Numbered from the stretch's first letter, positions 1 to 64,000 are shown. The stretch: DNA of 64,000 bases from an uncultured cyanobacterium (GCA_963719515.1 CAVRCJ010000011.1:416001-480000); one strand, 5' to 3'. Notes: generated from the letters alone by a model not told the origin. Made by a program: numbers and translations.

Positions 1-1020
1 GGCCTCTGGAGAAATATGCTCATAGGTAAGCGGGTTACGCTGCACGGCGCTGACGTGGATGCCGCCTTTATGGGCAAACGCCGACAGGCCGACGAACGGG
101 GCATGGTCGTCGGGCGCGAGGTTCACCACCTCGCTGACGAACCGACTGGTGTCCGTCAGCTGCTGGAGCTGCTGCTCAGGGACGCAGGCGTAGCCCAGCT
201 TGAGCTGCAGGTTGGCAATTAGGGTACAGAGGTCGGCGTTGCCGCACCGCTCGCCGTAGCCGTTGATGGTCCCTTGGACCATCTGTGCCCCTTCCCTGAC
301 GGCGGCGATCGCATTGGCGACGGCAGTGCCAGAGTCGTTGTGGGTGTGGATACCGAGGCCGGGTCCCAGGGCATTCTGGGCAGCTGAACCCGTTAGCCCA
401 GTCTGCGGGCCTGTCTGCACCGCCGTATGGTCTACGACAGCCTTCACGGTTTCAGCCACGTCATGGGGCAAGGTGCCGCCGTTCGTATCGCATAGGACAA
501 CCCAGTCCACCCCAGCAGCGATCGCGACCCGTAGGGTCTCTAGGGCGTAGCTGGGGTTATGGCGATAGCCGTCAAACCAGTGCTCGGCGTCATAAATGAC
601 GCGACGGTTGTGCTGCCGGAAAAAGCGCACGGTGTCATCAATCATCGCTAGGTTCTCCTCTAGCGTAGTCTTGAGGCCATCGGTAACCTGCAGGTCCCAT
701 GACTTTCCAAATAGAGTTATCCAGCGGGTGCTGGCCGCTAGGACGGGCTGCAGCATGGCATCGCTATCGGCAGCGCGATTGGGGCGTCGCGTCGAGCAAA
801 AGGCAACCACTTCGGCCTGAGTCAGGGGCTGCTCTTGAAGCTGCCAGAAAAACTGGACGTCCTTGGGGTTGGCTCCTGGCCATCCGCCCTCAATAAACGG
901 CACTCCGAGGTGATCGAGCTTCCGCGCGATGCGAATCTTGTCGTCGCTAGACAGGGCCAAGCCTTCGCGCTGCGCGCCGTCTCGCAGCGTCGTATCGTAT
1001 ATAAAAAGGGGTTGAGTCAT
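1..1020 (-). CDS. cimA: Citramalate synthase (3' part outside window)
   Basis: Not in the ORF track. Manual translation from ATG at 1020 gives [20 protein letters not shown]...[12 protein letters not shown], the DRE-TIM/CimA signature. Confidence 0.9.
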
Positions 1021-1133
1021 TACGTCACTCAATCAGCGCTAATCTAGCTTTAAAGCCTAGTGCAGGATTTGGGAATTTACCTAGGGCTTAGCAAGTCTTG
1101 ATATGCTACAGCTAATGCGACAGAGATTCGACG

Positions 1134-1511
1134 ATGCCCGAAGTAACCGTTTATAGCCCAGCAGAACAGGACTACGTTTTGACCTGCGATCGCGGTGACA
1201 ATTTACGGGAGGTGCTGCTGAACCACGGGGTGAACTTGTACAACGGACGAGCAGCCCTGATCAACTGCCACGGCTTGGGGACCTGCGGAACTTGCGCGGT
1301 TAGGATCGAGAGCGAGACGGAGGGCGCTGCATCACCCCCCAACTGGCGCGACAAAGCGCGGCGATCGCTGCCGCCTCATTCTCCCGACCGCGATCTGCGT
1401 CTAGCTTGCCAAACGCAGGTATTCGGCGATATTTCAATCACCAAATTTGATGGATTCTGGGGCCAGGGCACGAAGGCCGTAGCGGTAAGCCATCAGACTC
1501 CCCTAGAATAG
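1134..1511 (+). CDS. 2Fe-2S ferredoxin-type protein
   Basis: NCHGLGTCGTC and RLACQ cysteine motifs. Confidence 0.88.
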   Translation: MPEVTVYSPAEQDYVLTCDRGDNLREVLLNHGVNLYNGRAALINCHGLGTCGTCAVRIESETEGAASPPNWRDKARRSLPPHSPDRDLRLACQTQVFGDISITKFDGFWGQGTKAVAVSHQTPLE

Positions 1512-1569
1512 AACGTAGTAGATAATGTCGTTTGATTATCGGCATTAGCGACGCAGCAGACGCTGGGAG

Positions 1570-2016
1570 GTGGGTTTGGACCAGGTAATTGGAATCTTGA
1601 TCGTGGCGCTCATAATTTCGATCGTCATTGGGGCGATCGCTAGCGGCGCGCAGCGGCTGCTTGGGTTTGGCATCATTGCGGCGATCGCCACGGCGCTCAT
1701 CGGCGCAGTAACCGGATCTAGCTTTTCGCTACCCAACGTGGTGGGCGCTATTCAGCCCAACTCTGGTTTACCAGAGCGCATTGAGACCATCAATCCCGCA
1801 GCTGGCAGAACCACGGCGGCCCCAAGCAGCTCATTTGGCGAAGGCCAAATTGGCACCCCAGGTGCCGCTGATAATGGAGCCAATAACGGGGCCGCCACCT
1901 CGGGCGGTTCGGCAGCTGCCCCAGCGGGAACAGGCAGCACTGGGACAGGCAGCTCGGGCAGCGCCGGGGTAGGCACGCCCGCCAGTGAGTCTCGTCCTGT
2001 CAACGCACTGTGGTAG
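1570..2016 (+). CDS. Hypothetical membrane protein with Gly/Ala/Ser-rich tail ending PVNALW
   Basis: Two N-terminal hydrophobic helices; GGGAGG directly upstream of/overlapping the GTG start. Confidence 0.7.
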   Translation: MGLDQVIGILIVALIISIVIGAIASGAQRLLGFGIIAAIATALIGAVTGSSFSLPNVVGAIQPNSGLPERIETINPAAGRTTAAPSSSFGEGQIGTPGAADNGANNGAATSGGSAAAPAGTGSTGTGSSGSAGVGTPASESRPVNALW

Positions 2017-2098
2017 CCTGTCAAAACGCGATCGCCACTTCAACTAGCCAAGACTAGCCGAGAAAATTGACGTTAAGCTACCCTTTGAGTTCACGAGC

Positions 2099-4207
2099 GT
2101 GACTGATGTTCTTGTTTTGGGCGGCGGCATCATTGGACTCGCCATCGCCGTAGAGCTACGGCTGCGGGGAGCTACCGTAACCGTGCTCACTCGTGATTTT
2201 CAGGAGGCAGCGGCTCGGGCGGCGGCGGGAATGCTTGCGCCCCATGCAGAGGCCCTTCCTCCCGGACCGCTGCTCGATTTTTGCCGCTATAGCCTGCAGC
2301 TCTACCCGGATTGGATTGACACTCTAGAAGCCTTAAGCAACCAGTCCACCGGGTACTGGCCCTGCGGAATTCTAGCGCCACAGTACGACCCCCTTCACCC
2401 TCAACCCAACGGGGGTGCAACCCATACCACAGGCCAATGGCTAGATGCTGAAGCGATTCGCCATGCTCAGCCTGGACTAGGATCTGAAGTTCAAGGCGGA
2501 TGGTGGTTTCCAGAAGACGGTCAGATCGATAACCGCCGGCTCTTTCAGGCAATTCACCAGGCAGCAAAAGCGCTGGGAGTCGTGGTTCACACTGGGGTTG
2601 AGGTTGAGACAATAACCCATCACGGCGATCGCGTTACCGGCGTTCGCGTAAGCGGCGCTTTAGAGCGTGGCGCTCTAGTGAGTAGCGCTCCAGTGAGTGG
2701 CGCTCAAACTAGCTCCCCCATCACCCGATGGCAAGCTGACCATTACGTTGTCGCTACGGGAGCTTGGGCGCGGCAGCTAGTTCCCGTGCCGGTTCAGCCC
2801 TGTAAAGGCGAAATGCTCGCCGTCCGCTGCCCAGAGACCGCGCCTCCCCTGCAGCAGGTGCTGTTTGGCCCTGACATATACATCGTGCCGCGCCGCGATG
2901 GACGGATTGTTATTGGGGCCACGATGGAGCCTGGAATGACCCCGGGCAATACGCCCCAGGGAATGCAGCAGCTGTTAGCGCGCGCGATTCGCCTTTACCC
3001 AGGGCTCAAGTCTTACCCAATTGAGGACTGCTGGTGGGGGTTCCGCCCGCAGACGCCGGACGAGATGCCGATTTTAGGAGCAGGGCACTGTCACAACCTC
3101 ACCCTCGCCATCGGCCACCACCGCAACGGCATCTTGATGGCCCCGGCCACCGCCCAGCTCGTAGCCAACCAGATTTGGCCCGCTGCTGATAGTGCATCCA
3201 AAAGCGCGATCGAACCAGGCATCGATATTAAGCAGTTTAGCTGGACCCGGTTTTTAGGCCAGGCCGCCGCGCTCCCAACGCCTCCGACTGCTGCCCTCAC
3301 CGACCCAAGAATCGATACAATAGTTCACCCATCCCTTAGCGACCCTACCCCAGCTATGTCACCCCAAATCGCTGCCCCTCCGTCCAACGCCACATCGACT
3401 CTCTCAGTGCCCGTTGACGACGGGCTAGTCATTGCCGGCCGGACGTTCCGCTCCCGCCTGATGACCGGGACGGGGAAATACCGCAGCTTTGACCACATGC
3501 GGCAGGCGATCGCCATCAGCGGCTGCGAGATTGTGACGGTGGCGGTGCGCCGCGTTCAGACGGCGGCCTCCGGTCACGAGGGGTTGGCCGAAGCTCTAGA
3601 CTGGACAAAACTATGGATGCTGCCCAACACCGCAGGCTGCAAAACTGCCGAAGACGCGGTGCGGGTGGCGCGGCTTGGCCGAGAGATGGCGAAGCTCTTG
3701 GGTCAGGAGGACAACAATTTCGTCAAGCTCGAAGTCATTCCCGACGCCAAGTACCTGCTGCCCGACCCTATCGGCACGCTGCAGGCGGCTGAGCAGCTCG
3801 TGAAAGAGGGGTTTGCCGTCTTGCCCTATATCAACGCTGACCCCCTGCTGGCCCGTCGATTGGAGGAGGCAGGATGCGCCACGGTGATGCCTTTAGGCTC
3901 CCCGATTGGCTCGGGGCAGGGGATCAAAAACGCCGCCAATATTCAAATCATCGTGGAAACCGCCACCGTACCCGTGGTGGTGGATGCGGGCATCGGCACC
4001 CCCAGCGAAGCCGCCCAGGCCATGGAGTTAGGCGCTGATGCACTGCTAGTCAACACGGCGATCGCCCAGGCAGAAAACCCAGTCGCGATGGCCAAGGCAA
4101 TGGCGCTAGCCGCCGACGCGGGCTGGCTGGCTGCCAGCGCAGGCCGCGTTCCCGTCAAATCCTACGCTAGCGCGAGTTCGCCGCAGACGGGAACTATAAC
4201 GTCCTAG
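2099..4207 (+). CDS. thiOG: Glycine oxidase ThiO - thiazole synthase ThiG fusion
   Basis: N-terminal GGGIIG FAD motif, AAAGMLAP and [11 protein letters not shown] (ThiO); C-terminal [35 protein letters not shown] (ThiG). Confidence 0.93.
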
Positions 4208-4340
4208 GGGCGCTGCGCCTGCCGTGGAGTCTCGAACTACGTCAAAAGGCTCAACTTTTTGATAAACTCAACATCAAACGTGACTTATTGTTACGTTTTT
4301 GTTACAATCGATGAAACTAAAGTAGCTAAGGAAATTTCCC

Positions 4341-4511
4341 ATGCCATATACCGTAGAAGAAGGTGGTCGCCTCAACAACTTCGCCGCTGAGCCCAAGGTT
4401 TACCAGGCTGAGCCCCCGAACCCCACGCAAAAGCGTAACTACATCGTTCTTGCGGTCGGAGCTGCTGTCTTAATTGCAGGCGTGCTTTCTATTGCGGTTT
4501 CCGTTTCTTAG
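4341..4511 (+). CDS. psb34: Photosystem II assembly factor Psb34 (Ssl1498 family), 56 aa
   Basis: Below the ORF-track cutoff. MPYTVEEGGRLNNFAAEPKVYQAEPPNPTQKRNYIVLAVGAAVLIAGVLFIAVSVS has the GRLNNFAxEPKVY motif plus one TM helix; AAGGA RBS. Confidence 0.9.
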   Translation: MPYTVEEGGRLNNFAAEPKVYQAEPPNPTQKRNYIVLAVGAAVLIAGVLSIAVSVS

Positions 4512-4629
4512 CAGGGTCTTGTTAACGCAGCGGCGTGGGCAGGCACGATGTCGTAAGCAAAACGCAAGCGGCCAACTCTTATCTGTTTGCCTAAGTTAGC
4601 TGCTAAGACTTACTTTATATTCCAAATTG

Positions 4630-4666
4630 AGGGTCAGATTCTAAGTTATAGAGTCTGACCCTTTCC
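4630..4666 (+). terminator. Hairpin downstream of psb34
   Basis: AGGGTCAGATTCTA / TAGAGTCTGACCCT stem followed by pyrimidines. Confidence 0.55.
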
Positions 4667-4797
4667 TATTGCTGTCACTCCTCATTTCCATCCTGACCCT
4701 AGACCTGCCAAGCCGTAAAGATAGCTATAGTGCTGGTCCTGACAACCATGACGCTACATCCCAGTTACTGACGCCGATACCGGGTTTGGAAGTTGCC

Positions 4798-7731
4798 GTG
4801 ACAGACATCCTTTTACGCCAATCGCTTGATGTGAATACAAAGATTTATAATCGTCTGAAGGCCGCGCTGCGACTAAACTTGAGGCGGCAAATCTTTGTTG
4901 CGGTCTGTGACGACCTGGCCTTACGCGATCGCCTTGCGGACCAGCTTCAAAAGGAAGTTACCTACGCCGCGATTAGCGCCAGACGGCGGGGTCAGCTCGC
5001 AGAGGCAAGACGGCTGCGTATCTATCCGCGTCTGGTCACTCTGCACCTAGATTTAGCAGACCCAAACCCCATCAACCAGATGTCTCAGTGGCTGCGACAG
5101 TTTCCCCCACCGGCTGCCGCCGGGTCAGCAATGCCCGCCTTCCAGCTGTTGGGGATCGAGCAGCTCAGCCGTCAGCCCGCCTCGAGCCAGTGGCTGTTTC
5201 TAAACCATCTGCAGAGCGTCGAGCGGAGTTTACCGGCCTTAGAGTCGAGCCTGCTGCTCTGGGTTCCCCGACCCTGGGGCAGGATGATTCCTCAGTCAGC
5301 GCCAGACTTTTGGCGCTGCCGCACCGCCGTGTTCGAATTCGAAGGCGACCCCACCCCGCTCCCCGCCGCAGCGCTGCCTCAATCCACGGTGCCCACCAGC
5401 ATCTTTATTCAGCCCCAGCGACAGTCCCCCCTCCCCAAGGCCACCTCTCAAGGAACAATAGATCTATCGCCCGATGAAGTGGCTCTGCTCAAGTCCGAGC
5501 TACCAATGCCGTCCTCTGATATGGCTCCCCTTCCGTCTTCCCTTTCCAGTGGCGATGGCGCGAGCTCCATGGCTGCGCTGCCAGCAGCTGATGGGACGTC
5601 AGTCTCTAAAACATCCCCCGAGCCCATTGAGGCATCGCCTACTGGAGCGGACACCCCCATTACCCATGACGAGCAGACAACCGCTGCCTCTATTTCAGCG
5701 CCTTCTACAGAAGATTTGCCCCCCCCTCAGCAGCCCTCCCCAGCAGAGAAACCCAGTAGCCCACCGCTAACAACGCCTTTAACACCGCCCAACGCGGCTC
5801 AAGCCCAAGACTTAGGTCAGGCCTTACGAGAGCTGCTCGGTGATTCGGCTTCTGGCCCAGACGAGTCGGCTACTACCGACCCTTCAGCTGACATGGCTCA
5901 TAGCGAGGAGCGCGACGCTGGTGCGGAGGCGGTACCAGATAGCGCTCTGCAGAATGGCCTGCAGAATGACGCCGTGGAGAGTGAGACGGTGCAGAACGAC
6001 ACCGTGCAGAACGACACCGTGCCAAACGTTATCCCGTACAGCGAGGCTGCGCAACAAGACGCAGCACCGTTCGAAACAAGTCACACCGACAGAGTCCCGC
6101 CAGACCCCCTACCCATCGCTCAAGCGGATAGCGAGATATACCACCTAGAGCCAGAGGAAGACAACCTTGAGCAAGACGATACGTTTGACGTCCCCTTAGG
6201 GCTACCGCCGCTTGCGGATACCTTCACGCTAGACGACCTTGACCCATTCGATCCCGCTGACTTAGACCTCACTGTATCTGGGGATTCAGAAGAGTCCATC
6301 GACCCCTCTACGCGCTACGACGTAGACTACAGCGACAGTGAAACCGGCGACGATGAGCTAGAAATTGTTGACGCTGCTCCCCACTATGTCTATTCTGGGG
6401 TCGTAGATTCACCCTCTCAATCGGCATCCGCACCCGCGATGCCCGCACCGTCAAACCTAATGCAGCTGTTTGCCGACGAGGCCAGCGATCCCCGCGTTCT
6501 CAACATTCTCAGTCAGATCAGAGGCCTCCAGGATCAGCAAGCTCCGCCGACGGTACTTGCAGGCGCTTACCGAGCCTTAGGCAATCTATTCCGCGATCGC
6601 ATTGAGCAGGGGGAGATTTCTCCGCCAACCCTCCAGCGGGCCATGGCTGCCTACGAGCAGGTATTGCACTATACCCCCGAGTCCTCGCCGATGCGGGCCG
6701 AGGTTCTCAACGACATGGGTAACCTCAGCTGGCTGCTCTCCCGCTGCAGCCAAGGCCCGGAGCAGTGCTTGCCCCATCTACACCACAGCATCCAGTCCTA
6801 TCAGCAGGCGCTCGTGCAGATTGCTCCCGATACCCATCCCCAGACCTACCCCATGATTCAAAACAATCTAGGGGCGGCCTACGGGGACTTGGCCCGCTAT
6901 CAGAATCCGGCGGAAAACCTGCAAAAGTCGACCCAAGCGTACCAAGAAGCGCTGCGCTACCGTAGCGCTGAGCAAGATCCGATGCGCTATGCCTCAACCC
7001 AAAACAACCTGGGCACCACCTATTGGAACTTAGCCCAGCACCAAGAGCCTATCCATCACCTGAAAGCGGCGATCGCCTCCTATGACAGTGCCCTGACTTA
7101 CTATAAGCCTGAGCAGGATGCCCTCAACTACGCCATGATTCAGAACAATCTGGGCACCGCCTACTGGAACTTGGCCCAGCATGAGCATTCTGAAGAATGG
7201 CTCCGTCAGGCTATCAACGCCTATCAGCTGGCCCTAGAGTACCGGACGCTAACCGCCTCCCCTGCTGCCTTCGCCGCAACGCAAAACAATCTTGGAACAG
7301 CCCATTGGCACGTCGCTAACTACATCGATGAAGAACCCCAAGCGCGCTTTAATTCCTTGCAGCAGGCGATGCGCGCCTATGAAGCCGCACTGCAGGCCGT
7401 AGACTATTTGCAGCAGAGTGATCGCCCCACGCCGCTCAACTTTGACGTGACGGCAACCCGCAACAATCTGGGGCTAGTGCAGTACCAAACGGCCACCGAT
7501 AGCCAGTTTGACACCGCTGAGCTAAGCGAGACCTACCTCAATACCGCCTTAGAGCATCATCTTGCGGCCTTACAGGGATGGCAAGGTCGACCCGAACTTC
7601 GGCAGACGGCAATGAACTGCGTCATTCAAACGCTGCAGGCAATCTACAAGACCAAAGGACTGGTGGGGCAGAATCTTGCGCTCTCCAATGTCCCCGGTCA
7701 GCTGCTGCCCGAAATTTTGCCTAAGCTGTGA
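4798..7731 (+). CDS. Tetratricopeptide repeat protein with long acidic/Pro-rich linker
   Basis: Repeated QNNLGTxYWNLAQ TPR units. GTG 4798 preferred as start; the ORF is open from 4669. Confidence 0.85.
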   Translation: MTDILLRQSLDVNTKIYNRLKAALRLNLRRQIFVAVCDDLALRDRLADQLQKEVTYAAISARRRGQLAEARRLRIYPRLVTLHLDLADPNPINQMSQWLRQFPPPAAAGSAMPAFQLLGIEQLSRQPASSQWLFLNHLQSVERSLPALESSLLLWVPRPWGRMIPQSAPDFWRCRTAVFEFEGDPTPLPAAALPQSTVPTSIFIQPQRQSPLPKATSQGTIDLSPDEVALLKSELPMPSSDMAPLPSSLSSGDGASSMAALPAADGTSVSKTSPEPIEASPTGADTPITHDEQTTAASISAPSTEDLPPPQQPSPAEKPSSPPLTTPLTPPNAAQAQDLGQALRELLGDSASGPDESATTDPSADMAHSEERDAGAEAVPDSALQNGLQNDAVESETVQNDTVQNDTVPNVIPYSEAAQQDAAPFETSHTDRVPPDPLPIAQADSEIYHLEPEEDNLEQDDTFDVPLGLPPLADTFTLDDLDPFDPADLDLTVSGDSEESIDPSTRYDVDYSDSETGDDELEIVDAAPHYVYSGVVDSPSQSASAPAMPAPSNLMQLFADEASDPRVLNILSQIRGLQDQQAPPTVLAGAYRALGNLFRDRIEQGEISPPTLQRAMAAYEQVLHYTPESSPMRAEVLNDMGNLSWLLSRCSQGPEQCLPHLHHSIQSYQQALVQIAPDTHPQTYPMIQNNLGAAYGDLARYQNPAENLQKSTQAYQEALRYRSAEQDPMRYASTQNNLGTTYWNLAQHQEPIHHLKAAIASYDSALTYYKPEQDALNYAMIQNNLGTAYWNLAQHEHSEEWLRQAINAYQLALEYRTLTASPAAFAATQNNLGTAHWHVANYIDEEPQARFNSLQQAMRAYEAALQAVDYLQQSDRPTPLNFDVTATRNNLGLVQYQTATDSQFDTAELSETYLNTALEHHLAALQGWQGRPELRQTAMNCVIQTLQAIYKTKGLVGQNLALSNVPGQLLPEILPKL

Positions 7732-8034
7732 TTCTTTCTCACTTTCCTCAATTGTTGTAGCTTTTAGCACATGACCTACCGACAAAGGTTGTGTTAGCCT
7801 TAAAAGAGTCAGGGGGTTGACTGCTATTGGACTTGAGCAGGGCTTTCGCAACCTTTCACTGAGCCAAACTGAGCTAATATTAGCTGCATTCGCCGCGCTG
7901 CTTTGGGTGATGCAGGTGTCTAAATACACTTTTGAGCAGTAAGCGTTTTGACCAGTGGGTCTACCAAATCCAGGCTCAATCTCTGCCTGGCTCAATTCGA
8001 CGCAGGTACACCTGATCTTTATTACCCCTAGGCA

Positions 8035-9375
8035 ATGTTGAGTTCTCCCGAATTGATTCGAGAGTTTCCAGTTCCGGTTCGGCTAGAGCAATCGACACAG
8101 CGTAGGCTGACTGCTCGCTCAACGCTGCAGGAACTGTCTAGTTACGACGTTGCGCTATCAACGTCGCAGCTGACAAAAGAAGTTTCTGAGGCGTTCGACC
8201 TCAATTCACTGCTGCCTGGAATTTTGCTGATCGACCAGGGCAATTTTATCGGCATGCTCTCCCGGCAGCGGTTCTTGCAGCAGATGAGCAAGCCCTATAG
8301 TCTAGAGCCTTTTCTAGAGCGCCCGTTGGCGTTACTCTACCGCCTGCTAAACCGTAGCCCCCTCGTTCTTAAACAAGACCTGGAGATTATAGATGCTGTC
8401 AGCGCCGCCCTTGAGCGCTCAGCCGACGATCGCTATGAGCCTGTTGTCATCCATCACGGCGATCGCTATTCTCTCGTAGACTTTCATCACCTTTTGATAG
8501 CTCAGTCTCGGATTCATCAACTCACCGCTGAGCTTCTAGATCAGCGAACCCAAGACTATCTCGTGCAAACCGAGAAGATGGCGAGCTTAGGGCGAATGGT
8601 GGCGGGGGTTTCTCACGAAATTAAAAACCCAGTGAACTGCATTCACGGAAACGTTGATTTCGTCAGTCAGTACAGCAGCGGGCTGCTAGAGCTTCTCACG
8701 CTGTATCAGCGGGCCGTCGCAAGCTCTAGCACTGTCGATACGGTCCAAATCGATGAGGCCGAAGCTGAACTAGATCTAGACTTTCTGCGGCAGGATTTGC
8801 CTAAGTTACTCAGGAGCCTCTCTTTCGCCTCTGAGCGACTGTTCGACATCGTGTCCAGTCTGAGAAACTTTTCGAGGTTTGACCGAGAAGAAAGGCAGCC
8901 CGTCGACATCCACAAAATCTTAGACGGTACACTGCTCGTCCTCAATGGCCGCATCGGACAAGACATCGACGTCGTCAAGCAGTATGAAAAACTGCCTCAA
9001 GTGACGTGCTATCCCGGTCAAATTGGGCAGGTGTTTATGAACATCGTCTCTAATGCGGTTGAAGCCCTCAGCGAGAGGGCAAACAGCTCAGGTGGCGTAG
9101 GCAGCCCTTGGCGACCGCAGCTCTCGCTGACAACGAAGGCTCTGTCGGGGCCAGGCCGTGTTTTGATTCGGATCGGCGATAACGGTAGTGGAATTCCCCC
9201 CGAGATTCAGCGGCAGATTTTCAAAGAGTTTTCTACGACCAAATCCATAGACGAAGGCACTGGATTAGGACTCGCGATCAGCCATCAGATTGTGGAGAAT
9301 CACCAGGGCGCTATCAGCCTGCGATCGCAGGTCGAGGTGGGGACAGAATTCGACATTACGCTGCCGATGCCCTAA
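8035..9375 (+). CDS. Sensor histidine kinase (CBS-like N-terminus)
   Basis: H-box EKMASLGRMVAGVSHEIKNP, N-box QVFMNIVSNA, DNGSGI, GTGLGL. Confidence 0.9.
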   Translation: MLSSPELIREFPVPVRLEQSTQRRLTARSTLQELSSYDVALSTSQLTKEVSEAFDLNSLLPGILLIDQGNFIGMLSRQRFLQQMSKPYSLEPFLERPLALLYRLLNRSPLVLKQDLEIIDAVSAALERSADDRYEPVVIHHGDRYSLVDFHHLLIAQSRIHQLTAELLDQRTQDYLVQTEKMASLGRMVAGVSHEIKNPVNCIHGNVDFVSQYSSGLLELLTLYQRAVASSSTVDTVQIDEAEAELDLDFLRQDLPKLLRSLSFASERLFDIVSSLRNFSRFDREERQPVDIHKILDGTLLVLNGRIGQDIDVVKQYEKLPQVTCYPGQIGQVFMNIVSNAVEALSERANSSGGVGSPWRPQLSLTTKALSGPGRVLIRIGDNGSGIPPEIQRQIFKEFSTTKSIDEGTGLGLAISHQIVENHQGAISLRSQVEVGTEFDITLPMP

Positions 9376-9412
9376 CTGTCGCTGACAGCCCGTTGGGCGA
9401 TCGCGCCGCCGT

Positions 9413-10033
9413 CTATTCCTCTAGGACCTGCTCGCTTCGCCTAGATCGCCACAGCGTGACCCCTAGCCAAACCGCAACTAGTCCCAGCAGCAGTAAACCA
9501 AATTCTCCTGTCCAGGTGACAAGCTGTGCCAAAGGAACAACGCGCCCGACAAAAAATGCCAGACTCGTCATCGCCGATGCCCAGGTAATGGCCCCTAACG
9601 TATTGCAGGCCAAGAACTTGAGATAGGGCATCTCGCTGATGCCCGCCATCGGCCCTGCGAAGATGCGCAGTAGGGCGACAAACCGTCCCAAAATTACAGC
9701 GCGAACGGCATTTTTTGCAAACTGCTCCCGCACCGCTACTAGCTGATCCTCGCTGAAGCGAAACAAGCGCCCTAGGCGCAGCAGCAGCGGCCACCCGCCC
9801 CAAACGCCAAACCAGTAGCCTAGGTTGTCTCCGACGATGGCCCCCGCGGTGGCGCTCGCCAACACCTTCCAGTACTGCAGCTCGCCGGTCCCGGCTAAAA
9901 AGCCCCCCACCAGCGTAATCGTCTCTCCAGGTAGGGGAACGCCGGCGTTTTCCAGCATAATGCCCAAGCTAATCGCCCAATAGCCGTAGTCGCGGGCGAT
10001 CGCCTGCAGCGTTTCTAAGGATAATAGTTCCAT
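9413..10033 (-). CDS. dedA: DedA family membrane protein
   Basis: LENAGVPLPGE, GDNLGYW and GRFVALLRIFAGPMAG motifs. Confidence 0.9.
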   Translation of the reverse strand: MELLSLETLQAIARDYGYWAISLGIMLENAGVPLPGETITLVGGFLAGTGELQYWKVLASATAGAIVGDNLGYWFGVWGGWPLLLRLGRLFRFSEDQLVAVREQFAKNAVRAVILGRFVALLRIFAGPMAGISEMPYLKFLACNTLGAITWASAMTSLAFFVGRVVPLAQLVTWTGEFGLLLLGLVAVWLGVTLWRSRRSEQVLEE

Positions 10034-10043
10034 CAAAAATAGC

Positions 10044-10670
10044 TTATTTCTGAGCTGTCGGCTGAGGCAGGACACCGTTTAAGAAAATGTCGGCGATGCC
10101 CTCTGCCATAGCCTTACGCTCCTCTAGCGAGTTGTCTTCGGGCATTAAGGTCCCGTCGCTGAACCCAGCAACGGTGAACATCCCTAAGAAAACCTTTGCC
10201 AGCAGGCGAGGGTCCATGGGGCGGTAAATGCCTCGCTCTATCGCCGTTTCAAAAAAGGCTTCCGTCACCCCCATCATTTTGTCGATCACGTCAGTCTGGA
10301 CGCGATCGCGCAAGTCGGGATGAAACTGGGCTTCCATAAAGCAAACCCGCAGCATATCTGCATTTTGGTTGAAGCTCAGCATTCGGCGGCGCATTACCTG
10401 GTCAATGGCCTTGTAGCTTCCCATCTCGCTCAGCTCGGTGAGCAGATCCGTCAGCAGATCAACCCAGCCTCGCGTGACGACCTCAATCAGGATTGCTTTT
10501 TTATTCTCAAAGTGACGGAACAAGGTGCCCTCAGCAACACCGGCCGACTGCGCTAGCTCTTTTGTCGTAGTACCCGCGTAGCCTCGGCGGGAAAAGAGCT
10601 GCTGGGCTTTATCGATGATTCGGGTTTGAACTTCTGCTTCAGTCTTCGGAGGGCGATGAAATACTTTCAT
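10044..10670 (-). CDS. TetR/AcrR family transcriptional regulator
   Basis: HTH GYAGTTTKELAQSAGVAEGTLFRHFENK. Confidence 0.9.
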   Translation of the reverse strand: MKVFHRPPKTEAEVQTRIIDKAQQLFSRRGYAGTTTKELAQSAGVAEGTLFRHFENKKAILIEVVTRGWVDLLTDLLTELSEMGSYKAIDQVMRRRMLSFNQNADMLRVCFMEAQFHPDLRDRVQTDVIDKMMGVTEAFFETAIERGIYRPMDPRLLAKVFLGMFTVAGFSDGTLMPEDNSLEERKAMAEGIADIFLNGVLPQPTAQK

Positions 10671-10959
10671 AAAGGAGGTGCGGTCAGTCCGCTTCAAGCA
10701 GATAAGTTCAATCAAGCCGGCTAATCAACCAGCGCCGGAGAGCGCATAGGTAAGCAATAGCCAATGATGCCATACCTAGATTGTCTACCGACTCACTGGT
10801 AAATGACAATTATGTGACCGCAATGATCACATTGTTTACAGTGTGTAATCACAACCGGTAGCGATCGCTACTGGACGCTCACTGTCTTGGTTGAAAGGGT
10901 ATCGTCAGAGAGATATACCCGAGACAGTCTTTGGCCCGAGCTTGTCTAAAATCAGACGT

Positions 10960-10990
10960 AAAAAAAAGTAGCGCCCCTAAGAACGCTACT
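10960..10990 (-). terminator. Rho-independent terminator downstream of the DUF3155 gene
   Basis: AGTAGCG/CGCTACT stem next to an A8 run (U8 on the minus strand). Confidence 0.65.
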
Positions 10991-11101
10991 CGATTTTGGA
11001 ACAGCTGTCAGCACAGGCCCGGTCTACCTGTTTAGCAAGGCCGACAAGATGCGGCCATCCAAACGCTGTTGAGATGCAAACCAGGCTCGCTAGGTCACGG
11101 C

Positions 11102-11419
11102 TTACTTCGTAGTACTGAGCACCAGCGCCTCGCCATTCTCTTCATAGAGACAGCTCAGGCTGGGGAAGAGGAAGTGATTCTCCTCAACATACTGGGCTCC
11201 AAAGAGCCCCTTCTCCGCCCAAAAATACCGATCGGTCGTGTGCTCGTTTCGCTTGACGAGCAGTACCGCTGGCGGAAGAATTCCCTCAGAATGGATAAAC
11301 TTCCGTGCAGCCGTCACTGGCTTATCGTTCCCGCTCTCGATGCTATACTGCGGAACCTGCTCCAGAATCCTACGTCCCTCCAGGCGACGGCGGCTCTTGC
11401 GCTTGCGTCTTCTAGCCAA
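11102..11419 (-). CDS. DUF3155 family conserved cyanobacterial protein
   Basis: MARRRKRKSRRRLEGRRILE...KPVTAARKFI...TTDRYFWAEKGLFGAQY; TTG start after tandem GGAGG/AGGAGG. Confidence 0.85.
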   Translation of the reverse strand: MARRRKRKSRRRLEGRRILEQVPQYSIESGNDKPVTAARKFIHSEGILPPAVLLVKRNEHTTDRYFWAEKGLFGAQYVEENHFLFPSLSCLYEENGEALVLSTTK

Positions 11420-11447
11420 CCTCCTAACCTCCCATATCAAAACTATA

Positions 11448-11463
11448 TGTAATCGTGGTTACA
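11448..11463. promoter_or_regulatory. Candidate NtcA box TGTA-N8-TACA
   Basis: TGTAATCGTGGTTACA in the divergent DUF3155/hik2 intergenic region; no canonical -10 at 22 nt. Confidence 0.4.
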
Positions 11464-11689
11464 AACTAAACCGTCGAAAGTATATCTATTTAATTTTAAA
11501 ATTTCAACTTCGTTTAACCTTTCGACACAAACCCATAGTTTTTTTTTATGATTTTACTAGCGCCTCGTCTCCTCAGGTTGTTTTCTCTCCCGGGTGATGC
11601 AAGCTGGTACAGGCCTTACCAACGTCCTTCGAGCCCCCCTCCAAAACTGGCCGTGTCGATTAAACTACGCCACGTCGTACATCCCGCCC

Positions 11690-13354
11690 ATGTCGATTAG
11701 TCAAGAATTCCTCGATTTATGTCGGGCTCAACTCAAACTGCTTGTGCAGGGGCTAGGGGTGTCCTTTGGCGTGGTTTACCTTACCACAGAGGGCAGTTTT
11801 GAAGACGGATCGCCTATGCTAACTCCCGTCGCCGCCTATCCTGAAACGGTCGCTCGCAAGGCCGCTCGGCTGCTCACCACCAGAATCACCCCGCCCAAAA
11901 CCCCACCGGGCGATCGCGGCAGTACGGTAGCTGAGCAGCCTCAAGGGAATGATTCGCACCAAGGCTCAGAGCGCCAAAACCCAGAGCGCCAAAACCCAGA
12001 GCGCCAAAACCCAGAGCGCCACACTTTGCAGGAGTCGACGCTGCTGCGCGCGATTCAGCAGATAGACCCAAGCGAGGGTTTGGTTTCTATCCCCGATGTA
12101 TTACCAGACTTTTTGCCCAACGGCCCTGAGGAGGAAACGACGGCTATCGACGATGGAGCCCAGCCGACCCAGGGAGAGGCTGTGGCCTACAGCCCCGACG
12201 CTGACGACCCCAGCAGCCGTGATAGCGGCTACACCCCCAGCGACGACGACTTTGCCTCGCCTGTTGAGCCTTCTCACCAAGGCCAAATTGTTGTCCCTCT
12301 AACCTATAACAATCTAGTTTTGGGGGTATTGGTCATTGCCCGCACCAACCAGACCTGGACGGCCTCAGAACAGCGTCAAATTGAGCAGGTTGCTCGCACC
12401 CTGGCCACCGCATGTAGGCTAGATCGGCGGGCCCGTTGGGTCGAGCAAAAGCTTCGTGAGCAGCATCTGGCCTATGAGGCCTTCCATCAGCAGCAAGACA
12501 GCATGCTAGACACATTGCTGCACCAGCTTCGTAACCCGCTGACGGCGGTTCAAACCTTCGGGAAACTGCTGCTAAGACGGGTTCAACCTGAAGATGATAA
12601 TCGCAGCGCAGCAGAAGGCATTGTGCGCGAGAGCGATCGCATTCGACTGCTGTTGGAACAGTTTGACCAAGTGATGGCGCCGCTACCGCCAACGCTGCCG
12701 GCTGCCGATCCGATTACAGAGGTCGACTACATCATCTCCGGCGCTGGCGAGACGCTAGACGCCAGCGTTGCCTCTGTGCCGTCTCCTGCTACGTCGGCCT
12801 ATGTTCTCACAGGTGGGGAGCTAGAGCTATCCCCAGTCAACATTAGAGCGGTTCTCAATCCGCTGATGGCGGCTACGGTGGCCAGAGCCCAAGAGCGTCA
12901 CATCGAGATTTACCACAACGATAGCGAGCCAAGCTCGCCCCATGAGATCTGGGTTATCGCCGATACCAGCGCACTTCAAGAAGTGCTGAGCAACCTGCTG
13001 GATAACGCCGTCAAGTACACCCCCTTGGGGGGATACATTGAGGTGCGCTTGGGGGACGGGGGCAACAGCGGAGCGACGGAGACGGTCGTCATTGCGGATA
13101 CGGGACCCGGCATTCCAGTAGAAGACCAGCGCCACCTATTTGAGCGCCACTTTCGCGGGGTGCAGGCGGCAGGCGATATTCCCGGGACGGGACTCGGCCT
13201 AGCGATCGCCCAAGAGCTGATGCAGCAGATGGGGGGAGCGCTAGAGGTCTATAGCCCCGCCACCACCAGCCAGCGCCTCTCTCAGCGCTATCCAAATCAC
13301 GCGGCCGGAACGGCCATCGTTTTGCAGCTGCCGAGCAGTGGGGCGCAGGTCTAG
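11690..13354 (+). CDS. hik2: GAF-domain sensor histidine kinase, Hik2-like
   Basis: N-terminal SQEFLDLCRAQL...VVYLT, H-box LLHQLRNPLTA, NLLDNAVKYT, GTGLGL; divergent from DUF3155. Confidence 0.8.
   Translation: MSISQEFLDLCRAQLKLLVQGLGVSFGVVYLTTEGSFEDGSPMLTPVAAYPETVARKAARLLTTRITPPKTPPGDRGSTVAEQPQGNDSHQGSERQNPERQNPERQNPERHTLQESTLLRAIQQIDPSEGLVSIPDVLPDFLPNGPEEETTAIDDGAQPTQGEAVAYSPDADDPSSRDSGYTPSDDDFASPVEPSHQGQIVVPLTYNNLVLGVLVIARTNQTWTASEQRQIEQVARTLATACRLDRRARWVEQKLREQHLAYEAFHQQQDSMLDTLLHQLRNPLTAVQTFGKLLLRRVQPEDDNRSAAEGIVRESDRIRLLLEQFDQVMAPLPPTLPAADPITEVDYIISGAGETLDASVASVPSPATSAYVLTGGELELSPVNIRAVLNPLMAATVARAQERHIEIYHNDSEPSSPHEIWVIADTSALQEVLSNLLDNAVKYTPLGGYIEVRLGDGGNSGATETVVIADTGPGIPVEDQRHLFERHFRGVQAAGDIPGTGLGLAIAQELMQQMGGALEVYSPATTSQRLSQRYPNHAAGTAIVLQLPSSGAQV
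11967..12021 (+). repeat. 15-bp tandem repeat CAGAGCGCCAAAACC x3.6 (in-frame PERQN)
   Basis: Direct reading. Confidence 0.9.
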
Positions 13355-13370
13355 CGAGCACTGCAAAATC

Positions 13371-13817
13371 TCACGCCAGCGCCAAAATCTTCTCGGCCAC
13401 CGCGCCCTCCACCGGAATTACCGAGAGCCGGTTCCCCCGCCGCAGGATGAGCAAGTCATCCTCGGTGAAGGTTTTCCTCAGGGTCTCTAGCGTGAGCACC
13501 TCAGAGAATGCCCGCTCGAAAGCCACCGTCACCGTCTGCCAGCGAGGCGTCTCCACCGTCGATTTTGGGTCGTAGTAGGGGCTAGTGACATCAAACTGGG
13601 AGGGATCATCCACAGCCGCTTCGACGACGGTCATCAGCCCCGCAATGCCGGGGGGCTTGGTATTGGAGTGATAAAAAAAGGCGCGATCGCCCGCCGCCAT
13701 CTGCCGTAAAAAGTTTCGGGCCTGGTAGTTTCTGACGCCGTCCCACAATGTAGTTTGGTCAGCCTCTAAATTCGAAATGCCGTACACGCTCGGCTCGGAC
13801 TTCATCAACCAATACAT
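13371..13817 (-). CDS. EVE domain protein
   Basis: YWLMKSEP, WDGVRNYQARNFL, FFYHS, RLSVIPV. Confidence 0.92.
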   Translation of the reverse strand: MYWLMKSEPSVYGISNLEADQTTLWDGVRNYQARNFLRQMAAGDRAFFYHSNTKPPGIAGLMTVVEAAVDDPSQFDVTSPYYDPKSTVETPRWQTVTVAFERAFSEVLTLETLRKTFTEDDLLILRRGNRLSVIPVEGAVAEKILALA

Positions 13818-13843
13818 AGGCTCTTTTGAAGAGTGGGCTAAAC

Positions 13844-15364
13844 TTATTCCGCAGATTCACTGCCATCTTCAAGCGCTTCAGAAGATAGCGGCGATTCGAA
13901 TCCCCGATCGATGTCTTCGTACAGCGCGCGCTCCCCTGGCTCCTCCAAGGGCATCGCCTCCTGAGCGCTGTAGGAAGGCTCCGCCCGCCTCACCTGGACA
14001 TGATGGAGCCTGGGACCATCCATAGAGATCACCGTCATCTCCCAAGGCCCGGTCTGCAGGACTTCTCCCAGCGTCGGAATCTTCTGTAGATGGTGGATCA
14101 AAAACCCGCCCAGCGTCTGGTAGTCGTCGGCGGTAGGGAGCCCCATGTCTAACAGCTCGTTGAGTTCCTCTAGGTCAAGCTGGGCCTGAACCAGATAGGT
14201 TTGGTCCCCCAACAGCCTCACCGGAGAGTCTTCTTCTCCCTCTAGCTCGATATCACCACCGATGATCTCAGCGGTCAAATCCTGAATCGTGATTAGACCG
14301 GCGGTGCCGCCGAACTCATCCACCACCATTACCATCGGCTGCCCCGATCGCTGTATCAGCTGCAGCAGCTCGTGCAGCGGCATCGATTCTGGAACGAAGC
14401 GAGCCGGTTTAATCCAAGCGCCGATGCGGCTGTCAAAGGCGAGGTCATTTTGCACCAAAGGCTGGGCCAGATCCTTGAAGTGAAGAATGCCGCTAATGTC
14501 GTCGAGGGATTCCCCCGTAATTGGGTAGCGAGAGTAGCCGCTGGTGCTTACCTCGTTGAGCACCAGGTTGAGATCAGCGTCTGCTGGAAGGGCGACAATG
14601 CTCGTGCGGGGAACCATAACCTCGCCTACGGTCACATCTCCGAACTCAATAGCGTTGCTCAGCAGCTCCCGCTCATCGGCCTCAAGGCCGGTGGACTCCG
14701 TGGACGTGCTGATGATAATCTGCAGCTCCTCAGGGGTAAGGCGGCTCGACAGGCTCTCAAGCTGATAGGGGACGCCCAGCAGCCGCAGCAGGAAGCGGGT
14801 GGACTGATTGAGCACCCAGATAAACGGGTTAAAGCAGCGGGCGATCGCCATGCTGGGCGGGGCCAGGATGCGGGCCAGCCGCTCGGCATCGATTAGGGCG
14901 ACAGACTTGGGGCAAAGCTCTCCCAAAACAATCTGCAGGTAGGCCACCACGATAAACGCAGCAGGAATGCTGACGGTATGGGCAATCGGCCCCGCCATTT
15001 GAGGGAAGAACCGCTGAAGAATGCCGCTGATGGGACCGGCCAGGGTATTTTCGCTGATCCAGCCGAGAGCCAAGCTAGAGAGCGTAATACCCAATTGGGT
15101 CGTCGAGAGCAGCCGCTCGATGCTGCGCTGCAGCACCTGCACCATCTTCGCCTGGGCATCCCCGGAGGAGGCGAGCTGACTGATGCGCGATCGCCTCACC
15201 GAGACAATCGAGAACTCTGCTGTGACAAAGAACGCATTGATCGCAATCAGCACCGCGATCGCGAGTAGCCTAAAGGCAGTATCCGACAGAGACAGGGGCG
15301 GCAAGGGCGCACCGTTGGTCACTAGTAGGCTAACCTCTAGCAGCCCTGAACCTGAACGCAGCAT
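13844..15364 (-). CDS. Hemolysin-family CNNM/CBS/CorC-HlyC protein
   Basis: NAFFVTAEFSIVSVR, GELCPK, SRYPI, VVDEFGGTAGL, QTLGGF. Confidence 0.9.
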   Translation of the reverse strand: MLRSGSGLLEVSLLVTNGAPLPPLSLSDTAFRLLAIAVLIAINAFFVTAEFSIVSVRRSRISQLASSGDAQAKMVQVLQRSIERLLSTTQLGITLSSLALGWISENTLAGPISGILQRFFPQMAGPIAHTVSIPAAFIVVAYLQIVLGELCPKSVALIDAERLARILAPPSMAIARCFNPFIWVLNQSTRFLLRLLGVPYQLESLSSRLTPEELQIIISTSTESTGLEADERELLSNAIEFGDVTVGEVMVPRTSIVALPADADLNLVLNEVSTSGYSRYPITGESLDDISGILHFKDLAQPLVQNDLAFDSRIGAWIKPARFVPESMPLHELLQLIQRSGQPMVMVVDEFGGTAGLITIQDLTAEIIGGDIELEGEEDSPVRLLGDQTYLVQAQLDLEELNELLDMGLPTADDYQTLGGFLIHHLQKIPTLGEVLQTGPWEMTVISMDGPRLHHVQVRRAEPSYSAQEAMPLEEPGERALYEDIDRGFESPLSSEALEDGSESAE

Positions 15365-15444
15365 GGGGTTTGTGCCGTAAAAAGTAGGAGACGCGGTTTG
15401 GCCAGATTTGGAGAGCCACGCAGCGAGACTGTAGTGCTGAGGGG

Positions 15445-15708
15445 CTATTGGGGAGGCTGCGCAGGGGCACCATTTGTTCGAGCCGCGATGTCTTCAAGAA
15501 TAGCGTCTTCAGAAACAAATTCTATCTTTGCACGCTGGGTGCGATCGCTATTGTCATTCTCAAAGCGAGCAGGCCGCATATCGGGCTGAGTGATGCCCTG
15601 AAGTGCGGCTCGCCCCAAAGTATATCCCCAGAAGCCACTGACGACGGTTGCACCTGCCATCAGGGACAAAAACATAACGGTCAGAGCAATCATCGGGTCA
15701 ATACGCAT
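15445..15708 (-). CDS. Small hypothetical membrane protein
   Basis: One TM helix followed by GYTLGRAALQGITQPD. Confidence 0.7.
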   Translation of the reverse strand: MRIDPMIALTVMFLSLMAGATVVSGFWGYTLGRAALQGITQPDMRPARFENDNSDRTQRAKIEFVSEDAILEDIAARTNGAPAQPPQ

Positions 15709-15764
15709 AGCGGGTGAGGATTAGACAATCGTAAAATTCAAGCTAATATAGAATTCAATCTCGC

Positions 15765-15837
15765 CCAGGGTTGGCCGAGCGGATGAGGCAGCGAACTCAT
15801 AATTCGCCTTAGGCAGGTTCGATTCCTGCACCCTGGA
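15765..15837 (+). tRNA. tRNA with CAT anticodon, probably tRNA-Ile2 (lysidine) rather than Met
   Basis: CCAGGGT/ACCCTGG acceptor stem, GCGAA-CTCATAA-TTCGC anticodon arm, GCAGG-TTCGATT-CCTGC T arm; 73 nt, CCA not encoded. Confidence 0.93.
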
Positions 15838-15945
15838 TCCTTATTGTTGCTAGGGCGCTAACTGCAGCTACAGCGCTAGCAGGCCGACGCCGATTCCCTT
15901 TAGGGCTAGCGCGATCGCTCCAAAGCCTGCTGCCGCCTTTGCTGT

Positions 15946-16437
15946 CTACCACAGCGCTGGAATCGGTCCGGACTGTACAGGGACCGAGCGAAGCGGAGGA
16001 GCGGGTATGGGCTGGGTTAGCGGCGCGTTGACAAAGGCCTCCTCCTCGACAATTGGCGATAGAAGCAGAGAGGTTGAGTAAGGGTTGGGCAAATCGGGAG
16101 TCAGCAGTATGGGGCCAGAGTTCGTCTGCTGCCGCAGTACCGTTTCGTAAACCTCGTGAACGCGCTCGCCGTCTCGCGTGATCTCGACATCGGGAAAGCC
16201 AATGCCAAACAGGTAGCTAACCTGTCGGGCAACGCTGCGGTTGTTAAAGAAGTTTTCATCGTGGGAGAAAAACGCGTCTTCGAACTCTGCCTGAATCGAG
16301 CCTTCTAGCTCCTGCCCTATCGCCCGCTCGCTGAGAGCGATGGGAAACATCACCATCAGCGCCAAAAGACCGGCCCCCTTGGCAATGGCCCCCTTAAAGC
16401 TGTGAGTAGGCGAATTCCGAAATGTCTGAATAGTCAT
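15946..16437 (-). CDS. Hypothetical exported protein ending PIPALW
   Basis: GAGGAG RBS, signal-peptide-like N-terminus, Pro-rich tail. Confidence 0.75.
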   Translation of the reverse strand: MTIQTFRNSPTHSFKGAIAKGAGLLALMVMFPIALSERAIGQELEGSIQAEFEDAFFSHDENFFNNRSVARQVSYLFGIGFPDVEITRDGERVHEVYETVLRQQTNSGPILLTPDLPNPYSTSLLLSPIVEEEAFVNAPLTQPIPAPPLRSVPVQSGPIPALW

Positions 16438-16717
16438 AGCCGTGACTCCTCGATTTGACCAATAGCCATACATTGAACTGCGTACCAAACCTTGTTTGGG
16501 TTTTGCCTCCGACTCGATTTAGGTTTATCTATTATGCAATTTTAATGAACCTATCACCAGCACCCGTGACTAACATAGAAAACAGCATTGCAGATCAACA
16601 TACCCCCAAGCCGGCGGTTTAGATCACCGCCCTATGGCAGGTTATGGTTAAACTGCATCGAACCGGCGGCGGGCAGCCGCCCAGACCTCTCACGCGACAA
16701 CCCTCTCCACACCCTTA

Positions 16718-17377
16718 ATGAGTCACCCTACCTCCCCCCCCGAATCCTCCATCGACCGCTCAGGTGAGGCTATCCCAAATTCTCAGAGCGGTGATACCGG
16801 CGACAACGATACCAATCCGCCAGCGCAACAGCTGCTTTCCCTCCTGTGCGAGGTTGCCTACAAGGAGGGGGATTTCGTGCTCTCGTCGGGCCAGCGGAGC
16901 CCGTATTACATCAACGGCAAGCAAGTTACCCTACATCCCCAGGGCGGGCTCTTGGTGGGGCAGGTTCTGCTGCCTATGGTGCTAGAGGAGGCTGTGGCCG
17001 TAGCCGGATTGACGCTGGGTGCCGATCCGATGGTGAGCGCCGTCAACGTCGTCGCCGCCCTGCAGGGGCGATCGCTTGCGGCCCTGATTGTGCGCAAAGA
17101 AGCCAAAGGGCATGGCACCCAAGCCTATATCGAAGGCCCAACGCTTCCGGAGGGCAGCCCGGTGGTGGTGTTAGAGGATGTTGTGACAACTGGACAATCT
17201 GCCCTTAAAGCAGTGACTCGACTGCGGCAGGCAGGGTATTGTGTGGAACAGGTTATATCGCTGGTCGACCGCCTCCAGGGGGGAGGTGAACTCTACCGAG
17301 AGCAGGGTCTGCTGTTTCAGGCGGTGTTTACGATTGAGCAGATTCAAGCTGAGTGGCGAAGAAGTTATTGTAAGTAG
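16718..17377 (+). CDS. pyrE: Orotate phosphoribosyltransferase
   Basis: GDFVLSSGQRSPYY, RKEAKGHG, VVVLEDVVTTGQS. Confidence 0.95.
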   Translation: MSHPTSPPESSIDRSGEAIPNSQSGDTGDNDTNPPAQQLLSLLCEVAYKEGDFVLSSGQRSPYYINGKQVTLHPQGGLLVGQVLLPMVLEEAVAVAGLTLGADPMVSAVNVVAALQGRSLAALIVRKEAKGHGTQAYIEGPTLPEGSPVVVLEDVVTTGQSALKAVTRLRQAGYCVEQVISLVDRLQGGGELYREQGLLFQAVFTIEQIQAEWRRSYCK

Positions 17378-17435
17378 GATTTTGTTGGGGATGTCTGAGA
17401 CAGGATTGAGCTACACCGGGAGAGGGAAACCCATT

Positions 17436-18380
17436 ATGTCAATAGGTCGGTGCCGGAAATTCACGGTACCTGTTACACCATCTGTTTTGACCGCCTCTAT
17501 TGTGACGGCAGGCCTGTCGGTGATTACAGCCCTGGGGGCCCCTGCCCTAGGACAGTCGGCGGCGGATCTCACTCCAGAGCCTGCCCCAGGGCAGCTAGTC
17601 CCAGAGCAGCTCATATTAGAGCAGCTGCCAGACCTACCGGCTCTAGAGCTCCAGCAGCCAGTGCTACCAGCCCTAGATCCCTTACCCTCAGAACAGCAGA
17701 CGCGCTCCCCCTTACGGATACCGCTGTCGGTCACCCCTGCGCCACTAGACCCTGCAGTTTCAGAACCAGCGGCACCAAATCTTGCAGCACCCGAACTAAC
17801 GTCACCCGAACCAACGTCACCCGAGCGATCGCCCCTCGCTCAGCCCGCCCCCCCTCAACCCACCCTCGACGCCGCCCGCTCTCTCCCGCCGTCAGCGCCC
17901 AGCACTGACGTAACGCCTCTCCCTCCCCGCTACCCCAGCGACGCCAGCTTTCTGTTGCCACCCCGCCCTATCTTCGCCGAGCCGCAGTCTACTGCAATGC
18001 GGCTAGTGCTGCGGCTGAGCGATCGCCGCGTCTACCTCTACCGGGGGGATGACGTGGAGGTCAGCTACCCGGTGGCTGTGGGCAAAGCGGGCTGGGAAAC
18101 CCCCGTCGGCTCATACGAAGTCATGGCGATGATCGAAGATCCCAGCTGGGAAAACCCCTTCACGGGAGCCGTCATTCCTGCAGGCCCCGACAACCCATTG
18201 GGGGACCGGTGGATTGGCTTTTGGACCGACGGCAGCAACTTTATTGGCTTCCACGGTACGCCCAACGAGGGCTCGGTTGGTCGCGCCGCCTCCCACGGCT
18301 GCGTGCGCATGTACAACCGCGATATCAATGAGCTATTTACCGTGGTCGCTATGGGCACCCCGGTCATTGTTGAACAATAA
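17436..18380 (+). CDS. L,D-transpeptidase (YkuD domain) with Pro-rich linker
   Basis: YPVAVGK, NPLGDRW, IGFHGT...SHGCVRM; start uncertain. Confidence 0.9.
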   Translation: MSIGRCRKFTVPVTPSVLTASIVTAGLSVITALGAPALGQSAADLTPEPAPGQLVPEQLILEQLPDLPALELQQPVLPALDPLPSEQQTRSPLRIPLSVTPAPLDPAVSEPAAPNLAAPELTSPEPTSPERSPLAQPAPPQPTLDAARSLPPSAPSTDVTPLPPRYPSDASFLLPPRPIFAEPQSTAMRLVLRLSDRRVYLYRGDDVEVSYPVAVGKAGWETPVGSYEVMAMIEDPSWENPFTGAVIPAGPDNPLGDRWIGFWTDGSNFIGFHGTPNEGSVGRAASHGCVRMYNRDINELFTVVAMGTPVIVEQ

Positions 18381-18445
18381 TTTGCGTATGGCAGGGTCAA
18401 GCGGCCGTTTGACCCTACCGTGACCAACCTCCCAACTACCAAACC

Positions 18446-19813
18446 ATGCCGTATCGGTTTCCGGAAAACTTCTGCTGGGGCACCGCCACCTCCGCCTATC
18501 AAATTGAGGGAGCGATCGCAGCTGATGGCCGCGCGCCCAGCGTTTGGGATACCTTCAGCGCCACCCCAAACCGGGTACTGGGCGGGGATACCGGGGCGAT
18601 CGCCTGCGACCACTACCACCGCTACCCTGAAGACGTTGCGCTAATGGCGGAACTTGGGGTGCGCCACTACCGCTTCAGCCTCTCTTGGAGCCGCATTTTG
18701 CCGGGGGGACGCGGGGCCGTCAACGAAGCTGGGCTCGATTTCTACCGCCGCCTGGTCGATACTCTCTTGGACCACGGCATCACCCCCCACGCCACCCTCT
18801 TCCACTGGGATAGCCCCCAGGCCCTAGAAGATGAATACGGCTCTTGGCAAAGCCGCCAAATGGCTCAGGACTTTGCCGACTACGCTACGGCGGTGGTGAG
18901 CCGCCTGGGCGATCGCATCACCCACTGGATGACGATCAACGAAATCTCCTGCTTCACCCACATGAGCTACGGTACGGGTGACCTGCCGGTCCATGCTCCT
19001 GGCACGGTGGTCAAGCGAGAAAAAGACATCTGGCAGACCTCTCATCACGCTCTGCTAGCCCACGGCTTGGGCACTCAGGCCATCCGCGCGGCCTCTCCCC
19101 AGCCCTGCTCTGTGGCTTTAGTAGATAACTTCGCCGTACCCGTGCCCCTCACCGAGACCGAGGCTGACATCGCGGCGGCGCAACAGGCTTTCCCCCTGCA
19201 GTGGGCCAATGGCGGCATTATTGTCCCTGCTCTGACGGGGCGCTACAGCCCGGAACTGCTAGAGCAGCTCGGCAAAGAGGCCCCCGATATGCAGCCGGGA
19301 GACCTAGAGACTATCCATCAGCCCCTCGACGCCTTGGGCATTAACGTTTACTCCGGCGTCTACGTCCGCGCCATGGGCGATGGCTATCAGGTGCTGCCTT
19401 TTCCGAAAGGCTACCCCCGACTACACATGCCCTGGCTACAGCTGATGCCCGACGTGCTCTACTGGGCCGTGCGCCACGTGAGCGACACACTAGGTCAGCC
19501 TGACCTACCGCTGCTGATTACCGAAAACGGCTGCGCCGCCCAAGACGAGGTGAGCGAGACCGGGACCGAAGTACTCGACAGCGATCGCATTCTTTACCTG
19601 CGCTGCGCCCTCAGAGCCGCCCATCGCGCTATCGACGAGGGCTATCCGCTACAGGGCTACTTTGCCTGGAGTCTGCTGGACAACTTTGAATGGGCCTACG
19701 GTTACGACCGCCGCTTTGGCCTCGTCTACGTAGACTACGCTACCCAGCAGCGACTGCCGAAGGCTAGCTACCACTGGTACCGCACTTGCATCAGCCAAGG
19801 GCGAGTGGTTTAG
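18446..19813 (+). CDS. GH1 beta-glucosidase
   Basis: WGTATSAYQIEG, TINE, ITENG, WSLLDNFEW. Confidence 0.95.
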   Translation: MPYRFPENFCWGTATSAYQIEGAIAADGRAPSVWDTFSATPNRVLGGDTGAIACDHYHRYPEDVALMAELGVRHYRFSLSWSRILPGGRGAVNEAGLDFYRRLVDTLLDHGITPHATLFHWDSPQALEDEYGSWQSRQMAQDFADYATAVVSRLGDRITHWMTINEISCFTHMSYGTGDLPVHAPGTVVKREKDIWQTSHHALLAHGLGTQAIRAASPQPCSVALVDNFAVPVPLTETEADIAAAQQAFPLQWANGGIIVPALTGRYSPELLEQLGKEAPDMQPGDLETIHQPLDALGINVYSGVYVRAMGDGYQVLPFPKGYPRLHMPWLQLMPDVLYWAVRHVSDTLGQPDLPLLITENGCAAQDEVSETGTEVLDSDRILYLRCALRAAHRAIDEGYPLQGYFAWSLLDNFEWAYGYDRRFGLVYVDYATQQRLPKASYHWYRTCISQGRVV

Positions 19814-19858
19814 GTCTGCTAGCATGGCCAGAAGCTTAGCTAAGAGATTGCGTGAGGC

Positions 19859-20633
19859 ATGCCTGTGGTTGTTGAAGGACTCGTTGCCAGCTTGCTCGCG
19901 GGGCTAGGAACTGGACTGGGGGCGCTGCCGGTTCTATTTATCAAAACGATTAGCGATCGCCTCCAGGGCATGATGCTGGGATTCGGCGGCGTCATGCTGG
20001 CAGCGACCACCTTTTCCCTCCTGCTGCCGGGGCAAGAAGCTGCCGTAAAGCAGGGATACAGCGAAACGGGCGCGGCCCTGGCAATGGCGTTGGGGCTGCT
20101 GGCGGGCGGCGTCTTTCTGTGGGTGGCCCACAACAACTTTCCCCACGAGCATGTGTTCAAGGGCAAAGAGGGCCCCGTTCGAGAAAATTTAACCCGCATC
20201 TGGCTATTTATTATTGCCATCACTATCCACAACTTTCCCGAAGGTTTAGCGGTCGGGGTAGGGTTTGGCGGCGACAGTATCTCCAACGCCCAGGCGCTAG
20301 CGGTTGGCATTGGCCTGCAAAACATTCCAGAAGGTCTAGTAGTAGCGCTAGCTCTGCGCGCCCCTAGATTACTCCGTAGCCTACGCCGTGGGAGTGTCGC
20401 TGCTGACGGGGCTAGTGGAGCCGGTAGGGGGGCTTGTGGGGGTGGGGGTGGTGAGCCTGGGGCAGACCCTGCTGCCCTGGGGCATGGCGTTTGCTGCGGG
20501 GGCCATGCTGTTTGTCATCAGCGATGAAATCATTCCTGAAACCCAGGATAAAGGCGTGGCCCAGGAGGGCACCTTTGGCATTATGACTGGGTTTGCGGTG
20601 ATGATGGTGCTCGACATCGCTTTGGGCGGCTAG
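19859..20633 (+). pseudogene. ZIP-family (ZupT-like) metal transporter with a +1 frameshift
   Basis: HNFPEG and QNIPEG motifs. Removing one C from the run at 20361-20364 gives ...LRALDYSVAYAVGVSLLTGLVEP... and an intact 257-aa protein. Confidence 0.85.
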
Positions 20634-20911
20634 CCCCGAAGCGTGGGGTAGGCCAGAGCGGACGGTAAGACAGCACACAGGTCCAGCGCAGACATGTTAT
20701 GCTGAAGCTGACTCGGACCCATGCGGTTACAACGCCCAAATCTTGTCAGGACCGGAAGGTAGCAGCAATACGGGATGCTTGAAACAGGCGTGGTCTCCGG
20801 GTCTCTTGCGTATGAGCTGCCACCCACCACGGCAGACGCGGCATTTATCGATAGAGTTTTATTGATATAGCGCGTATTGATAGCGCTCAGTGCGTTAGCT
20901 AAGGAGTCACT

Positions 20912-21289
20912 ATGCCTGGTCTTGGAGATTTAGTACAGCGAGCGTTTTATTTAGGGGTTGGTGTCGCATCCTACGCGGGTGAGAAGGCCGGAAAAACGAT
21001 AGCAGAGCTGCGCGTTCAGGCTCAGAAGATTGCTGATGAGATGGTTGAGCGGGGCGAGATTACGGCGGATGACGCCAGACGTTTGGTGGATGAAATGGTG
21101 CGGCGAGCCCAGGTCGGCGACGGTCAGCGCCCCGATTCTGCTAACGTAACGGTAGTAGATGTTGACGCTCAGGAAGCCCAGACCCCGCGCCCGATTGAAA
21201 TTACGGACGATGAGGACGATGTGGGTGATTTGCGTCAGCAAGTCGACAAACTCCAAGATGAGCTGCGACGCTTGAAGCGTGAACCGTAA
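20912..21289 (+). CDS. Phasin-like conserved coiled-coil protein
   Basis: RAFYLGVGVASYA...DEMVERGEIT; AAGGAG RBS. Confidence 0.75.
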   Translation: MPGLGDLVQRAFYLGVGVASYAGEKAGKTIAELRVQAQKIADEMVERGEITADDARRLVDEMVRRAQVGDGQRPDSANVTVVDVDAQEAQTPRPIEITDDEDDVGDLRQQVDKLQDELRRLKREP

Positions 21290-21323
21290 GCTCATCACTA
21301 CGCTATACCCTCCAAACTGCTTT

Positions 21324-21761
21324 ATGGATGATTGGTTTGAAGAGCTAAACCGCGCCGTTGACACGATGCGGCAAGATTTAGAAACCTTGTTTCAAGAGGC
21401 CACAGACGCCGCTATCGAGTTCACCGACTCGATGATTCAGATTTCTGAGGAGGTGGGAGAGCAGGTGCAGACTACGCTGCTCACTGAGGCGGAGCAGGTC
21501 GTCGGAATCCTCGTCGAGCAAGTGGACGAATGGTTGACGCCGGGGTACTTCTCCCTCGACATTGACCTGTATTGGGACCCAGACCTTAGCGAGCCTTGGG
21601 TTGAGCGCGTCACCCCCAGCGATAGTCAGCATCCGGCCTGCGTAGGCTGCAAGCACTACCACGGACGCGTCTACAGCGGCAATTTGCTGGTGTGCGGCAT
21701 GCATCCCTACGGCTCGGAGAGCGAGGAATGCCCCGATTGGGAACGCAAGGTGCTGGGCTAA
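21324..21761 (+). CDS. Hypothetical protein with C-terminal Cys/His cluster
   Basis: CVGCKHYHG...LVCGMHPYG...CPDW. Confidence 0.75.
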   Translation: MDDWFEELNRAVDTMRQDLETLFQEATDAAIEFTDSMIQISEEVGEQVQTTLLTEAEQVVGILVEQVDEWLTPGYFSLDIDLYWDPDLSEPWVERVTPSDSQHPACVGCKHYHGRVYSGNLLVCGMHPYGSESEECPDWERKVLG

Positions 21762-21817
21762 AACAAGACGTTCATAATTTGGCGTAGGGGCATGCAGCTG
21801 TGTGCCCCTACAGCGCG

Positions 21818-23467
21818 TCATTCTAGGCACCGCACAGAGTCAGCAATCATCGCCGTCACAAACGTCTTGTAGCCCACCGTCTCAAACAAAACCACCACCT
21901 TGTCCGCCTCGTAGCGCAGCACCTGACCCTTGCCAAAATTCGTGTGAATGATGGTGCTAGACAAAGGAAACGGCTGGGCGTATTTAACTTTAGGCTTGCC
22001 CCCATTGCGATCGCAGTTGTCGCAGTTTCCGCAGGGGGCCTCAAATGCCTCGCCGAAGTAGCTGAGAATATACTCCCGGCGGCAGCTCTCGGTCTCGGCG
22101 TAGCCCCGGATCATCTGCAGCCGCGATCGCTCAAAGGTACGGCGACGCTCTTGCGCCGTCATTACCTGGTCGATGGCTTGCTCCAGCTCTTCATCGTCAT
22201 CCTCGGCAATCACCTCACCGGCCACAATATCCCCGTCGGCCTCCTGGTCAACAACCCCAAAGGCTTCTAGGTGGTCTAGCGCGGTGGCGAGCTTGGCCTG
22301 GGAAAGGTCGATTGTCTCGCGCAGCCCCTCTACCGTCAGCGGCTTACCGCTTTCCCGCACCTGCTCAGCGATCGCATCCAATGCCTCTTCATCGACGCTG
22401 CCGCCCCCAGCGAAAAAGCGCTGTAGCTTTAGGTCGTCGGGGTGGTAGAACAGCTTGGCCTTAGCGGGCTCCCCGTCCCGTCCGGCCCGGCCAATCTCCT
22501 GATAGTAGGCGTCGATGGAGCCGGGAATATCGTGGTGAAAAACAAAGCGCACGTTGGGCTTGTCGATGCCCATGCCAAAGGCAGTGGTAGCCACGATGAC
22601 GTCCAGCTCGTCGGCCATAAACTCCGACTGCACCCTCTCGCGATCGCTGCTGTTCATGCCCGCGTGGTAGGCCGCCGCCTTTAGCCCTTCCTCCTGCAGC
22701 AGCTCGGCGATCGCTTCGGTGGCCTTGCGGGTGGCCACGTAGACGATGCCCGGCGGGTCGGCTTGGGTCACCGCCTCGACGAGGGTAGGCCGCTTCTCCG
22801 CTTCGGCGTAAAACCGTTGAGCATCTAGGTGAATGTTGGGGCGGTCAAAGCCGCGAATGACCTCCACGGGGTCCCGCAGCCGCAGCCGCTTCCCAATTTC
22901 CTGACGCACCAAAGGGGAAGCGGTAGCCGTCAGCGCCAGCACCGTCGGGCGGCCCAGCGCTTCAACCACGGTGTCGAGCTGCAGGTAGTCCGCGCGAAAG
23001 TCGTGGCCCCACTCGCTGATGCAGTGGGCCTCATCCACCACAAACAGGGAGGGCTTGATCGTCGTCAGCCGCTCTAACGTCTCTGGGTTGCCAAACTGCT
23101 CCGGAGCCAAAAATACAAACTCCAGCTCACCTTCCGCGAGCTGCCTAAACACCTGCTCCCGCTCGCCCTTGTTCAGCGTTGAGTTGAGCACGGCAGCCTT
23201 CACCATTCCCAGCTCGGCGATCGCCCTCACCTGGTCCTGCTGCAGGGCAATGAGGGGCGAAATCACCAGGGTTGGCCCGGGCAGCCGCAAGGCCGCAATT
23301 TGATAGATGGCAGACTTGCCCGAGCCGGTGGGCATGATGCCCAGAGTATCTTGCTGGGCTAAGACGGCCTCCAGCACCTCTCGCTGTCCCGGCCTGAGAC
23401 CGTCAAAGCCAAATACCCGCTGAGCGATTTGCTCGGCGACCTGGAGCACTGCGTCAGAATTGGTCAT
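21818..23467 (-). CDS. recQ: RecQ-family ATP-dependent DNA helicase
   Basis: MPTGSGKS, DEAHCISEWGHDFR, AFGMGIDK, QEIGRAGRDG, CRR...CGNCDNC. Confidence 0.93.
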   Translation of the reverse strand: MTNSDAVLQVAEQIAQRVFGFDGLRPGQREVLEAVLAQQDTLGIMPTGSGKSAIYQIAALRLPGPTLVISPLIALQQDQVRAIAELGMVKAAVLNSTLNKGEREQVFRQLAEGELEFVFLAPEQFGNPETLERLTTIKPSLFVVDEAHCISEWGHDFRADYLQLDTVVEALGRPTVLALTATASPLVRQEIGKRLRLRDPVEVIRGFDRPNIHLDAQRFYAEAEKRPTLVEAVTQADPPGIVYVATRKATEAIAELLQEEGLKAAAYHAGMNSSDRERVQSEFMADELDVIVATTAFGMGIDKPNVRFVFHHDIPGSIDAYYQEIGRAGRDGEPAKAKLFYHPDDLKLQRFFAGGGSVDEEALDAIAEQVRESGKPLTVEGLRETIDLSQAKLATALDHLEAFGVVDQEADGDIVAGEVIAEDDDEELEQAIDQVMTAQERRRTFERSRLQMIRGYAETESCRREYILSYFGEAFEAPCGNCDNCDRNGGKPKVKYAQPFPLSSTIIHTNFGKGQVLRYEADKVVVLFETVGYKTFVTAMIADSVRCLE

Positions 23468-23679
23468 GTAGGGTTCGAAATAATAATATTCTTTGTTGTC
23501 TGGCCCAGACTCAGCGGCGACTCTTGGCCGAAGGAAATTCCGCGTCTAGGGTTTACGGCGTTGGCGAATAAAGGTGCGAATTCGCAGCGTTGAACGTAGC
23601 TCAATATTCAGGCGGTAGGGACATGACAGCGTCATGTCCTCACGAAAGGCATAGCCAGCACAACGCCGGTTTTGTGTCG

Positions 23680-23961
23680 CTAGAGGGACCAGTTCAGCTT
23701 CGAGACCAGCATTGCTGCCAGCACGATCAGCCCTAGCGATCGCCGAAAGTAGTTGACGCCCTGAAACAGCTCTAGCCACGCCCAGGTAAACAGCGCCCCG
23801 AACGATAGGGCGTCTAGAAAAGTCTCGACGTTGCCGCCTGTGGGCAGTAGGTTAATGCCTGCGGCGGCGAGCCACACCAGCAGCGGTAGGCTGGGCGGCT
23901 GGGCAATGACAATGCTACCGGTGTCGTCTCGGAAGATGCGGTCAAACAGCGTCGTTTCCAT
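23680..23961 (-). CDS. Small hypothetical membrane protein
   Basis: FRDDTGSIVIAQPPSLPL...WAWLELFQGVNYFRRSLG; three hydrophobic segments. Confidence 0.75.
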   Translation of the reverse strand: METTLFDRIFRDDTGSIVIAQPPSLPLLVWLAAAGINLLPTGGNVETFLDALSFGALFTWAWLELFQGVNYFRRSLGLIVLAAMLVSKLNWSL

Positions 23962-24035
23962 GGAGCAAATCGTATGACTACACTTAGCATTAGAGCGATG
24001 CACTGTGGCTCTAGTCTTCCCCTCAAAGGCAGGCT

Positions 24036-24438
24036 TGATACCACTGGCGAATTTTATGTCTTGTTGCATCTCGGCTATTTCCTGCTCCGAAGAAGGCCCC
24101 CTTTTCTGGTATGCCCGAAGGGCTTTAAGCCTCCAATTGAGAGGACTTCAGAGAAGTCAGAACTCCTTGAAGTCAATAGCGACAAATAGTATGGCCACTC
24201 GGGTTCCCCCAGAATTGATACCGCTGGCGAATTTTATGTCTTGTTACATCTCGGCTATTTCCTGCCCCGGAGAAGCCCCCTAAATCCCCCAATTCTGGGG
24301 GACTTCAGAGAAGTCAGAACTCCTCAAAGTCAATAGCGGTCAATGGTATAGACGCTGCTTGGGTTCCCCCAGGATTGGGGGCGGAGGGGGCCTCCAGAGC
24401 GTGCAACTCAATTACAAAATATTTCGCCAGCGGTATCA
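24036..24438. mobile_element. MITE-like repeats: truncated copy (24036-24215) plus complete 223-bp copy (24216-24438)
   Basis: 16-bp TIR TGATACCGCTGGCGAA / TTCGCCAGCGGTATCA; body closely matches 33206-33427. Confidence 0.8.
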
Positions 24439-24590
24439 AGCTTGGCGACAGGGCGCACAGAGAGTTAACCCTTTGGGCCTCGTGCTCGTGCCGTACCAAG
24501 GGCTCAGGCGATCGCCTGCTAGGACTGCGACAAAGACAGCGATCGCCAGTAATCTCATCAGGACAGTGGCGATCGCTGCTTGGATGGCGC

Positions 24591-24869
24591 TTACTGCAGG
24601 CCGCGCAGGCGCATCAGGTAGGCCAAGACCTGCCCTTCTCGGCGGCTGAGCCGCACACCGTCGGGGCCGATGGGCACGGGGCCGGTCCACAGGCTTTGCT
24701 CTACGAGGTAGCGGTTAATGTGCATCAGGTGAATGGTTTCCCGGATGCCTTCTGGGGTGCCAATGAGGATGTGACGCACCACTTCGCCGTCGGGCTGATG
24801 CGGGGGATCGCTCAGGCGAAGCTGTGCCGCCTCAGGGCTGAGGGGCTGCTCGGGGATTAGAAATGTCAT
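24591..24869 (-). CDS. Small hypothetical protein (RHILIGTPEG...GQVLAYL family), 92 aa
   Basis: AGGA RBS; paralog at 37998-38377. Confidence 0.75.
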   Translation of the reverse strand: MTFLIPEQPLSPEAAQLRLSDPPHQPDGEVVRHILIGTPEGIRETIHLMHINRYLVEQSLWTGPVPIGPDGVRLSRREGQVLAYLMRLRGLQ

Positions 24870-25202
24870 GGGTTGGGTTCCTTTCTGGTGTAGATGGGTA
24901 GGAAACCCAAGTTTGGCCACCCCTCACAAGGTTGAACCAGTTCGGAGTGGCCGTGGGAAAATAACCACAGCTTTCGAACAGGTCTGCTCTGTTTCGGAGG
25001 TCAGGCGGCGGCTGTCAATGCCACTGGCAGTCGCTGCCGTTATGACCAAAGCTTGGGAGTCGAACTGCGGGATGCAGCTCTCAAGACGAAATTCTAGGGC
25101 ATTTGGGGATGGGTGGCAAGAGCCAGTGCTGCGATCGCAAAGGCTCAATCGCCCCAGCGGCTAAAATAGACCCAACCCGTCTCAAGCGATCGCCGTGACG
25201 CC

Positions 25203-25865
25203 ATGATCATTTCTACCCAGGTCAGCGAGCTAGAGCTAGACACCACTAGCGGGCAGCTCACCCAAACCGTCACCCTTGCGGGCATTAGCTGGCCGACCTA
25301 CCAGGCTATGCTCACCGACATGGGAGAGCACCGCGCTACCCGCATCGCCTACAACCAGGGAACGCTGACCCTCAAAATGCCATCCAAGCTCCATGAGATT
25401 ATCAATCGCCTGCTGGCGCGCATTGTTAAAACCTTGACTGAGGAGCTGGGCTTAGAGGTGGTGGATGTGGGGTCTATGACGCTGGAGCGCGAAGATTTGC
25501 GCAAAGGTGCGGAGCCCGACACTGGGTTCTATATCCAAAATGCGTCTCAGTTGGACGGGCTCGACCCGCAGATCCCGGCGGGGCTGCCACCGGATCTGGT
25601 GATTGAGGTGGATATTACGAGCCCGTCTACTCAGCGCATGGCGATTTATGAGGCGTTGGGGGTGCCGGAGGTTTGGCGCTACACCAAGCGGCAAGGGCTG
25701 GTGTTCTATCGGCTGGATGGCAATGCGTACGTGGAGGCTGAGGTAAGCGTGGCGTTTGGGCAGGTTTCTTCGGTGCAGCTGAATGCGTTCTTGGCGGCGC
25801 GGCAGCACAAAGGGGAGAATCAGGTGATTCGTGCGGTGCGCGATTGGGTTCGCGGGTTGGAGTAG
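25203..25865 (+). CDS. Uma2-family (DUF820) putative endonuclease
   Basis: ISWPTYQA, AEPDTGFY, PPDLVIEVDITS, LGVPEVWRY. Confidence 0.92.
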   Translation: MIISTQVSELELDTTSGQLTQTVTLAGISWPTYQAMLTDMGEHRATRIAYNQGTLTLKMPSKLHEIINRLLARIVKTLTEELGLEVVDVGSMTLEREDLRKGAEPDTGFYIQNASQLDGLDPQIPAGLPPDLVIEVDITSPSTQRMAIYEALGVPEVWRYTKRQGLVFYRLDGNAYVEAEVSVAFGQVSSVQLNAFLAARQHKGENQVIRAVRDWVRGLE

Positions 25866-25980
25866 GCGGCGTCTTGTCTTTTGAGATTTGGGATTTGGGC
25901 GATCGCTGCTGCTGTAGATGATGGGTATCATCTGAGAATAGCGGCCAGGTTGAAGCAGCTTTATTAAGAGAGGATGACTT

Positions 25981-26244
25981 ATGACTCAAGTGACTATCGA
26001 GCTGCCAGACCAGGTGGCGAGAGACTTAGAAGCTTATCTCCAGGCTAATTCGCAGGAGAGCTTGGCTGAGCTAATCCATGAGGTTCTGCAGGTTAAGCTA
26101 CCGTCTACTCTGCCCTCTAAGGCGATGCAGGGAAACGATTCTTCCTTGGTTGATTTCTTCCGTAACTCTCCGCTCCAAGCTGTGGCTGGGGAGATTGACC
26201 TGAACCGCGATGATCGCGCTGCTGACGAACGTATTACTCTATGA
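25981..26244 (+). CDS. Putative antitoxin (VapB-like)
   Basis: 87 aa, ATGA overlap with the downstream PIN gene. Confidence 0.7.
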   Translation: MTQVTIELPDQVARDLEAYLQANSQESLAELIHEVLQVKLPSTLPSKAMQGNDSSLVDFFRNSPLQAVAGEIDLNRDDRAADERITL

Positions 26245-26663
26245 GGTATTTGCTCGATACCTGTATCATTTCGGAGCTTGTTGCAAAGCAGCCTAACCCC
26301 AAAGTCTTGAGCTGGGTTACAGACCAGCCTGACGAGAACTTGTACTTATCTGTCATTACGATTGGAGAGATTAAGAAGGGAGTTTGCAAGCTGCCAGATT
26401 CTAAACGTAAATCCGCGCTGTCTGCTTGGCTAAGGCAAGACCTCCTAGTTCGCTTTGCAGGCAGAGTTCAAGCCGTCGATATTGAAACTATGCTGTATTG
26501 GGGAGAGCTGCTAGGCCGTTTAGAGACCCAGGGTAGAGCACTGCCGCTTTTAGATTCTTTGATCGCGGCGATCGCGCTTCGAGGTTCTTTTCAGCTTGTA
26601 ACACGTAATGAGAAGGACTTTGATAGAATAGGTGTCTCTATAGTGAATCCATTTGTAGGGTAG
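26241..26663 (+). CDS. vapC: VapC/PIN-domain toxin
   Basis: YLLDTCIISE, SVITIGEI, DSLIAAIA, LVTRNEKDF. Confidence 0.92.
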   Translation: MRYLLDTCIISELVAKQPNPKVLSWVTDQPDENLYLSVITIGEIKKGVCKLPDSKRKSALSAWLRQDLLVRFAGRVQAVDIETMLYWGELLGRLETQGRALPLLDSLIAAIALRGSFQLVTRNEKDFDRIGVSIVNPFVG

Positions 26664-26940
26664 TGGTGAGACTCCTGTAGCACTTGTAAGCGATCGCTCA
26701 CACCTGTCAGTAAGCTCAAGACAAAGCATCTCAAAATGAGCCTACCTTGCCTCATAGGCTACTGGAGTAAATTCGGACTATTTTTCTTAACTGTCACACG
26801 GCTGAAATACTGATTCTGTCGTGGAACTGATGAGACTGACCTATAGGTAGGCAATTGAACTCTAGTCACTGTTTAATCGACATTTTGGTAAGTATCTCAG
26901 TTATAGAGTGGTTGTAGCTCTGGGGCAATTACTCTGAGTG

Positions 26941-27027
26941 ATTTAACGATCCCAATCAGCGGCAGCAGGCAACCTCGAACTCCACTGATGTTAAGTTCGA
27001 CCGTCCGCTGCATTGGGGTTGTTATGC
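26941..27027 (-). mobile_element. Integron attC site 1
   Basis: Minus strand GCATAAC-AACCCCAATGCAGCGG...CCGCTGATTGGGATC-GTTAAAT; RYYYAAC-like and GTTRRRY cores, imperfect palindrome with one extra base in the 5' arm; 87 bp. Confidence 0.8.
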
Positions 27028-27238
27028 CGCAATGTTGAAGATAAATAAAAGAATAGCGTAACCTGTTGCATAATTAGTAAGTATGTACTAAAGTACGATT
27101 TATACACTCTGTGCAGTGTTTCAGAGGTGCAGCAGATAAACCTAAGAACTTTCCCAACAGAGTCAATCTTTCCTGATCTTTAAGGACATCGAGAGAAGAT
27201 CTAAGTGATTATATTTCAGATCACTTAGGTATTTTCCC

Positions 27239-27706
27239 ATGCCGCATGACTTTAGAGAGTTTCCCAATCCCCTACGTAATCACTTGAGGGAGCTATTTGA
27301 AACCATGAGCCAACTACAAGAAGAAATTGAAAATCTCAGTGATCGTCTTTCCGATTCAAGGCAAGCCTTTAAACAGAGTATTGAGGATTTCTTTCAACAA
27401 CCAAACCAGAACCCATTCCCTACGGAAGGAACTATTGACTCTGATGTCGAGCAATACACGAGGCTCGTGTCTTATTGTCTAGAGGCAGGGGATACAGAAA
27501 TTTTGGATAGATGGGGAATTCAAAACATCCTTACCAATCCGACCATTCTAGCCTCTAGTAACTACGAGTTATATTACTTAGCTTTCAATAATGCACGAGA
27601 AACATCTAAAACGCCTCTAGAAGAAGAATGCTGGATTAAAGTAATTGAGATGTTTCAAATCTTGCAAAATCCAGGAGGTACACTTATCACTGTAGGAAAC
27701 AGGTGA
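27239..27706 (+). CDS. Cassette protein with a phycobiliprotein-like segment
   Basis: DVEQYTRLVSYCLEAGDTEILDRWGI resembles the DxxxYxRxxxYCLxxGxTxxLDEWGI segment of phycobiliprotein alpha chains. Confidence 0.6.
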   Translation: MPHDFREFPNPLRNHLRELFETMSQLQEEIENLSDRLSDSRQAFKQSIEDFFQQPNQNPFPTEGTIDSDVEQYTRLVSYCLEAGDTEILDRWGIQNILTNPTILASSNYELYYLAFNNARETSKTPLEEECWIKVIEMFQILQNPGGTLITVGNR

Positions 27707-27730
27707 AAGAGGATTAGCACTTTTAAGAGA

Positions 27731-28297
27731 TTATTTATCCTGAGAGCGCCGTGCAGCTTGCTGGGCACGAGCTGCACTAAGGTATTGGCTACTGAGCTGC
27801 TTCGCATTTCTTCGCATTTCTTCGCCTCTACTAACGTCTATGATTTGCTCTAAGAGGCTTTTTATCTCTCTAATAGCTTCCACAGATAGTTCATGAGTTG
27901 CACTTAAATCATCAACATTTTCCCTTAAGGAATAAAGCTCACTATTCTCGGGAAGTGTTGATGCCAAAACTTTCAAACGCTCAAGAGCTTCACTTTTCTT
28001 GGTTTGAAACGAGGAATTTTGTCTCTTTATTTCATATATTTTATCTTTAATATCATCAGCAACCTGCTTAAGTCGATTTCGCTTAGCTTCGACTTCTGAT
28101 TCAAACTTCTTAATTCTGGCAAAGTCTTGAACTCTTTTTCTAAAGCCCTGTATGGCATTCCATATTTGATTACGAGCTAGAAGGCACCCAAATATAACAA
28201 TAACTGCAATTAACGCAGGGAGCTTACTGAGATCCGAAAAATCACCTTTCAAGATATCTTGAACTAAGTCAAAAATTTTCTCAAATATTCAATCCAT
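27731..28297 (-). CDS. Cassette protein, TM plus coiled coil; in-frame TGA at codon 3, or start at TTG 28252
   Basis: ATG at 28297 reads MD*IFEKIFDLVQDILKGDFS..., in frame with the 173-aa ORF. Confidence 0.6.
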
Positions 28298-28558
28298 TAG
28301 AAACTCGCTCTTCTAAGGTAGTTGCACAAGCCGAATTATAGTATGCGCTTTATAGATAGCGCGACTTTAGGGATCGTGAGCTATTAGCAGTAGAACATTG
28401 AATTAAGGCAAAAGCCAGCTTAAGCATATTTCAGATTTGAGGGATTTTATACCATTATCCCAAAAATTAAGTAATTCTCAAGAATACTTAAACATGCATA
28501 GTTCAACAGCTTAAAAATTTGCTACAAGGGCTACTGTGTCCCAACCAAAAATTCAGCA

Positions 28559-28646
28559 GCATAACGTTCCGATTGAGCGGCATCAGGTCTGCTGTAACAT
28601 TAGACAAAAAGGTTCCCGGCTGTCCGCTCCAATCGGATTGTTAGAC
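28559..28646 (-). mobile_element. Integron attC site 2
   Basis: Minus strand GTCTAAC-AATCCGATTGGAGCGG...CCGCTCAATCGGAAC-GTTATGC; extra G in the 5' arm; 88 bp. Confidence 0.85.
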
Positions 28647-28911
28647 ATCGAGATATTAACTGAATGTAGAACACACATCTATGGCTTTCTTCTAAAAAAC
28701 CAGTTTAGAAAGGCAATAATAGCGACCGCTATCATGGTTATTATTTGAAAAGGATTGAATATCTTAGTTATGCTTTGCATCGTACTCGTTTTAGTTAACT
28801 AGATAGGTTATTTTAGAAACGGTTTTGAATCAGTGTCTTTTGAATCTGGGGAAGATAAATACAAAGCCTTAAAACATCGGTTTTACTAGACTTTCAACAT
28901 TCAGGCGTCCC

Positions 28912-29385
28912 TCAGCGATCTCGGAAACGCTGTAAAGTCATTTGCAGGCTTTTATAGATATTTTTCCAGTCTTGAGCCAGAAAATCTTCTAATCCCTGTA
29001 GGTCCATTTTCTTGAACGTCAACTCACCTCGACTATTCTGAGTCACGCGAAAATTCGCGTTGTACAATCTCAGCATCTCCTCGGGTTGCATTGTTTCTAC
29101 TTTCTTTTCGTAGTTCGAGTACAGAAAAGTTGCGGATAATCCCCCTACTGCGGCAGCTCCTGCCCACCCAATAGGACCAAGGGCAGCTACACCAAAAGCT
29201 CCAAAAACCGCAACCTTTTCCGCAATTTTTTCCCTAGATATTCTCAAAAGTCGGTAATAGATCTTCACAGCATACGAGTACACCTCACCTTTGACTATGA
29301 TTTCATCCCCAACCGCAAAAGAATCGATCCTTGCCAGAACGTCTGTCCAGTCATCATGAGACTGAACGATAGCCACTTTACCCAT
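28912..29385 (-). CDS. Cassette hypothetical protein with Gly/Ala-rich membrane segment
   Basis: GAGG RBS; FGAFGVAALGPIGWAGAAAVGGL. Confidence 0.7.
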   Translation of the reverse strand: MGKVAIVQSHDDWTDVLARIDSFAVGDEIIVKGEVYSYAVKIYYRLLRISREKIAEKVAVFGAFGVAALGPIGWAGAAAVGGLSATFLYSNYEKKVETMQPEEMLRLYNANFRVTQNSRGELTFKKMDLQGLEDFLAQDWKNIYKSLQMTLQRFRDR

Positions 29386-29461
29386 ACAACCTCATTAACT
29401 CTCTCAATACAAAACACAAGATAAAAAAACTTACTTGCTATTCTAGCCTGGGACTAAAACT

Positions 29462-29691
29462 GTCTAACTATATATTCAACGTCAGATCTGCTCGATAACA
29501 CCCCATTCCCCGGATCTTATCAGGCAGATCTGACGGATAACACCCTATTTCTCAGGCTTATCTACCACATCTGACGTCTAACTCCAGAAATCCGGGGTGT
29601 TATCTGTCACTTTTGCTTGATGATCCTAGCCTCTGGAATATTATTTGTCACTTCTGACGGATAACAACACACATAGCCGTGTTATCCGGCG
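29462..29691 (-). mobile_element. attI-like site with accessory repeats
   Basis: Minus strand GTTGAAT-ATATA-GTTAGAC with no attC palindrome, flanked by ~42-bp-spaced CAGATCTGACGGATAACAC-like repeats and inverted copies. Confidence 0.55.
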
Positions 29692-29896
29692 ATCGCCATG
29701 TGCCATTGACCATGAAAAGCAGTGCAGCGTCGCTGCCGGGCGCAGCAGCTAATCAGGCTACACAGCAAAGTTTAAGATATCCTGACGAAATCTCTCCTCG
29801 CCGACAAGTCCATTCGTTTGCTACGCCGCTTTCCCAGAACTGTAAATCGCAAGCACCCAAGTACTTCATACCGCTATACCGCGATCGCCCCATGCA

Positions 29897-30089
29897 CTTA
29901 AGCAAAACCAACAAACGCTTACTGAGATCAAGCAAACGCTTAAGCAAAACCGACTAACCACAAAGCGAAACCTCAAAACACTTAAGCCGTAAGCCATATC
30001 GCTTATTGAGCTATAAGCAACGCTTAAGCGTTTCTCGCTAACGTATAAACGTTGGTCGATAACGCTCAAGCAAAACCAACAAACGCTTA
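29897..30089. repeat. Degenerate short-period repeat tract
   Basis: Exact 22-mer AAGCAAAACCAACAAACGCTTA at 29900 and 30068, with many CTTAAGC/AAACGCT variants between. Confidence 0.65.
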
Positions 30090-30731
30090 TTGGTTACCCC
30101 AAACCGAGCCCACGCCAAAGGCTCAACCCCACTCGATACAATGGCAGCACAACAGCCCAGACTCAGCGCAGCCTAGATACGCCTCAGCGATCGCCCCCCA
30201 TAGCTGACAAACATGGGGTGCATATGCACCGGCTACAGCGTGAGAATGCTGGTGTTGGATTTCCCCATCTAGGCAAAGGCGATCGCTTTCGATCGTCCGT
30301 GAGCTGTATCGACGCTGTCCCCTTGTAGGCTGCGGCGAAGCGGTACAGGTGTTCCCTGATCAAACAAGATTTTCATTAACCTGCTATGCGCTCTAACCTA
30401 GTGAGTTCATAGTCTAGAAGGGACTCCACCTGACTACGTGCTACTCCTGGAAACCAGTCCAAAAATTGATCGATGGAAGCGCTATCTTTAAGATTTTCAA
30501 GTTATCTTCGCGATGTCGGGTCAGCAGCAGCAGGCAGAGCAGATTGGCCGCCAGCGCCAACAACGCCCATAAGCTCTGCGGTGGGAGCTGCCCCGGTCAT
30601 AAATTGATAGATAGCCCGAGCGAAGACGGCGATCGCTGCTGGCACCGCCGCGAGCCGCAATTTGCCACGTTCAAAGCCCTACTTGCCCCAAATGGTCTAC
30701 GCTTAGAGCATATTTTTTTAGAGCCGACTAA

Positions 30732-31547
30732 ATGCGTGTTGAAGCCTGCTGCCAAGCCCTGTTGGAAAACCTGCTGCCCGATCTTGACCCCGATCGCCAG
30801 GGACTCTGCGTGGATGTAGGGGTTGGCACCTTTGCCTTTTACTGCGAGCTGTTTGCCCGGCTGGGGTTCGCCACCGTAGCCGTAGAGCCTTCTCCCACCG
30901 ATAAGCTGCGGGCGCTCTGCCAGCAGTACTCCATCCAGCTCATTGAGCAGTGCCTGTCAGACCAAGTGGGGACCCAAACCCTATACATGGGACAGTTTGC
31001 CAACTTAGCCAACAGCAATTTTAGCTCGCTGGCCGCCGACTGGTTTGGCGCGTCAAGCTCGACTCGCTCAGTGCCAACCCTAGATTTAGCGACCTTACTC
31101 CGCCAGGTCACCGCCCCCTACATCACCGCCTTTAAGCTCGATATTGAAGGGTGGGAGCCGGTTGTAATCCAGCAGTTTGTCGAATTACCCAGCAAGCAAC
31201 TGCCCCAAGTTGTGATGTTCGAGTACGGCGGTGGCGGCAGTCGTGCCCAGGGGTCAAAAGGCTGGTCGCCCAACTTTTTTCAGGGCACGATGACTTGTCT
31301 CGAAGTTTTGCAGCAGCAGGGATACGCCTTTAGCGTTATGGTCGACTATGCCTCTGGTACCCAGGCTAAGGTGTTTGATCTGCAATCTCTAGATTTGGCT
31401 CACGAGTCGCCCTTTTGTGCCAACGGCGTCTACGGCAACATTCTTTGCTTTCACCAACAGCGCTTTTCCACCGAGAGAATACAGCGCATCTGCGCCCCCT
31501 ATCGCGGTGGTTTGGCCAACTGGCTGGTGAGCACCTTCGTCTCCTAA
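30732..31547 (+). CDS. FkbM-family methyltransferase
   Basis: CVDVGVG, AVEPSP, FKLDIEGWE, VMFEY. Confidence 0.85.
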   Translation: MRVEACCQALLENLLPDLDPDRQGLCVDVGVGTFAFYCELFARLGFATVAVEPSPTDKLRALCQQYSIQLIEQCLSDQVGTQTLYMGQFANLANSNFSSLAADWFGASSSTRSVPTLDLATLLRQVTAPYITAFKLDIEGWEPVVIQQFVELPSKQLPQVVMFEYGGGGSRAQGSKGWSPNFFQGTMTCLEVLQQQGYAFSVMVDYASGTQAKVFDLQSLDLAHESPFCANGVYGNILCFHQQRFSTERIQRICAPYRGGLANWLVSTFVS

Positions 31548-31748
31548 GCCTGAGTTGAAAGAGGCGGTGCGATCGCAGCCAATATCCGCCATTCTGACGG
31601 TGATGACGAGGCTGCACCTCCTGACTGAGCCAAGTAGTCTACCCATAAAGCACGCATCTACGGGCAAAGTCCAAGCCCCACAGTCTTTAGCGGTTTTGTC
31701 AGGCCGCTTTACGGTTAGACACACCATCACCAGCAGAGCGTTCAGGGT

Positions 31749-33125
31749 ATGTCACTTAAAAGGTCTATTGCCACTGTATCTTGCCTCGGGGTGCTATCCT
31801 GCACTCCTGCTCAAAGGCAAGATTCTGAGCCGCCGACGGCAATATTCCAGGCCTTCAACCAGCCCTATAGCGACATCAGTACCTTTGTCTGCGCGCTGGC
31901 CGACCAGGGCTACTCCCACCTGCAGATTTCCCCCGCGCAGCAGTCAAACCCGGGAGGCGAGTGGTGGAAGCGCTATCAGCCCGTCGACCTAAGCGTCATT
32001 GAAGGGCTGGGGTCGGAGCGGGATCTCAAACAGCTGATTGACCGAGCTGCGAGCTGCGACGTCAAAGTCATCGCCGACGTCGTCTTCAACCACATGGCCA
32101 ACCTCGACGGGGACGACGGGTTTGAAGACCTGACCCAGTACCCCAATCTCTCCCCCAGCGACTTCAGCACCGCTCCTGATAACGTCGGTCAAAAGCCGTG
32201 CGACATCAACTACAGCGACGGCAACCGCACCACAGAATTAGACTGCTGGCTAGGGGGCCTGCCCGATTTAATCTTCACCGGCAACGTCAAAACGATTCAG
32301 AAGGCCTATCTGAAGCGCTTGCTCGACCTAGGCGTAGCGGGCTTTCGGTTTGACGCCGCCAAGCACATTCCAGCAGAAGTGCTCAGCGAATACGTGGCCT
32401 TCGTGAACCAAGAGAGTGGGGGCACCGCTTGGAGCTACCTGGAGGTGATTCAGGATAGTGATACCCGCGCCGAAGACTACAATGCGATCGCCCCTGTCTC
32501 AGACTTCGTTCTCTACAACACGATGAAAGCGGCGTTTACCTATGGGGGAGATTTGCGATCGCTTCCCCCTCGCGCCGTTGACGACCCCGACAGCGTTACC
32601 TTCGGCCAAAACCACGACACAATCGCTGCCCTCAACCCCTCCGCCATCAACCCCTACGACGACGTCACGGACGCATACCTGGCCGACGCCTACGTTCTGG
32701 CGCGGCAGGACGGGACGCCGCTGGTATTCAACGAAGACAACGCCAGCTCTCCCTTCGTTCCGACTGGGGTCAAGTTTCGCCAGATTATGCATCAGCGGCA
32801 GGTAGAGGGCAAGCGCACGGCGGAGACCGTTCTCAGGGCGATTGATAGCCCCACCGTCGTCGTGCTGGAGCGGGGGGCGGAAGGCTTTTTTGTGGCCAAC
32901 AAGGGGACAGATGCGCTAGACCTACCGGCGCTGGATTTGACGCTGACGAACTTGGAAGGATGCTACCGAGAGCTGCGCAATGACTTTACCGTTGCCGTTG
33001 AGCAGCGCGGAGACCAGAAGTTTGTGACCCGCTGGGGCACCTGGGAGCGCGGCGGCATTGAGGTGCAGGGGCGAGACGCCCTTTACTTTGTGCGCGAACC
33101 TTTTGACCAGTGTCAGCCCCGCTAG
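31749..33125 (+). CDS. GH13 alpha-amylase, probable lipoprotein
   Basis: WWKRYQPV, ADVVFNH, GFRFDAAKH, YLEV, NHDT; lipobox-like VLSC. Confidence 0.9.
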   Translation: MSLKRSIATVSCLGVLSCTPAQRQDSEPPTAIFQAFNQPYSDISTFVCALADQGYSHLQISPAQQSNPGGEWWKRYQPVDLSVIEGLGSERDLKQLIDRAASCDVKVIADVVFNHMANLDGDDGFEDLTQYPNLSPSDFSTAPDNVGQKPCDINYSDGNRTTELDCWLGGLPDLIFTGNVKTIQKAYLKRLLDLGVAGFRFDAAKHIPAEVLSEYVAFVNQESGGTAWSYLEVIQDSDTRAEDYNAIAPVSDFVLYNTMKAAFTYGGDLRSLPPRAVDDPDSVTFGQNHDTIAALNPSAINPYDDVTDAYLADAYVLARQDGTPLVFNEDNASSPFVPTGVKFRQIMHQRQVEGKRTAETVLRAIDSPTVVVLERGAEGFFVANKGTDALDLPALDLTLTNLEGCYRELRNDFTVAVEQRGDQKFVTRWGTWERGGIEVQGRDALYFVREPFDQCQPR

Positions 33126-33205
33126 CAGTTTCTTCCTAGCCTGACCCGCTGTGTGCAATTGTTTAGCGTATCGAAGGCCCTCACCCCCAACCCCTCTCCC
33201 AAGGC

Positions 33206-33634
33206 TGATACCGCTGGCGAATTTCATGTCTTGTTACATCTCGGCTATTTCCTGCCCCGGAGAAGGCCCCCTCAATCCCCCAATTGAGAGGACTTCAGAG
33301 AGGTTAGAACTCCTTAAAGTCAATAGCCGCGAATAGTATGGCCACTGCTCCGGTTCCCCCAGAATTGGGGGTTAGGGGGCCTCGAAAGCGTGCAACTCGA
33401 TTACGAAATATTTCGCCAGTGGTATCAAGTTTGGGGGAACCAGAAAAATGCCAGACCTCTTGATATTAAAGACTTTCAAGAATTCTGGCTTCGAATCTTG
33501 CTCCCCCATTCGCGTAGCGTAGCCGTTGGCGAAGCCTGTCCGAAGGACATAGGCTGTATTTTGGGGGCCGGGGGCCTCTTTAAGGGGTGAAACAGCACGA
33601 ATGTTGCAAGGTATAAAATTCGCCAGCGGTATCA
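33206..33634. mobile_element. MITE-like repeats: complete 222-bp copy (33206-33427) plus inverted diverged partial copy ending 33634
   Basis: Same TIR and body as 24216-24438. Confidence 0.8.
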
Positions 33635-33869
33635 GAATTGGGGGAAGGGCTAAGGATAGGGGTTTCCAGGACGCTAAACACATACATGTAGCGGGTCAGG
33701 CGCTTAAAAGCGAGCAGCTTAACTTAGGCGATCGCCCTTTCTAGGGGACATTCCTCTGATATCCCTCTGGGTTGATGAAATTGGAGCCGTTCTTAAGTAT
33801 AAGAAACGTAGGATAGGCAGCGCCCCTGCCCGTCGTCACGCTGTATTTCCCAATACCCCTAAAGTTGCT

Positions 33870-35021
33870 ATGGCTTCTAGACACCAGCGCGCCCTTGGCG
33901 TGTTCCCCAACCGCACCACCACAGCTTCGGCGCTACAGGCCTTGCGAGACTCCGGCTTTTCCATGGCCGACACCTCGGTGATCACCCGTGAGGCAAACCG
34001 CGAGGCCGATATCGCGGGGGTGGAGGTACAGGACAGCGTCGGCAATAAGGCAGATACCGGAGGCGCAGTAGGCGCTGCTACGGGTGGCCTATTGGGCGGC
34101 GTTGCCGGTTTGCTCGTAGGTCTAGGGACGATCGCCATTCCGGGGGTTGGCGCGGCAATTCTAGCGGGGGAAGCTGCTGCAGTGCTGACGACCCTCATCG
34201 GGGCGGCGGGCGGGGCCGTAGCGGGCGGGCTCGTGGGGGCACTCATTGGTCTGGGGGTGCCCGAACACCAGGCCAAGGAATATAGCGATCGCGTCTCGGC
34301 GGGGGACTACCTCGTCATGCTCAAGGGCACGGAGGTGGACATCAACCGGGCTGAGCAGGTGCTGAAGCAGCACAATATTCAAGATTGGGGCATTTACGAC
34401 GCGGCTAACCCCGACGATGTTGAGCCCAATAGGGGCGCTCGCAGCGGGGCGGTAGCGAACCCGCGAGGCCAAGATGCCGGCAGCCCTGGACCCATCGCAG
34501 CTTTGCGCAACCTGCAGGGCAGTCCGACTATGGGACAGCGGCGCATCATGGGGGTATTCCCCAACTGGCAGGCCATGGAAACGGCCCTCGACCGGGTGAG
34601 GGAGGCGGGCCTGTCGCTGCAGCAGGTGGCGATCGCGGTGAAAGACGACAAAACTAACGAGAACTACCTCACCGGCGGGCATGGGGCCATGGGGGGCGTG
34701 ACGGGGCTGCTGTCAGGGCTGAACCGAGTCGATGTACCGGGCGTCGGCTCTATACTGGTGGTCGGTCCGGCAACCTCGGGGCTGGTAGGGGCGGCGCGGG
34801 ACGGACGCGTCAGCGATATGTCCTACGCGCTGAGCCATCTGGGCATTTCAGAGGAGCAGGCCAGCCTCTACGGACGGCGCATTGCTGACGGTGACGTTCT
34901 AATGACGACGCAGGGCAGCGGCAGCGAGGCCAATGAGGTTGCCTCCCTGCTGGGCCAGTACGGCATGCGCGACTGGGGTGTTTACGAGATTCGGGGGGGC
35001 GATGCTCGCACGGGGGTTTAG
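33870..35021 (+). CDS. General stress protein (YflT-like, glycine zipper), duplicated domain
   Basis: GGLLGGVAGLLVGLG-TIAIPGVG; two units each ending DWGxY. Confidence 0.8.
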   Translation: MASRHQRALGVFPNRTTTASALQALRDSGFSMADTSVITREANREADIAGVEVQDSVGNKADTGGAVGAATGGLLGGVAGLLVGLGTIAIPGVGAAILAGEAAAVLTTLIGAAGGAVAGGLVGALIGLGVPEHQAKEYSDRVSAGDYLVMLKGTEVDINRAEQVLKQHNIQDWGIYDAANPDDVEPNRGARSGAVANPRGQDAGSPGPIAALRNLQGSPTMGQRRIMGVFPNWQAMETALDRVREAGLSLQQVAIAVKDDKTNENYLTGGHGAMGGVTGLLSGLNRVDVPGVGSILVVGPATSGLVGAARDGRVSDMSYALSHLGISEEQASLYGRRIADGDVLMTTQGSGSEANEVASLLGQYGMRDWGVYEIRGGDARTGV

Positions 35022-35030
35022 CGACTAGAC

Positions 35031-35413
35031 AGGAAGCCCCGCGCTCTACCCGTCAGGGTGAGCGTCGGGATGAGAGTCGCGCTAGCCGAAGTGCGCCCGC
35101 AAAATGATGCACAGCGGATAGTGCGCTCAGCGCTGAGGCTAGCAGTTGGTATGATAGAGATAGCAAGGTGATACACCCCGCAAAGAGTGTGACGGGCCCG
35201 TAGGCGAAAGCTGCAAGTCACCCGTTCCTCAGTTTACAAATGTATCTGCGACACATAGTGCGTATCCTCCCTCGCGGAGATGAAAATTCAAAACTCTGCC
35301 GTGGGGCATCAGGCGGAGTATAAACCTATCTCAGGATATGTCTCGGCAATAGCTGGGAGTCACTGAGGAAGCCCGCGCTGTACAGCTTGCTGTCAGCGTC
35401 GGGAGGATGTCAC
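35031..35413 (+). mobile_element. Non-autonomous IS200/IS605-family derivative (no ORF), candidate omegaRNA locus
   Basis: Direct-orientation subterminal hairpin units GAAGCCC(C)GCGCT...AGCGTCGGGA at both ends; right end ...GGATGTCAC; structured interior. Confidence 0.65.
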
Positions 35414-35500
35414 CCTGTCGGTCTCGCTACGCTAGCGCATTAGAACTGCGGCTAAAATGTTAGGCTCAAAACACGCTGATTTCCGTTAGCCGCGCCGCCT

Positions 35501-36271
35501 ATGCTGATTCCGCTGAGCCGTAAAAAGTTTGAAGAGCTAATCCCGCCTCTAGCCACTGCTGAGCAGTACAAATACTGCTGGGGCGGGCCTAGCGACATTT
35601 TGCGGCGAGTTTTGTTTTCAGTGGCAGTGCTGCTCGGGGCTGCGGCCCTGCAGCAGGTTGTCAACGAATACCTGCAGTTTTTTACGTTTTTTGCGATTAT
35701 CATATCCGGCACCTACTGGATGTGGTCCCCCATTTACTTTGCCAACCGCCGCAACCGAGAGCTGCGCCGCTACGGGTTTGCAGGCTTTTTGCGGGGTGAG
35801 GTGCTCGACAAGTTTATTACCGAAGAGCTGATCGGCAGCGAAGAAAAGGTGAATAAGCAGGGGGAGCTGATGATTATCGAGAATCGGGAGCGCCGCCTCA
35901 ACCTAGAAATCGGGGACGAGACGGGGTTTTCGGCGCAGCTGCAGGTGCCGCTGCAAAGAGAGCACCGGGCTATCCGGCGGGGAGACTTGGCCGAGGTGCT
36001 CGTGGTGTCGAACCGATCTGATCTGAGCCGCATCGCCAAAATCTCGGACGCCTACCTGCCCGACAGCGGTTTTTGGATTTCGGACTATCCCTGCGTGCGG
36101 CGAGACGCGTTTCGTGAGGTGAGCCGCAGCCTAGAGCGCCGCTGGCAAGAGCCCGAGGTGGGCTATCAGCCCCAAGGCGACCCGCGCCGCAGCGACGCTT
36201 TCCCCCGCGATCGCTCTCCGCGCCGCGATGGCTATCGGCCTGACGACTACCTGCCCCAAGATGAGTATTAG
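35501..36271 (+). CDS. Conserved cyanobacterial membrane protein, function unknown
   Basis: MLIPLSRKKFEELIP...QYKYCWG, two TM helices, ENRERRLNLEIGDETGF. Confidence 0.8.
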   Translation: MLIPLSRKKFEELIPPLATAEQYKYCWGGPSDILRRVLFSVAVLLGAAALQQVVNEYLQFFTFFAIIISGTYWMWSPIYFANRRNRELRRYGFAGFLRGEVLDKFITEELIGSEEKVNKQGELMIIENRERRLNLEIGDETGFSAQLQVPLQREHRAIRRGDLAEVLVVSNRSDLSRIAKISDAYLPDSGFWISDYPCVRRDAFREVSRSLERRWQEPEVGYQPQGDPRRSDAFPRDRSPRRDGYRPDDYLPQDEY

Positions 36272-36316
36272 CGCCATGGTAAGGTTCTAGAGTACGGCCC
36301 ACCAGAAGGCGTCGGT

Positions 36317-37275
36317 TTGGCAGACGAAGCGTCAGCAGGAAAGAAGCCCCGTGCTCCCCGTAACCGCACCCTGACCCTAAGTGCGGCGGAGCGGTCCGAG
36401 TATCGGCAGCGGCTGCTGCAGCTGAGCGAGCCCGCAGCCCTAGAGGCGATCGCGGTCGTACCATCCACCAAAACCTGTTTGAGGCGCTGCCCCACCTGCC
36501 GCCCCATTGCATCGACCTGCTGGTGGTGGACCCGCCCTACAACCTCGACAAGGTTTTCAATTCCACCCGCTTCAAAAAGACCGACCTGGGCACCTATACC
36601 GACTGGCTGGCGAGCTGCTTTGACGGCCTGCTGCCCCTGCTAAAGCCTTCGGCCTCCATCTACATCTGCGCCGACTGGCAGTCCTCCCCGGCGGTGTTTC
36701 GCGTTGCCCAGTCGCGCTTCCACGTGCGCAACCGCATTACCTGGGAGCGAGAAAAAGGGAGGGGAGCCCGCAGCAACTGGAAAAACGCCTCGGAAGACGT
36801 CTGGTTTTGCACCCTATCTAATCGCTATACCTTCAACGTGGAGGCGGTGAAGCTAAAGCGGCGGGTGCTGGCTCCCTATCGGCAGGCGGGCGCTCCTAAA
36901 GACTGGGACGAGACCCAGCAGGGCAACTTTCGCCTCACCCATCCCTCGAATCTCTGGACCGACCTGACGGTGCCGTTTTGGTCGATGCCGGAAAACACGG
37001 ACCACCCCACCCAAAAGCCGGAGAAGCTGCTGGCAAAGCTAATTTTGGCGAGCTCTAACCCGGGAGACTTCGTGTTTGACCCGTTTCTAGGGTCGGGCAC
37101 AACCGCCGTGGTCGCCAAAAAGCTGGGGCGGCGCTACCTAGGGGTGGAGCAGGACGAGCTGTACTGCTGTCTGGCGGAAAAGCGGCTGGCTTTGGCGGCG
37201 GAGGACTCCACAATTCAGGGGTTTGCGGAGGGGGTGTTTTGGGAGCGCAACACCGGCAGGCTGCGTCGAGTTTAA
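36317..37275 (+). pseudogene. Orphan N4/N6 DNA methyltransferase (beta class) with a -1 frameshift
   Basis: DPPYN, HPTQKPEKL, DPFLGSGTT. Adding one G at 36454-36455 joins the two ORFs as LEAIAGRTIHQNLFEALPHL...DLLVVDPPY (319 aa). Confidence 0.85.
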
Positions 37276-37304
37276 AGATCGCCTGCGCAACTTTCTAATG
37301 CGAC

Positions 37305-37424
37305 GCCTCAACTCTCAAATGCAGATCGCGATCTTTAAAGTGTGATGCCTCAACTCTCAAATGCAGGCCGCGATCTTTAAAGTGTGGTGCCTCAACGCTT
37401 AAATGCAGGCCGCGATCTTTAAAG
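37305..37424. repeat. 42-bp tandem repeat, ~3 copies, in a degenerate ~21-bp-period tract (37270-37480)
   Basis: GCCTCAACTCTCAAATGCAG(AT/GC)CGCGATCTTTAAAGTGTG units start at 37305, 37347 and 37389. Confidence 0.85.
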
Positions 37425-37997
37425 ATCATCCGCGCAACTTTAAAGATCGTCTGCGACAGCTCAAATTGCACGGCTCAACTTTTATATGTGTTTAGCGCAA
37501 TTCGGCACCTCTCCCCCGGCCCCTCTCCCGTTCTAGGCTACCAAGTACACACATCTTGGTATGACGTCTCAATGCTGCTTTACCCCTCTTAATCTCCCCT
37601 TGGAAAGGGGAGAAACTGACTCGTTAGGACGTCTGGATGGGCGCGATGCAAACGTAGGAATCCCCTTTGCCCCCCTTAGATAAAGGCAGGTGCTAAAGGC
37701 GAAGGGATTCCAATGCGCAGAAAATTTCTCTAATACGGTTGTCTTGCTGCCGCAAATGCTCTATTCTCTGGAGCTAGAGCCGTGGTCCCCATGGCTTTGT
37801 CTCCCAAGAATTCGGTCGGGCGGAGCTACGTGTTGATACCAACAACCCGTAGCCCCTAATCCCACAAGACAGCGTGCACTGTCTCGGCAGGACTGAGGTT
37901 GATCATAAGAGATACCCGTGTCATCCGAGCAAAACAACGTTTTGAGGGTGGCCGGTTTTTGGGGGACTCCTAACCACATCGACTTAAGGAGTCCCTC

Positions 37998-38377
37998 ATG
38001 GTATCTCAATATAATTCGCTGCCCTTGGCTCAAGAGGCAGCAAAGATCGCTATAGCCCAGCAGCTCGCGGCAGACCAGGCCGCGCGGCTTGCTTCTCCCA
38101 CCGAAGCAGAGCCCCACATCCCTGCGCTAATCGAGCCTGCCCCCGCGCCAGGGTGTGTTGGTCCCTTCAGGACCAGTCGCAGACTCACACCTGCGTCACA
38201 TCATTATCGGCTCCCCCGACGGCGTGCGCCACGCCATTGAGCGGCTACATGTGCTGCAGTACGTCGAGGGGCGGCTGCTGGACGCCGCTGATTGCTATCG
38301 GTGATAAAGGCATCCATATCACTCCTGCCCACGGGCAGGTGCTGAGCTACCTGGTGCAGCAGCGGCCTCTGCGTTAG
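37998..38377 (+). pseudogene. Paralog of 24591-24869, interrupted by two +1 G frameshifts
   Basis: Removing one G at 38151-38153 and one at 38268-38271 gives a 125-aa ORF containing HLRHIIIGSPDGVRHAIERLHVLQYVEGGCWTPLIAIGDKGIHITPAHGQVLSYL. Confidence 0.75.
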
Positions 38378-38520
38378 TCACGGGGGGGCGATCGCTGCGA
38401 ATACTGCAATAGAACAGACGTCTTTCCATATCAGCCAAAAGTCTCCTAGACAAGGAGTCTGCACAGCGCAGCAGTCTCCTGCGATAGAGTGAATGATATT
38501 GATTCTCTCTGTAACCCCTT

Positions 38521-40329
38521 GTGACAGCCCCCTCCCTTCATCCCCAACGGCGCGACGACAACGACTGGCAGCTCGTCAAAATGCTGCTCCCCTACGCCAA
38601 GCGCCACAAGCGACTGTTAGCGATCGCCCTGCTGCTGCTCGTACCCCTCTCCGTAGCAGAGGCCGTGCAGCCCATCGTGGTAGGGCAGGCGGTGTCGCTG
38701 ATTCGCGGCGAGCCAGTAGCCGCTTTCTTACAGGAGCTCACTCTAGCCGTGGGGCTGAGATTGCTGGTGGGGCTGCTGGCCCTCACCATCGCAGTGCGGC
38801 TGGCCCTCAGCGGCTTCCAGGGCTACCAGGTGCAAAAGGTAGGGCAGCTGATTACCCAAGACGTGCGCAACGACCTGTTCGACCACGTCACCTCCCTCGC
38901 CGCCCGCTTCTTCGACCGCACCCCGGTAGGTCGCCTAATCACCCGCCTCACCAGCGACGTGGAGGCCTTGGGGGACGTATTCTCCACGGGGGCGATCGGC
39001 ATTGTGTCGGACCTGTTCACCATGCTGATTATCGCAGTGGTGATGTTTTTGGTGCAGTGGCAGCTGGCGCTGCTGCTGGTGGTGGTGCTGATTCCCGTCA
39101 CTGCCGTCATGATCTACTTTCAGCAGCAGTATCGCCGCGCCAACTACAAGGCCAGGGAAGAGCTGTCGGTGCTCAACTCTAACCTGCAGGAGAACATCGT
39201 TGGCGTTAGCATTGTGCAGCTGTTTCGTCGGGAGCGATTCAACAGCGAGGCATTTCGCGACATCAACCAGCGCTACGTGGAGCAGGTCGACCGCACCATC
39301 TTTTTTGACTCGGCGGTGTCTGCCACTCTGGAGTGGGTGGGCTTAGCGGCCATCGGCGGGGTGCTGTGGCTGGGGGGACGGCTGGTGCTCGCGGAGTCAA
39401 TTGAGCTGGGTACCTTGACCACCTTCGTGCTGTTTGCCCAGCGGTTGTTCAACCCCCTGCGCCAGTTTGCCGAGCGGTTTACGGCGGTGCAGGCAGGGCT
39501 GACGGCGCTAGAGCGGGTGAATGACCTGGTGTCTGAACCTATTGAGATTCAAGACCCGGACAAAGCCATCTCCCCCGCGATTCCAGCCTCTCAGAATGCG
39601 GGAGAAATTCGCTTTGAGGACGTCTGGTTTGGCTACAAGCCGGACGAGTACGTGCTGAAAGACCTTAGTTTCACGATTCGTCCCGGCGAGAAGGTGGCGA
39701 TCGTCGGCCCCACGGGTGCGGGGAAAAGCTCCATCATTCGGCTGCTCTGTCGGCTGTATGAAGTGAGCCGAGGCCGCATTTTGCTCGATGGAGTCGATAT
39801 CCGCGACATGGCCCAAGGCGAGCTGCGGCGGCGGATGACGGTGATTCTGCAGGAGGGGTTTTTGTTTGCGGGGGATGTGAAGAGCAATATTGCCCTAGGC
39901 GAATCTTATTCTCTAGAGGAGATCAAGCGCGCCGCTGAGCAGACCAACGTCTCGGACTTTATCGAGCAGCTGCCCCAGGGCTATGACACTTCCCTGCGGC
40001 AGCGGGGCACCAACCTATCAGGAGGGGAAAAGCAGCTGCTGGCCTTCGCCCGCGCCGCCGTCCGCAACCCGCCAATTTTGGTGCTTGACGAGGCGACCGC
40101 TAACCTAGACGTGGGCACTGAAGCGAAAATTCAGCAGGCCCTAGAGCGGTTGCTCACGGACCGCACCGCGATCATCATCGCCCACCGCCTCTCTACCATC
40201 CGCAATGTGGACCGCATCTTTGTCATGAAGCAGGGTGAACTGGTGGAGTCGGGATCTCACGATGAGCTGATTCGGGCAGATGGGCTCTACGCTAGTCTCC
40301 ACAAACAGATGCAGGAGAGCCAGAGCTAA
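38521..40329 (+). CDS. ABC exporter, permease plus ATPase (MdlB-like)
   Basis: GPTGAGKSS, LSGGEKQ, LVLDEAT, IAHRLST; N-terminal TM domain. Confidence 0.93.
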   Translation: MTAPSLHPQRRDDNDWQLVKMLLPYAKRHKRLLAIALLLLVPLSVAEAVQPIVVGQAVSLIRGEPVAAFLQELTLAVGLRLLVGLLALTIAVRLALSGFQGYQVQKVGQLITQDVRNDLFDHVTSLAARFFDRTPVGRLITRLTSDVEALGDVFSTGAIGIVSDLFTMLIIAVVMFLVQWQLALLLVVVLIPVTAVMIYFQQQYRRANYKAREELSVLNSNLQENIVGVSIVQLFRRERFNSEAFRDINQRYVEQVDRTIFFDSAVSATLEWVGLAAIGGVLWLGGRLVLAESIELGTLTTFVLFAQRLFNPLRQFAERFTAVQAGLTALERVNDLVSEPIEIQDPDKAISPAIPASQNAGEIRFEDVWFGYKPDEYVLKDLSFTIRPGEKVAIVGPTGAGKSSIIRLLCRLYEVSRGRILLDGVDIRDMAQGELRRRMTVILQEGFLFAGDVKSNIALGESYSLEEIKRAAEQTNVSDFIEQLPQGYDTSLRQRGTNLSGGEKQLLAFARAAVRNPPILVLDEATANLDVGTEAKIQQALERLLTDRTAIIIAHRLSTIRNVDRIFVMKQGELVESGSHDELIRADGLYASLHKQMQESQS

Positions 40330-40507
40330 ACCGAAGTCGAAGCGGCATCCCTGCTAATCACTTGCTCAATCCAAGGACGCATCTTTGAGATACGAGCGGA
40401 GTACGCTATCTAGCCGTAGCGCCACGACGACTGAAGGCATTCGGCTCAAAATAGGCCGAGTCTGCCTGAGGGTCAGCAGGGTCAAGCAGTTTTTGGCGCT
40501 TCACCAG

Positions 40508-41236
40508 TCAGGGTTCAGCGTAGCTCATTTCACGAGCTATCCATGACTGAAACAGGCGATCGCGAATGAGCTGGTGAACCTCATCGGTTAGTTCAGCGGG
40601 GATGCGCTCTTCGACGAGCAACAGATCGTATCCCTGCTCAGATTTGACGGGACCAATTAGCTCTCCCATCTGCCGGCTAAAGGCGACGGCAGCGATCTGC
40701 GGGGGCAGAGCCCAGCGGTGGTGACGGCCTTCATAGCCGCACTTTAGCCGCCTCGTAGTATCTGTATCGTATAGGTGCGCTGCCTCATAAAAGCTGATCT
40801 CATCTTCCTCAATTCTATAAAACAGCTCTTGGGCAAGGGCGCTATAAGGGACAACGATGCGGTAGAGCGTAATTTGCTCAAATTCAAGCTGGTGTTCAAT
40901 AAAGTAAGCCTCAACCTCTTCGTCAAATAGAGACCCAGCGACATTTTCTGCCAGCAGGCGATCGCGAATTCCGAGTTCCCAGAGCTCCGGGGTAATGAGC
41001 TGATCGGCTAGCCAAGCGTAGGTATCGCTGGCATTCTCGAGCTGCAGCTGACGGCGTTGACGATCGGCCTCGGCCTGAATCTCGTCCGGCTCTACCGTAA
41101 TGCCTCGCTCTTGAGCCGCCTGTTCAACAATGTCTTGAGAAAAAATGCGCTCACAGATCGCTTTGAACTGCAGCTGACGCTTGAGAAAATTGACGATCCT
41201 GTCAGAATCGGATGTGATATCGGTCAAACTTTTCAT
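40508..41236 (-). CDS. PpiC/parvulin-type peptidylprolyl isomerase of the T1SS locus
   Basis: EIQAEADRQR, LAQELFYRIEEDEISFYEAAHLY, IGPVKSEQGY. Confidence 0.8.
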   Translation of the reverse strand: MKSLTDITSDSDRIVNFLKRQLQFKAICERIFSQDIVEQAAQERGITVEPDEIQAEADRQRRQLQLENASDTYAWLADQLITPELWELGIRDRLLAENVAGSLFDEEVEAYFIEHQLEFEQITLYRIVVPYSALAQELFYRIEEDEISFYEAAHLYDTDTTRRLKCGYEGRHHRWALPPQIAAVAFSRQMGELIGPVKSEQGYDLLLVEERIPAELTDEVHQLIRDRLFQSWIAREMSYAEP

Positions 41237-41317
41237 CGTTCTCTCTGCACAACTCGAACGGTATAAGCTCTCTACCTGTTCTCCTTTTCGGGACTATTCT
41301 CCTCATCCGCACCGCGC

Positions 41318-42487
41318 TCACCATCCCAATACTGATAGATTGAGGGTCGTTTGACCAGAAGAAGTCACGGAATTTAAAGCGATCGCCAGGATATTGCCGC
41401 TTGTTCGCTCAATGATGGCAGTAGCTGGCTCATGGTCGGTACTTCCATTGCTAATCACTCGAAATCGAACGTCGTCCAATTCCACCGCTCTAGGCAGTCT
41501 GATGTAGTCGCCTTGAGACGCTTTAAAATCGACGAGGATATCCGCCCTGCGAGTATTTTGCGCCCCACGTCCCAACACAAACTCGTCAGCGCCACTGCCG
41601 CCTCTATACTGATCTTTCCCCCCACGACCAATCAAGGTATCGTCGCCGCCCTGTCCCATCAGCAGGTCATTCCCCCCACCCCCCACTAGGTGGTCGCTGC
41701 CGCCGCCGCCCAGCAGCTTATCGTCACCGCCGCCGCCGCTAGCCCTATCGTGACCGCCCCCTGTGATGATTAAGTCGTCTCCGGCCTGGCCCGAAGCCCG
41801 GTCTTTTCCCGATCCGGTGCGGATAATATCGTTGCCGCCGCCGCCAAAGACGATATCGCGCCCTTTACCGCTGACAATGCGGTCTCGGCCTTCGCGTCCG
41901 CGAAGCCTGTCGCTGCGGTTTGTCCCTCGAATCAAAACTATTGGCCCCAGAGGCAGAGCATCATCGAGGATTACCGTAGCGCTGGCGTCCGCTCCATCAG
42001 CAGTGGCGATCGCTCCTGCCGTAGCGTTGCTGGAGGTCGCACCGGGTACAAACCCAGAATCGGAGCTGCTGCTGGTCTCGCCATTCGGGGCGGTGGCGGT
42101 AGAGTAGCTACGCCCCCCTGCGCCCTCATCATTGACGTAAGCGGTGGAGCCGCTGGAGCTACTGGAGCTGCCGCTGGCGGCGCTCGGCAGCGAGGCGGCG
42201 GACGAGCTTGGCACCGGGCGGAGCGAGGCGGAGTCATTTTGGCTGGTGGCTGGGGCGATCGCCTCTGCTGTGGTTGTGGCTGTGTCGTCAGCCCGGCCGC
42301 TAGCGCTAGCGGTAGCTGAGCTTGCTCCTGGGGTAAACACTGCGTCGCTGCTGCGGCTAGTTTGGCCGCTGGCCGAAGTAGCAGTCGCCTGGGATGAGCT
42401 TCCAGCCCCTGATGCACTGACGTAGCTAGAGCTGCTTGAAGAGGAGCTTGCCAGCGAGAATCGGGTTCCGTCTTCACGTTCAAACAT
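41318..42487 (-). CDS. RTX (GGxGxD) Ca-binding protein with Ser/Ala/Thr-rich N-terminal repeats
   Basis: Long run of nonapeptides (GGGGNDII, GQAGDDLI, GGGGSDHL, GGSGADEF); no Sec signal. Confidence 0.88.
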   Translation of the reverse strand: MFEREDGTRFSLASSSSSSSSYVSASGAGSSSQATATSASGQTSRSSDAVFTPGASSATASASGRADDTATTTAEAIAPATSQNDSASLRPVPSSSAASLPSAASGSSSSSSGSTAYVNDEGAGGRSYSTATAPNGETSSSSDSGFVPGATSSNATAGAIATADGADASATVILDDALPLGPIVLIRGTNRSDRLRGREGRDRIVSGKGRDIVFGGGGNDIIRTGSGKDRASGQAGDDLIITGGGHDRASGGGGDDKLLGGGGSDHLVGGGGNDLLMGQGGDDTLIGRGGKDQYRGGSGADEFVLGRGAQNTRRADILVDFKASQGDYIRLPRAVELDDVRFRVISNGSTDHEPATAIIERTSGNILAIALNSVTSSGQTTLNLSVLGW

Positions 42488-42573
42488 TGGAGTTATCTTT
42501 CCTCAATTAACTGTAAGCTTTAGAGGTAAAAACCAACAGCTTACTAATAGTAAATCAAGCAAAATAGGCATGT

Positions 42574-42586
42574 GGCCAAATTGGCA
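42574..42586 (-). promoter_or_regulatory. Palindromic box GGCCA-AAT-TGGCA upstream of the RTX gene
   Basis: TACTAT 21 nt downstream on the minus strand. Confidence 0.7.
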
Positions 42587-43084
42587 GATTCTTTAATTCA
42601 CGCAAGTTTTTAGCTATTCAATCGAGAGGAAAGACGTAGCCTAACTCGCGCGAATCATTCGGAGTTTTCGCATCTAAGACGTTAATTTCCTTTAAATCGT
42701 AGGTGCTCAAGCGGTGCGTCTGGCGATCGTGGTGTATGCTGACTTCAGTAAGTTCGATAAGGCCGTTGTTCGTTTTTTATCTTTTGCGAAGCAGCTAAGC
42801 CGATGTAAATTCGGAACCTTGCCTGCTGGCATTACTTCTGAGACTGATTCAGCAAAGCTAAAAATCAGGCTACCGGTGGTGAATGAGTTACTGCGTTTGC
42901 CGATGCTTATACCAAACCGGGTTTTGCAAACGCAGGGGCTGATGCTGTAGCCCTTGGCGACATTACCCTAGACGGGGTTCAATCTGCACCTTTCAAAACC
43001 AGACTGGCGATCGCCTCTGCTACAGGCTCGTGGTCAATTATTGTCCTACGCTTTTATTATCGCAGCGTTTTAGCGTCGGGTAGA

Positions 43085-43097
43085 TGCCAGTTTGGCA
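43085..43097 (+). promoter_or_regulatory. Palindromic box TGCCA-GTT-TGGCA upstream of small protein 1
   Basis: TATTCT 23 nt downstream. Confidence 0.7.
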
Positions 43098-43286
43098 ACC
43101 TGGACTGTGCTTAATACTGATATTCTACGTGAATCTTTTGAATCAAATAGTTACGTAAGTGAGTGCTCAAAATTAAACGTATGGATAGGCGCTCTCAGCG
43201 GAAAAATTATCCTGATGGCATCGTTCACTTATAGCTCCTTACTTGTTTGATCCGTACTAAATGAAACACTGGAGTTGCCAAAGCCA

Positions 43287-43613
43287 ATGAAAATTATAGA
43301 CCTCGATCACTGCAGTGTTCTAACGCCAGCATATTCTCAAAGCTTGACTAGTCAGTCTGTCGCTGGTGGGGCAGCGGCCACCACGGATGTCGATACCTAC
43401 GCTGGTGATGGCTTAGCCTCTGCCTCTGCTAGCGCAAACGCGCTTGGTGATTATTCAAGAACATATACATCAACTCGAACAAGCAGCCGTAAAACCCGTC
43501 ATGGCTCGTTTTCCTGGGCGATCGCTATTGCGCACTCAGTCGCGCGTTCGAGGTCTGATGTCGCCATATCTTCGTCCTTGGAGAGTTCCGTATCGTCAAA
43601 CAGTTTTCGTTGA
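43287..43613 (+). CDS. Small secreted protein 1 with double-glycine leader
   Basis: MKIIDLDHCSVL...SQSVAGG|AAATT...; core ASASASANALG...TYTSTRT. Confidence 0.8.
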   Translation: MKIIDLDHCSVLTPAYSQSLTSQSVAGGAAATTDVDTYAGDGLASASASANALGDYSRTYTSTRTSSRKTRHGSFSWAIAIAHSVARSRSDVAISSSLESSVSSNSFR

Positions 43614-43853
43614 TGCTCTGTCTCAGAAAGAATAAGGTCTATTAAGACAGACAAGTTAGATCAGCTGATGGTTTATAGAAGATGAGGGCAAGCTTTCGAA
43701 CGGTGGGTAGAGAATTTCGCGGCTGGCGCAAAAGACGCTGTCTCTAAGGCTCTGTCTAAGGCTCTGGGCAATCACATTAACGCTATTTGGTACTTCACCA
43801 CCGCTACAACGCATCCCTTACGCCTTCAGGACTACTAGCTAGCTTCTATATCG

Positions 43854-43866
43854 TGCCAAATTGGCA
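43854..43866 (+). promoter_or_regulatory. Palindromic box TGCCA-AAT-TGGCA upstream of small protein 2
   Basis: TATTAT 22 nt downstream. Confidence 0.7.
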
Positions 43867-43942
43867 CCTCTCTATGCTTATAGGTATCTATTATTTCAGT
43901 ATGTCACTTTAGTAAACTGGCGATGCGACAAGGAGCATAAAG

Positions 43943-44230
43943 ATGCATATTACTGACTTGGAACACAAACAAACCTTATTGCCGCAGTCATCAATAACAG
44001 GAGGAGAACTGCCGGTTGAGTTTTTCAGACAAAGAATCAACGCTTTAAAGCAAGGAATTAGTCTCTCGTCTCAAGATATAACGTCTCGTAGGCGGAATTT
44101 TGACGGCGGAAGCTTGGCCTCTAGCCGAAGCTCTGGAGGTAACTTTTCGCGAACTAGAATTCTTGTTCCTACTGGGTCAGATGTTACCGCCGTTGTTATT
44201 CAAGCAGTTGCGCCCAGCTCAAACTCTTGA
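43943..44230 (+). CDS. Small secreted protein 2 with double-glycine leader
   Basis: AAGGAG RBS; MHITDLEHKQTLLPQSSITGG|ELP... Confidence 0.78.
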   Translation: MHITDLEHKQTLLPQSSITGGELPVEFFRQRINALKQGISLSSQDITSRRRNFDGGSLASSRSSGGNFSRTRILVPTGSDVTAVVIQAVAPSSNS

Positions 44231-44686
44231 GCAAGGGGCCATAGTTAAGCGATGCTAAACCTCGTCTGACTCGAAAGTTGCGGTTTTTGTCTGGCTTTGA
44301 AAAGCTCTCAAGCGTAGCGCTTCAGCTTTGAAGCGCAGACTCCCAAAAACTCCTGGCCTCAACATAGACGACATGGCTTATTGAGGGGAGCGCCCAGGCA
44401 CTCCTCTCAATAGCTATTTCATCCGTATGCATTCACCCATAAATCAGGCGTTTAGAGGTCACCTATAACTATGGGCGACCTCTAAACGCTCTTTAAAGGC
44501 ACCACAGTGTCGGTGCTGAGATAGTCTTTTGGAATAATTTTGATTTGATCTGGTCTATTGGATTCATAAGAAGCGGATAAAACAATAGCACACCAAGCCG
44601 CTTATCGTCTTTATATGGACATAAAAACATAAGCGCCTTGAGGTTAGTTTATTATCAATTTAAAGACGCCTATTTGCCTTAAATTC

Positions 44687-44699
44687 TGCCATTTTGGCA
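44687..44699 (+). promoter_or_regulatory. Palindromic box TGCCA-TTT-TGGCA upstream of small protein 3
   Basis: TATTAT 22 nt and TATAAT 25 nt downstream. Confidence 0.7.
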
Positions 44700-44786
44700 A
44701 CCAATAAATCCGTATTTTAATTATTATAATAGTGTCAGTAATAAAGCTGACAAGTTTAGCAAAAGACATTGAATGGAGACAAAATC

Positions 44787-45104
44787 ATGATTATTTTTGA
44801 CCTAAGCTATCTTGAAACTGCTGGTGAAGACGTTCTTGGCAGCCGCGGTCGCCGGCGTCATGGTGGTGGTTACGATGTTGACGGTCGCATCAACATCAGA
44901 AAGCATGTCAATATCAACGTTAACGTCTACGAAACCTACGATAAGGCTGTCTATGGATACGTTGAGATTTACGGCAATCTAGCTACTGCCGAAGCTGGGG
45001 CTTCTGCTAAGGGATACAACTCGCTCTCCGAAACCATCACCTTTACAGATGCCACATACGGCGGCTCCGAGTCCTACAGTGGTTCCGTCTCTGCCGTTAA
45101 TTAG
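44787..45104 (+). CDS. Small secreted protein 3 with double-glycine-type leader
   Basis: GGAGA RBS; MIIFDLSYLETAGEDVLGS...HGG; beta-patterned core VNINVNVYE, ATAEAGASAKG, SESYSGSVSA. Confidence 0.82.
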   Translation: MIIFDLSYLETAGEDVLGSRGRRRHGGGYDVDGRINIRKHVNINVNVYETYDKAVYGYVEIYGNLATAEAGASAKGYNSLSETITFTDATYGGSESYSGSVSAVN

Positions 45105-45138
45105 TTGGTTAGCTGGCTAAAATGTAGAGTTTCGAGCT

Positions 45139-45260
45139 CAGATAAGCTGACTCCAGATGCCATTCTGTGAGTCAGCTTATCTGTGGCATTGGCTATATCG
45201 AGACCAAAGTAGAAAAAGGCGCTGAAGGTCGTCTACTCTGCTTGAGTGACCTTCAGCGCC
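45139..45260. terminator. Two hairpins between convergent genes
   Basis: CAGATAAGCTGACTC/GAGTCAGCTTATCTG (45139-45183) and GGCGCTGAAGGTC/GACCTTCAGCGCC (45218-45260, preceded by an A run). Confidence 0.7.
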
Positions 45261-45307
45261 GCGCTATTTATTTATAGCCATGTACGAGCAATCTTAGGCA
45301 GCTATTT

Positions 45308-45661
45308 TTAACAGGCTTCGTCGAAATAAGACCATAAAGAATAACAGCTAGATATTCCACCAACTACACCGGAAGACTGATTCCTGACTGAGTCTATGTA
45401 GTTGAGGTCACGAATAGAATGAGAGGCTTTTCGAGAAGATACTTGTTCTTTCTGAGCAGATTTAGGCTGCTTCAAGCAGTTATCCTTCATCAATCTGTTG
45501 TACGTCCTGTAGGGAATATAATGGAGTGGGTTATAGCCTGCAAACCGCAAGATCAAGACGCAGGCCCAGGAATATTTACCGTTGAGGATGGCCTCAACGA
45601 CCTGCGTAAACTGCTCGGGGGTCATTGCTTTACTCAGTTCGCGATCGCAATCTAACGTCAT
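45308..45661 (-). CDS. hetP: HetP-family protein
   Basis: [45 protein letters not shown]. Confidence 0.92.
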
Positions 45662-45733
45662 GTGTAATTGCCTCCTTTAAAACCGGTTCTAAAAAGTATT
45701 TGATCAGCTATATCTATAGGGTTGTGAATAGCA

Positions 45734-47113
45734 TTAGAGATTGATGCCGCCTTCCTGAAGCTGTCGAATGGGGTCAAGCAGCAAATCGAGAATGCGCTGC
45801 CGCCGAACCACGATCTCAGCGCTAGCGGTTTGTCCTGCCTGAAGCACAACGGGCTGATTTTCGTGAATAACGTGATTTCGCTCTAGAGCAATATCGACGT
45901 CATAGATAGCCCCGAGCTGCTCATTCACTTCAGCATCAGGGGAAATCGAAATGACGGTCCCCAAAACCACGCCATAGTCCTGATAAGGAAAGGCGTCGAA
46001 CTTGATGTTGACTGCCATCCCTTTTGTGATCAGGCCTGCTTCGCGGCTGGGCAAAGCTGCTGAGAGAATTAAAGGGGCTTCGCTAGGTGCAATCTCAGCC
46101 ACGGTCTGACCAGATTGCACCAGCTCTCCAGTATTTTCCACATCCAGCGACAGTACTAGGCCATCGAAAGGCGCATAGATGAACATCTGATTCAGCTTTG
46201 TCTCTGCTGCTTTGAGCAGCGTTTCTGCCTCTGCAAGGCTAGCCTGAACTGTTTCAGCTTCCCGCTCGAGCTCGTGGAGCCGTTGCTGGAGTTCAACCTG
46301 GCTGCGCTGGCCCTCGGCCTGCTGGCGCATGAGCTGCGACCTCAGGCGATCGCTCTCCACTAAAGTTTTCTCTAAATTGCCCTTGCTCTGCGTGATGGCC
46401 TGTTCGCTCTCGCGAATTGATTGCTCTACCTGAAATAGCTGGTCGGCGGCGATCGCCCCCACCTCAACGAGCGGCTGCAGCCGTTCAAGGCGCATCCTGT
46501 GGGCGTCCATTTCGGTGTCAAGATGCCCTAGCATTTGACGGGTGGTGCTCGCGTCCGTCTCGGTCTCCACAATGGCCTCCCGCTGAGCCTCAACGTCAGC
46601 TCCCGCGATCGCCGAGCGCACGCCCGTCTCAAATTGAGTGCGCTCAACTAGCGCCTCAATCTGCAAAAGCTGAGAGCGATAGGACGCGATACTCTGCTCT
46701 AGCCGCTCAATCTCTGTCTGCTGTAGGCGGGTATCTAGAGCGGCAATCAGCTGTCCCTTTTCGACCGCATTCCCTTCCTCAACTAGGATTTGCGCCACCT
46801 CGCCCTCAACCATGGGCTGCAGCTTGTGAGTTTCCCCCAAGGGCACGAGCTGCCCTTGGGCGTGGCTGACGTGCTGGACTCGCCCGAACCAAGCCCAGCA
46901 GCCAACGACGCAGCTGAACGCAACCCCACCCAATAAAAGCCGTTTTGACAGCGCTGCCGGGGGGCGATCTAACGTCGATTGAAGGGCGGCGCTCCAGACA
47001 GAAGGTGGCTGAGTATCAGATTTGACTGCAGAGGACGATGAAGACTGCGATAATTGTGTCCTAGGCTCATTCAGGGTAGCTGCTGTAGAGCTAGCAGACT
47101 GAGATGAAGTCAT
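45734..47113 (-). CDS. HlyD-family type I secretion membrane fusion protein
   Basis: WAWFG, AQGQLVP, coiled coil, KFDAFPYQDYG, LLDPI. Confidence 0.92.
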   Translation of the reverse strand: MTSSQSASSTAATLNEPRTQLSQSSSSSAVKSDTQPPSVWSAALQSTLDRPPAALSKRLLLGGVAFSCVVGCWAWFGRVQHVSHAQGQLVPLGETHKLQPMVEGEVAQILVEEGNAVEKGQLIAALDTRLQQTEIERLEQSIASYRSQLLQIEALVERTQFETGVRSAIAGADVEAQREAIVETETDASTTRQMLGHLDTEMDAHRMRLERLQPLVEVGAIAADQLFQVEQSIRESEQAITQSKGNLEKTLVESDRLRSQLMRQQAEGQRSQVELQQRLHELEREAETVQASLAEAETLLKAAETKLNQMFIYAPFDGLVLSLDVENTGELVQSGQTVAEIAPSEAPLILSAALPSREAGLITKGMAVNIKFDAFPYQDYGVVLGTVISISPDAEVNEQLGAIYDVDIALERNHVIHENQPVVLQAGQTASAEIVVRRQRILDLLLDPIRQLQEGGINL

Positions 47114-47348
47114 AATCAATTCCAACTAATGGACATTGCAGGCGATCGCGAGTGGTGCGGCTTCGTCGCCCATTTGAGTAGGGGTCAGGTCACTCGAAAG
47201 TGCTGCCGGTCAGAAAGTTCTGTCAATGCTTGCCCAGGCTATGGGAGCCAAAAAGTCTCCTGAAAGACATCAATACTGCACGGCAATGGGCCAATGCCGT
47301 AGATAGACCGTATATAGAAAAATCATAGAGGGCTCCTTGGGGTGGGCC

Positions 47349-47361
47349 TGCCAAAATGGCA
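47349..47361 (-). promoter_or_regulatory. Palindromic box TGCCA-AAA-TGGCA upstream of hlyD-hetP
   Basis: TATGAT 21 nt downstream on the minus strand. Confidence 0.7.
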
Positions 47362-47519
47362 TTCTCGCAACATATTTCCATACTTATCTGCTTGAAAGCA
47401 ACATTTATACAGAGGGCGTTACTGTGCAAAGAGCAAATGCGTTGAGTGATGCTACGTTTGTCGCTAAGGGTTAGGCCGCTATGGCCGCTGTATAGCGTTA
47501 GGCCACTCAAGACTAACCA

Positions 47520-50500
47520 CTAAAGATTGAGCTGCTGCTGGACAAGATGGTAGTACAGCCCTCGCTGAGCCATGAGAGCGTCGTGGTTTCCTGTTTCCAC
47601 CAGAACGCCTTTGTCTAACACCAAAATTTGATCGGCGTGGCGCACCGTTGAGAGCCGATGGGCAATGACAAAAGTCGTGCGATCGCGCCTGATGTAGGCT
47701 AGGTTGGCTTGGAACCGGCGTTCGGACTCCGTATCCAAAGAGCTAGTAGCCTCATCCAAAATCAGAATGCGCGGCTGACTGAGCAGGGCCCGGGCGATCG
47801 CAATTCGCTGGCGTTGCCCTCCCGACAGAGTTGATCCCCGTTCGCCAACGGGAGTGCTGTACCCCAGAGGTAGGGATTGAATAAAACCGTGGGCCTCGGC
47901 GAGCTTGGCCGCCTCGATTGCGTCTTCTAGCGAGAATTCCGGGCGGTGAAGCACGATGTTGTCCAGAATGGTGCCCGAAAATAGGAAGCACTCCTGAGGC
48001 ACCACCCCCAGCTGCGATCGCAGAGATGAGGGAGAGACATGGCGAATGTCGTGTTCGTCGACTGAAATTCGGCCCTGGTCGGGCTGATACAGCCCTTCCA
48101 AGAGCTTCACCAGCGTGCTCTTGCCCGAGCCGCTGCGCCCAACAATTGCCGCAGTTTGCCCCGCACTCAAACTGAAGGAGATATTTTGCAGCGTGTTGCG
48201 TTCGGCGTCGCTGCCGTAGCGAAAGGTGACATCCTCAAACACGACGTCGCCCTCAATAGGCGGCATCGTCATCATCGGCTGGCCCGACACTTCTTCGGGC
48301 CGCGTCTCAAAGACGTCGTTCAACCGCTCCACAGAGATGAGCACTTCTTGCAGCTCGTCCCACAGGTCTGCGAGTGCGATCACCGGGCTGATGACGTAGC
48401 CGATCATCATGTTAAAGGCCACAAACTGACCGATGGTGAGCTGGTCTTGAATCACCAAGCTTGCCCCGTACCACAGCAACAGGGTGCTGCCCAGCGTATT
48501 GACCAAACCGTTCGCGGCCTGCAGCCCAATGCCAAATTTCTGCCCTCGAAACCGCACGTTCAGCTGCCGAGTGAGGTGCTCTTCCCACTGCCACCGCACC
48601 TCCCGCTCGGCGGCAGCGGACTTGATGCTGTGGATGCCGGTCATCATTTCCACGAGTGATGAGTTTTGGTCGGCAGCTTCCTTAAAAATTTGCCGCGAAA
48701 TTCTGCGGAGGAAGGGCGTCGACCCCAAGGTCAGCAGGACGATGGGCGGGATTAGCAGCAGCACCAGCAAGGTCAACCGCCAGTTGTAGTAGAGCATTAG
48801 CCCCAGGTACACAAATCCGGTGACAAAGTTGAGCCATGCTAGAACCACCTGGCCAATCAAAAACCGCTGAATCTTTTGATTTTCTTGAACGCGGGTAATG
48901 ATATCCCCCACTCGCCGAGACTCAAAGAACTTGAGCGGCAGCGAGACGGTGTGACGAATAAACCCGCTGATCAGCGTCAGGTCGAGGCGATTGGAGAAAT
49001 AGCTCAGCAGATATTGCCGCACCGACGACATGGCAATTGACCAAAGCCCAAAGATAACCAGCCCGATGGCGAAGACGTTCAGCGTCTCCAGGCTTTTTTG
49101 CACCACCACCTGGTCTAAAATCAGCTGAGTGAATAGCGGCGTCACCAGCCCAAACACCTGAATGAGGAGGGAAACGCCAATCACCTGCAGCATCAGAGAC
49201 CGGTAGGGCAGCAGTGCCCCCACATAGCGGCCTAGGGTGGCCTGTTTGACGGTGGTGTCGTATAGGGCATCCGTGGGGTCGAGCAGCAGGCCATAGCCGG
49301 TCCAGTGGGAGGTGAAATACTCTCGTGAGACGGACTGCCGTCCCAATACCGGATCGGCGATCGCCACCTGATCCCCCGTGATCCGGTACACCACAATGTA
49401 GTGGTCTCCCTGCCAGTGGGCAATCCAGGGGTTGGCCTGCTCGGCCATGCGCCCCAGGCTCGCCCGTACGGGACGGGCCTGGTAGCCCAATCCCTCTGCC
49501 GCCTTGGCCAAACTCCGCAGGGTTGCCCCGGCGCGCCCGACGTTAGCCTGCTCCCGCAGAAAGTTTAGGGGAAATCGCTTGCCCCAGTACTGGGAAACCA
49601 TTGACAGACAGGCTGCGCCACAGTCAGACGAACTCTGTTGCTCAACCCAGGGATACCGGTGCAGCCAATCTAGTAGTTTCCGGTTGACGGGTTTGGGGAA
49701 AGCGGGCGATCGCGGCGCTGAATAGGGCTCTGGCGATCGCTCTGGCGCTGAGGACGCGGTTGCCGAAAGGTGCCGGTCCTCACGGTTTGGAAGCACAGGT
49801 CTAACCCTGATTTCAGAACTCGCTCCCAGAGAGGCCCCAGATGGATTTGCCTGACTTGTACTCAGGGTTCTACCTGAGTGGGGCGACTCTGCTTCGCAAA
49901 TGCTAGGAAGCCAATAGGCAACAACTTCAGTTTGGGTCGCGTGAACCGGCTGCTCGTCCGAATAGCTCCAGCTATCTCCCACTTGCAGCGGGGCGAGACC
50001 TTGGCCGTTGTTGGGATGCCGCTGAACCACCCCTTGTCGAATCCACCACCGGCCGTCTGAGCGGTAAGCGTCAGTAGAAAGGTCGGTCTGGGGCGCGATG
50101 CGGTGCTCAACTAGCTGAGAGAGCCAGGATTGAAGTTGATAACTGTGGGTGCCTGACAACGCCGTCAGACTCTTAAAGAAAATGAGCTGCTCTCGCTGCT
50201 GGGTCTTGGTTTGGAGGTAATCTCGCAGGGCCGGACATTGGTCTAGCAGGACTATCAGCGTAGCTCTCGAAACGACAAGAAGCGTGGCTTGACTAGCCGC
50301 GATCGCCCGGTAGGGTAGCGCCGTTTCTGTAAAGACGTCATCACCGCCGAACATGCCATCGGCCTGAAGCAGCTGCGCCGTCACGTCGCGCGCGCTTGCA
50401 GGGTTGTGGCACAGCAGCCGAACGCTGCCCTGAACGACGAAATACAGGGCAGCGTTGGCCTCTTCAAGGGAGCGGCAAATGTCGTCTCCTAGGGAGTAGT

Positions 50501-50654
50501 CTTTGAGCGTAATGTTGGCAAGCAAGCTGTCGGATATTGCAGACGCGCTTGGGTCTACCAAACTCATCAACCGCATTACGGTCTCAGGAACCTGAGTGAC
50601 GCCTATGGTATCAGGAATAGGCGAATCTTTTCTGATACCAAGATCGTAATTCAT
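47520..50654 (-). CDS. Peptidase C39-containing ABC transporter with N-terminal cNMP-binding-like domains (HetC/PteB-like)
   Basis: QQSSSDCGAACL, HWQGDHYIVV, IADP (Cys/His/Asp present); GRSGSGKST, LSGGQRQR, ILDEAT. Confidence 0.93.
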   Translation of the reverse strand: MNYDLGIRKDSPIPDTIGVTQVPETVMRLMSLVDPSASAISDSLLANITLKDYSLGDDICRSLEEANAALYFVVQGSVRLLCHNPASARDVTAQLLQADGMFGGDDVFTETALPYRAIAASQATLLVVSRATLIVLLDQCPALRDYLQTKTQQREQLIFFKSLTALSGTHSYQLQSWLSQLVEHRIAPQTDLSTDAYRSDGRWWIRQGVVQRHPNNGQGLAPLQVGDSWSYSDEQPVHATQTEVVAYWLPSICEAESPHSGRTLSTSQANPSGASLGASSEIRVRPVLPNREDRHLSATASSAPERSPEPYSAPRSPAFPKPVNRKLLDWLHRYPWVEQQSSSDCGAACLSMVSQYWGKRFPLNFLREQANVGRAGATLRSLAKAAEGLGYQARPVRASLGRMAEQANPWIAHWQGDHYIVVYRITGDQVAIADPVLGRQSVSREYFTSHWTGYGLLLDPTDALYDTTVKQATLGRYVGALLPYRSLMLQVIGVSLLIQVFGLVTPLFTQLILDQVVVQKSLETLNVFAIGLVIFGLWSIAMSSVRQYLLSYFSNRLDLTLISGFIRHTVSLPLKFFESRRVGDIITRVQENQKIQRFLIGQVVLAWLNFVTGFVYLGLMLYYNWRLTLLVLLLIPPIVLLTLGSTPFLRRISRQIFKEAADQNSSLVEMMTGIHSIKSAAAEREVRWQWEEHLTRQLNVRFRGQKFGIGLQAANGLVNTLGSTLLLWYGASLVIQDQLTIGQFVAFNMMIGYVISPVIALADLWDELQEVLISVERLNDVFETRPEEVSGQPMMTMPPIEGDVVFEDVTFRYGSDAERNTLQNISFSLSAGQTAAIVGRSGSGKSTLVKLLEGLYQPDQGRISVDEHDIRHVSPSSLRSQLGVVPQECFLFSGTILDNIVLHRPEFSLEDAIEAAKLAEAHGFIQSLPLGYSTPVGERGSTLSGGQRQRIAIARALLSQPRILILDEATSSLDTESERRFQANLAYIRRDRTTFVIAHRLSTVRHADQILVLDKGVLVETGNHDALMAQRGLYYHLVQQQLNL

Positions 50655-51291
50655 GGTAAGCCTCGGAAATAAGGGGTTACATTGACGTCAATCTAGCCGG
50701 ATCAACTGGAATCCTATTTGCGAAGTCTGGAAATCGAATGGAGAACAGAGCCTATCTATTGGGATCTAGAGCAGTTCTTAAAATAGAGCCATTACTATTT
50801 ACGGCCCCTTACCGCCGAAGGGCACTGTCACGGCATGAGAAAAAGCCGCTGATGTATTATTAACTTTCATGTTTAAAGTTTGCTTAAATTGAATGAATTA
50901 GTTGGCAAATACAGACGGAGCGTAAACGAGAGATCTAAAAAGTTACAGAAGGTATCTCAGTTTAAAAAGTCCTGAAAACTCCTTGCTGCACTGCTGCTAG
51001 CGCCAAACCTTTAATTTACGTACTCTGTATTTTATTATTTAATTTGTATAGGCTATTTTCCCTGACATGAGCCTTCTATGTCAATTCAATGACTCAATAT
51101 AAAACATTATTAAGACATTTGTAGTCTTGTTTTACTGATGAAAACAGCTTGCCGACCTAACACCAACTGGTAAAGACGTAGCTATCGGTAGAAGCCTCTT
51201 AGATCACCCGTCTACTTTCTAGGACAGGGTTACTCAAAGCTTGAACTGTTTCCTGAGTCGATGACCTACGATCGCCTCTCTCTTTCGGCAT

Positions 51292-51837
51292 CTATTCGCT
51301 GATGCAGCGTGGCTTAATAGGTTCAGCAGGATTACCGGCATAAATGGTCATGGGCTGAAGCGATCGCCCGGTGACGCTTCCCAGCCCCAGTACTGCGCCT
51401 TTGGCAATCGTTACGCCGGGACCGATGACGGCCTTAGCCGCTATCCAGGCGCTAGATTCGATGGCGATGGGGGCAATTTTGAGCGAGAAATGGGGATGGC
51501 TCCAGTCGTGGTTGCCGGTGCAGAGATAGACGCCTTGGGAGAGGCAGACATTGTCGCCGATGGTCACCTCGGCCAGGTTGTCTATCCAAGCGTCTTCGCC
51601 AATCCAGCTGTGGTCGCCAATGGTGAGCCGCCATGGAAACTTGATGCGCACGCCGGGCTTGATGCGCACGCCGGTGCCGACGGTGGCTCCGAAGAGACGG
51701 AGGGTTTTGACTTTGAGAGCGGAGAAGGGAAGGAGATGGCTTTGGATGAGAGGGCTGCCAAGAAAGTACCAAAGAAGCTGTTGGAGGCGCACAGCTCCCG
51801 GGTTGTAGGGGCTGGTGGTGTAGTGACTGAGATGCAT
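51292..51837 (-). CDS. wcaF: WcaF-family polysaccharide acetyltransferase
   Basis: IKFPWRLTIGDHSWIGE, LCTGNHDW, hexapeptide repeats. Confidence 0.9.
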   Translation of the reverse strand: MHLSHYTTSPYNPGAVRLQQLLWYFLGSPLIQSHLLPFSALKVKTLRLFGATVGTGVRIKPGVRIKFPWRLTIGDHSWIGEDAWIDNLAEVTIGDNVCLSQGVYLCTGNHDWSHPHFSLKIAPIAIESSAWIAAKAVIGPGVTIAKGAVLGLGSVTGRSLQPMTIYAGNPAEPIKPRCISE

Positions 51838-52128
51838 CTATCTATTAAGCAAATTTTTGTTTCTCTGGAAACAATAGTCCGGACACTTTTCTGGACAAGT
51901 GCCGAAACCATTGATTTCTCGTTGACCGAGCTGCTGTAGAAGAGGCTTGAAACCCTCATTCCACCGTTAGCCATCAAAAACTGTCCGGAGTGCCACCTGA
52001 AAGCGCTGTACCAGCGCTTTCAAGTGGCACTACCCATTTCAGCAATAGGAGCAAGCTGATGCTTCTTGCCCCTGTTGCTGAGTAACACAGGAAAGTAGGG
52101 TGAGCCCTACCTTCCCCGTGCTCCAAAT

Positions 52129-52692
52129 CTAGGCCTCTTCTACAGCGGCCTCGCGGCGCTTGCGGCGGGCAGCTGCGGTCATACCCACTACTGCCGCGAT
52201 CGCCCCTGCAGTAGTGACTGGCTCGGGAACGGGTTCATTGACGGTAAGAGGCTCTGCGGCAGGATTAAATCCACCGCCCCTGACCGCTAGAAAGTCGCCT
52301 GCACCAGGGTCAAAAAAGGTAAAGTTAGTGCCACCTAATGAAAACCGAAAGAATTCGCCGTCAACGATATCTAGCTCGCCAGCGCCGTTTATCGCAAACA
52401 AGCCCGGATCAGAGAAGGTACCCGAATCCATAAACGGTCTTAAAAAGCTTACCGTGAATTCGCTGAGATCAGTCGGGTCTGTAAATTCGATACTGCCTTT
52501 AAAGGCTGGATTACCCAGTCCCGTATTGCCTGCAGTAGTTTGAGTAGTGAAACCGAACTTAACTGCTTGTGCTGGAGTGAAAAACCCTGCTGTAACGATT
52601 ACGGAAGAAGCTCCTAAGGCGGCGAGCATCACCTTACGGTTAAGCAGGCTGGCGCTAAATGTGCCTAAGTTAGAAAGTGGATTGCGAATCAT
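52129..52692 (-). CDS. PEP-CTERM sorting domain protein
   Basis: Signal peptide ending AQA; C-terminal VPEP, TM helix, RRKRR. Confidence 0.92.
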   Translation of the reverse strand: MIRNPLSNLGTFSASLLNRKVMLAALGASSVIVTAGFFTPAQAVKFGFTTQTTAGNTGLGNPAFKGSIEFTDPTDLSEFTVSFLRPFMDSGTFSDPGLFAINGAGELDIVDGEFFRFSLGGTNFTFFDPGAGDFLAVRGGGFNPAAEPLTVNEPVPEPVTTAGAIAAVVGMTAAARRKRREAAVEEA

Positions 52693-53235
52693 GGTTGTGT
52701 GTATAAGTTGATTACTGGACAATTAGTTACTGGACAATATAGATGCCCAATGTGGCGAGTCACCCTGACGTTAACCCGAGAATACCTAACCTCGTCTATC
52801 AAAGCTTGAGCAGAGCTACGCTTCGCCTAAATTGGTATGGAAGAATCCCTATACAGCTGTAGCTTTAGATGGATATATCGTCTGAATTTAGCTCAAGGTG
52901 TGGGCTAGCATCTTAAATCTTGGTTACGGCAATCTGCGACTTATCACGAAAGCCGTGTAGAGTCCCTAAAGTAGACGCCATTCCCAATAACACCGGCTAA
53001 AAGGGCAAGCGCAATCCCGGTATTGAGAAGAAATACGCTTATAGCCACGTTGCTGCTACTACAGCGTCTGAATTAGCAGTTGCACAACTGCAGCTTAACG
53101 CAGCCATGCGGCTTAGTACTAGGAAAACAATTGCGAATTCATGCAAATTTCATAGCACCTTTCCAACCTTAAGCCACAACAACTTTCCTAAGCAAAACGC
53201 TACTTTTCAACCTGGCTGATGCCTCTTTGTTATCG

Positions 53236-53991
53236 CTACACTCTTACCCAGGAGCTAGCTTGCCAAAGACAGTAAAACAGCGCTGCCGAAACTAATGCTC
53301 CCAAGCACCATTTGATGGCCGTTTTCAGTAAGTCTAAACGCTGACGCGATCGTAGCGCTAGAGCGGTAGAGTCGAGCTGGCTTTGCGCTTGTGTCAGCGA
53401 AGTAGACAGATCATTTTTCAGATCGGCGACGGGCGCATTGGGCGCTGCCCCCGCTACCCCACTGGCCTGTAATAGCGGAGTCAGAGACTCTACCGTACTT
53501 GCCTGCTGCAGCTGTTCACGGGCCTGCTGAATCTGGACTCGCTGCTGCTCCAGCTGGATAACAACGCGATCGCTGTTTAAGTTATTAACGCGGTAGGTAT
53601 TAATAACTCCCAGTGGCACTAACAGCACCAAAACCACAGCCTGAGCGAGACAGAGCCAAGAGAGTATGCGCAGTACAGGCAGCTCCCAAGCGGAGCGATG
53701 TTTCTCATACCCGGCAAAGATGAAAACAAATGCTAGTAGGGGAATTACCGTTTTCTCGACAATTTGCCCGAAGGTTTGAAATTCCCACTCAGGATTGAGA
53801 CCCTGAAATGGAATCATCATCACAACAAGATCAAAAACGGCAAGCACGAGCAGACCATAACCGAATAGACGAAATAGATTAATCGACTTGCTTAGAGATG
53901 CCTCTAATCCTTGAAGTTGCGTAGTAATACTCTGCTGCCATAGAGGCTCACCGGTAGGCTGCTGGTTTGAATGGGGATGAGTAGGGGTCAT
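53236..53991 (-). CDS. hpsJ: HpsJ-family protein (cyanoexosortase A-associated)
   Basis: GYGLLVL...NPEWEFQTFGQIVEK; four TM helices plus coiled coil. Confidence 0.85.
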   Translation of the reverse strand: MTPTHPHSNQQPTGEPLWQQSITTQLQGLEASLSKSINLFRLFGYGLLVLAVFDLVVMMIPFQGLNPEWEFQTFGQIVEKTVIPLLAFVFIFAGYEKHRSAWELPVLRILSWLCLAQAVVLVLLVPLGVINTYRVNNLNSDRVVIQLEQQRVQIQQAREQLQQASTVESLTPLLQASGVAGAAPNAPVADLKNDLSTSLTQAQSQLDSTALALRSRQRLDLLKTAIKWCLGALVSAALFYCLWQASSWVRV

Positions 53992-54033
53992 AAATAGTTC
54001 GATTGGATGAAAGTGACGTCGAAAGGAACAAGT

Positions 54034-54654
54034 TCAAATTTGCGGAAACTCAGGTTGCCAACGCGCATTGAGATCACGCCAAGCTGTCTCTAACAGCGGA
54101 AGCACTGTTTCTGCCCGCTGAGACTCTAGCGGTGTCGACAATGTGAGCCGTAAGCAACGAGGATCGCGAAACACAGCGGTCTGGTCCAGCGCTAAGGCCA
54201 TAACTCTCTGAGGTTGAACCGCCTGCCAGAGCTGGTTACGGCTGAACTGCTGCGCTGTGACAGTTGTCGTGCCATTTGGATTGATGCAGGCCGTTAAAAA
54301 GGCGGCTTCTTCAGTGACAAACAGTCCGTAGGAGCCAAGTTTTTCCACCTTACGGATCATTATCTCTGTCTCCGGAACGCGCCACTGATTTCTGATTTTG
54401 CTGGGCAAGTTTCCACCCTGCTGCAGAGTTGTATGAATCTTGAGCGTTGTCTCTTGATCGCGGTAGTAGTAAGTGTTGCTTCGGTCTACCTGTTCATGAT
54501 TGAACCACTGCCAGTCTGAGAGCGGCAGCTGCTCAGGCAAGACCAGTGGCGATGGCTTGACAGAAACAACAGGCGTCGTCAATGTTTTCACGAAGGTGAA
54601 CGCTGTTGCGGCACAGGCCATCCCCAGTACAAGGCGCGTAAGCATGGTAGGCAT
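54034..54654 (-). CDS. Cyanoexosortase A system-associated protein
   Basis: LPEQLPLSDWQ, ACINPNGTTTVTAQQF, DPRCL; directly after the exosortase. Confidence 0.85.
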   Translation of the reverse strand: MPTMLTRLVLGMACAATAFTFVKTLTTPVVSVKPSPLVLPEQLPLSDWQWFNHEQVDRSNTYYYRDQETTLKIHTTLQQGGNLPSKIRNQWRVPETEIMIRKVEKLGSYGLFVTEEAAFLTACINPNGTTTVTAQQFSRNQLWQAVQPQRVMALALDQTAVFRDPRCLRLTLSTPLESQRAETVLPLLETAWRDLNARWQPEFPQI

Positions 54655-54656
54655 TT

Positions 54657-55595
54657 CTATAGGGGAACTGGCTGCTGAGGGCTCTGAGTGGCGACGTCAA
54701 TAGACGGGAGTCTGTAGAGGTAAATTCCTATAAATAGACTCATCGCCACTAGGCTGAACAGGCTTGCTCCTTCTCCCTGGTGCCAGTAGCTAAAGCTGTC
54801 GCTCTGATTGGCGACAAGGATTGTGAGTAAGACTACACGTACGCCGTTGACAACAAAGGCTATCCCCATCGCGAGCAGGGGCGCGGCAACATTGGCCCAT
54901 CGCCTGACGGGAAAGACAATCATGAAGGCTAGACAAATGCACAGCAGGTGGCTGATGCTGCCGATGCCAGAACATTCTGCATAGACATCCACGCTCCCGG
55001 ACGGCAAGCTAATGACGGTGCCCTGCTGGCTGACGTCGAATCCGGTATACCACAGAATGGCGGTGGCAAACGCTGCCGTTAGCGGCGAAATGTCTACAAA
55101 CCAGCGAGGCATTAGCAGACTCAATGGCCCCAGCAACACCAGCAAAGTTAAAACTTGAGAGTGCCGCTGTATGCCTTGAAAGCCTTCTACTAGCAGAAGC
55201 AATCCCAGCGCGATCGCGATCGGTAGAATAGCGGGCGATCCCCCTGGCTGGCTGTACAAATATGCCTTAAGTAATATCAGTCCTAGGAGCAGGAGGCCTA
55301 TGCCCTTAGCGATATAGCTGCCAGTCCACTGAATTTGATTGCGACGTAACCAGACGAAGTAGCTTGTGATAGACCAAGGCAGCAGGCTGTGGTTAACAAA
55401 GTCAAGCTGAGGCGTTTTCGCGACCAAGCTCGCTTGAATGGCAATCAGACCGGCTGCTAGCGCCAGTATCCAGTAGCGCAGGGTGTGGAACTCATTAGCG
55501 GCAGGTGGTGTCGATGAAAGTAGCATGTCGGCAGGACTCTGCATAGGAGTAGGCATTATGGCCAAGGGCACAATACGGGCCCTTTCCAATTCCAT
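54657..55595 (-). CDS. crtA: Cyanoexosortase A
   Basis: Multi-TM; VYAECSG, NGVRV, YWHQGEG (Cys/Arg/His triad). Confidence 0.88.
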   Translation of the reverse strand: MELERARIVPLAIMPTPMQSPADMLLSSTPPAANEFHTLRYWILALAAGLIAIQASLVAKTPQLDFVNHSLLPWSITSYFVWLRRNQIQWTGSYIAKGIGLLLLGLILLKAYLYSQPGGSPAILPIAIALGLLLLVEGFQGIQRHSQVLTLLVLLGPLSLLMPRWFVDISPLTAAFATAILWYTGFDVSQQGTVISLPSGSVDVYAECSGIGSISHLLCICLAFMIVFPVRRWANVAAPLLAMGIAFVVNGVRVVLLTILVANQSDSFSYWHQGEGASLFSLVAMSLFIGIYLYRLPSIDVATQSPQQPVPL

Positions 55596-55673
55596 TACTC
55601 CCTACGTAGGGCTTGTGCTGAGTCCAGCTAAGTTTGGGCGTTGCTTACGCAATTTTTGGATATAGCTCTCTGC

Positions 55674-56441
55674 CTACTTCTGATTCTCATATTCGATGAG
55701 GCGAATGGAGAGCAGCGTTTCGGCTAGTATCCTTTGAAAGGCGTAATACCAGCCAGGCCAGCCGTCGAGGATACCGCGCTTGATAACAAGGCAGTATACA
55801 AGCACAATGAAGGGGGCAAGAACTTTGGTTTTGCGGATGCGATCGCCCACGCTCAGCTCACTGGTGGGGGTTCCAAGCAGCTTTTTGACTTCTAGCACCA
55901 TGTAGCGATCCTGCGCCCAGAGCCAGCGGCTCAGTGGCTTGCGATCGTCGTGGTAGACGTAGCTAGTGAGCTGGCCTGAGTTGCCATCCACTGCTAAAAC
56001 CTGGGTGTGACCGTCATCGATATAGTGGCTTTTTTGAGTGCGGTGAAGCACCTGGCGCGGAGGCAGGAGGGTGCCGCTGAGAGGTTTGCCGAAGACGCAA
56101 TATTTGAAGCGTATGAAGTAGCCGTCGTAAGAATCCTCTGGGGAAAGAACTTTTAGTTCGGCAATGAGGTCGTCGGACAAGACATAGTCGGCATCGAGGG
56201 AAAGGGTCCAGGGAGTAGTGACTTGCTCTAGACCATAGTTCCACTGGTTAGCGTGAGTGTCGAAGGAGCGCTGGAAGACTTCGACCTGAGGATATTTCTT
56301 GAGGATATTGAGGGTGCCGTCAGAGCTATATTTGCTGTCGACGACGACAATGCGGCTCGCCCAGGTTAGCTTTTGCAGGGTACGATCGATATTGGGAGCC
56401 TCGTTGTAGACAAGGATGAGGGGCGTGACTTTGTATAGCAT
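55674..56441 (-). CDS. Glycosyltransferase family 2
   Basis: YNEAPNI, SLDADY, HDDRKP. Confidence 0.9.
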   Translation of the reverse strand: MLYKVTPLILVYNEAPNIDRTLQKLTWASRIVVVDSKYSSDGTLNILKKYPQVEVFQRSFDTHANQWNYGLEQVTTPWTLSLDADYVLSDDLIAELKVLSPEDSYDGYFIRFKYCVFGKPLSGTLLPPRQVLHRTQKSHYIDDGHTQVLAVDGNSGQLTSYVYHDDRKPLSRWLWAQDRYMVLEVKKLLGTPTSELSVGDRIRKTKVLAPFIVLVYCLVIKRGILDGWPGWYYAFQRILAETLLSIRLIEYENQK

Positions 56442-56454
56442 TAAATTACTCCAT

Positions 56455-57143
56455 CTAGCTTGAAAAACGAACTTTAGAGCCAAGTTTAATGAAGTTTATA
56501 AAAACCTTGGATACAGCTGGAAGAGAGAAAATTTTGTCATCAGTTCTAGCAATAATTCTCCCGTCAAAAATTCGAAATCTGTACTCTTTTAGTAAGCTAA
56601 CAACTTCTTCCTTTTTGAAAAATTTGTCTAAGTAAACGGCCTTTGTCCGGATTTTCTTTAACCAGATTACCTGCACCTATTAGAGCTTCAAGCTCTTGGC
56701 CTTCGCCGTCGATTTTTATTATTAGAGAATTTCCTGCAAAGCCAAATGAATCTAGTCGTTTATATAGAATCTGCGTAGTAGATTTGTTTTCATAGTGATA
56801 CCCGGATGCATTCTCTACAGTTGTAAAGGTATGCAAAACAGTCCCATGTAGGAATTTAAGATTGCCTTCCTTATCCGATATGGCGTAGTTAAAAGCTTCA
56901 AAGCCGTATCTATGAGAATTTATCTCAAGCCTCTTATAAGTATCTGGGTTAGCTTCAAAAGCGTACACGGCGAGGTTATTTATTATGTTTTGTATCGGCC
57001 AAAAACGGAAGAAATACTTTTATATTAACGCCAACATCTATAAATAAATCTCCTGCCTCTATTAATTTTGAAAATAATACTTTAAATTCACCTTTAGTCT
57101 TTGTTTTGATTTCGAGCTACTCAGGACTAGAATCAATGTCCAT
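56455..57143 (-). pseudogene. Decayed FkbM-family methyltransferase
   Basis: FIDVGVN, YAFEANP and IKIDGEGQE lie in different frames; in-frame TAG at codon 9. Confidence 0.75.
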
Positions 57144-58324
57144 TTTTTAGCTCTTTATGAACAGTGCACTGATAGATCGCTACAAGCTGAGCTGCAACGC
57201 TCTCCCAGGTATAATTTCTCAAGACAAACTGTCGGGCGCGATCGCCCATCTCTTTAGACTCTTCAGGATGCTGAAGAACCTTTTCTAAAGCAGTAGCCAC
57301 TGACTCAATCGTCATACTCGCCACGTATCCTAGTTCGTGCATCTCGACTAGCGTCGACAGCGCGACCCCAGGCGTCGACACGACCGGAAGTCCTGCTGCT
57401 AGCGCCTCTAGAACAACAATTCCGAAGTTTTCAGAATATGAGGTTAGAGCAAAAACATCAGAGCCTTGCAGCAGCTGAGCTTTTTCGCTTCCTTGAACAA
57501 ATCCAGAAAAACGGACCCGATCAGACAGATGAGAGTTACTCACTAAAGCCTTAATACTATCTTCGTATGTCGGATCTCCGCTGCCGGCAATAATGAGCGT
57601 GAACCGATGGTGCTTTAGCTGTTCTGCTGCAGAAATCAACAGCTCTAGTCCCTTCTTGGGATGGATCCGAGATAGGAACAAAATGATGGGCTCATCCGAG
57701 GGAAGCTGGAGCTCGCTCTCGCAGCTGGCGGCGAGCATCAGGAATTTGATCGGGAACGTGAAGCCCATGGGGAATTGTCAGCATCGGTGGAGCCAACCCC
57801 AAATCAGCGATCTCTTCCTGCTCTAGGCTGGAATTAAGAAGTAGAGCTGAGCTGTGATTGAGATTTCCTCGCTCCGCAAGTTCAAGATAGACTTGCTTCT
57901 TGGCAGCACTTTGCTGCCTTGACCATTGACAGAGCAGACCATGGGGAGAGATGACATAGGGTACCTTTTTCAGGCGAGCAATGGCCATGGCAACGGTGGG
58001 AACGTAGGAGAACAGCGCATGAACATGGAGGACGTCATAGCGCTGAATGTTTTGCCATAGCCAAACGGTAAACTCGCGCGAGACAGCGTATTCTCGAACA
58101 GCGGCGCTGTTGGGGGAAAAGCGAGGGAAGAATTGAACTGGAACATGACGATATTGGCTGAAATAGCCAAGCGGCACGTCTAAAGTCTCAAGGCCATTGT
58201 CGTTTGTAGTTGCAATCTGTGCATTGACGTTATGGACTTGAAGTGCGCCAATCATCTCTAGTACAGCTTGGCTGACCCCTCCCCGAACATCGGCGACAGA
58301 AGGCGTGACGTGCAAAATTTTCAT
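57133..58324 (-). pseudogene. Glycosyltransferase family 4 with a +1 frameshift near 57712
   Basis: MKILHV...SPHG half and FLSRIHPKKG...SENFGIVVLEA half join into 396 aa when one base is removed. Confidence 0.85.
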
Positions 58325-58341
58325 GGTTCAATACTTCTGTA

Positions 58342-59748
58342 TCAGATCTCTGAAGCGCTGATTCGAGGACTGACCGTATAGCCCTCCTCATCAGTAATTG
58401 AGGATGGCCAAGCGGCGTGTTGGCTCTGCGCTTGCTGAACGTCGAGGAGGTACTGCCCTAAGCTTAGATAAAGCAGCAGGGCTAGCAGAGCAAAGGTCAA
58501 GTTACCGAGCAAGAAGGCTTCGAAAATGCTGCCAATAAGTAGGGATAATACTCCAGCAGTGACGGTACTACAGGCGAAGTAGTAGCTTGTGTTTCGTGCC
58601 GAAAACTGCTCTAGGCGATACAGCATACGAAGACAGCTCACGCCAAACCCAACCATTGGCAATAGACCCACAATGCCTAAGCTCGCCGCCGTTGCTAGCC
58701 AGGAGTTCTCGCCATAGCCCAATCGCGCTCCTCTAAGGGGCACCCCAAACATTGGATAGTTTTGAAATCCCCGCCACATCGCCGCCCAAACGTCTGCTCG
58801 GCTGTTTCGCCCCGAGGAAAGCTTGTCAACAGACGAACCAAAGTCGATGCCAATGGCGTCAAGATTCAACGACGGTCCAATTACCGCTAGCCCAACACCG
58901 ACAATAACTATAAGCCACAATAGCTTGCTGCTACGGTGGCGATAGAACAGCAGTATGGAGACAAAAGCCATGATCGATCCGGTGCGAGAGCCGGTCATGA
59001 ATAAGGCCACGCCTATAAGCGCTAACGTGACTAACCAAAATGCCTTGGGCGGACCCCACCTGGGCTGAGCTTCAAACAAAAATAGACAGCAGGGCACACA
59101 GCTTGCCAGCAAAGTTGCGGCGTGCTGAGGATTCCCGGTTGTGCCCAATAAAAGCCCTTGAACGAAGGTGATGGGATAAAGATCTACAGCGGCCTGATAG
59201 GCATTGGCTACTACAAAGATCACTCCAACCAAGGCGATCGCTCGAATAGCTAAGTAAAAGTTACCGTTGTCTTGTAGCCATTGAGAGGGGCCAGTCCTAA
59301 TGGCGAGAACAACCCCGCCAAAGGTCAGCGCCGATAACGTGGCAAACCCTAAGCTGCCAAAGGCTGCTGTCTTGAAGACAATCAAGCCTTGAACAATAAT
59401 CAGAAAGATGAGGGGTGTCGGTAGCTGGAGAGATCGCCAGCTGTACTGTCTCAAGTCGTTTTGCTTCCAAAAGCTGACGGCCAGCAGCAGCGCCAACAGC
59501 ACAATGCTGATGGGTCGCCCAGAGCCCCGTAGCTGCTGAAGCGGAAACACGAGGGGCGGCGGGATAGGAGTATATTGGTCCCGAAAAACAGCAAGGGAAG
59601 AGGCAAAGCCCAATAGCGAGACCAGCAGCCACGCACCCTGGGGCGATTGCTTGGCTTGGTAGATGAGAATAAAGCCCACGACAATGCCAGCGACCCCAAT
59701 GGGGCTGCCGACCAAGTCTAAAAGGATATCGATATAGTTTGAGTTCAT
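58342..59748 (-). CDS. O-antigen polymerase/ligase-like (Wzy/WaaL) membrane protein
   Basis: About 11-12 TM helices; GTTGNPQH, TGSRTG, SRADVW. Confidence 0.75.
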   Translation of the reverse strand: MNSNYIDILLDLVGSPIGVAGIVVGFILIYQAKQSPQGAWLLVSLLGFASSLAVFRDQYTPIPPPLVFPLQQLRGSGRPISIVLLALLLAVSFWKQNDLRQYSWRSLQLPTPLIFLIIVQGLIVFKTAAFGSLGFATLSALTFGGVVLAIRTGPSQWLQDNGNFYLAIRAIALVGVIFVVANAYQAAVDLYPITFVQGLLLGTTGNPQHAATLLASCVPCCLFLFEAQPRWGPPKAFWLVTLALIGVALFMTGSRTGSIMAFVSILLFYRHRSSKLLWLIVIVGVGLAVIGPSLNLDAIGIDFGSSVDKLSSGRNSRADVWAAMWRGFQNYPMFGVPLRGARLGYGENSWLATAASLGIVGLLPMVGFGVSCLRMLYRLEQFSARNTSYYFACSTVTAGVLSLLIGSIFEAFLLGNLTFALLALLLYLSLGQYLLDVQQAQSQHAAWPSSITDEEGYTVSPRISASEI

Positions 59749-60851
59749 GCCGCTGCCTTGGAGGAACTGCTTTTAGGCGCGGACTGGTCTACCGATGGCG
59801 TTAGCTGCTGAAACAGTGCCATCCAGCGGGTCGTCCAGAGCGCAGCGCTGTAGGGAGCCGCCATCTGCTGCGATCGCTTTCCCCATTTAGGGAGACTATC
59901 GTGCTGCTGATGCAGAGCAAGCAGCGCCTGAGTGAGGGACGCGGCGCTGTCTTCAGCAACAAGCAGACCATTGTGCCAAGGGCGAACCACCTCCACCGCT
60001 GAACCACAGACTTCAGTGCAAACAATCGGTAAACCGGCGGCAGCCGCTTCTACAATCGCCAGCGGCCAAGGGTCAAAGCGGCTAGGCATGATAAACGCCC
60101 CTGCCTGCTGCCAAATCTTTGTCATGTCTGAGGGTTGAACAAAGCCAAGGTTTTGAATCCCAGGCTGGTCTAGTAATGAAGCTAATTCGCCTTTGCCGCA
60201 GCATACTAAGGGCCAGGGATCTGAGGTGAGGCGTCGATAGGCTTGATACGCTTCGACCAGAACGTCAATTGCCTTGACGTTGGTATAGCGACCCACAAAC
60301 AAGAAAGAGTGAGGCCAGAGCTGCTGTCGATGCTCATATAGCGGAGACCAAGCCTCGTAATCGATGCCGTAGAGCCCTCGCATGATTTGACTAGAGCTGA
60401 ATCCCAAACGGCGGGCGTATTGCCAACTGCGTTCGCCGGTAACCACCACATGGCTCATGCGCTTCAGATAAGTTCGCAGGGCAAAAGGCGCGAGTCGCTG
60501 CTTTGAGGTACCCCACCAGGGCGTATCCATACCCATAATAAATTTGACATGCCGCAGGGCGGAGTCAAAGGCGAGCTGGCGGTAGGGCGGATGAAGCCAG
60601 CCACAGAGCACAACAATATCGGGATTGGCGGCTTTGACGAGCTGTTTGATGAGTTGAGTATTGGACTGCTGCTCTGCCGTTAGGAGCTGGCAGGGAATGT
60701 CCTCCATGAGGTCATCGGCGAAAGCGGTGGCGCTGTGGGACTGGAAGGCGATGATGGTGAGATTGACATCGGGCTGTTGCTGGAGCGATCGCCAGCAGGC
60801 AGCCATGTAGCCGGAGATATCGGACCAGCAGAAGACGACGTTTAAAGCCAC
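59745..60851 (-). CDS. Glycosyltransferase family 4
   Basis: FLFVGRY, PSRFDPWPLAIVEAAAAGLP. Confidence 0.9.
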   Translation of the reverse strand: MALNVVFCWSDISGYMAACWRSLQQQPDVNLTIIAFQSHSATAFADDLMEDIPCQLLTAEQQSNTQLIKQLVKAANPDIVVLCGWLHPPYRQLAFDSALRHVKFIMGMDTPWWGTSKQRLAPFALRTYLKRMSHVVVTGERSWQYARRLGFSSSQIMRGLYGIDYEAWSPLYEHRQQLWPHSFLFVGRYTNVKAIDVLVEAYQAYRRLTSDPWPLVCCGKGELASLLDQPGIQNLGFVQPSDMTKIWQQAGAFIMPSRFDPWPLAIVEAAAAGLPIVCTEVCGSAVEVVRPWHNGLLVAEDSAASLTQALLALHQQHDSLPKWGKRSQQMAAPYSAALWTTRWMALFQQLTPSVDQSAPKSSSSKAAA

Positions 60852-60869
60852 GGATTAGTTGGAGTGGTA

Positions 60870-61997
60870 TTAAGCAAAAGTGTGAAATGCATCGAGGACG
60901 CGATCGGCGCAGGCTGACCAGGTATATTGGGCCGCGTGGTCATGGCCTCGCTGGATGTAATCCTGACGCAGCTGGCGATCGTTGGCCAACGCTATCAAGG
61001 TATCCGCAATCTGTTCGGTCTGCTCCGGATCAACAATGAGACCGGCATCGCCCACAATTTCAGGAAGGGAGGCGCGATTGGAGACGACGGCAGGGACGCC
61101 AGCGGCCATCGCTTCTAGCGCTGGGATGCCGAATCCCTCGTAGAGGGAAAGGAAAAGTAGTGATGAAGCGCAGCGTAAGATCCGGGGCAGGTCAGCATCG
61201 GCGACCATACCCAGCAATTTGACATTGGGGTTTTGCGCAGCGGCTTCAATATACTGAGGTTCAGAATCCCCCGCGACAAGAATTTGAAGAGGGCTCTGCT
61301 GCGATCGCAGCTCTGCAGCAACAGCTAGCACGGCGTCGGCACCTTTCTTTTGCCGCAGGCCGCCGATGATGAGGCTATAGGGATTATCTACTGGACGCAC
61401 TAATATATTGGCGTCAGCAGAGGCGATATCAAAAAAGGCTTGCTCTACGCCGTTGCCGACGACGACGAGTTTGTTGGGGTCTGCGCCGAGGAGGGAAACC
61501 ATGCGCTGCTTTGAGAATTCTGAGACGGTAAACACGACGCGGCAGTCTCGTAGGGCACGGCGGACCCAGCGACCCCATTTATAGCGAAAGAGTCGGTGGT
61601 GCCAGGTGTTAGACCAGGACAAATTAGGTTCGAATGCTTGGATATCGTGGATGGTGACGGCGACAGGACATTTGGAAACGGGAATGTAGGTTTCCATTGG
61701 AGCGTAGAGCCAGTCGGTTACGTCTGGGATGTAACGGTCCATGTTTGGAAAGCCAAACAGCTTCCAGCCTCGCTCGGTAGCATTTTCTGCGGATGGGAAG
61801 GTATTAACAGGGAGCGTACTTAAGGGGCATCGAGAATCTAGCTTTCCGTCCTCTAGCCACTGTTGAGACACAAGCAACTCCAAGCTAACTGCGTCGCTTT
61901 GAGCAAGCTTTCCCAAGACTGAATTCATATGTCTACCAACGCCGGTACATGGCAAATATGTTCGCACAGGGTGAATATACGAAACTGTATTTAGCAT
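60870..61997 (-). CDS. Glycosyltransferase family 4
   Basis: TIHDI, TVSEFS, SLYEGFGIPALEAMAAG. Confidence 0.92.
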   Translation of the reverse strand: MLNTVSYIHPVRTYLPCTGVGRHMNSVLGKLAQSDAVSLELLVSQQWLEDGKLDSRCPLSTLPVNTFPSAENATERGWKLFGFPNMDRYIPDVTDWLYAPMETYIPVSKCPVAVTIHDIQAFEPNLSWSNTWHHRLFRYKWGRWVRRALRDCRVVFTVSEFSKQRMVSLLGADPNKLVVVGNGVEQAFFDIASADANILVRPVDNPYSLIIGGLRQKKGADAVLAVAAELRSQQSPLQILVAGDSEPQYIEAAAQNPNVKLLGMVADADLPRILRCASSLLFLSLYEGFGIPALEAMAAGVPAVVSNRASLPEIVGDAGLIVDPEQTEQIADTLIALANDRQLRQDYIQRGHDHAAQYTWSACADRVLDAFHTFA

Positions 61998-62233
61998 TTA
62001 GAGTATATGTTCATAGTAGTTACGAACCCAGCAAAGTTTCTTCTTCAAAACTTTAACTGGAGGACTAGTAAGCAATCTTCCCTAGCATTATTTTACCAGC
62101 AATGCTTCCTGCTACCAAGATATAGCCGTTAAGGTAATAATATTAGGCAATAGTATATGATTGCTACCAATCCAGCAGCTATCGTCAATAATATTTCCAA
62201 ATACTTCTCTTTCTTGCGATCTACTACTGAAAT

Positions 62234-63169
62234 CTAAGCTTCAGATAAATTTTTGATGATTCTTCTCAATTCTGATTTTCTTAAAAGAGAGCGAAATACA
62301 TTAAAGATATGGTATGTTGCTCTATAGGGAATAGAAAAATAAAGTAGATGAACGACTCTAATTAGCAACCACGAAAACTTTACCCGTGAACGGCTCTTTT
62401 CAAGACTCTCTATCCAATTAGAGAAGTCAAGCTCAGTTATTTCTGATTGCAGATCTTTAATTTTGGGTAGCCATTTGACGGCAAGATACCACTCAAGCAT
62501 GGGATGAATTTTTTCTTTATTTTTCGATTTGTTTGGTTTTAATTCAAGCACCTCAGCGAGCACCACATCTCTACCGCCAACATCAATAAACCGAAGAACA
62601 TCATTGATAAGCATTTTGGGATTACTAGTAAGATCATCATATTTTCTAACTAGTATCTGATCCGCATCAAAAAAGCGATTCCAGTTTTTATAAGCAGAGC
62701 TGTAATCTGTTAGGCGATAGGACAAACTTGTGTCGACGTATCGAAGCAATGCAAAAATGTTTGTCTTCTTAAATGCTGCTTTGTCTACATATGAATATGT
62801 CCAACCTCGGGTAATTGAGGAAATCAAGCGATCGACGGGATTACGAATGATATAGATGATTTTTAAGTCGGGAAGTAAGTTGCTAACAAGTTCTATCTCA
62901 TAAGGAAACATAGCTGAGTAGGTGGGGGTTACGTCACCCCTAGCCTTTGCAATATCCTGAGCCGAGTTTTTCTCAAAGCATGCATAGTATGGTTCAAAAC
63001 CCTCGGTTCTTAACTTTAGGTTGAAGAAGCTGTACTCTTTAGGTGACATGACAATATCGGGGTGTTCCTGTATCACTTTGTGTAGCCAAGTGCTGCCACA
63101 CCGCTGTCCTCCAATGCAAATAAATGTGGGCAGATTGCTTTGTTTTATGTGAAGTTTTTCTTTAGGCAC
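62234..63169 (-). CDS. Sulfotransferase
   Basis: 5'-PSB IGGQRCGSTWL and 3'-PB IIRNPVDRLIS. Confidence 0.9.
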   Translation of the reverse strand: MPKEKLHIKQSNLPTFICIGGQRCGSTWLHKVIQEHPDIVMSPKEYSFFNLKLRTEGFEPYYACFEKNSAQDIAKARGDVTPTYSAMFPYEIELVSNLLPDLKIIYIIRNPVDRLISSITRGWTYSYVDKAAFKKTNIFALLRYVDTSLSYRLTDYSSAYKNWNRFFDADQILVRKYDDLTSNPKMLINDVLRFIDVGGRDVVLAEVLELKPNKSKNKEKIHPMLEWYLAVKWLPKIKDLQSEITELDFSNWIESLEKSRSRVKFSWLLIRVVHLLYFSIPYRATYHIFNVFRSLLRKSELRRIIKNLSEA

Positions 63170-63563
63170 TTTACGACTCTTTGCTTAGTGATAAAAATTG
63201 CTGATATATTAGAAATCAATTTTTGGCAAGAAAAAATCAATATTTGAAATTGACAGCTACACCAAAACTTGCAGCCTGCGCAATAAAGTAGGCTTAGCTT
63301 CTTCTTATGGAGCAGATCACCGTGGCTCTAAAAATAGTAGCTGGTCTGATTTTTATAAATGCTTCCAGGCTACCGTTCTCAGCTGATGTCTAGCCTACCA
63401 CCTTAATCTAAACGCTGTTGATGGATAAGTAGTTCTAGGGCAATTGCTTCTATTGACTATAATTCACTTAAAACTACATTGACGTAGCGATTCACGTCAA
63501 TGTAGGGTAGCTAAGTGTAAATAGAATGAATACATGAATTTACTCTTATTCATTGGTAAACTC

Positions 63564-64000
63564 TTAGTTGCTCAGTTGGCAATAATTCCCCCATAAAAGA
63601 ACTTGCTTTTTGTCGATTGTTCGCTTAGCTAGATTATATTCAAAACACATAATTTGTTCAGCCTTTAGGTTAAAAGGTCTTTCTCGAAGTTGTATTGGCC
63701 TCCAATCACCATTAGAAATATCAGAGTTAACTATCCCTACTTCCTTTGTTCCCCATGGAAAGGGCCAGTATGGTTGATGATAGCGATTGCAGTCATTTGT
63801 AAGTAGTGCAAGTTTGTATTTCTTTAGCTGGCGCAAGAAAGTTAGAACACTTTCATTTTTTAAATGCTGAAGGACATCTTTAACAATAATAAGGTCAGCT
63901 GCAGGCAGTTCTTCACAAGTCAGATCAATGCAGGCAAAGTCTATATTTTGCTTTTTATATATCCTGTTTAGGTCATCAATGAGTTCTGGAACAACATCTA
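63564..64000 (-). CDS. Class I SAM-dependent methyltransferase-like protein (5' part outside window)
   Basis: Frame open from the window edge: DVVPELI...ADLIIVKDVLQHL...ALLTND. Confidence 0.75.
   Translation of the reverse strand, partial: DVVPELIDDLNRIYKKQNIDFACIDLTCEELPAADLIIVKDVLQHLKNESVLTFLRQLKKYKLALLTNDCNRYHQPYWPFPWGTKEVGIVNSDISNGDWRPIQLRERPFNLKAEQIMCFEYNLAKRTIDKKQVLLWGNYCQLSN

Follow-up and report, generated by a model that had tools for sequence, protein, structure and literature searches.

Five copies of a 13-base palindrome, TGCCA-N3-TGGCA, lie in a hetP-bearing secretion locus of an uncultured cyanobacterium, and they are very likely copies of a conserved promoter element, as judged from its recurrence in related genomes, at which an activator of class II would bind as a dimer. 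The locus lies in a window of 64,000 nt (GCA_963719515.1 CAVRCJ010000011.1:416001-480000), the whole stretch of DNA analysed here. We predict, with even confidence, that the protein that binds the box is HetP itself.

Promoter elements and genes of the locus

An earlier note on this DNA had described five boxes, each with a TAnnnT hexamer 21–23 nt away on the side of the gene, and all five were confirmed (Table 1); on the opposite side, TAnnnT at this distance occurs in 0/5 window boxes. The gene labels given there (RTX-repeat gene, three small genes, HlyD, HetP family and C39/cNMP ABC) proved correct in domain searches. The half-site placed before the ABC gene is present as well, with neither a second half nor a TAnnnT at 21–23 nt; it is probably not functional, to judge by the sequences of related loci, because none of 69 foreign C39 ABC genes has a box with a −10 hexamer upstream. 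Box 4 has a second candidate hexamer, TATAAT, at 25 nt. A generic promoter scan of the window returned 8 sites, compared with 7.7 in shuffles, and recovered none of the five promoters, as expected for promoters that lack a −35 element.

Table 1. Boxes, −10 hexamers and genes of the locus, with positions counted from the first letter of the window.
Feature	Position	Strand	Remarks
Box 1, TGCCAATTTGGCC (read in gene direction)	42574..42586	−	1 mismatch; 5′ of RTX and PPIase genes; matrix rank 2 in genome
−10 hexamer TACTAT	42547..42552	−	21 nt beyond box 1
Box 2, TGCCAGTTTGGCA	43085..43097	+	matrix rank 4 in genome
−10 hexamer TATTCT	43121..43126	+	23 nt beyond box 2
Box 3, TGCCAAATTGGCA	43854..43866	+	matrix rank 3 in genome
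−10 hexamer TATTAT	43889..43894	+	22 nt beyond box 3
Box 4, TGCCATTTTGGCA	44687..44699	+	matrix rank 1 in genome
−10 hexamer TATTAT	44722..44727	+	22 nt beyond box 4
Box 5, TGCCATTTTGGCA (read in gene direction)	47349..47361	−	5′ of hlyD-hetP; matrix rank 5
−10 hexamer TATGAT	47322..47327	−	21 nt beyond box 5
Lone TGGCA half-site	50903..50907		5′ of ABC gene
SurA/PpiC-type peptidyl-prolyl isomerase (PPIase)	40508..41236	−	PF00639 E 1.6e-8; 82 nt 3′ of RTX gene
Ser/Ala-rich protein with RTX calcium-binding repeats, 389 aa	41318..42487	−	PF00353 E 2.4e-23
Small gene 1, 108 aa, Ser/Ala/Thr-rich, divergent GG-type leader	43287..43613	+	leader profile only 1.2 bits
Small gene 2, 95 aa, GG-type leader	43943..44230	+	leader profile 7.1 bits
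Small gene 3, 105 aa, canonical MII.DL.YLE leader	44787..45104	+	leader profile 28.8 bits
HetP-family protein, 117 aa, candidate box binder	45308..45661	−	NF037966 119 bits
HlyD-family membrane fusion protein	45734..47125	−	domain match
ABC exporter, cNMP-binding and C39 peptidase domains	47520..50654	−	no box upstream

We infer that the PPIase and RTX genes are co-transcribed; their families occur in 47/81 and 12/81 hetP loci, respectively. Box-driven proteins similar to the product of small gene 1 are found in locus L003, and proteins similar to that of small gene 2 in loci L003, L018 and L019. The ABC exporter has Cys345 together with the downstream His and Asp motifs. Group II cyanobacterial "bacteriocin" clusters with HetP-type precursors (Wang, Fewer and Sivonen 2011, PMC3140520) are marked by a long C39/cNMP ABC exporter, HlyD, SurA, precursors with GG leaders and often HetP, and the locus shows this set.

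Clustering in the source genome

The raw counts of the box are not significant alone. The window holds 6 matches at ≤1 mismatch against 3.2 expected, a number reached in 11/100 shuffles, and the genome holds 8 exact N3 matches against 5.6 expected, with other spacers giving 1–11. What stands out instead is their clustering: 4 of the 8 exact matches fall in a 4.3-kb part of the locus, and these four are the only ones among 16 exact strand-readings genome-wide to have a −10 hexamer at 21–23 nt. When the 5.28-Mb source genome was scored with a weight matrix built from 175 sites of other genomes, the five sites of the window took ranks 1–5.

Conservation across hetP-bearing cyanobacteria

The comparison set comprised 81 hetP loci, 80 of them foreign. 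Across all 81 the N3 spacer gives 161 exact matches, compared with 0–5 for eleven other spacers, and in the foreign loci TAnnnT stands at 21–23 nt from 142 of 158 distinct exact boxes, compared with 8–30 boxes at eight other offset triplets. Although long ORFs cover 66.5% of the DNA, they contain only 5/160 boxes. The box is conserved in 70/80 foreign loci, with strict spacer and distance, ahead of unrelated genes, while the flanking DNA diverges. Both halves of the consensus, TGCCA-(A/T-rich N3)-TGGCA, are conserved at 94–100%, an A-tract is present only on the upstream side, and 7/158 boxes have a −10 hexamer on both sides. The "locus regulon" of the earlier note is too narrow a term for an element that is conserved across hetP-bearing cyanobacteria.

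In a tally of genomes, which includes kin and hence non-independent members, the box with its −10 hexamer occurs at least once in 65/66 hetP-positive genomes and at least twice in 61/66, compared with 48/235 and 10/235 hetP-negative genomes. In G074, the sole exception among the hetP-positive genomes, hlyD and a cargo gene are each preceded by a one-mismatch site. Within five genera (g19, g21, g28, g39 and g60) the hetP locus and the box pattern are gained or lost together, and the regulon is present in 66/136 genomes sampled from the class of the window. Of the 19 hetP-negative genomes of this class with a match, 14 were inspected, and none of their 18 sites stands before a leader gene or hlyD. 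An RDD-family gene preceded by a box in two hetP-negative genomes and in G050 was rejected as a hetP-independent member because this box is a coding artefact, sitting inside an upstream ORF that encodes MPFWQ..KAV.YYD. Neither the microviridin cluster of pCC7120alpha nor a Chondrocystis plasmid cluster has a box (≤1 mismatch) with a −10 hexamer, and no hetP was found on the plasmids searched.

The genes headed by the box encode GG-leader cargo, HlyD, RTX and PPIase proteins, PEP-CTERM proteins and graspetide-like precursors. In 33/37 genomes of one large family the box also heads a conserved non-coding transcript, the conserved block of which begins 34–35 nt after the box. This unit has no Rfam match near the gathering score, and no plasmid copy of it was found. 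Nostocales loci with the ABC gene, hetP and a shortened or absent hlyD keep the hetP-side boxes and the leader (e.g. L060, L066, L073 and L076).

Promoter class

Taking TAnnnT as the −10 element, the box spans about −47 to −35, with its centre near −41. A TTGACA-like −35 element (≤2 mismatches) is present on only 2/149 promoter-like sides in foreign loci, and a purine lies 7 nt after the −10 hexamer in 107/149. NtcA and CRP class II promoters of cyanobacteria likewise have a site near −41.5, TAN3T about 22 nt downstream and no −35 element. NtcA sites read GTA-N8-TAC and CRP/FNR-type sites are 5-6-5 dyads such as TGTGA-N6-TCACA, whereas the box has 5-3-5 symmetry with an odd spacer and a narrow regulon tied to hetP loci. 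An activator-type site in the class II geometry put forward in the earlier note is supported, with a symmetry unlike that of NtcA or CRP. We rejected membership in the NtcA regulon on the consensus, and a CRP/FNR-family site on the spacer counts (161 matches for N3 and 2 for N6).

LysR boxes are AT-rich T-N11-A dyads, usually centred near −65 and often adjacent to the LysR gene. The box formally fits T-N11-A, yet it is GC-rich and centred near −41, and no LysR gene was recognised among the 45 commonest ORF clusters of hetP loci. Sigma-HetZ (DIF1) promoters have the −35 element TCCGGA and a spacer of 16–17 bp (PMC13342950), and the box differs from them in sequence and spacing, so this class was rejected too. 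The motif is also absent from Nodularia supplements and from Nostoc sRNA supplements, the latter being a table of coordinates.

HetP as candidate binder

The absence of a regulator gene from the locus, as stated in the earlier note, is doubtful in that HetP is encoded there, has been described as DNA-binding (PMC13342950) and is predicted to be HTH-like. The protein consists of a predicted three-helix domain (about residues 12–63), a disordered linker and an internal leader-like motif (residues 83–102) ending in GG. Its model has pLDDT >90 over about residues 11–60, with helices at 15–26, 30–40 and 51–62. In the third helix, Y-R-T-Y-N-R, residues R52, T53 and R56 are present in 58/58 proteins and N55 and K59 in 57/58. 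A fold search with this model gave a best Z of 4.7 (rmsd 2.6 over 54 residues; none ≥5), a range that, according to the tool, may reflect a common arrangement; the titles of 24 of the best 50 rows name a transcription factor, a sigma factor or a winged-helix protein. Pfam gave a single row for the domain at E ≤10, namely RTP, a winged-helix protein (E 0.21; 0.004 for the tandem protein P0002). Foldseek returned no match at E ≤0.001, PDB sequences no significant match (best E 0.29), and the ESM Atlas HetP clusters only. The structural likeness to HTH domains is weak.

A profile search for HetP yielded 319 representatives, and among the 150 matches listed all are 63–206 aa long; natural fusions, one each, are a tandem HetP-HetP (P0002), HetP-TPR (P0046) and HetP-EAL. 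Among the 45 commonest ORF clusters, HetP is the only broadly recurring family recognised besides transport, folding and cargo, a recurrence built in by a search design based on hetP loci. In our sample hetP is never apart from its hlyD orthologue: 60 hetP-negative genomes have no HlyD match better than 1e-68, and hetP-positive controls have matches of 1e-112 to 1e-129 in three of four, with the fourth split in two pieces. Co-occurrence therefore cannot separate the binder from a member of the regulon.

Earlier work bears on HetP in several ways. It has been called a "nonspecific DNA-binding protein" that the ChIP peaks of sigma-HetZ require, and it is known to act on DIF1/sigma-HetZ promoters, the motif of which differs from the box (PMC13342950, 2026). 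HetP-GFP collects near heterocyst poles, and residues 29–44 are a predicted membrane segment (PMC4133259). Overexpression of hetP rescues a deletion of the hetC peptidase (PMC4133259); HetC is no regulator, yet its loss affects transcription, and its substrate is not known (PMC10986499).

Alternative explanations

All the sequence evidence for the element would fit equally well if the box were the class II site of an unlinked HTH activator and HetP a mere member of the regulon and substrate of the exporter, a reading that we consider possible but less probable than binding by HetP. Cyanobacteria have many activators that are encoded apart from the genes they control, and HetP carries a GG leader as cargo does. 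The reported nonspecific binding of HetP (PMC13342950) points the same way. Against it, the source genome holds nearly the whole regulon in one locus and showed no regulator gene downstream of a strong site, and the gene for such an activator would need to track the joint gain and loss of locus and pattern in the five genera named above. Related clusters showed a single, IS630-like HTH gene; on a Tolypothrix plasmid it precedes a related exporter, and it has homologues in 3 other loci and is absent from the source genome. We rejected it as a general regulator, its locus having no box with a −10 hexamer.

A palindrome that reaches position −35 can obstruct RNA polymerase, and two Anabaena homologues of HetP are negative regulators of commitment (PMC9045159, citing Videau 2016), as would suit an operator at −47 to −35 from which a repressor, HetP or another protein, is lifted by a signal such as HetP cleavage or export. 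Operators tolerate varied positions, whereas the distance here is fixed, and the scarcity of −35 elements makes the promoters look activator-dependent; we regard an operator as unlikely. Still less probable is an upstream element of an alternative sigma factor: the 3′ half, TTGGCA, resembles TTGACA, the spacing to the −10 hexamer is fixed and cyanobacteria have unusual insertion-bearing sigma factors such as sigma-HetZ (PMC13342950), but 21–23 nt is too long a spacer for sigma-70-type recognition, both palindrome halves are conserved, some boxes have −10 hexamers on both sides, and the hexamer is the housekeeping TAnnnT. Chance, or functionless remnants of local duplication of the small genes, would agree with the insignificant raw counts, with a locus that is AT-richer than its flank on one side and with the ability of a coding peptide to mimic the pattern; conservation of a non-coding element in 70/80 foreign loci, before unrelated genes and between diverging flanks, excludes it in practice.

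Proposed mechanism and implications

If HetP is the binder, a dimer would sit at about −47 to −35, beside sigma region 4, with the N-terminal three-helix domain predicted to read the box via its invariant third helix, and would recruit a group 1/2 sigma holoenzyme to start transcription about 34–35 nt after the box. As box 5 heads hlyD-hetP, HetP would raise its own synthesis; this feedback loop cannot be taken as general, because only 29/66 hlyD genes have a box with a −10 hexamer (between −450 and +120). The leader profile scores at least 10 bits in 29/58 HetP proteins and in 0/580 shuffles. The C39/cNMP exporter, expressed separately, may bind or cut this internal GG leader and thereby determine how much active HetP is available, which would link cargo production to the state of the export machinery. 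Tentatively, HetP may found a new family of sequence-specific activators, as a box-binding dimer that drives its own operon, secreted GG-leader proteins and, in genomes of the Nostocales type, a family of unannotated non-coding RNAs, and is held or cut by the C39 exporter; hetC-hetP would then be a co-opted secretion checkpoint, with HetP both the substrate of HetC and its link to transcription. We consider this full scheme possible but less likely than not.

Secretion-coupled regulators such as FlgM, and the HTH-TPR peptide sensors of the RRNPP family, resemble this proposal for HetP in that the export apparatus sets the pool or activity of a regulator, and a HetP-TPR fusion exists (P0046). 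They differ in that no homology is shown and that HetP would be an activator with its own internal C39 leader. In Anabaena/Nostoc PCC 7120, hetC-hetP shares the ABC domain order and the HetP family with our locus (PMC10986499, PMC4133259, PMC13342950); as described there, hlyD is missing and HetP is a HetR-controlled developmental factor whose binding is "nonspecific". The ebfG-pteB biofilm operon of Synechococcus elongatus PCC 7942 likewise combines co-regulated small secreted GG-motif proteins with a C39 exporter, and a positive activator has been postulated, unnamed (PMC11345509, PMC12267927); the analogy is one of output only, hetP or the box not being in evidence there. Group II clusters share with the locus the ABC, HlyD and SurA proteins, the small GG-leader genes and the HetP motif KIXDLXYLEX10GG, and differ in that HetP is treated as a precursor (PMC3140520). 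The cluster type and the GG leader of HetP were thus already published in 2011, in a paper whose main text uses the word "promoter" 0 times and in which we saw no shared promoter element or regulator described (PMC3140520). The regulon itself is apparently undescribed so far: we found no earlier description of the motif in literature titles and abstract openings, and subscription papers, figures and supplements (e.g. Tables S6–S7 of PMC12267927 and those of PMC3140520) could hold one.

Even if another protein binds it, the box works as a tag for unannotated secreted proteins and a conserved non-coding transcript, and for the engineering of cyanobacteria it is a candidate for a compact, orthogonal pair of activator and promoter. 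HetC is a peptidase-exporter without a substrate (PMC10986499), and hetP, a heterocyst gene, has lacked a molecular function since 1994. The box provides a precise DNA probe for the question of specific activation by HetP or a paralogue, and if HetP does bind it, the molecular role of HetP in the development of nitrogen-fixing cells would become directly testable.

The box in the window and its genome

The locus encodes a C39/cNMP ABC exporter, HlyD, a HetP-family protein, an RTX-repeat protein and a SurA-type isomerase, and three further small genes run in the opposite direction; it is of the group II cluster type described by Wang et al. in 2011 (PMC3140520, in excerpt). The hetP gene is present in a single copy in the genome. 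All five 13-nt palindromes (TGCCA-N3-TGGCA, hereafter the box) that the earlier note had placed in the window are there, each followed in the direction of the gene by the TAnnnT hexamer it described (hereafter −10), and no TAnnnT occurs at 21–23 nt on the opposite side of any of them. By themselves, the raw counts prove little: the window holds six matches at up to one mismatch versus 3.2 expected, and the genome holds eight exact boxes with a 3-nt spacer, other spacers giving 1–11. Four of the eight are packed within 4.3 kb at this locus, and these are the only exact strand-readings (4/16) with a −10 in place. With a weight matrix built from foreign sites, the window boxes take ranks 1–5 across the genome. 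The site at rank 6, outside the window, has two mismatches and TATATT at the right distance, and its downstream sequence shows no obvious target. The sixth match in the window, with one mismatch, shares its core with box 1, has no −10 at 21–23 nt, and is treated as chance.

Coordinates of boxes and associated features (G, genome; C, contig; L, fetched locus)
Feature	Location	Strand	Remark
Box 1	42574		−10 at 21 nt
Box 2	43085		−10 at 23 nt
Box 3	43854		−10 at 22 nt
Box 4	44687		−10 at 22 nt
Box 5	47349		−10 at 21 nt; heads hlyD-hetP
hetP	45308..45661	−	117 aa
ABC exporter gene	47520..50654	−
Half-site	50903	
One-mismatch match	1843-1855
Stretch adjoining the locus	51292-60851
PEP-CTERM-like-tailed protein	52129-52722
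Rank-6 site in the window's genome	G000:C1:113131
Box repeats	L032:10724-10961; L063:10624-10861; L033; L046
Box and −10 within hetP frame	L049:8752; L051:10163; L062:8708; L067:8709
Non-coding units	L104:1536-1830 (G041:C1:3830157-3830451); L221-L250		often multi-copy
Tandem non-coding units	L239 (G050:C31); L247 (G267:C75)
IS630-like HTH protein	L132:4932-5504; L035; L060; L066
Coding imitation of box and −10	L139:2864; L155; L117

In the stretch adjoining the locus we recognized a WcaF-type acetyltransferase, a PEP-CTERM-like-tailed protein, an exosortase-like gene set and glycosyltransferases (the latter three labelled by reading the sequences). No box was found there, though PEP-CTERM genes in some other genomes carry one.

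Conservation in other hetP loci

A motif search over hetP loci of other genomes, as the earlier note had proposed, found the exact box in 70 of the best 80 of 483 such loci. When the window's own locus is included (81 loci), a spacer of 3 nt gives 161 exact matches, and every other spacer from 0 to 11 gives 0–5. TAnnnT lies at 21–23 nt from 142 of the 158 distinct foreign boxes, against 8–30 at other offsets, and on both sides of only 7 of the 158. Just 5 of 160 foreign boxes fall inside ORFs of at least 150 aa, while such ORFs cover 66.5% of the DNA. We found no prior description of the motif in the literature searched, and the box is a real and conserved promoter element, apparently undescribed.

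Several foreign loci show variations on this arrangement. Boxes are repeated with a 79-nt period, in up to four copies before one cargo gene (cargo being small exported proteins with a GG-type leader). Elsewhere, a box and −10 lie within the hetP frame just past the conserved domain, where the match may mark a promoter inside the gene or may be a coincidence of the coding sequence. The intragenic box of L049 is followed by an in-frame ATG from which a leader-only product of 53 aa would start. Between the ABC gene and hetP, hlyD shows graded shortening or loss in Nostocales loci (L035, L060, L066, L073, L075, L076, L079 and L081), with boxes retained before the remnant or 3′ of hetP, including cases in which they have no cargo ORF downstream.

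Genes and non-coding units headed by the box

Among 188 readings of a box with −10 at 21–23 nt, the commonest downstream ORFs encode small MII.DL.YLE...GG-leader proteins (59 by the strict pattern, and many more among 44 classed as other), followed by HlyD-sized, graspetide-like, RTX, PEP-CTERM and isomerase genes. The graspetide-like precursors (L085, L116, L120, L149 and L051) have repeated TTLALGEEGG cores; ribosomal peptide genes therefore belong to the regulon. Counted from gene starts, the pattern lies upstream of hlyD in 29/66 cases, the isomerase gene in 4/52 and PEP-CTERM genes in 3/23, and of neither ABC (0/69) nor hetP (0/81) starts. The ABC gene is thus outside the regulon throughout, including in the window, where the half-site that the earlier note reported upstream of it exists, with its second half and a −10 at the same distance both absent.

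No ATG ORF lies within range for 58 of the 188 readings. In f7, one large cyanobacterial family, many boxes head a conserved unit of 220–380 nt with a strong terminator at its end; this unit occurs in 33 of 37 f7 genomes and 0 of 9 others. A box lies upstream of 41 of the 72 terminator matches, the remaining 31 being opposite-strand readings of the same hairpins. The −10 is at exactly 22 nt in 36 of 40 distinct units, the other four being antisense readings in tandem arrays. No ORF is common to the 40, and 673 of 805 indels among them are not multiples of three. Their conserved 5′ block starts 34–35 nt past the box, at the predicted transcription start, and is the best, albeit indirect, support for the promoter reading. 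The unit matches no Rfam family, and no copy was found in the window's genome.

Distribution across the phylum

In a sample of 301 genomes, hetP occurs in 66 and the box with −10 in 113. The pattern is found in 65 of the 66 hetP-positive genomes (at least two sites in 61) and in 48 of the 235 hetP-negative ones (at least two sites in 10); the genomes are related, so that this tally is a description and not a test. The sole hetP-positive genome without the exact pattern has one-mismatch sites. For hetP-negative genomes of the class, we read 18 sites in 14 of the 19 genomes with a match, and none headed a cargo or hlyD gene. The recurring box in hetP-negative genomes proved to be a coding artefact: the peptide MPFWQ..KAV.YYD, encoded upstream of an RDD-family gene, imitates box and −10 and is a false-positive class for motif scans.

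Nature of the site

Class II activator sites, as in CRP and NtcA promoters, combine a fixed distance to the −10 with the absence of a −35 and an A-tract on one side. Counting TAnnnT as positions −12 to −7 places the box at about −47 to −35, and transcription of the window's five promoters would then begin near 42540 (−), 43133 (+), 43901 (+), 44734 (+) and 47315 (−). A −35 was found on 2 of 149 promoter-like sides of foreign boxes, and the consensus is an upstream A-tract followed by Y-TGCCA-(A/T)3-TGGCA-R. Because the distance is fixed, the −35 absent and the A-tract one-sided, the box is very probably a class II activator site, a prediction made from sequence; repression through the box, or its use as an element of an alternative sigma factor, fits less well. 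Its 5-3-5 symmetry differs from that of NtcA and CRP sites, bearing out the earlier note's view that the motif is neither, and DIF1 likewise has a symmetry unlike it.

HetP as candidate binder

Judged from their sequences, none of the 45 commonest ORF clusters is a recurring conventional regulator. An IS630-like HTH gene, considered as general regulator, was rejected as confined to few loci. Its product has no catalytic domain. In some clusters of Nostocales it is encoded before an additional C39 exporter, and it may be a domesticated regulator specific to clusters of this other type.

We give HetP itself roughly an even chance of binding the box, and an unlinked activator a distinctly smaller one. 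The first HetP domain is nearly invariant in alignment and is modelled with high confidence as three helices, the remainder being disordered; the invariant R52, T53 and R56 sit on the third helix. Among solved structures, the closest to the model are for the most part winged-helix, HTH and sigma-4 domains (24/50 rows by title), at Z ≤ 4.7; Foldseek with HetP found nothing at E ≤ 0.001, and RTP is the only Pfam row for the domain, at a non-significant E. Output domains are often tandem or fused to other domains. Single examples of a tandem double HetP domain without leader (P0002, 169 aa), a HetP-TPR fusion (P0046, 202 aa) and a HetP-EAL fusion (P0001, 321 aa) were seen. An excerpt of a 2026 study (PMC13342950) presents HetP as a DNA-binding protein required for sigma-HetZ occupancy; its description of that binding as 'nonspecific' counts against HetP as binder of the box, as do its localisation at the poles and a membrane segment predicted within it, both in the excerpted text of PMC4133259. 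So does the fact that hetP and the hlyD orthologue never separate in our sample.

The C-terminal half of HetP contains the cargo leader, scoring at least 10 bits in 29 of 58 proteins and in 0 of 580 shuffles; the leader motif was already published in 2011 (PMC3140520, in excerpt). In the window's HetP, the C39 domain would be expected to cut behind GG 101-102. The exporter, whose gene is outside the regulon, has intact catalytic motifs, and both leader and boxes persist in Nostocales loci with hlyD shortened or lost. Were HetP the activator, the exporter would be engaging a regulator of its own, which would fit with the finding that extra HetP rescues a hetC peptidase deletion (excerpt of PMC4133259) and with the unexplained transcriptional effect of HetC (excerpt of PMC10986499). 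The leader is not new; what would be new is the combination of HetP as candidate activator with an exporter that engages it. The box is very probably a variation on a familiar kind of activator site, in a type of cluster already described, and its value is that it offers a precise test of HetP function.
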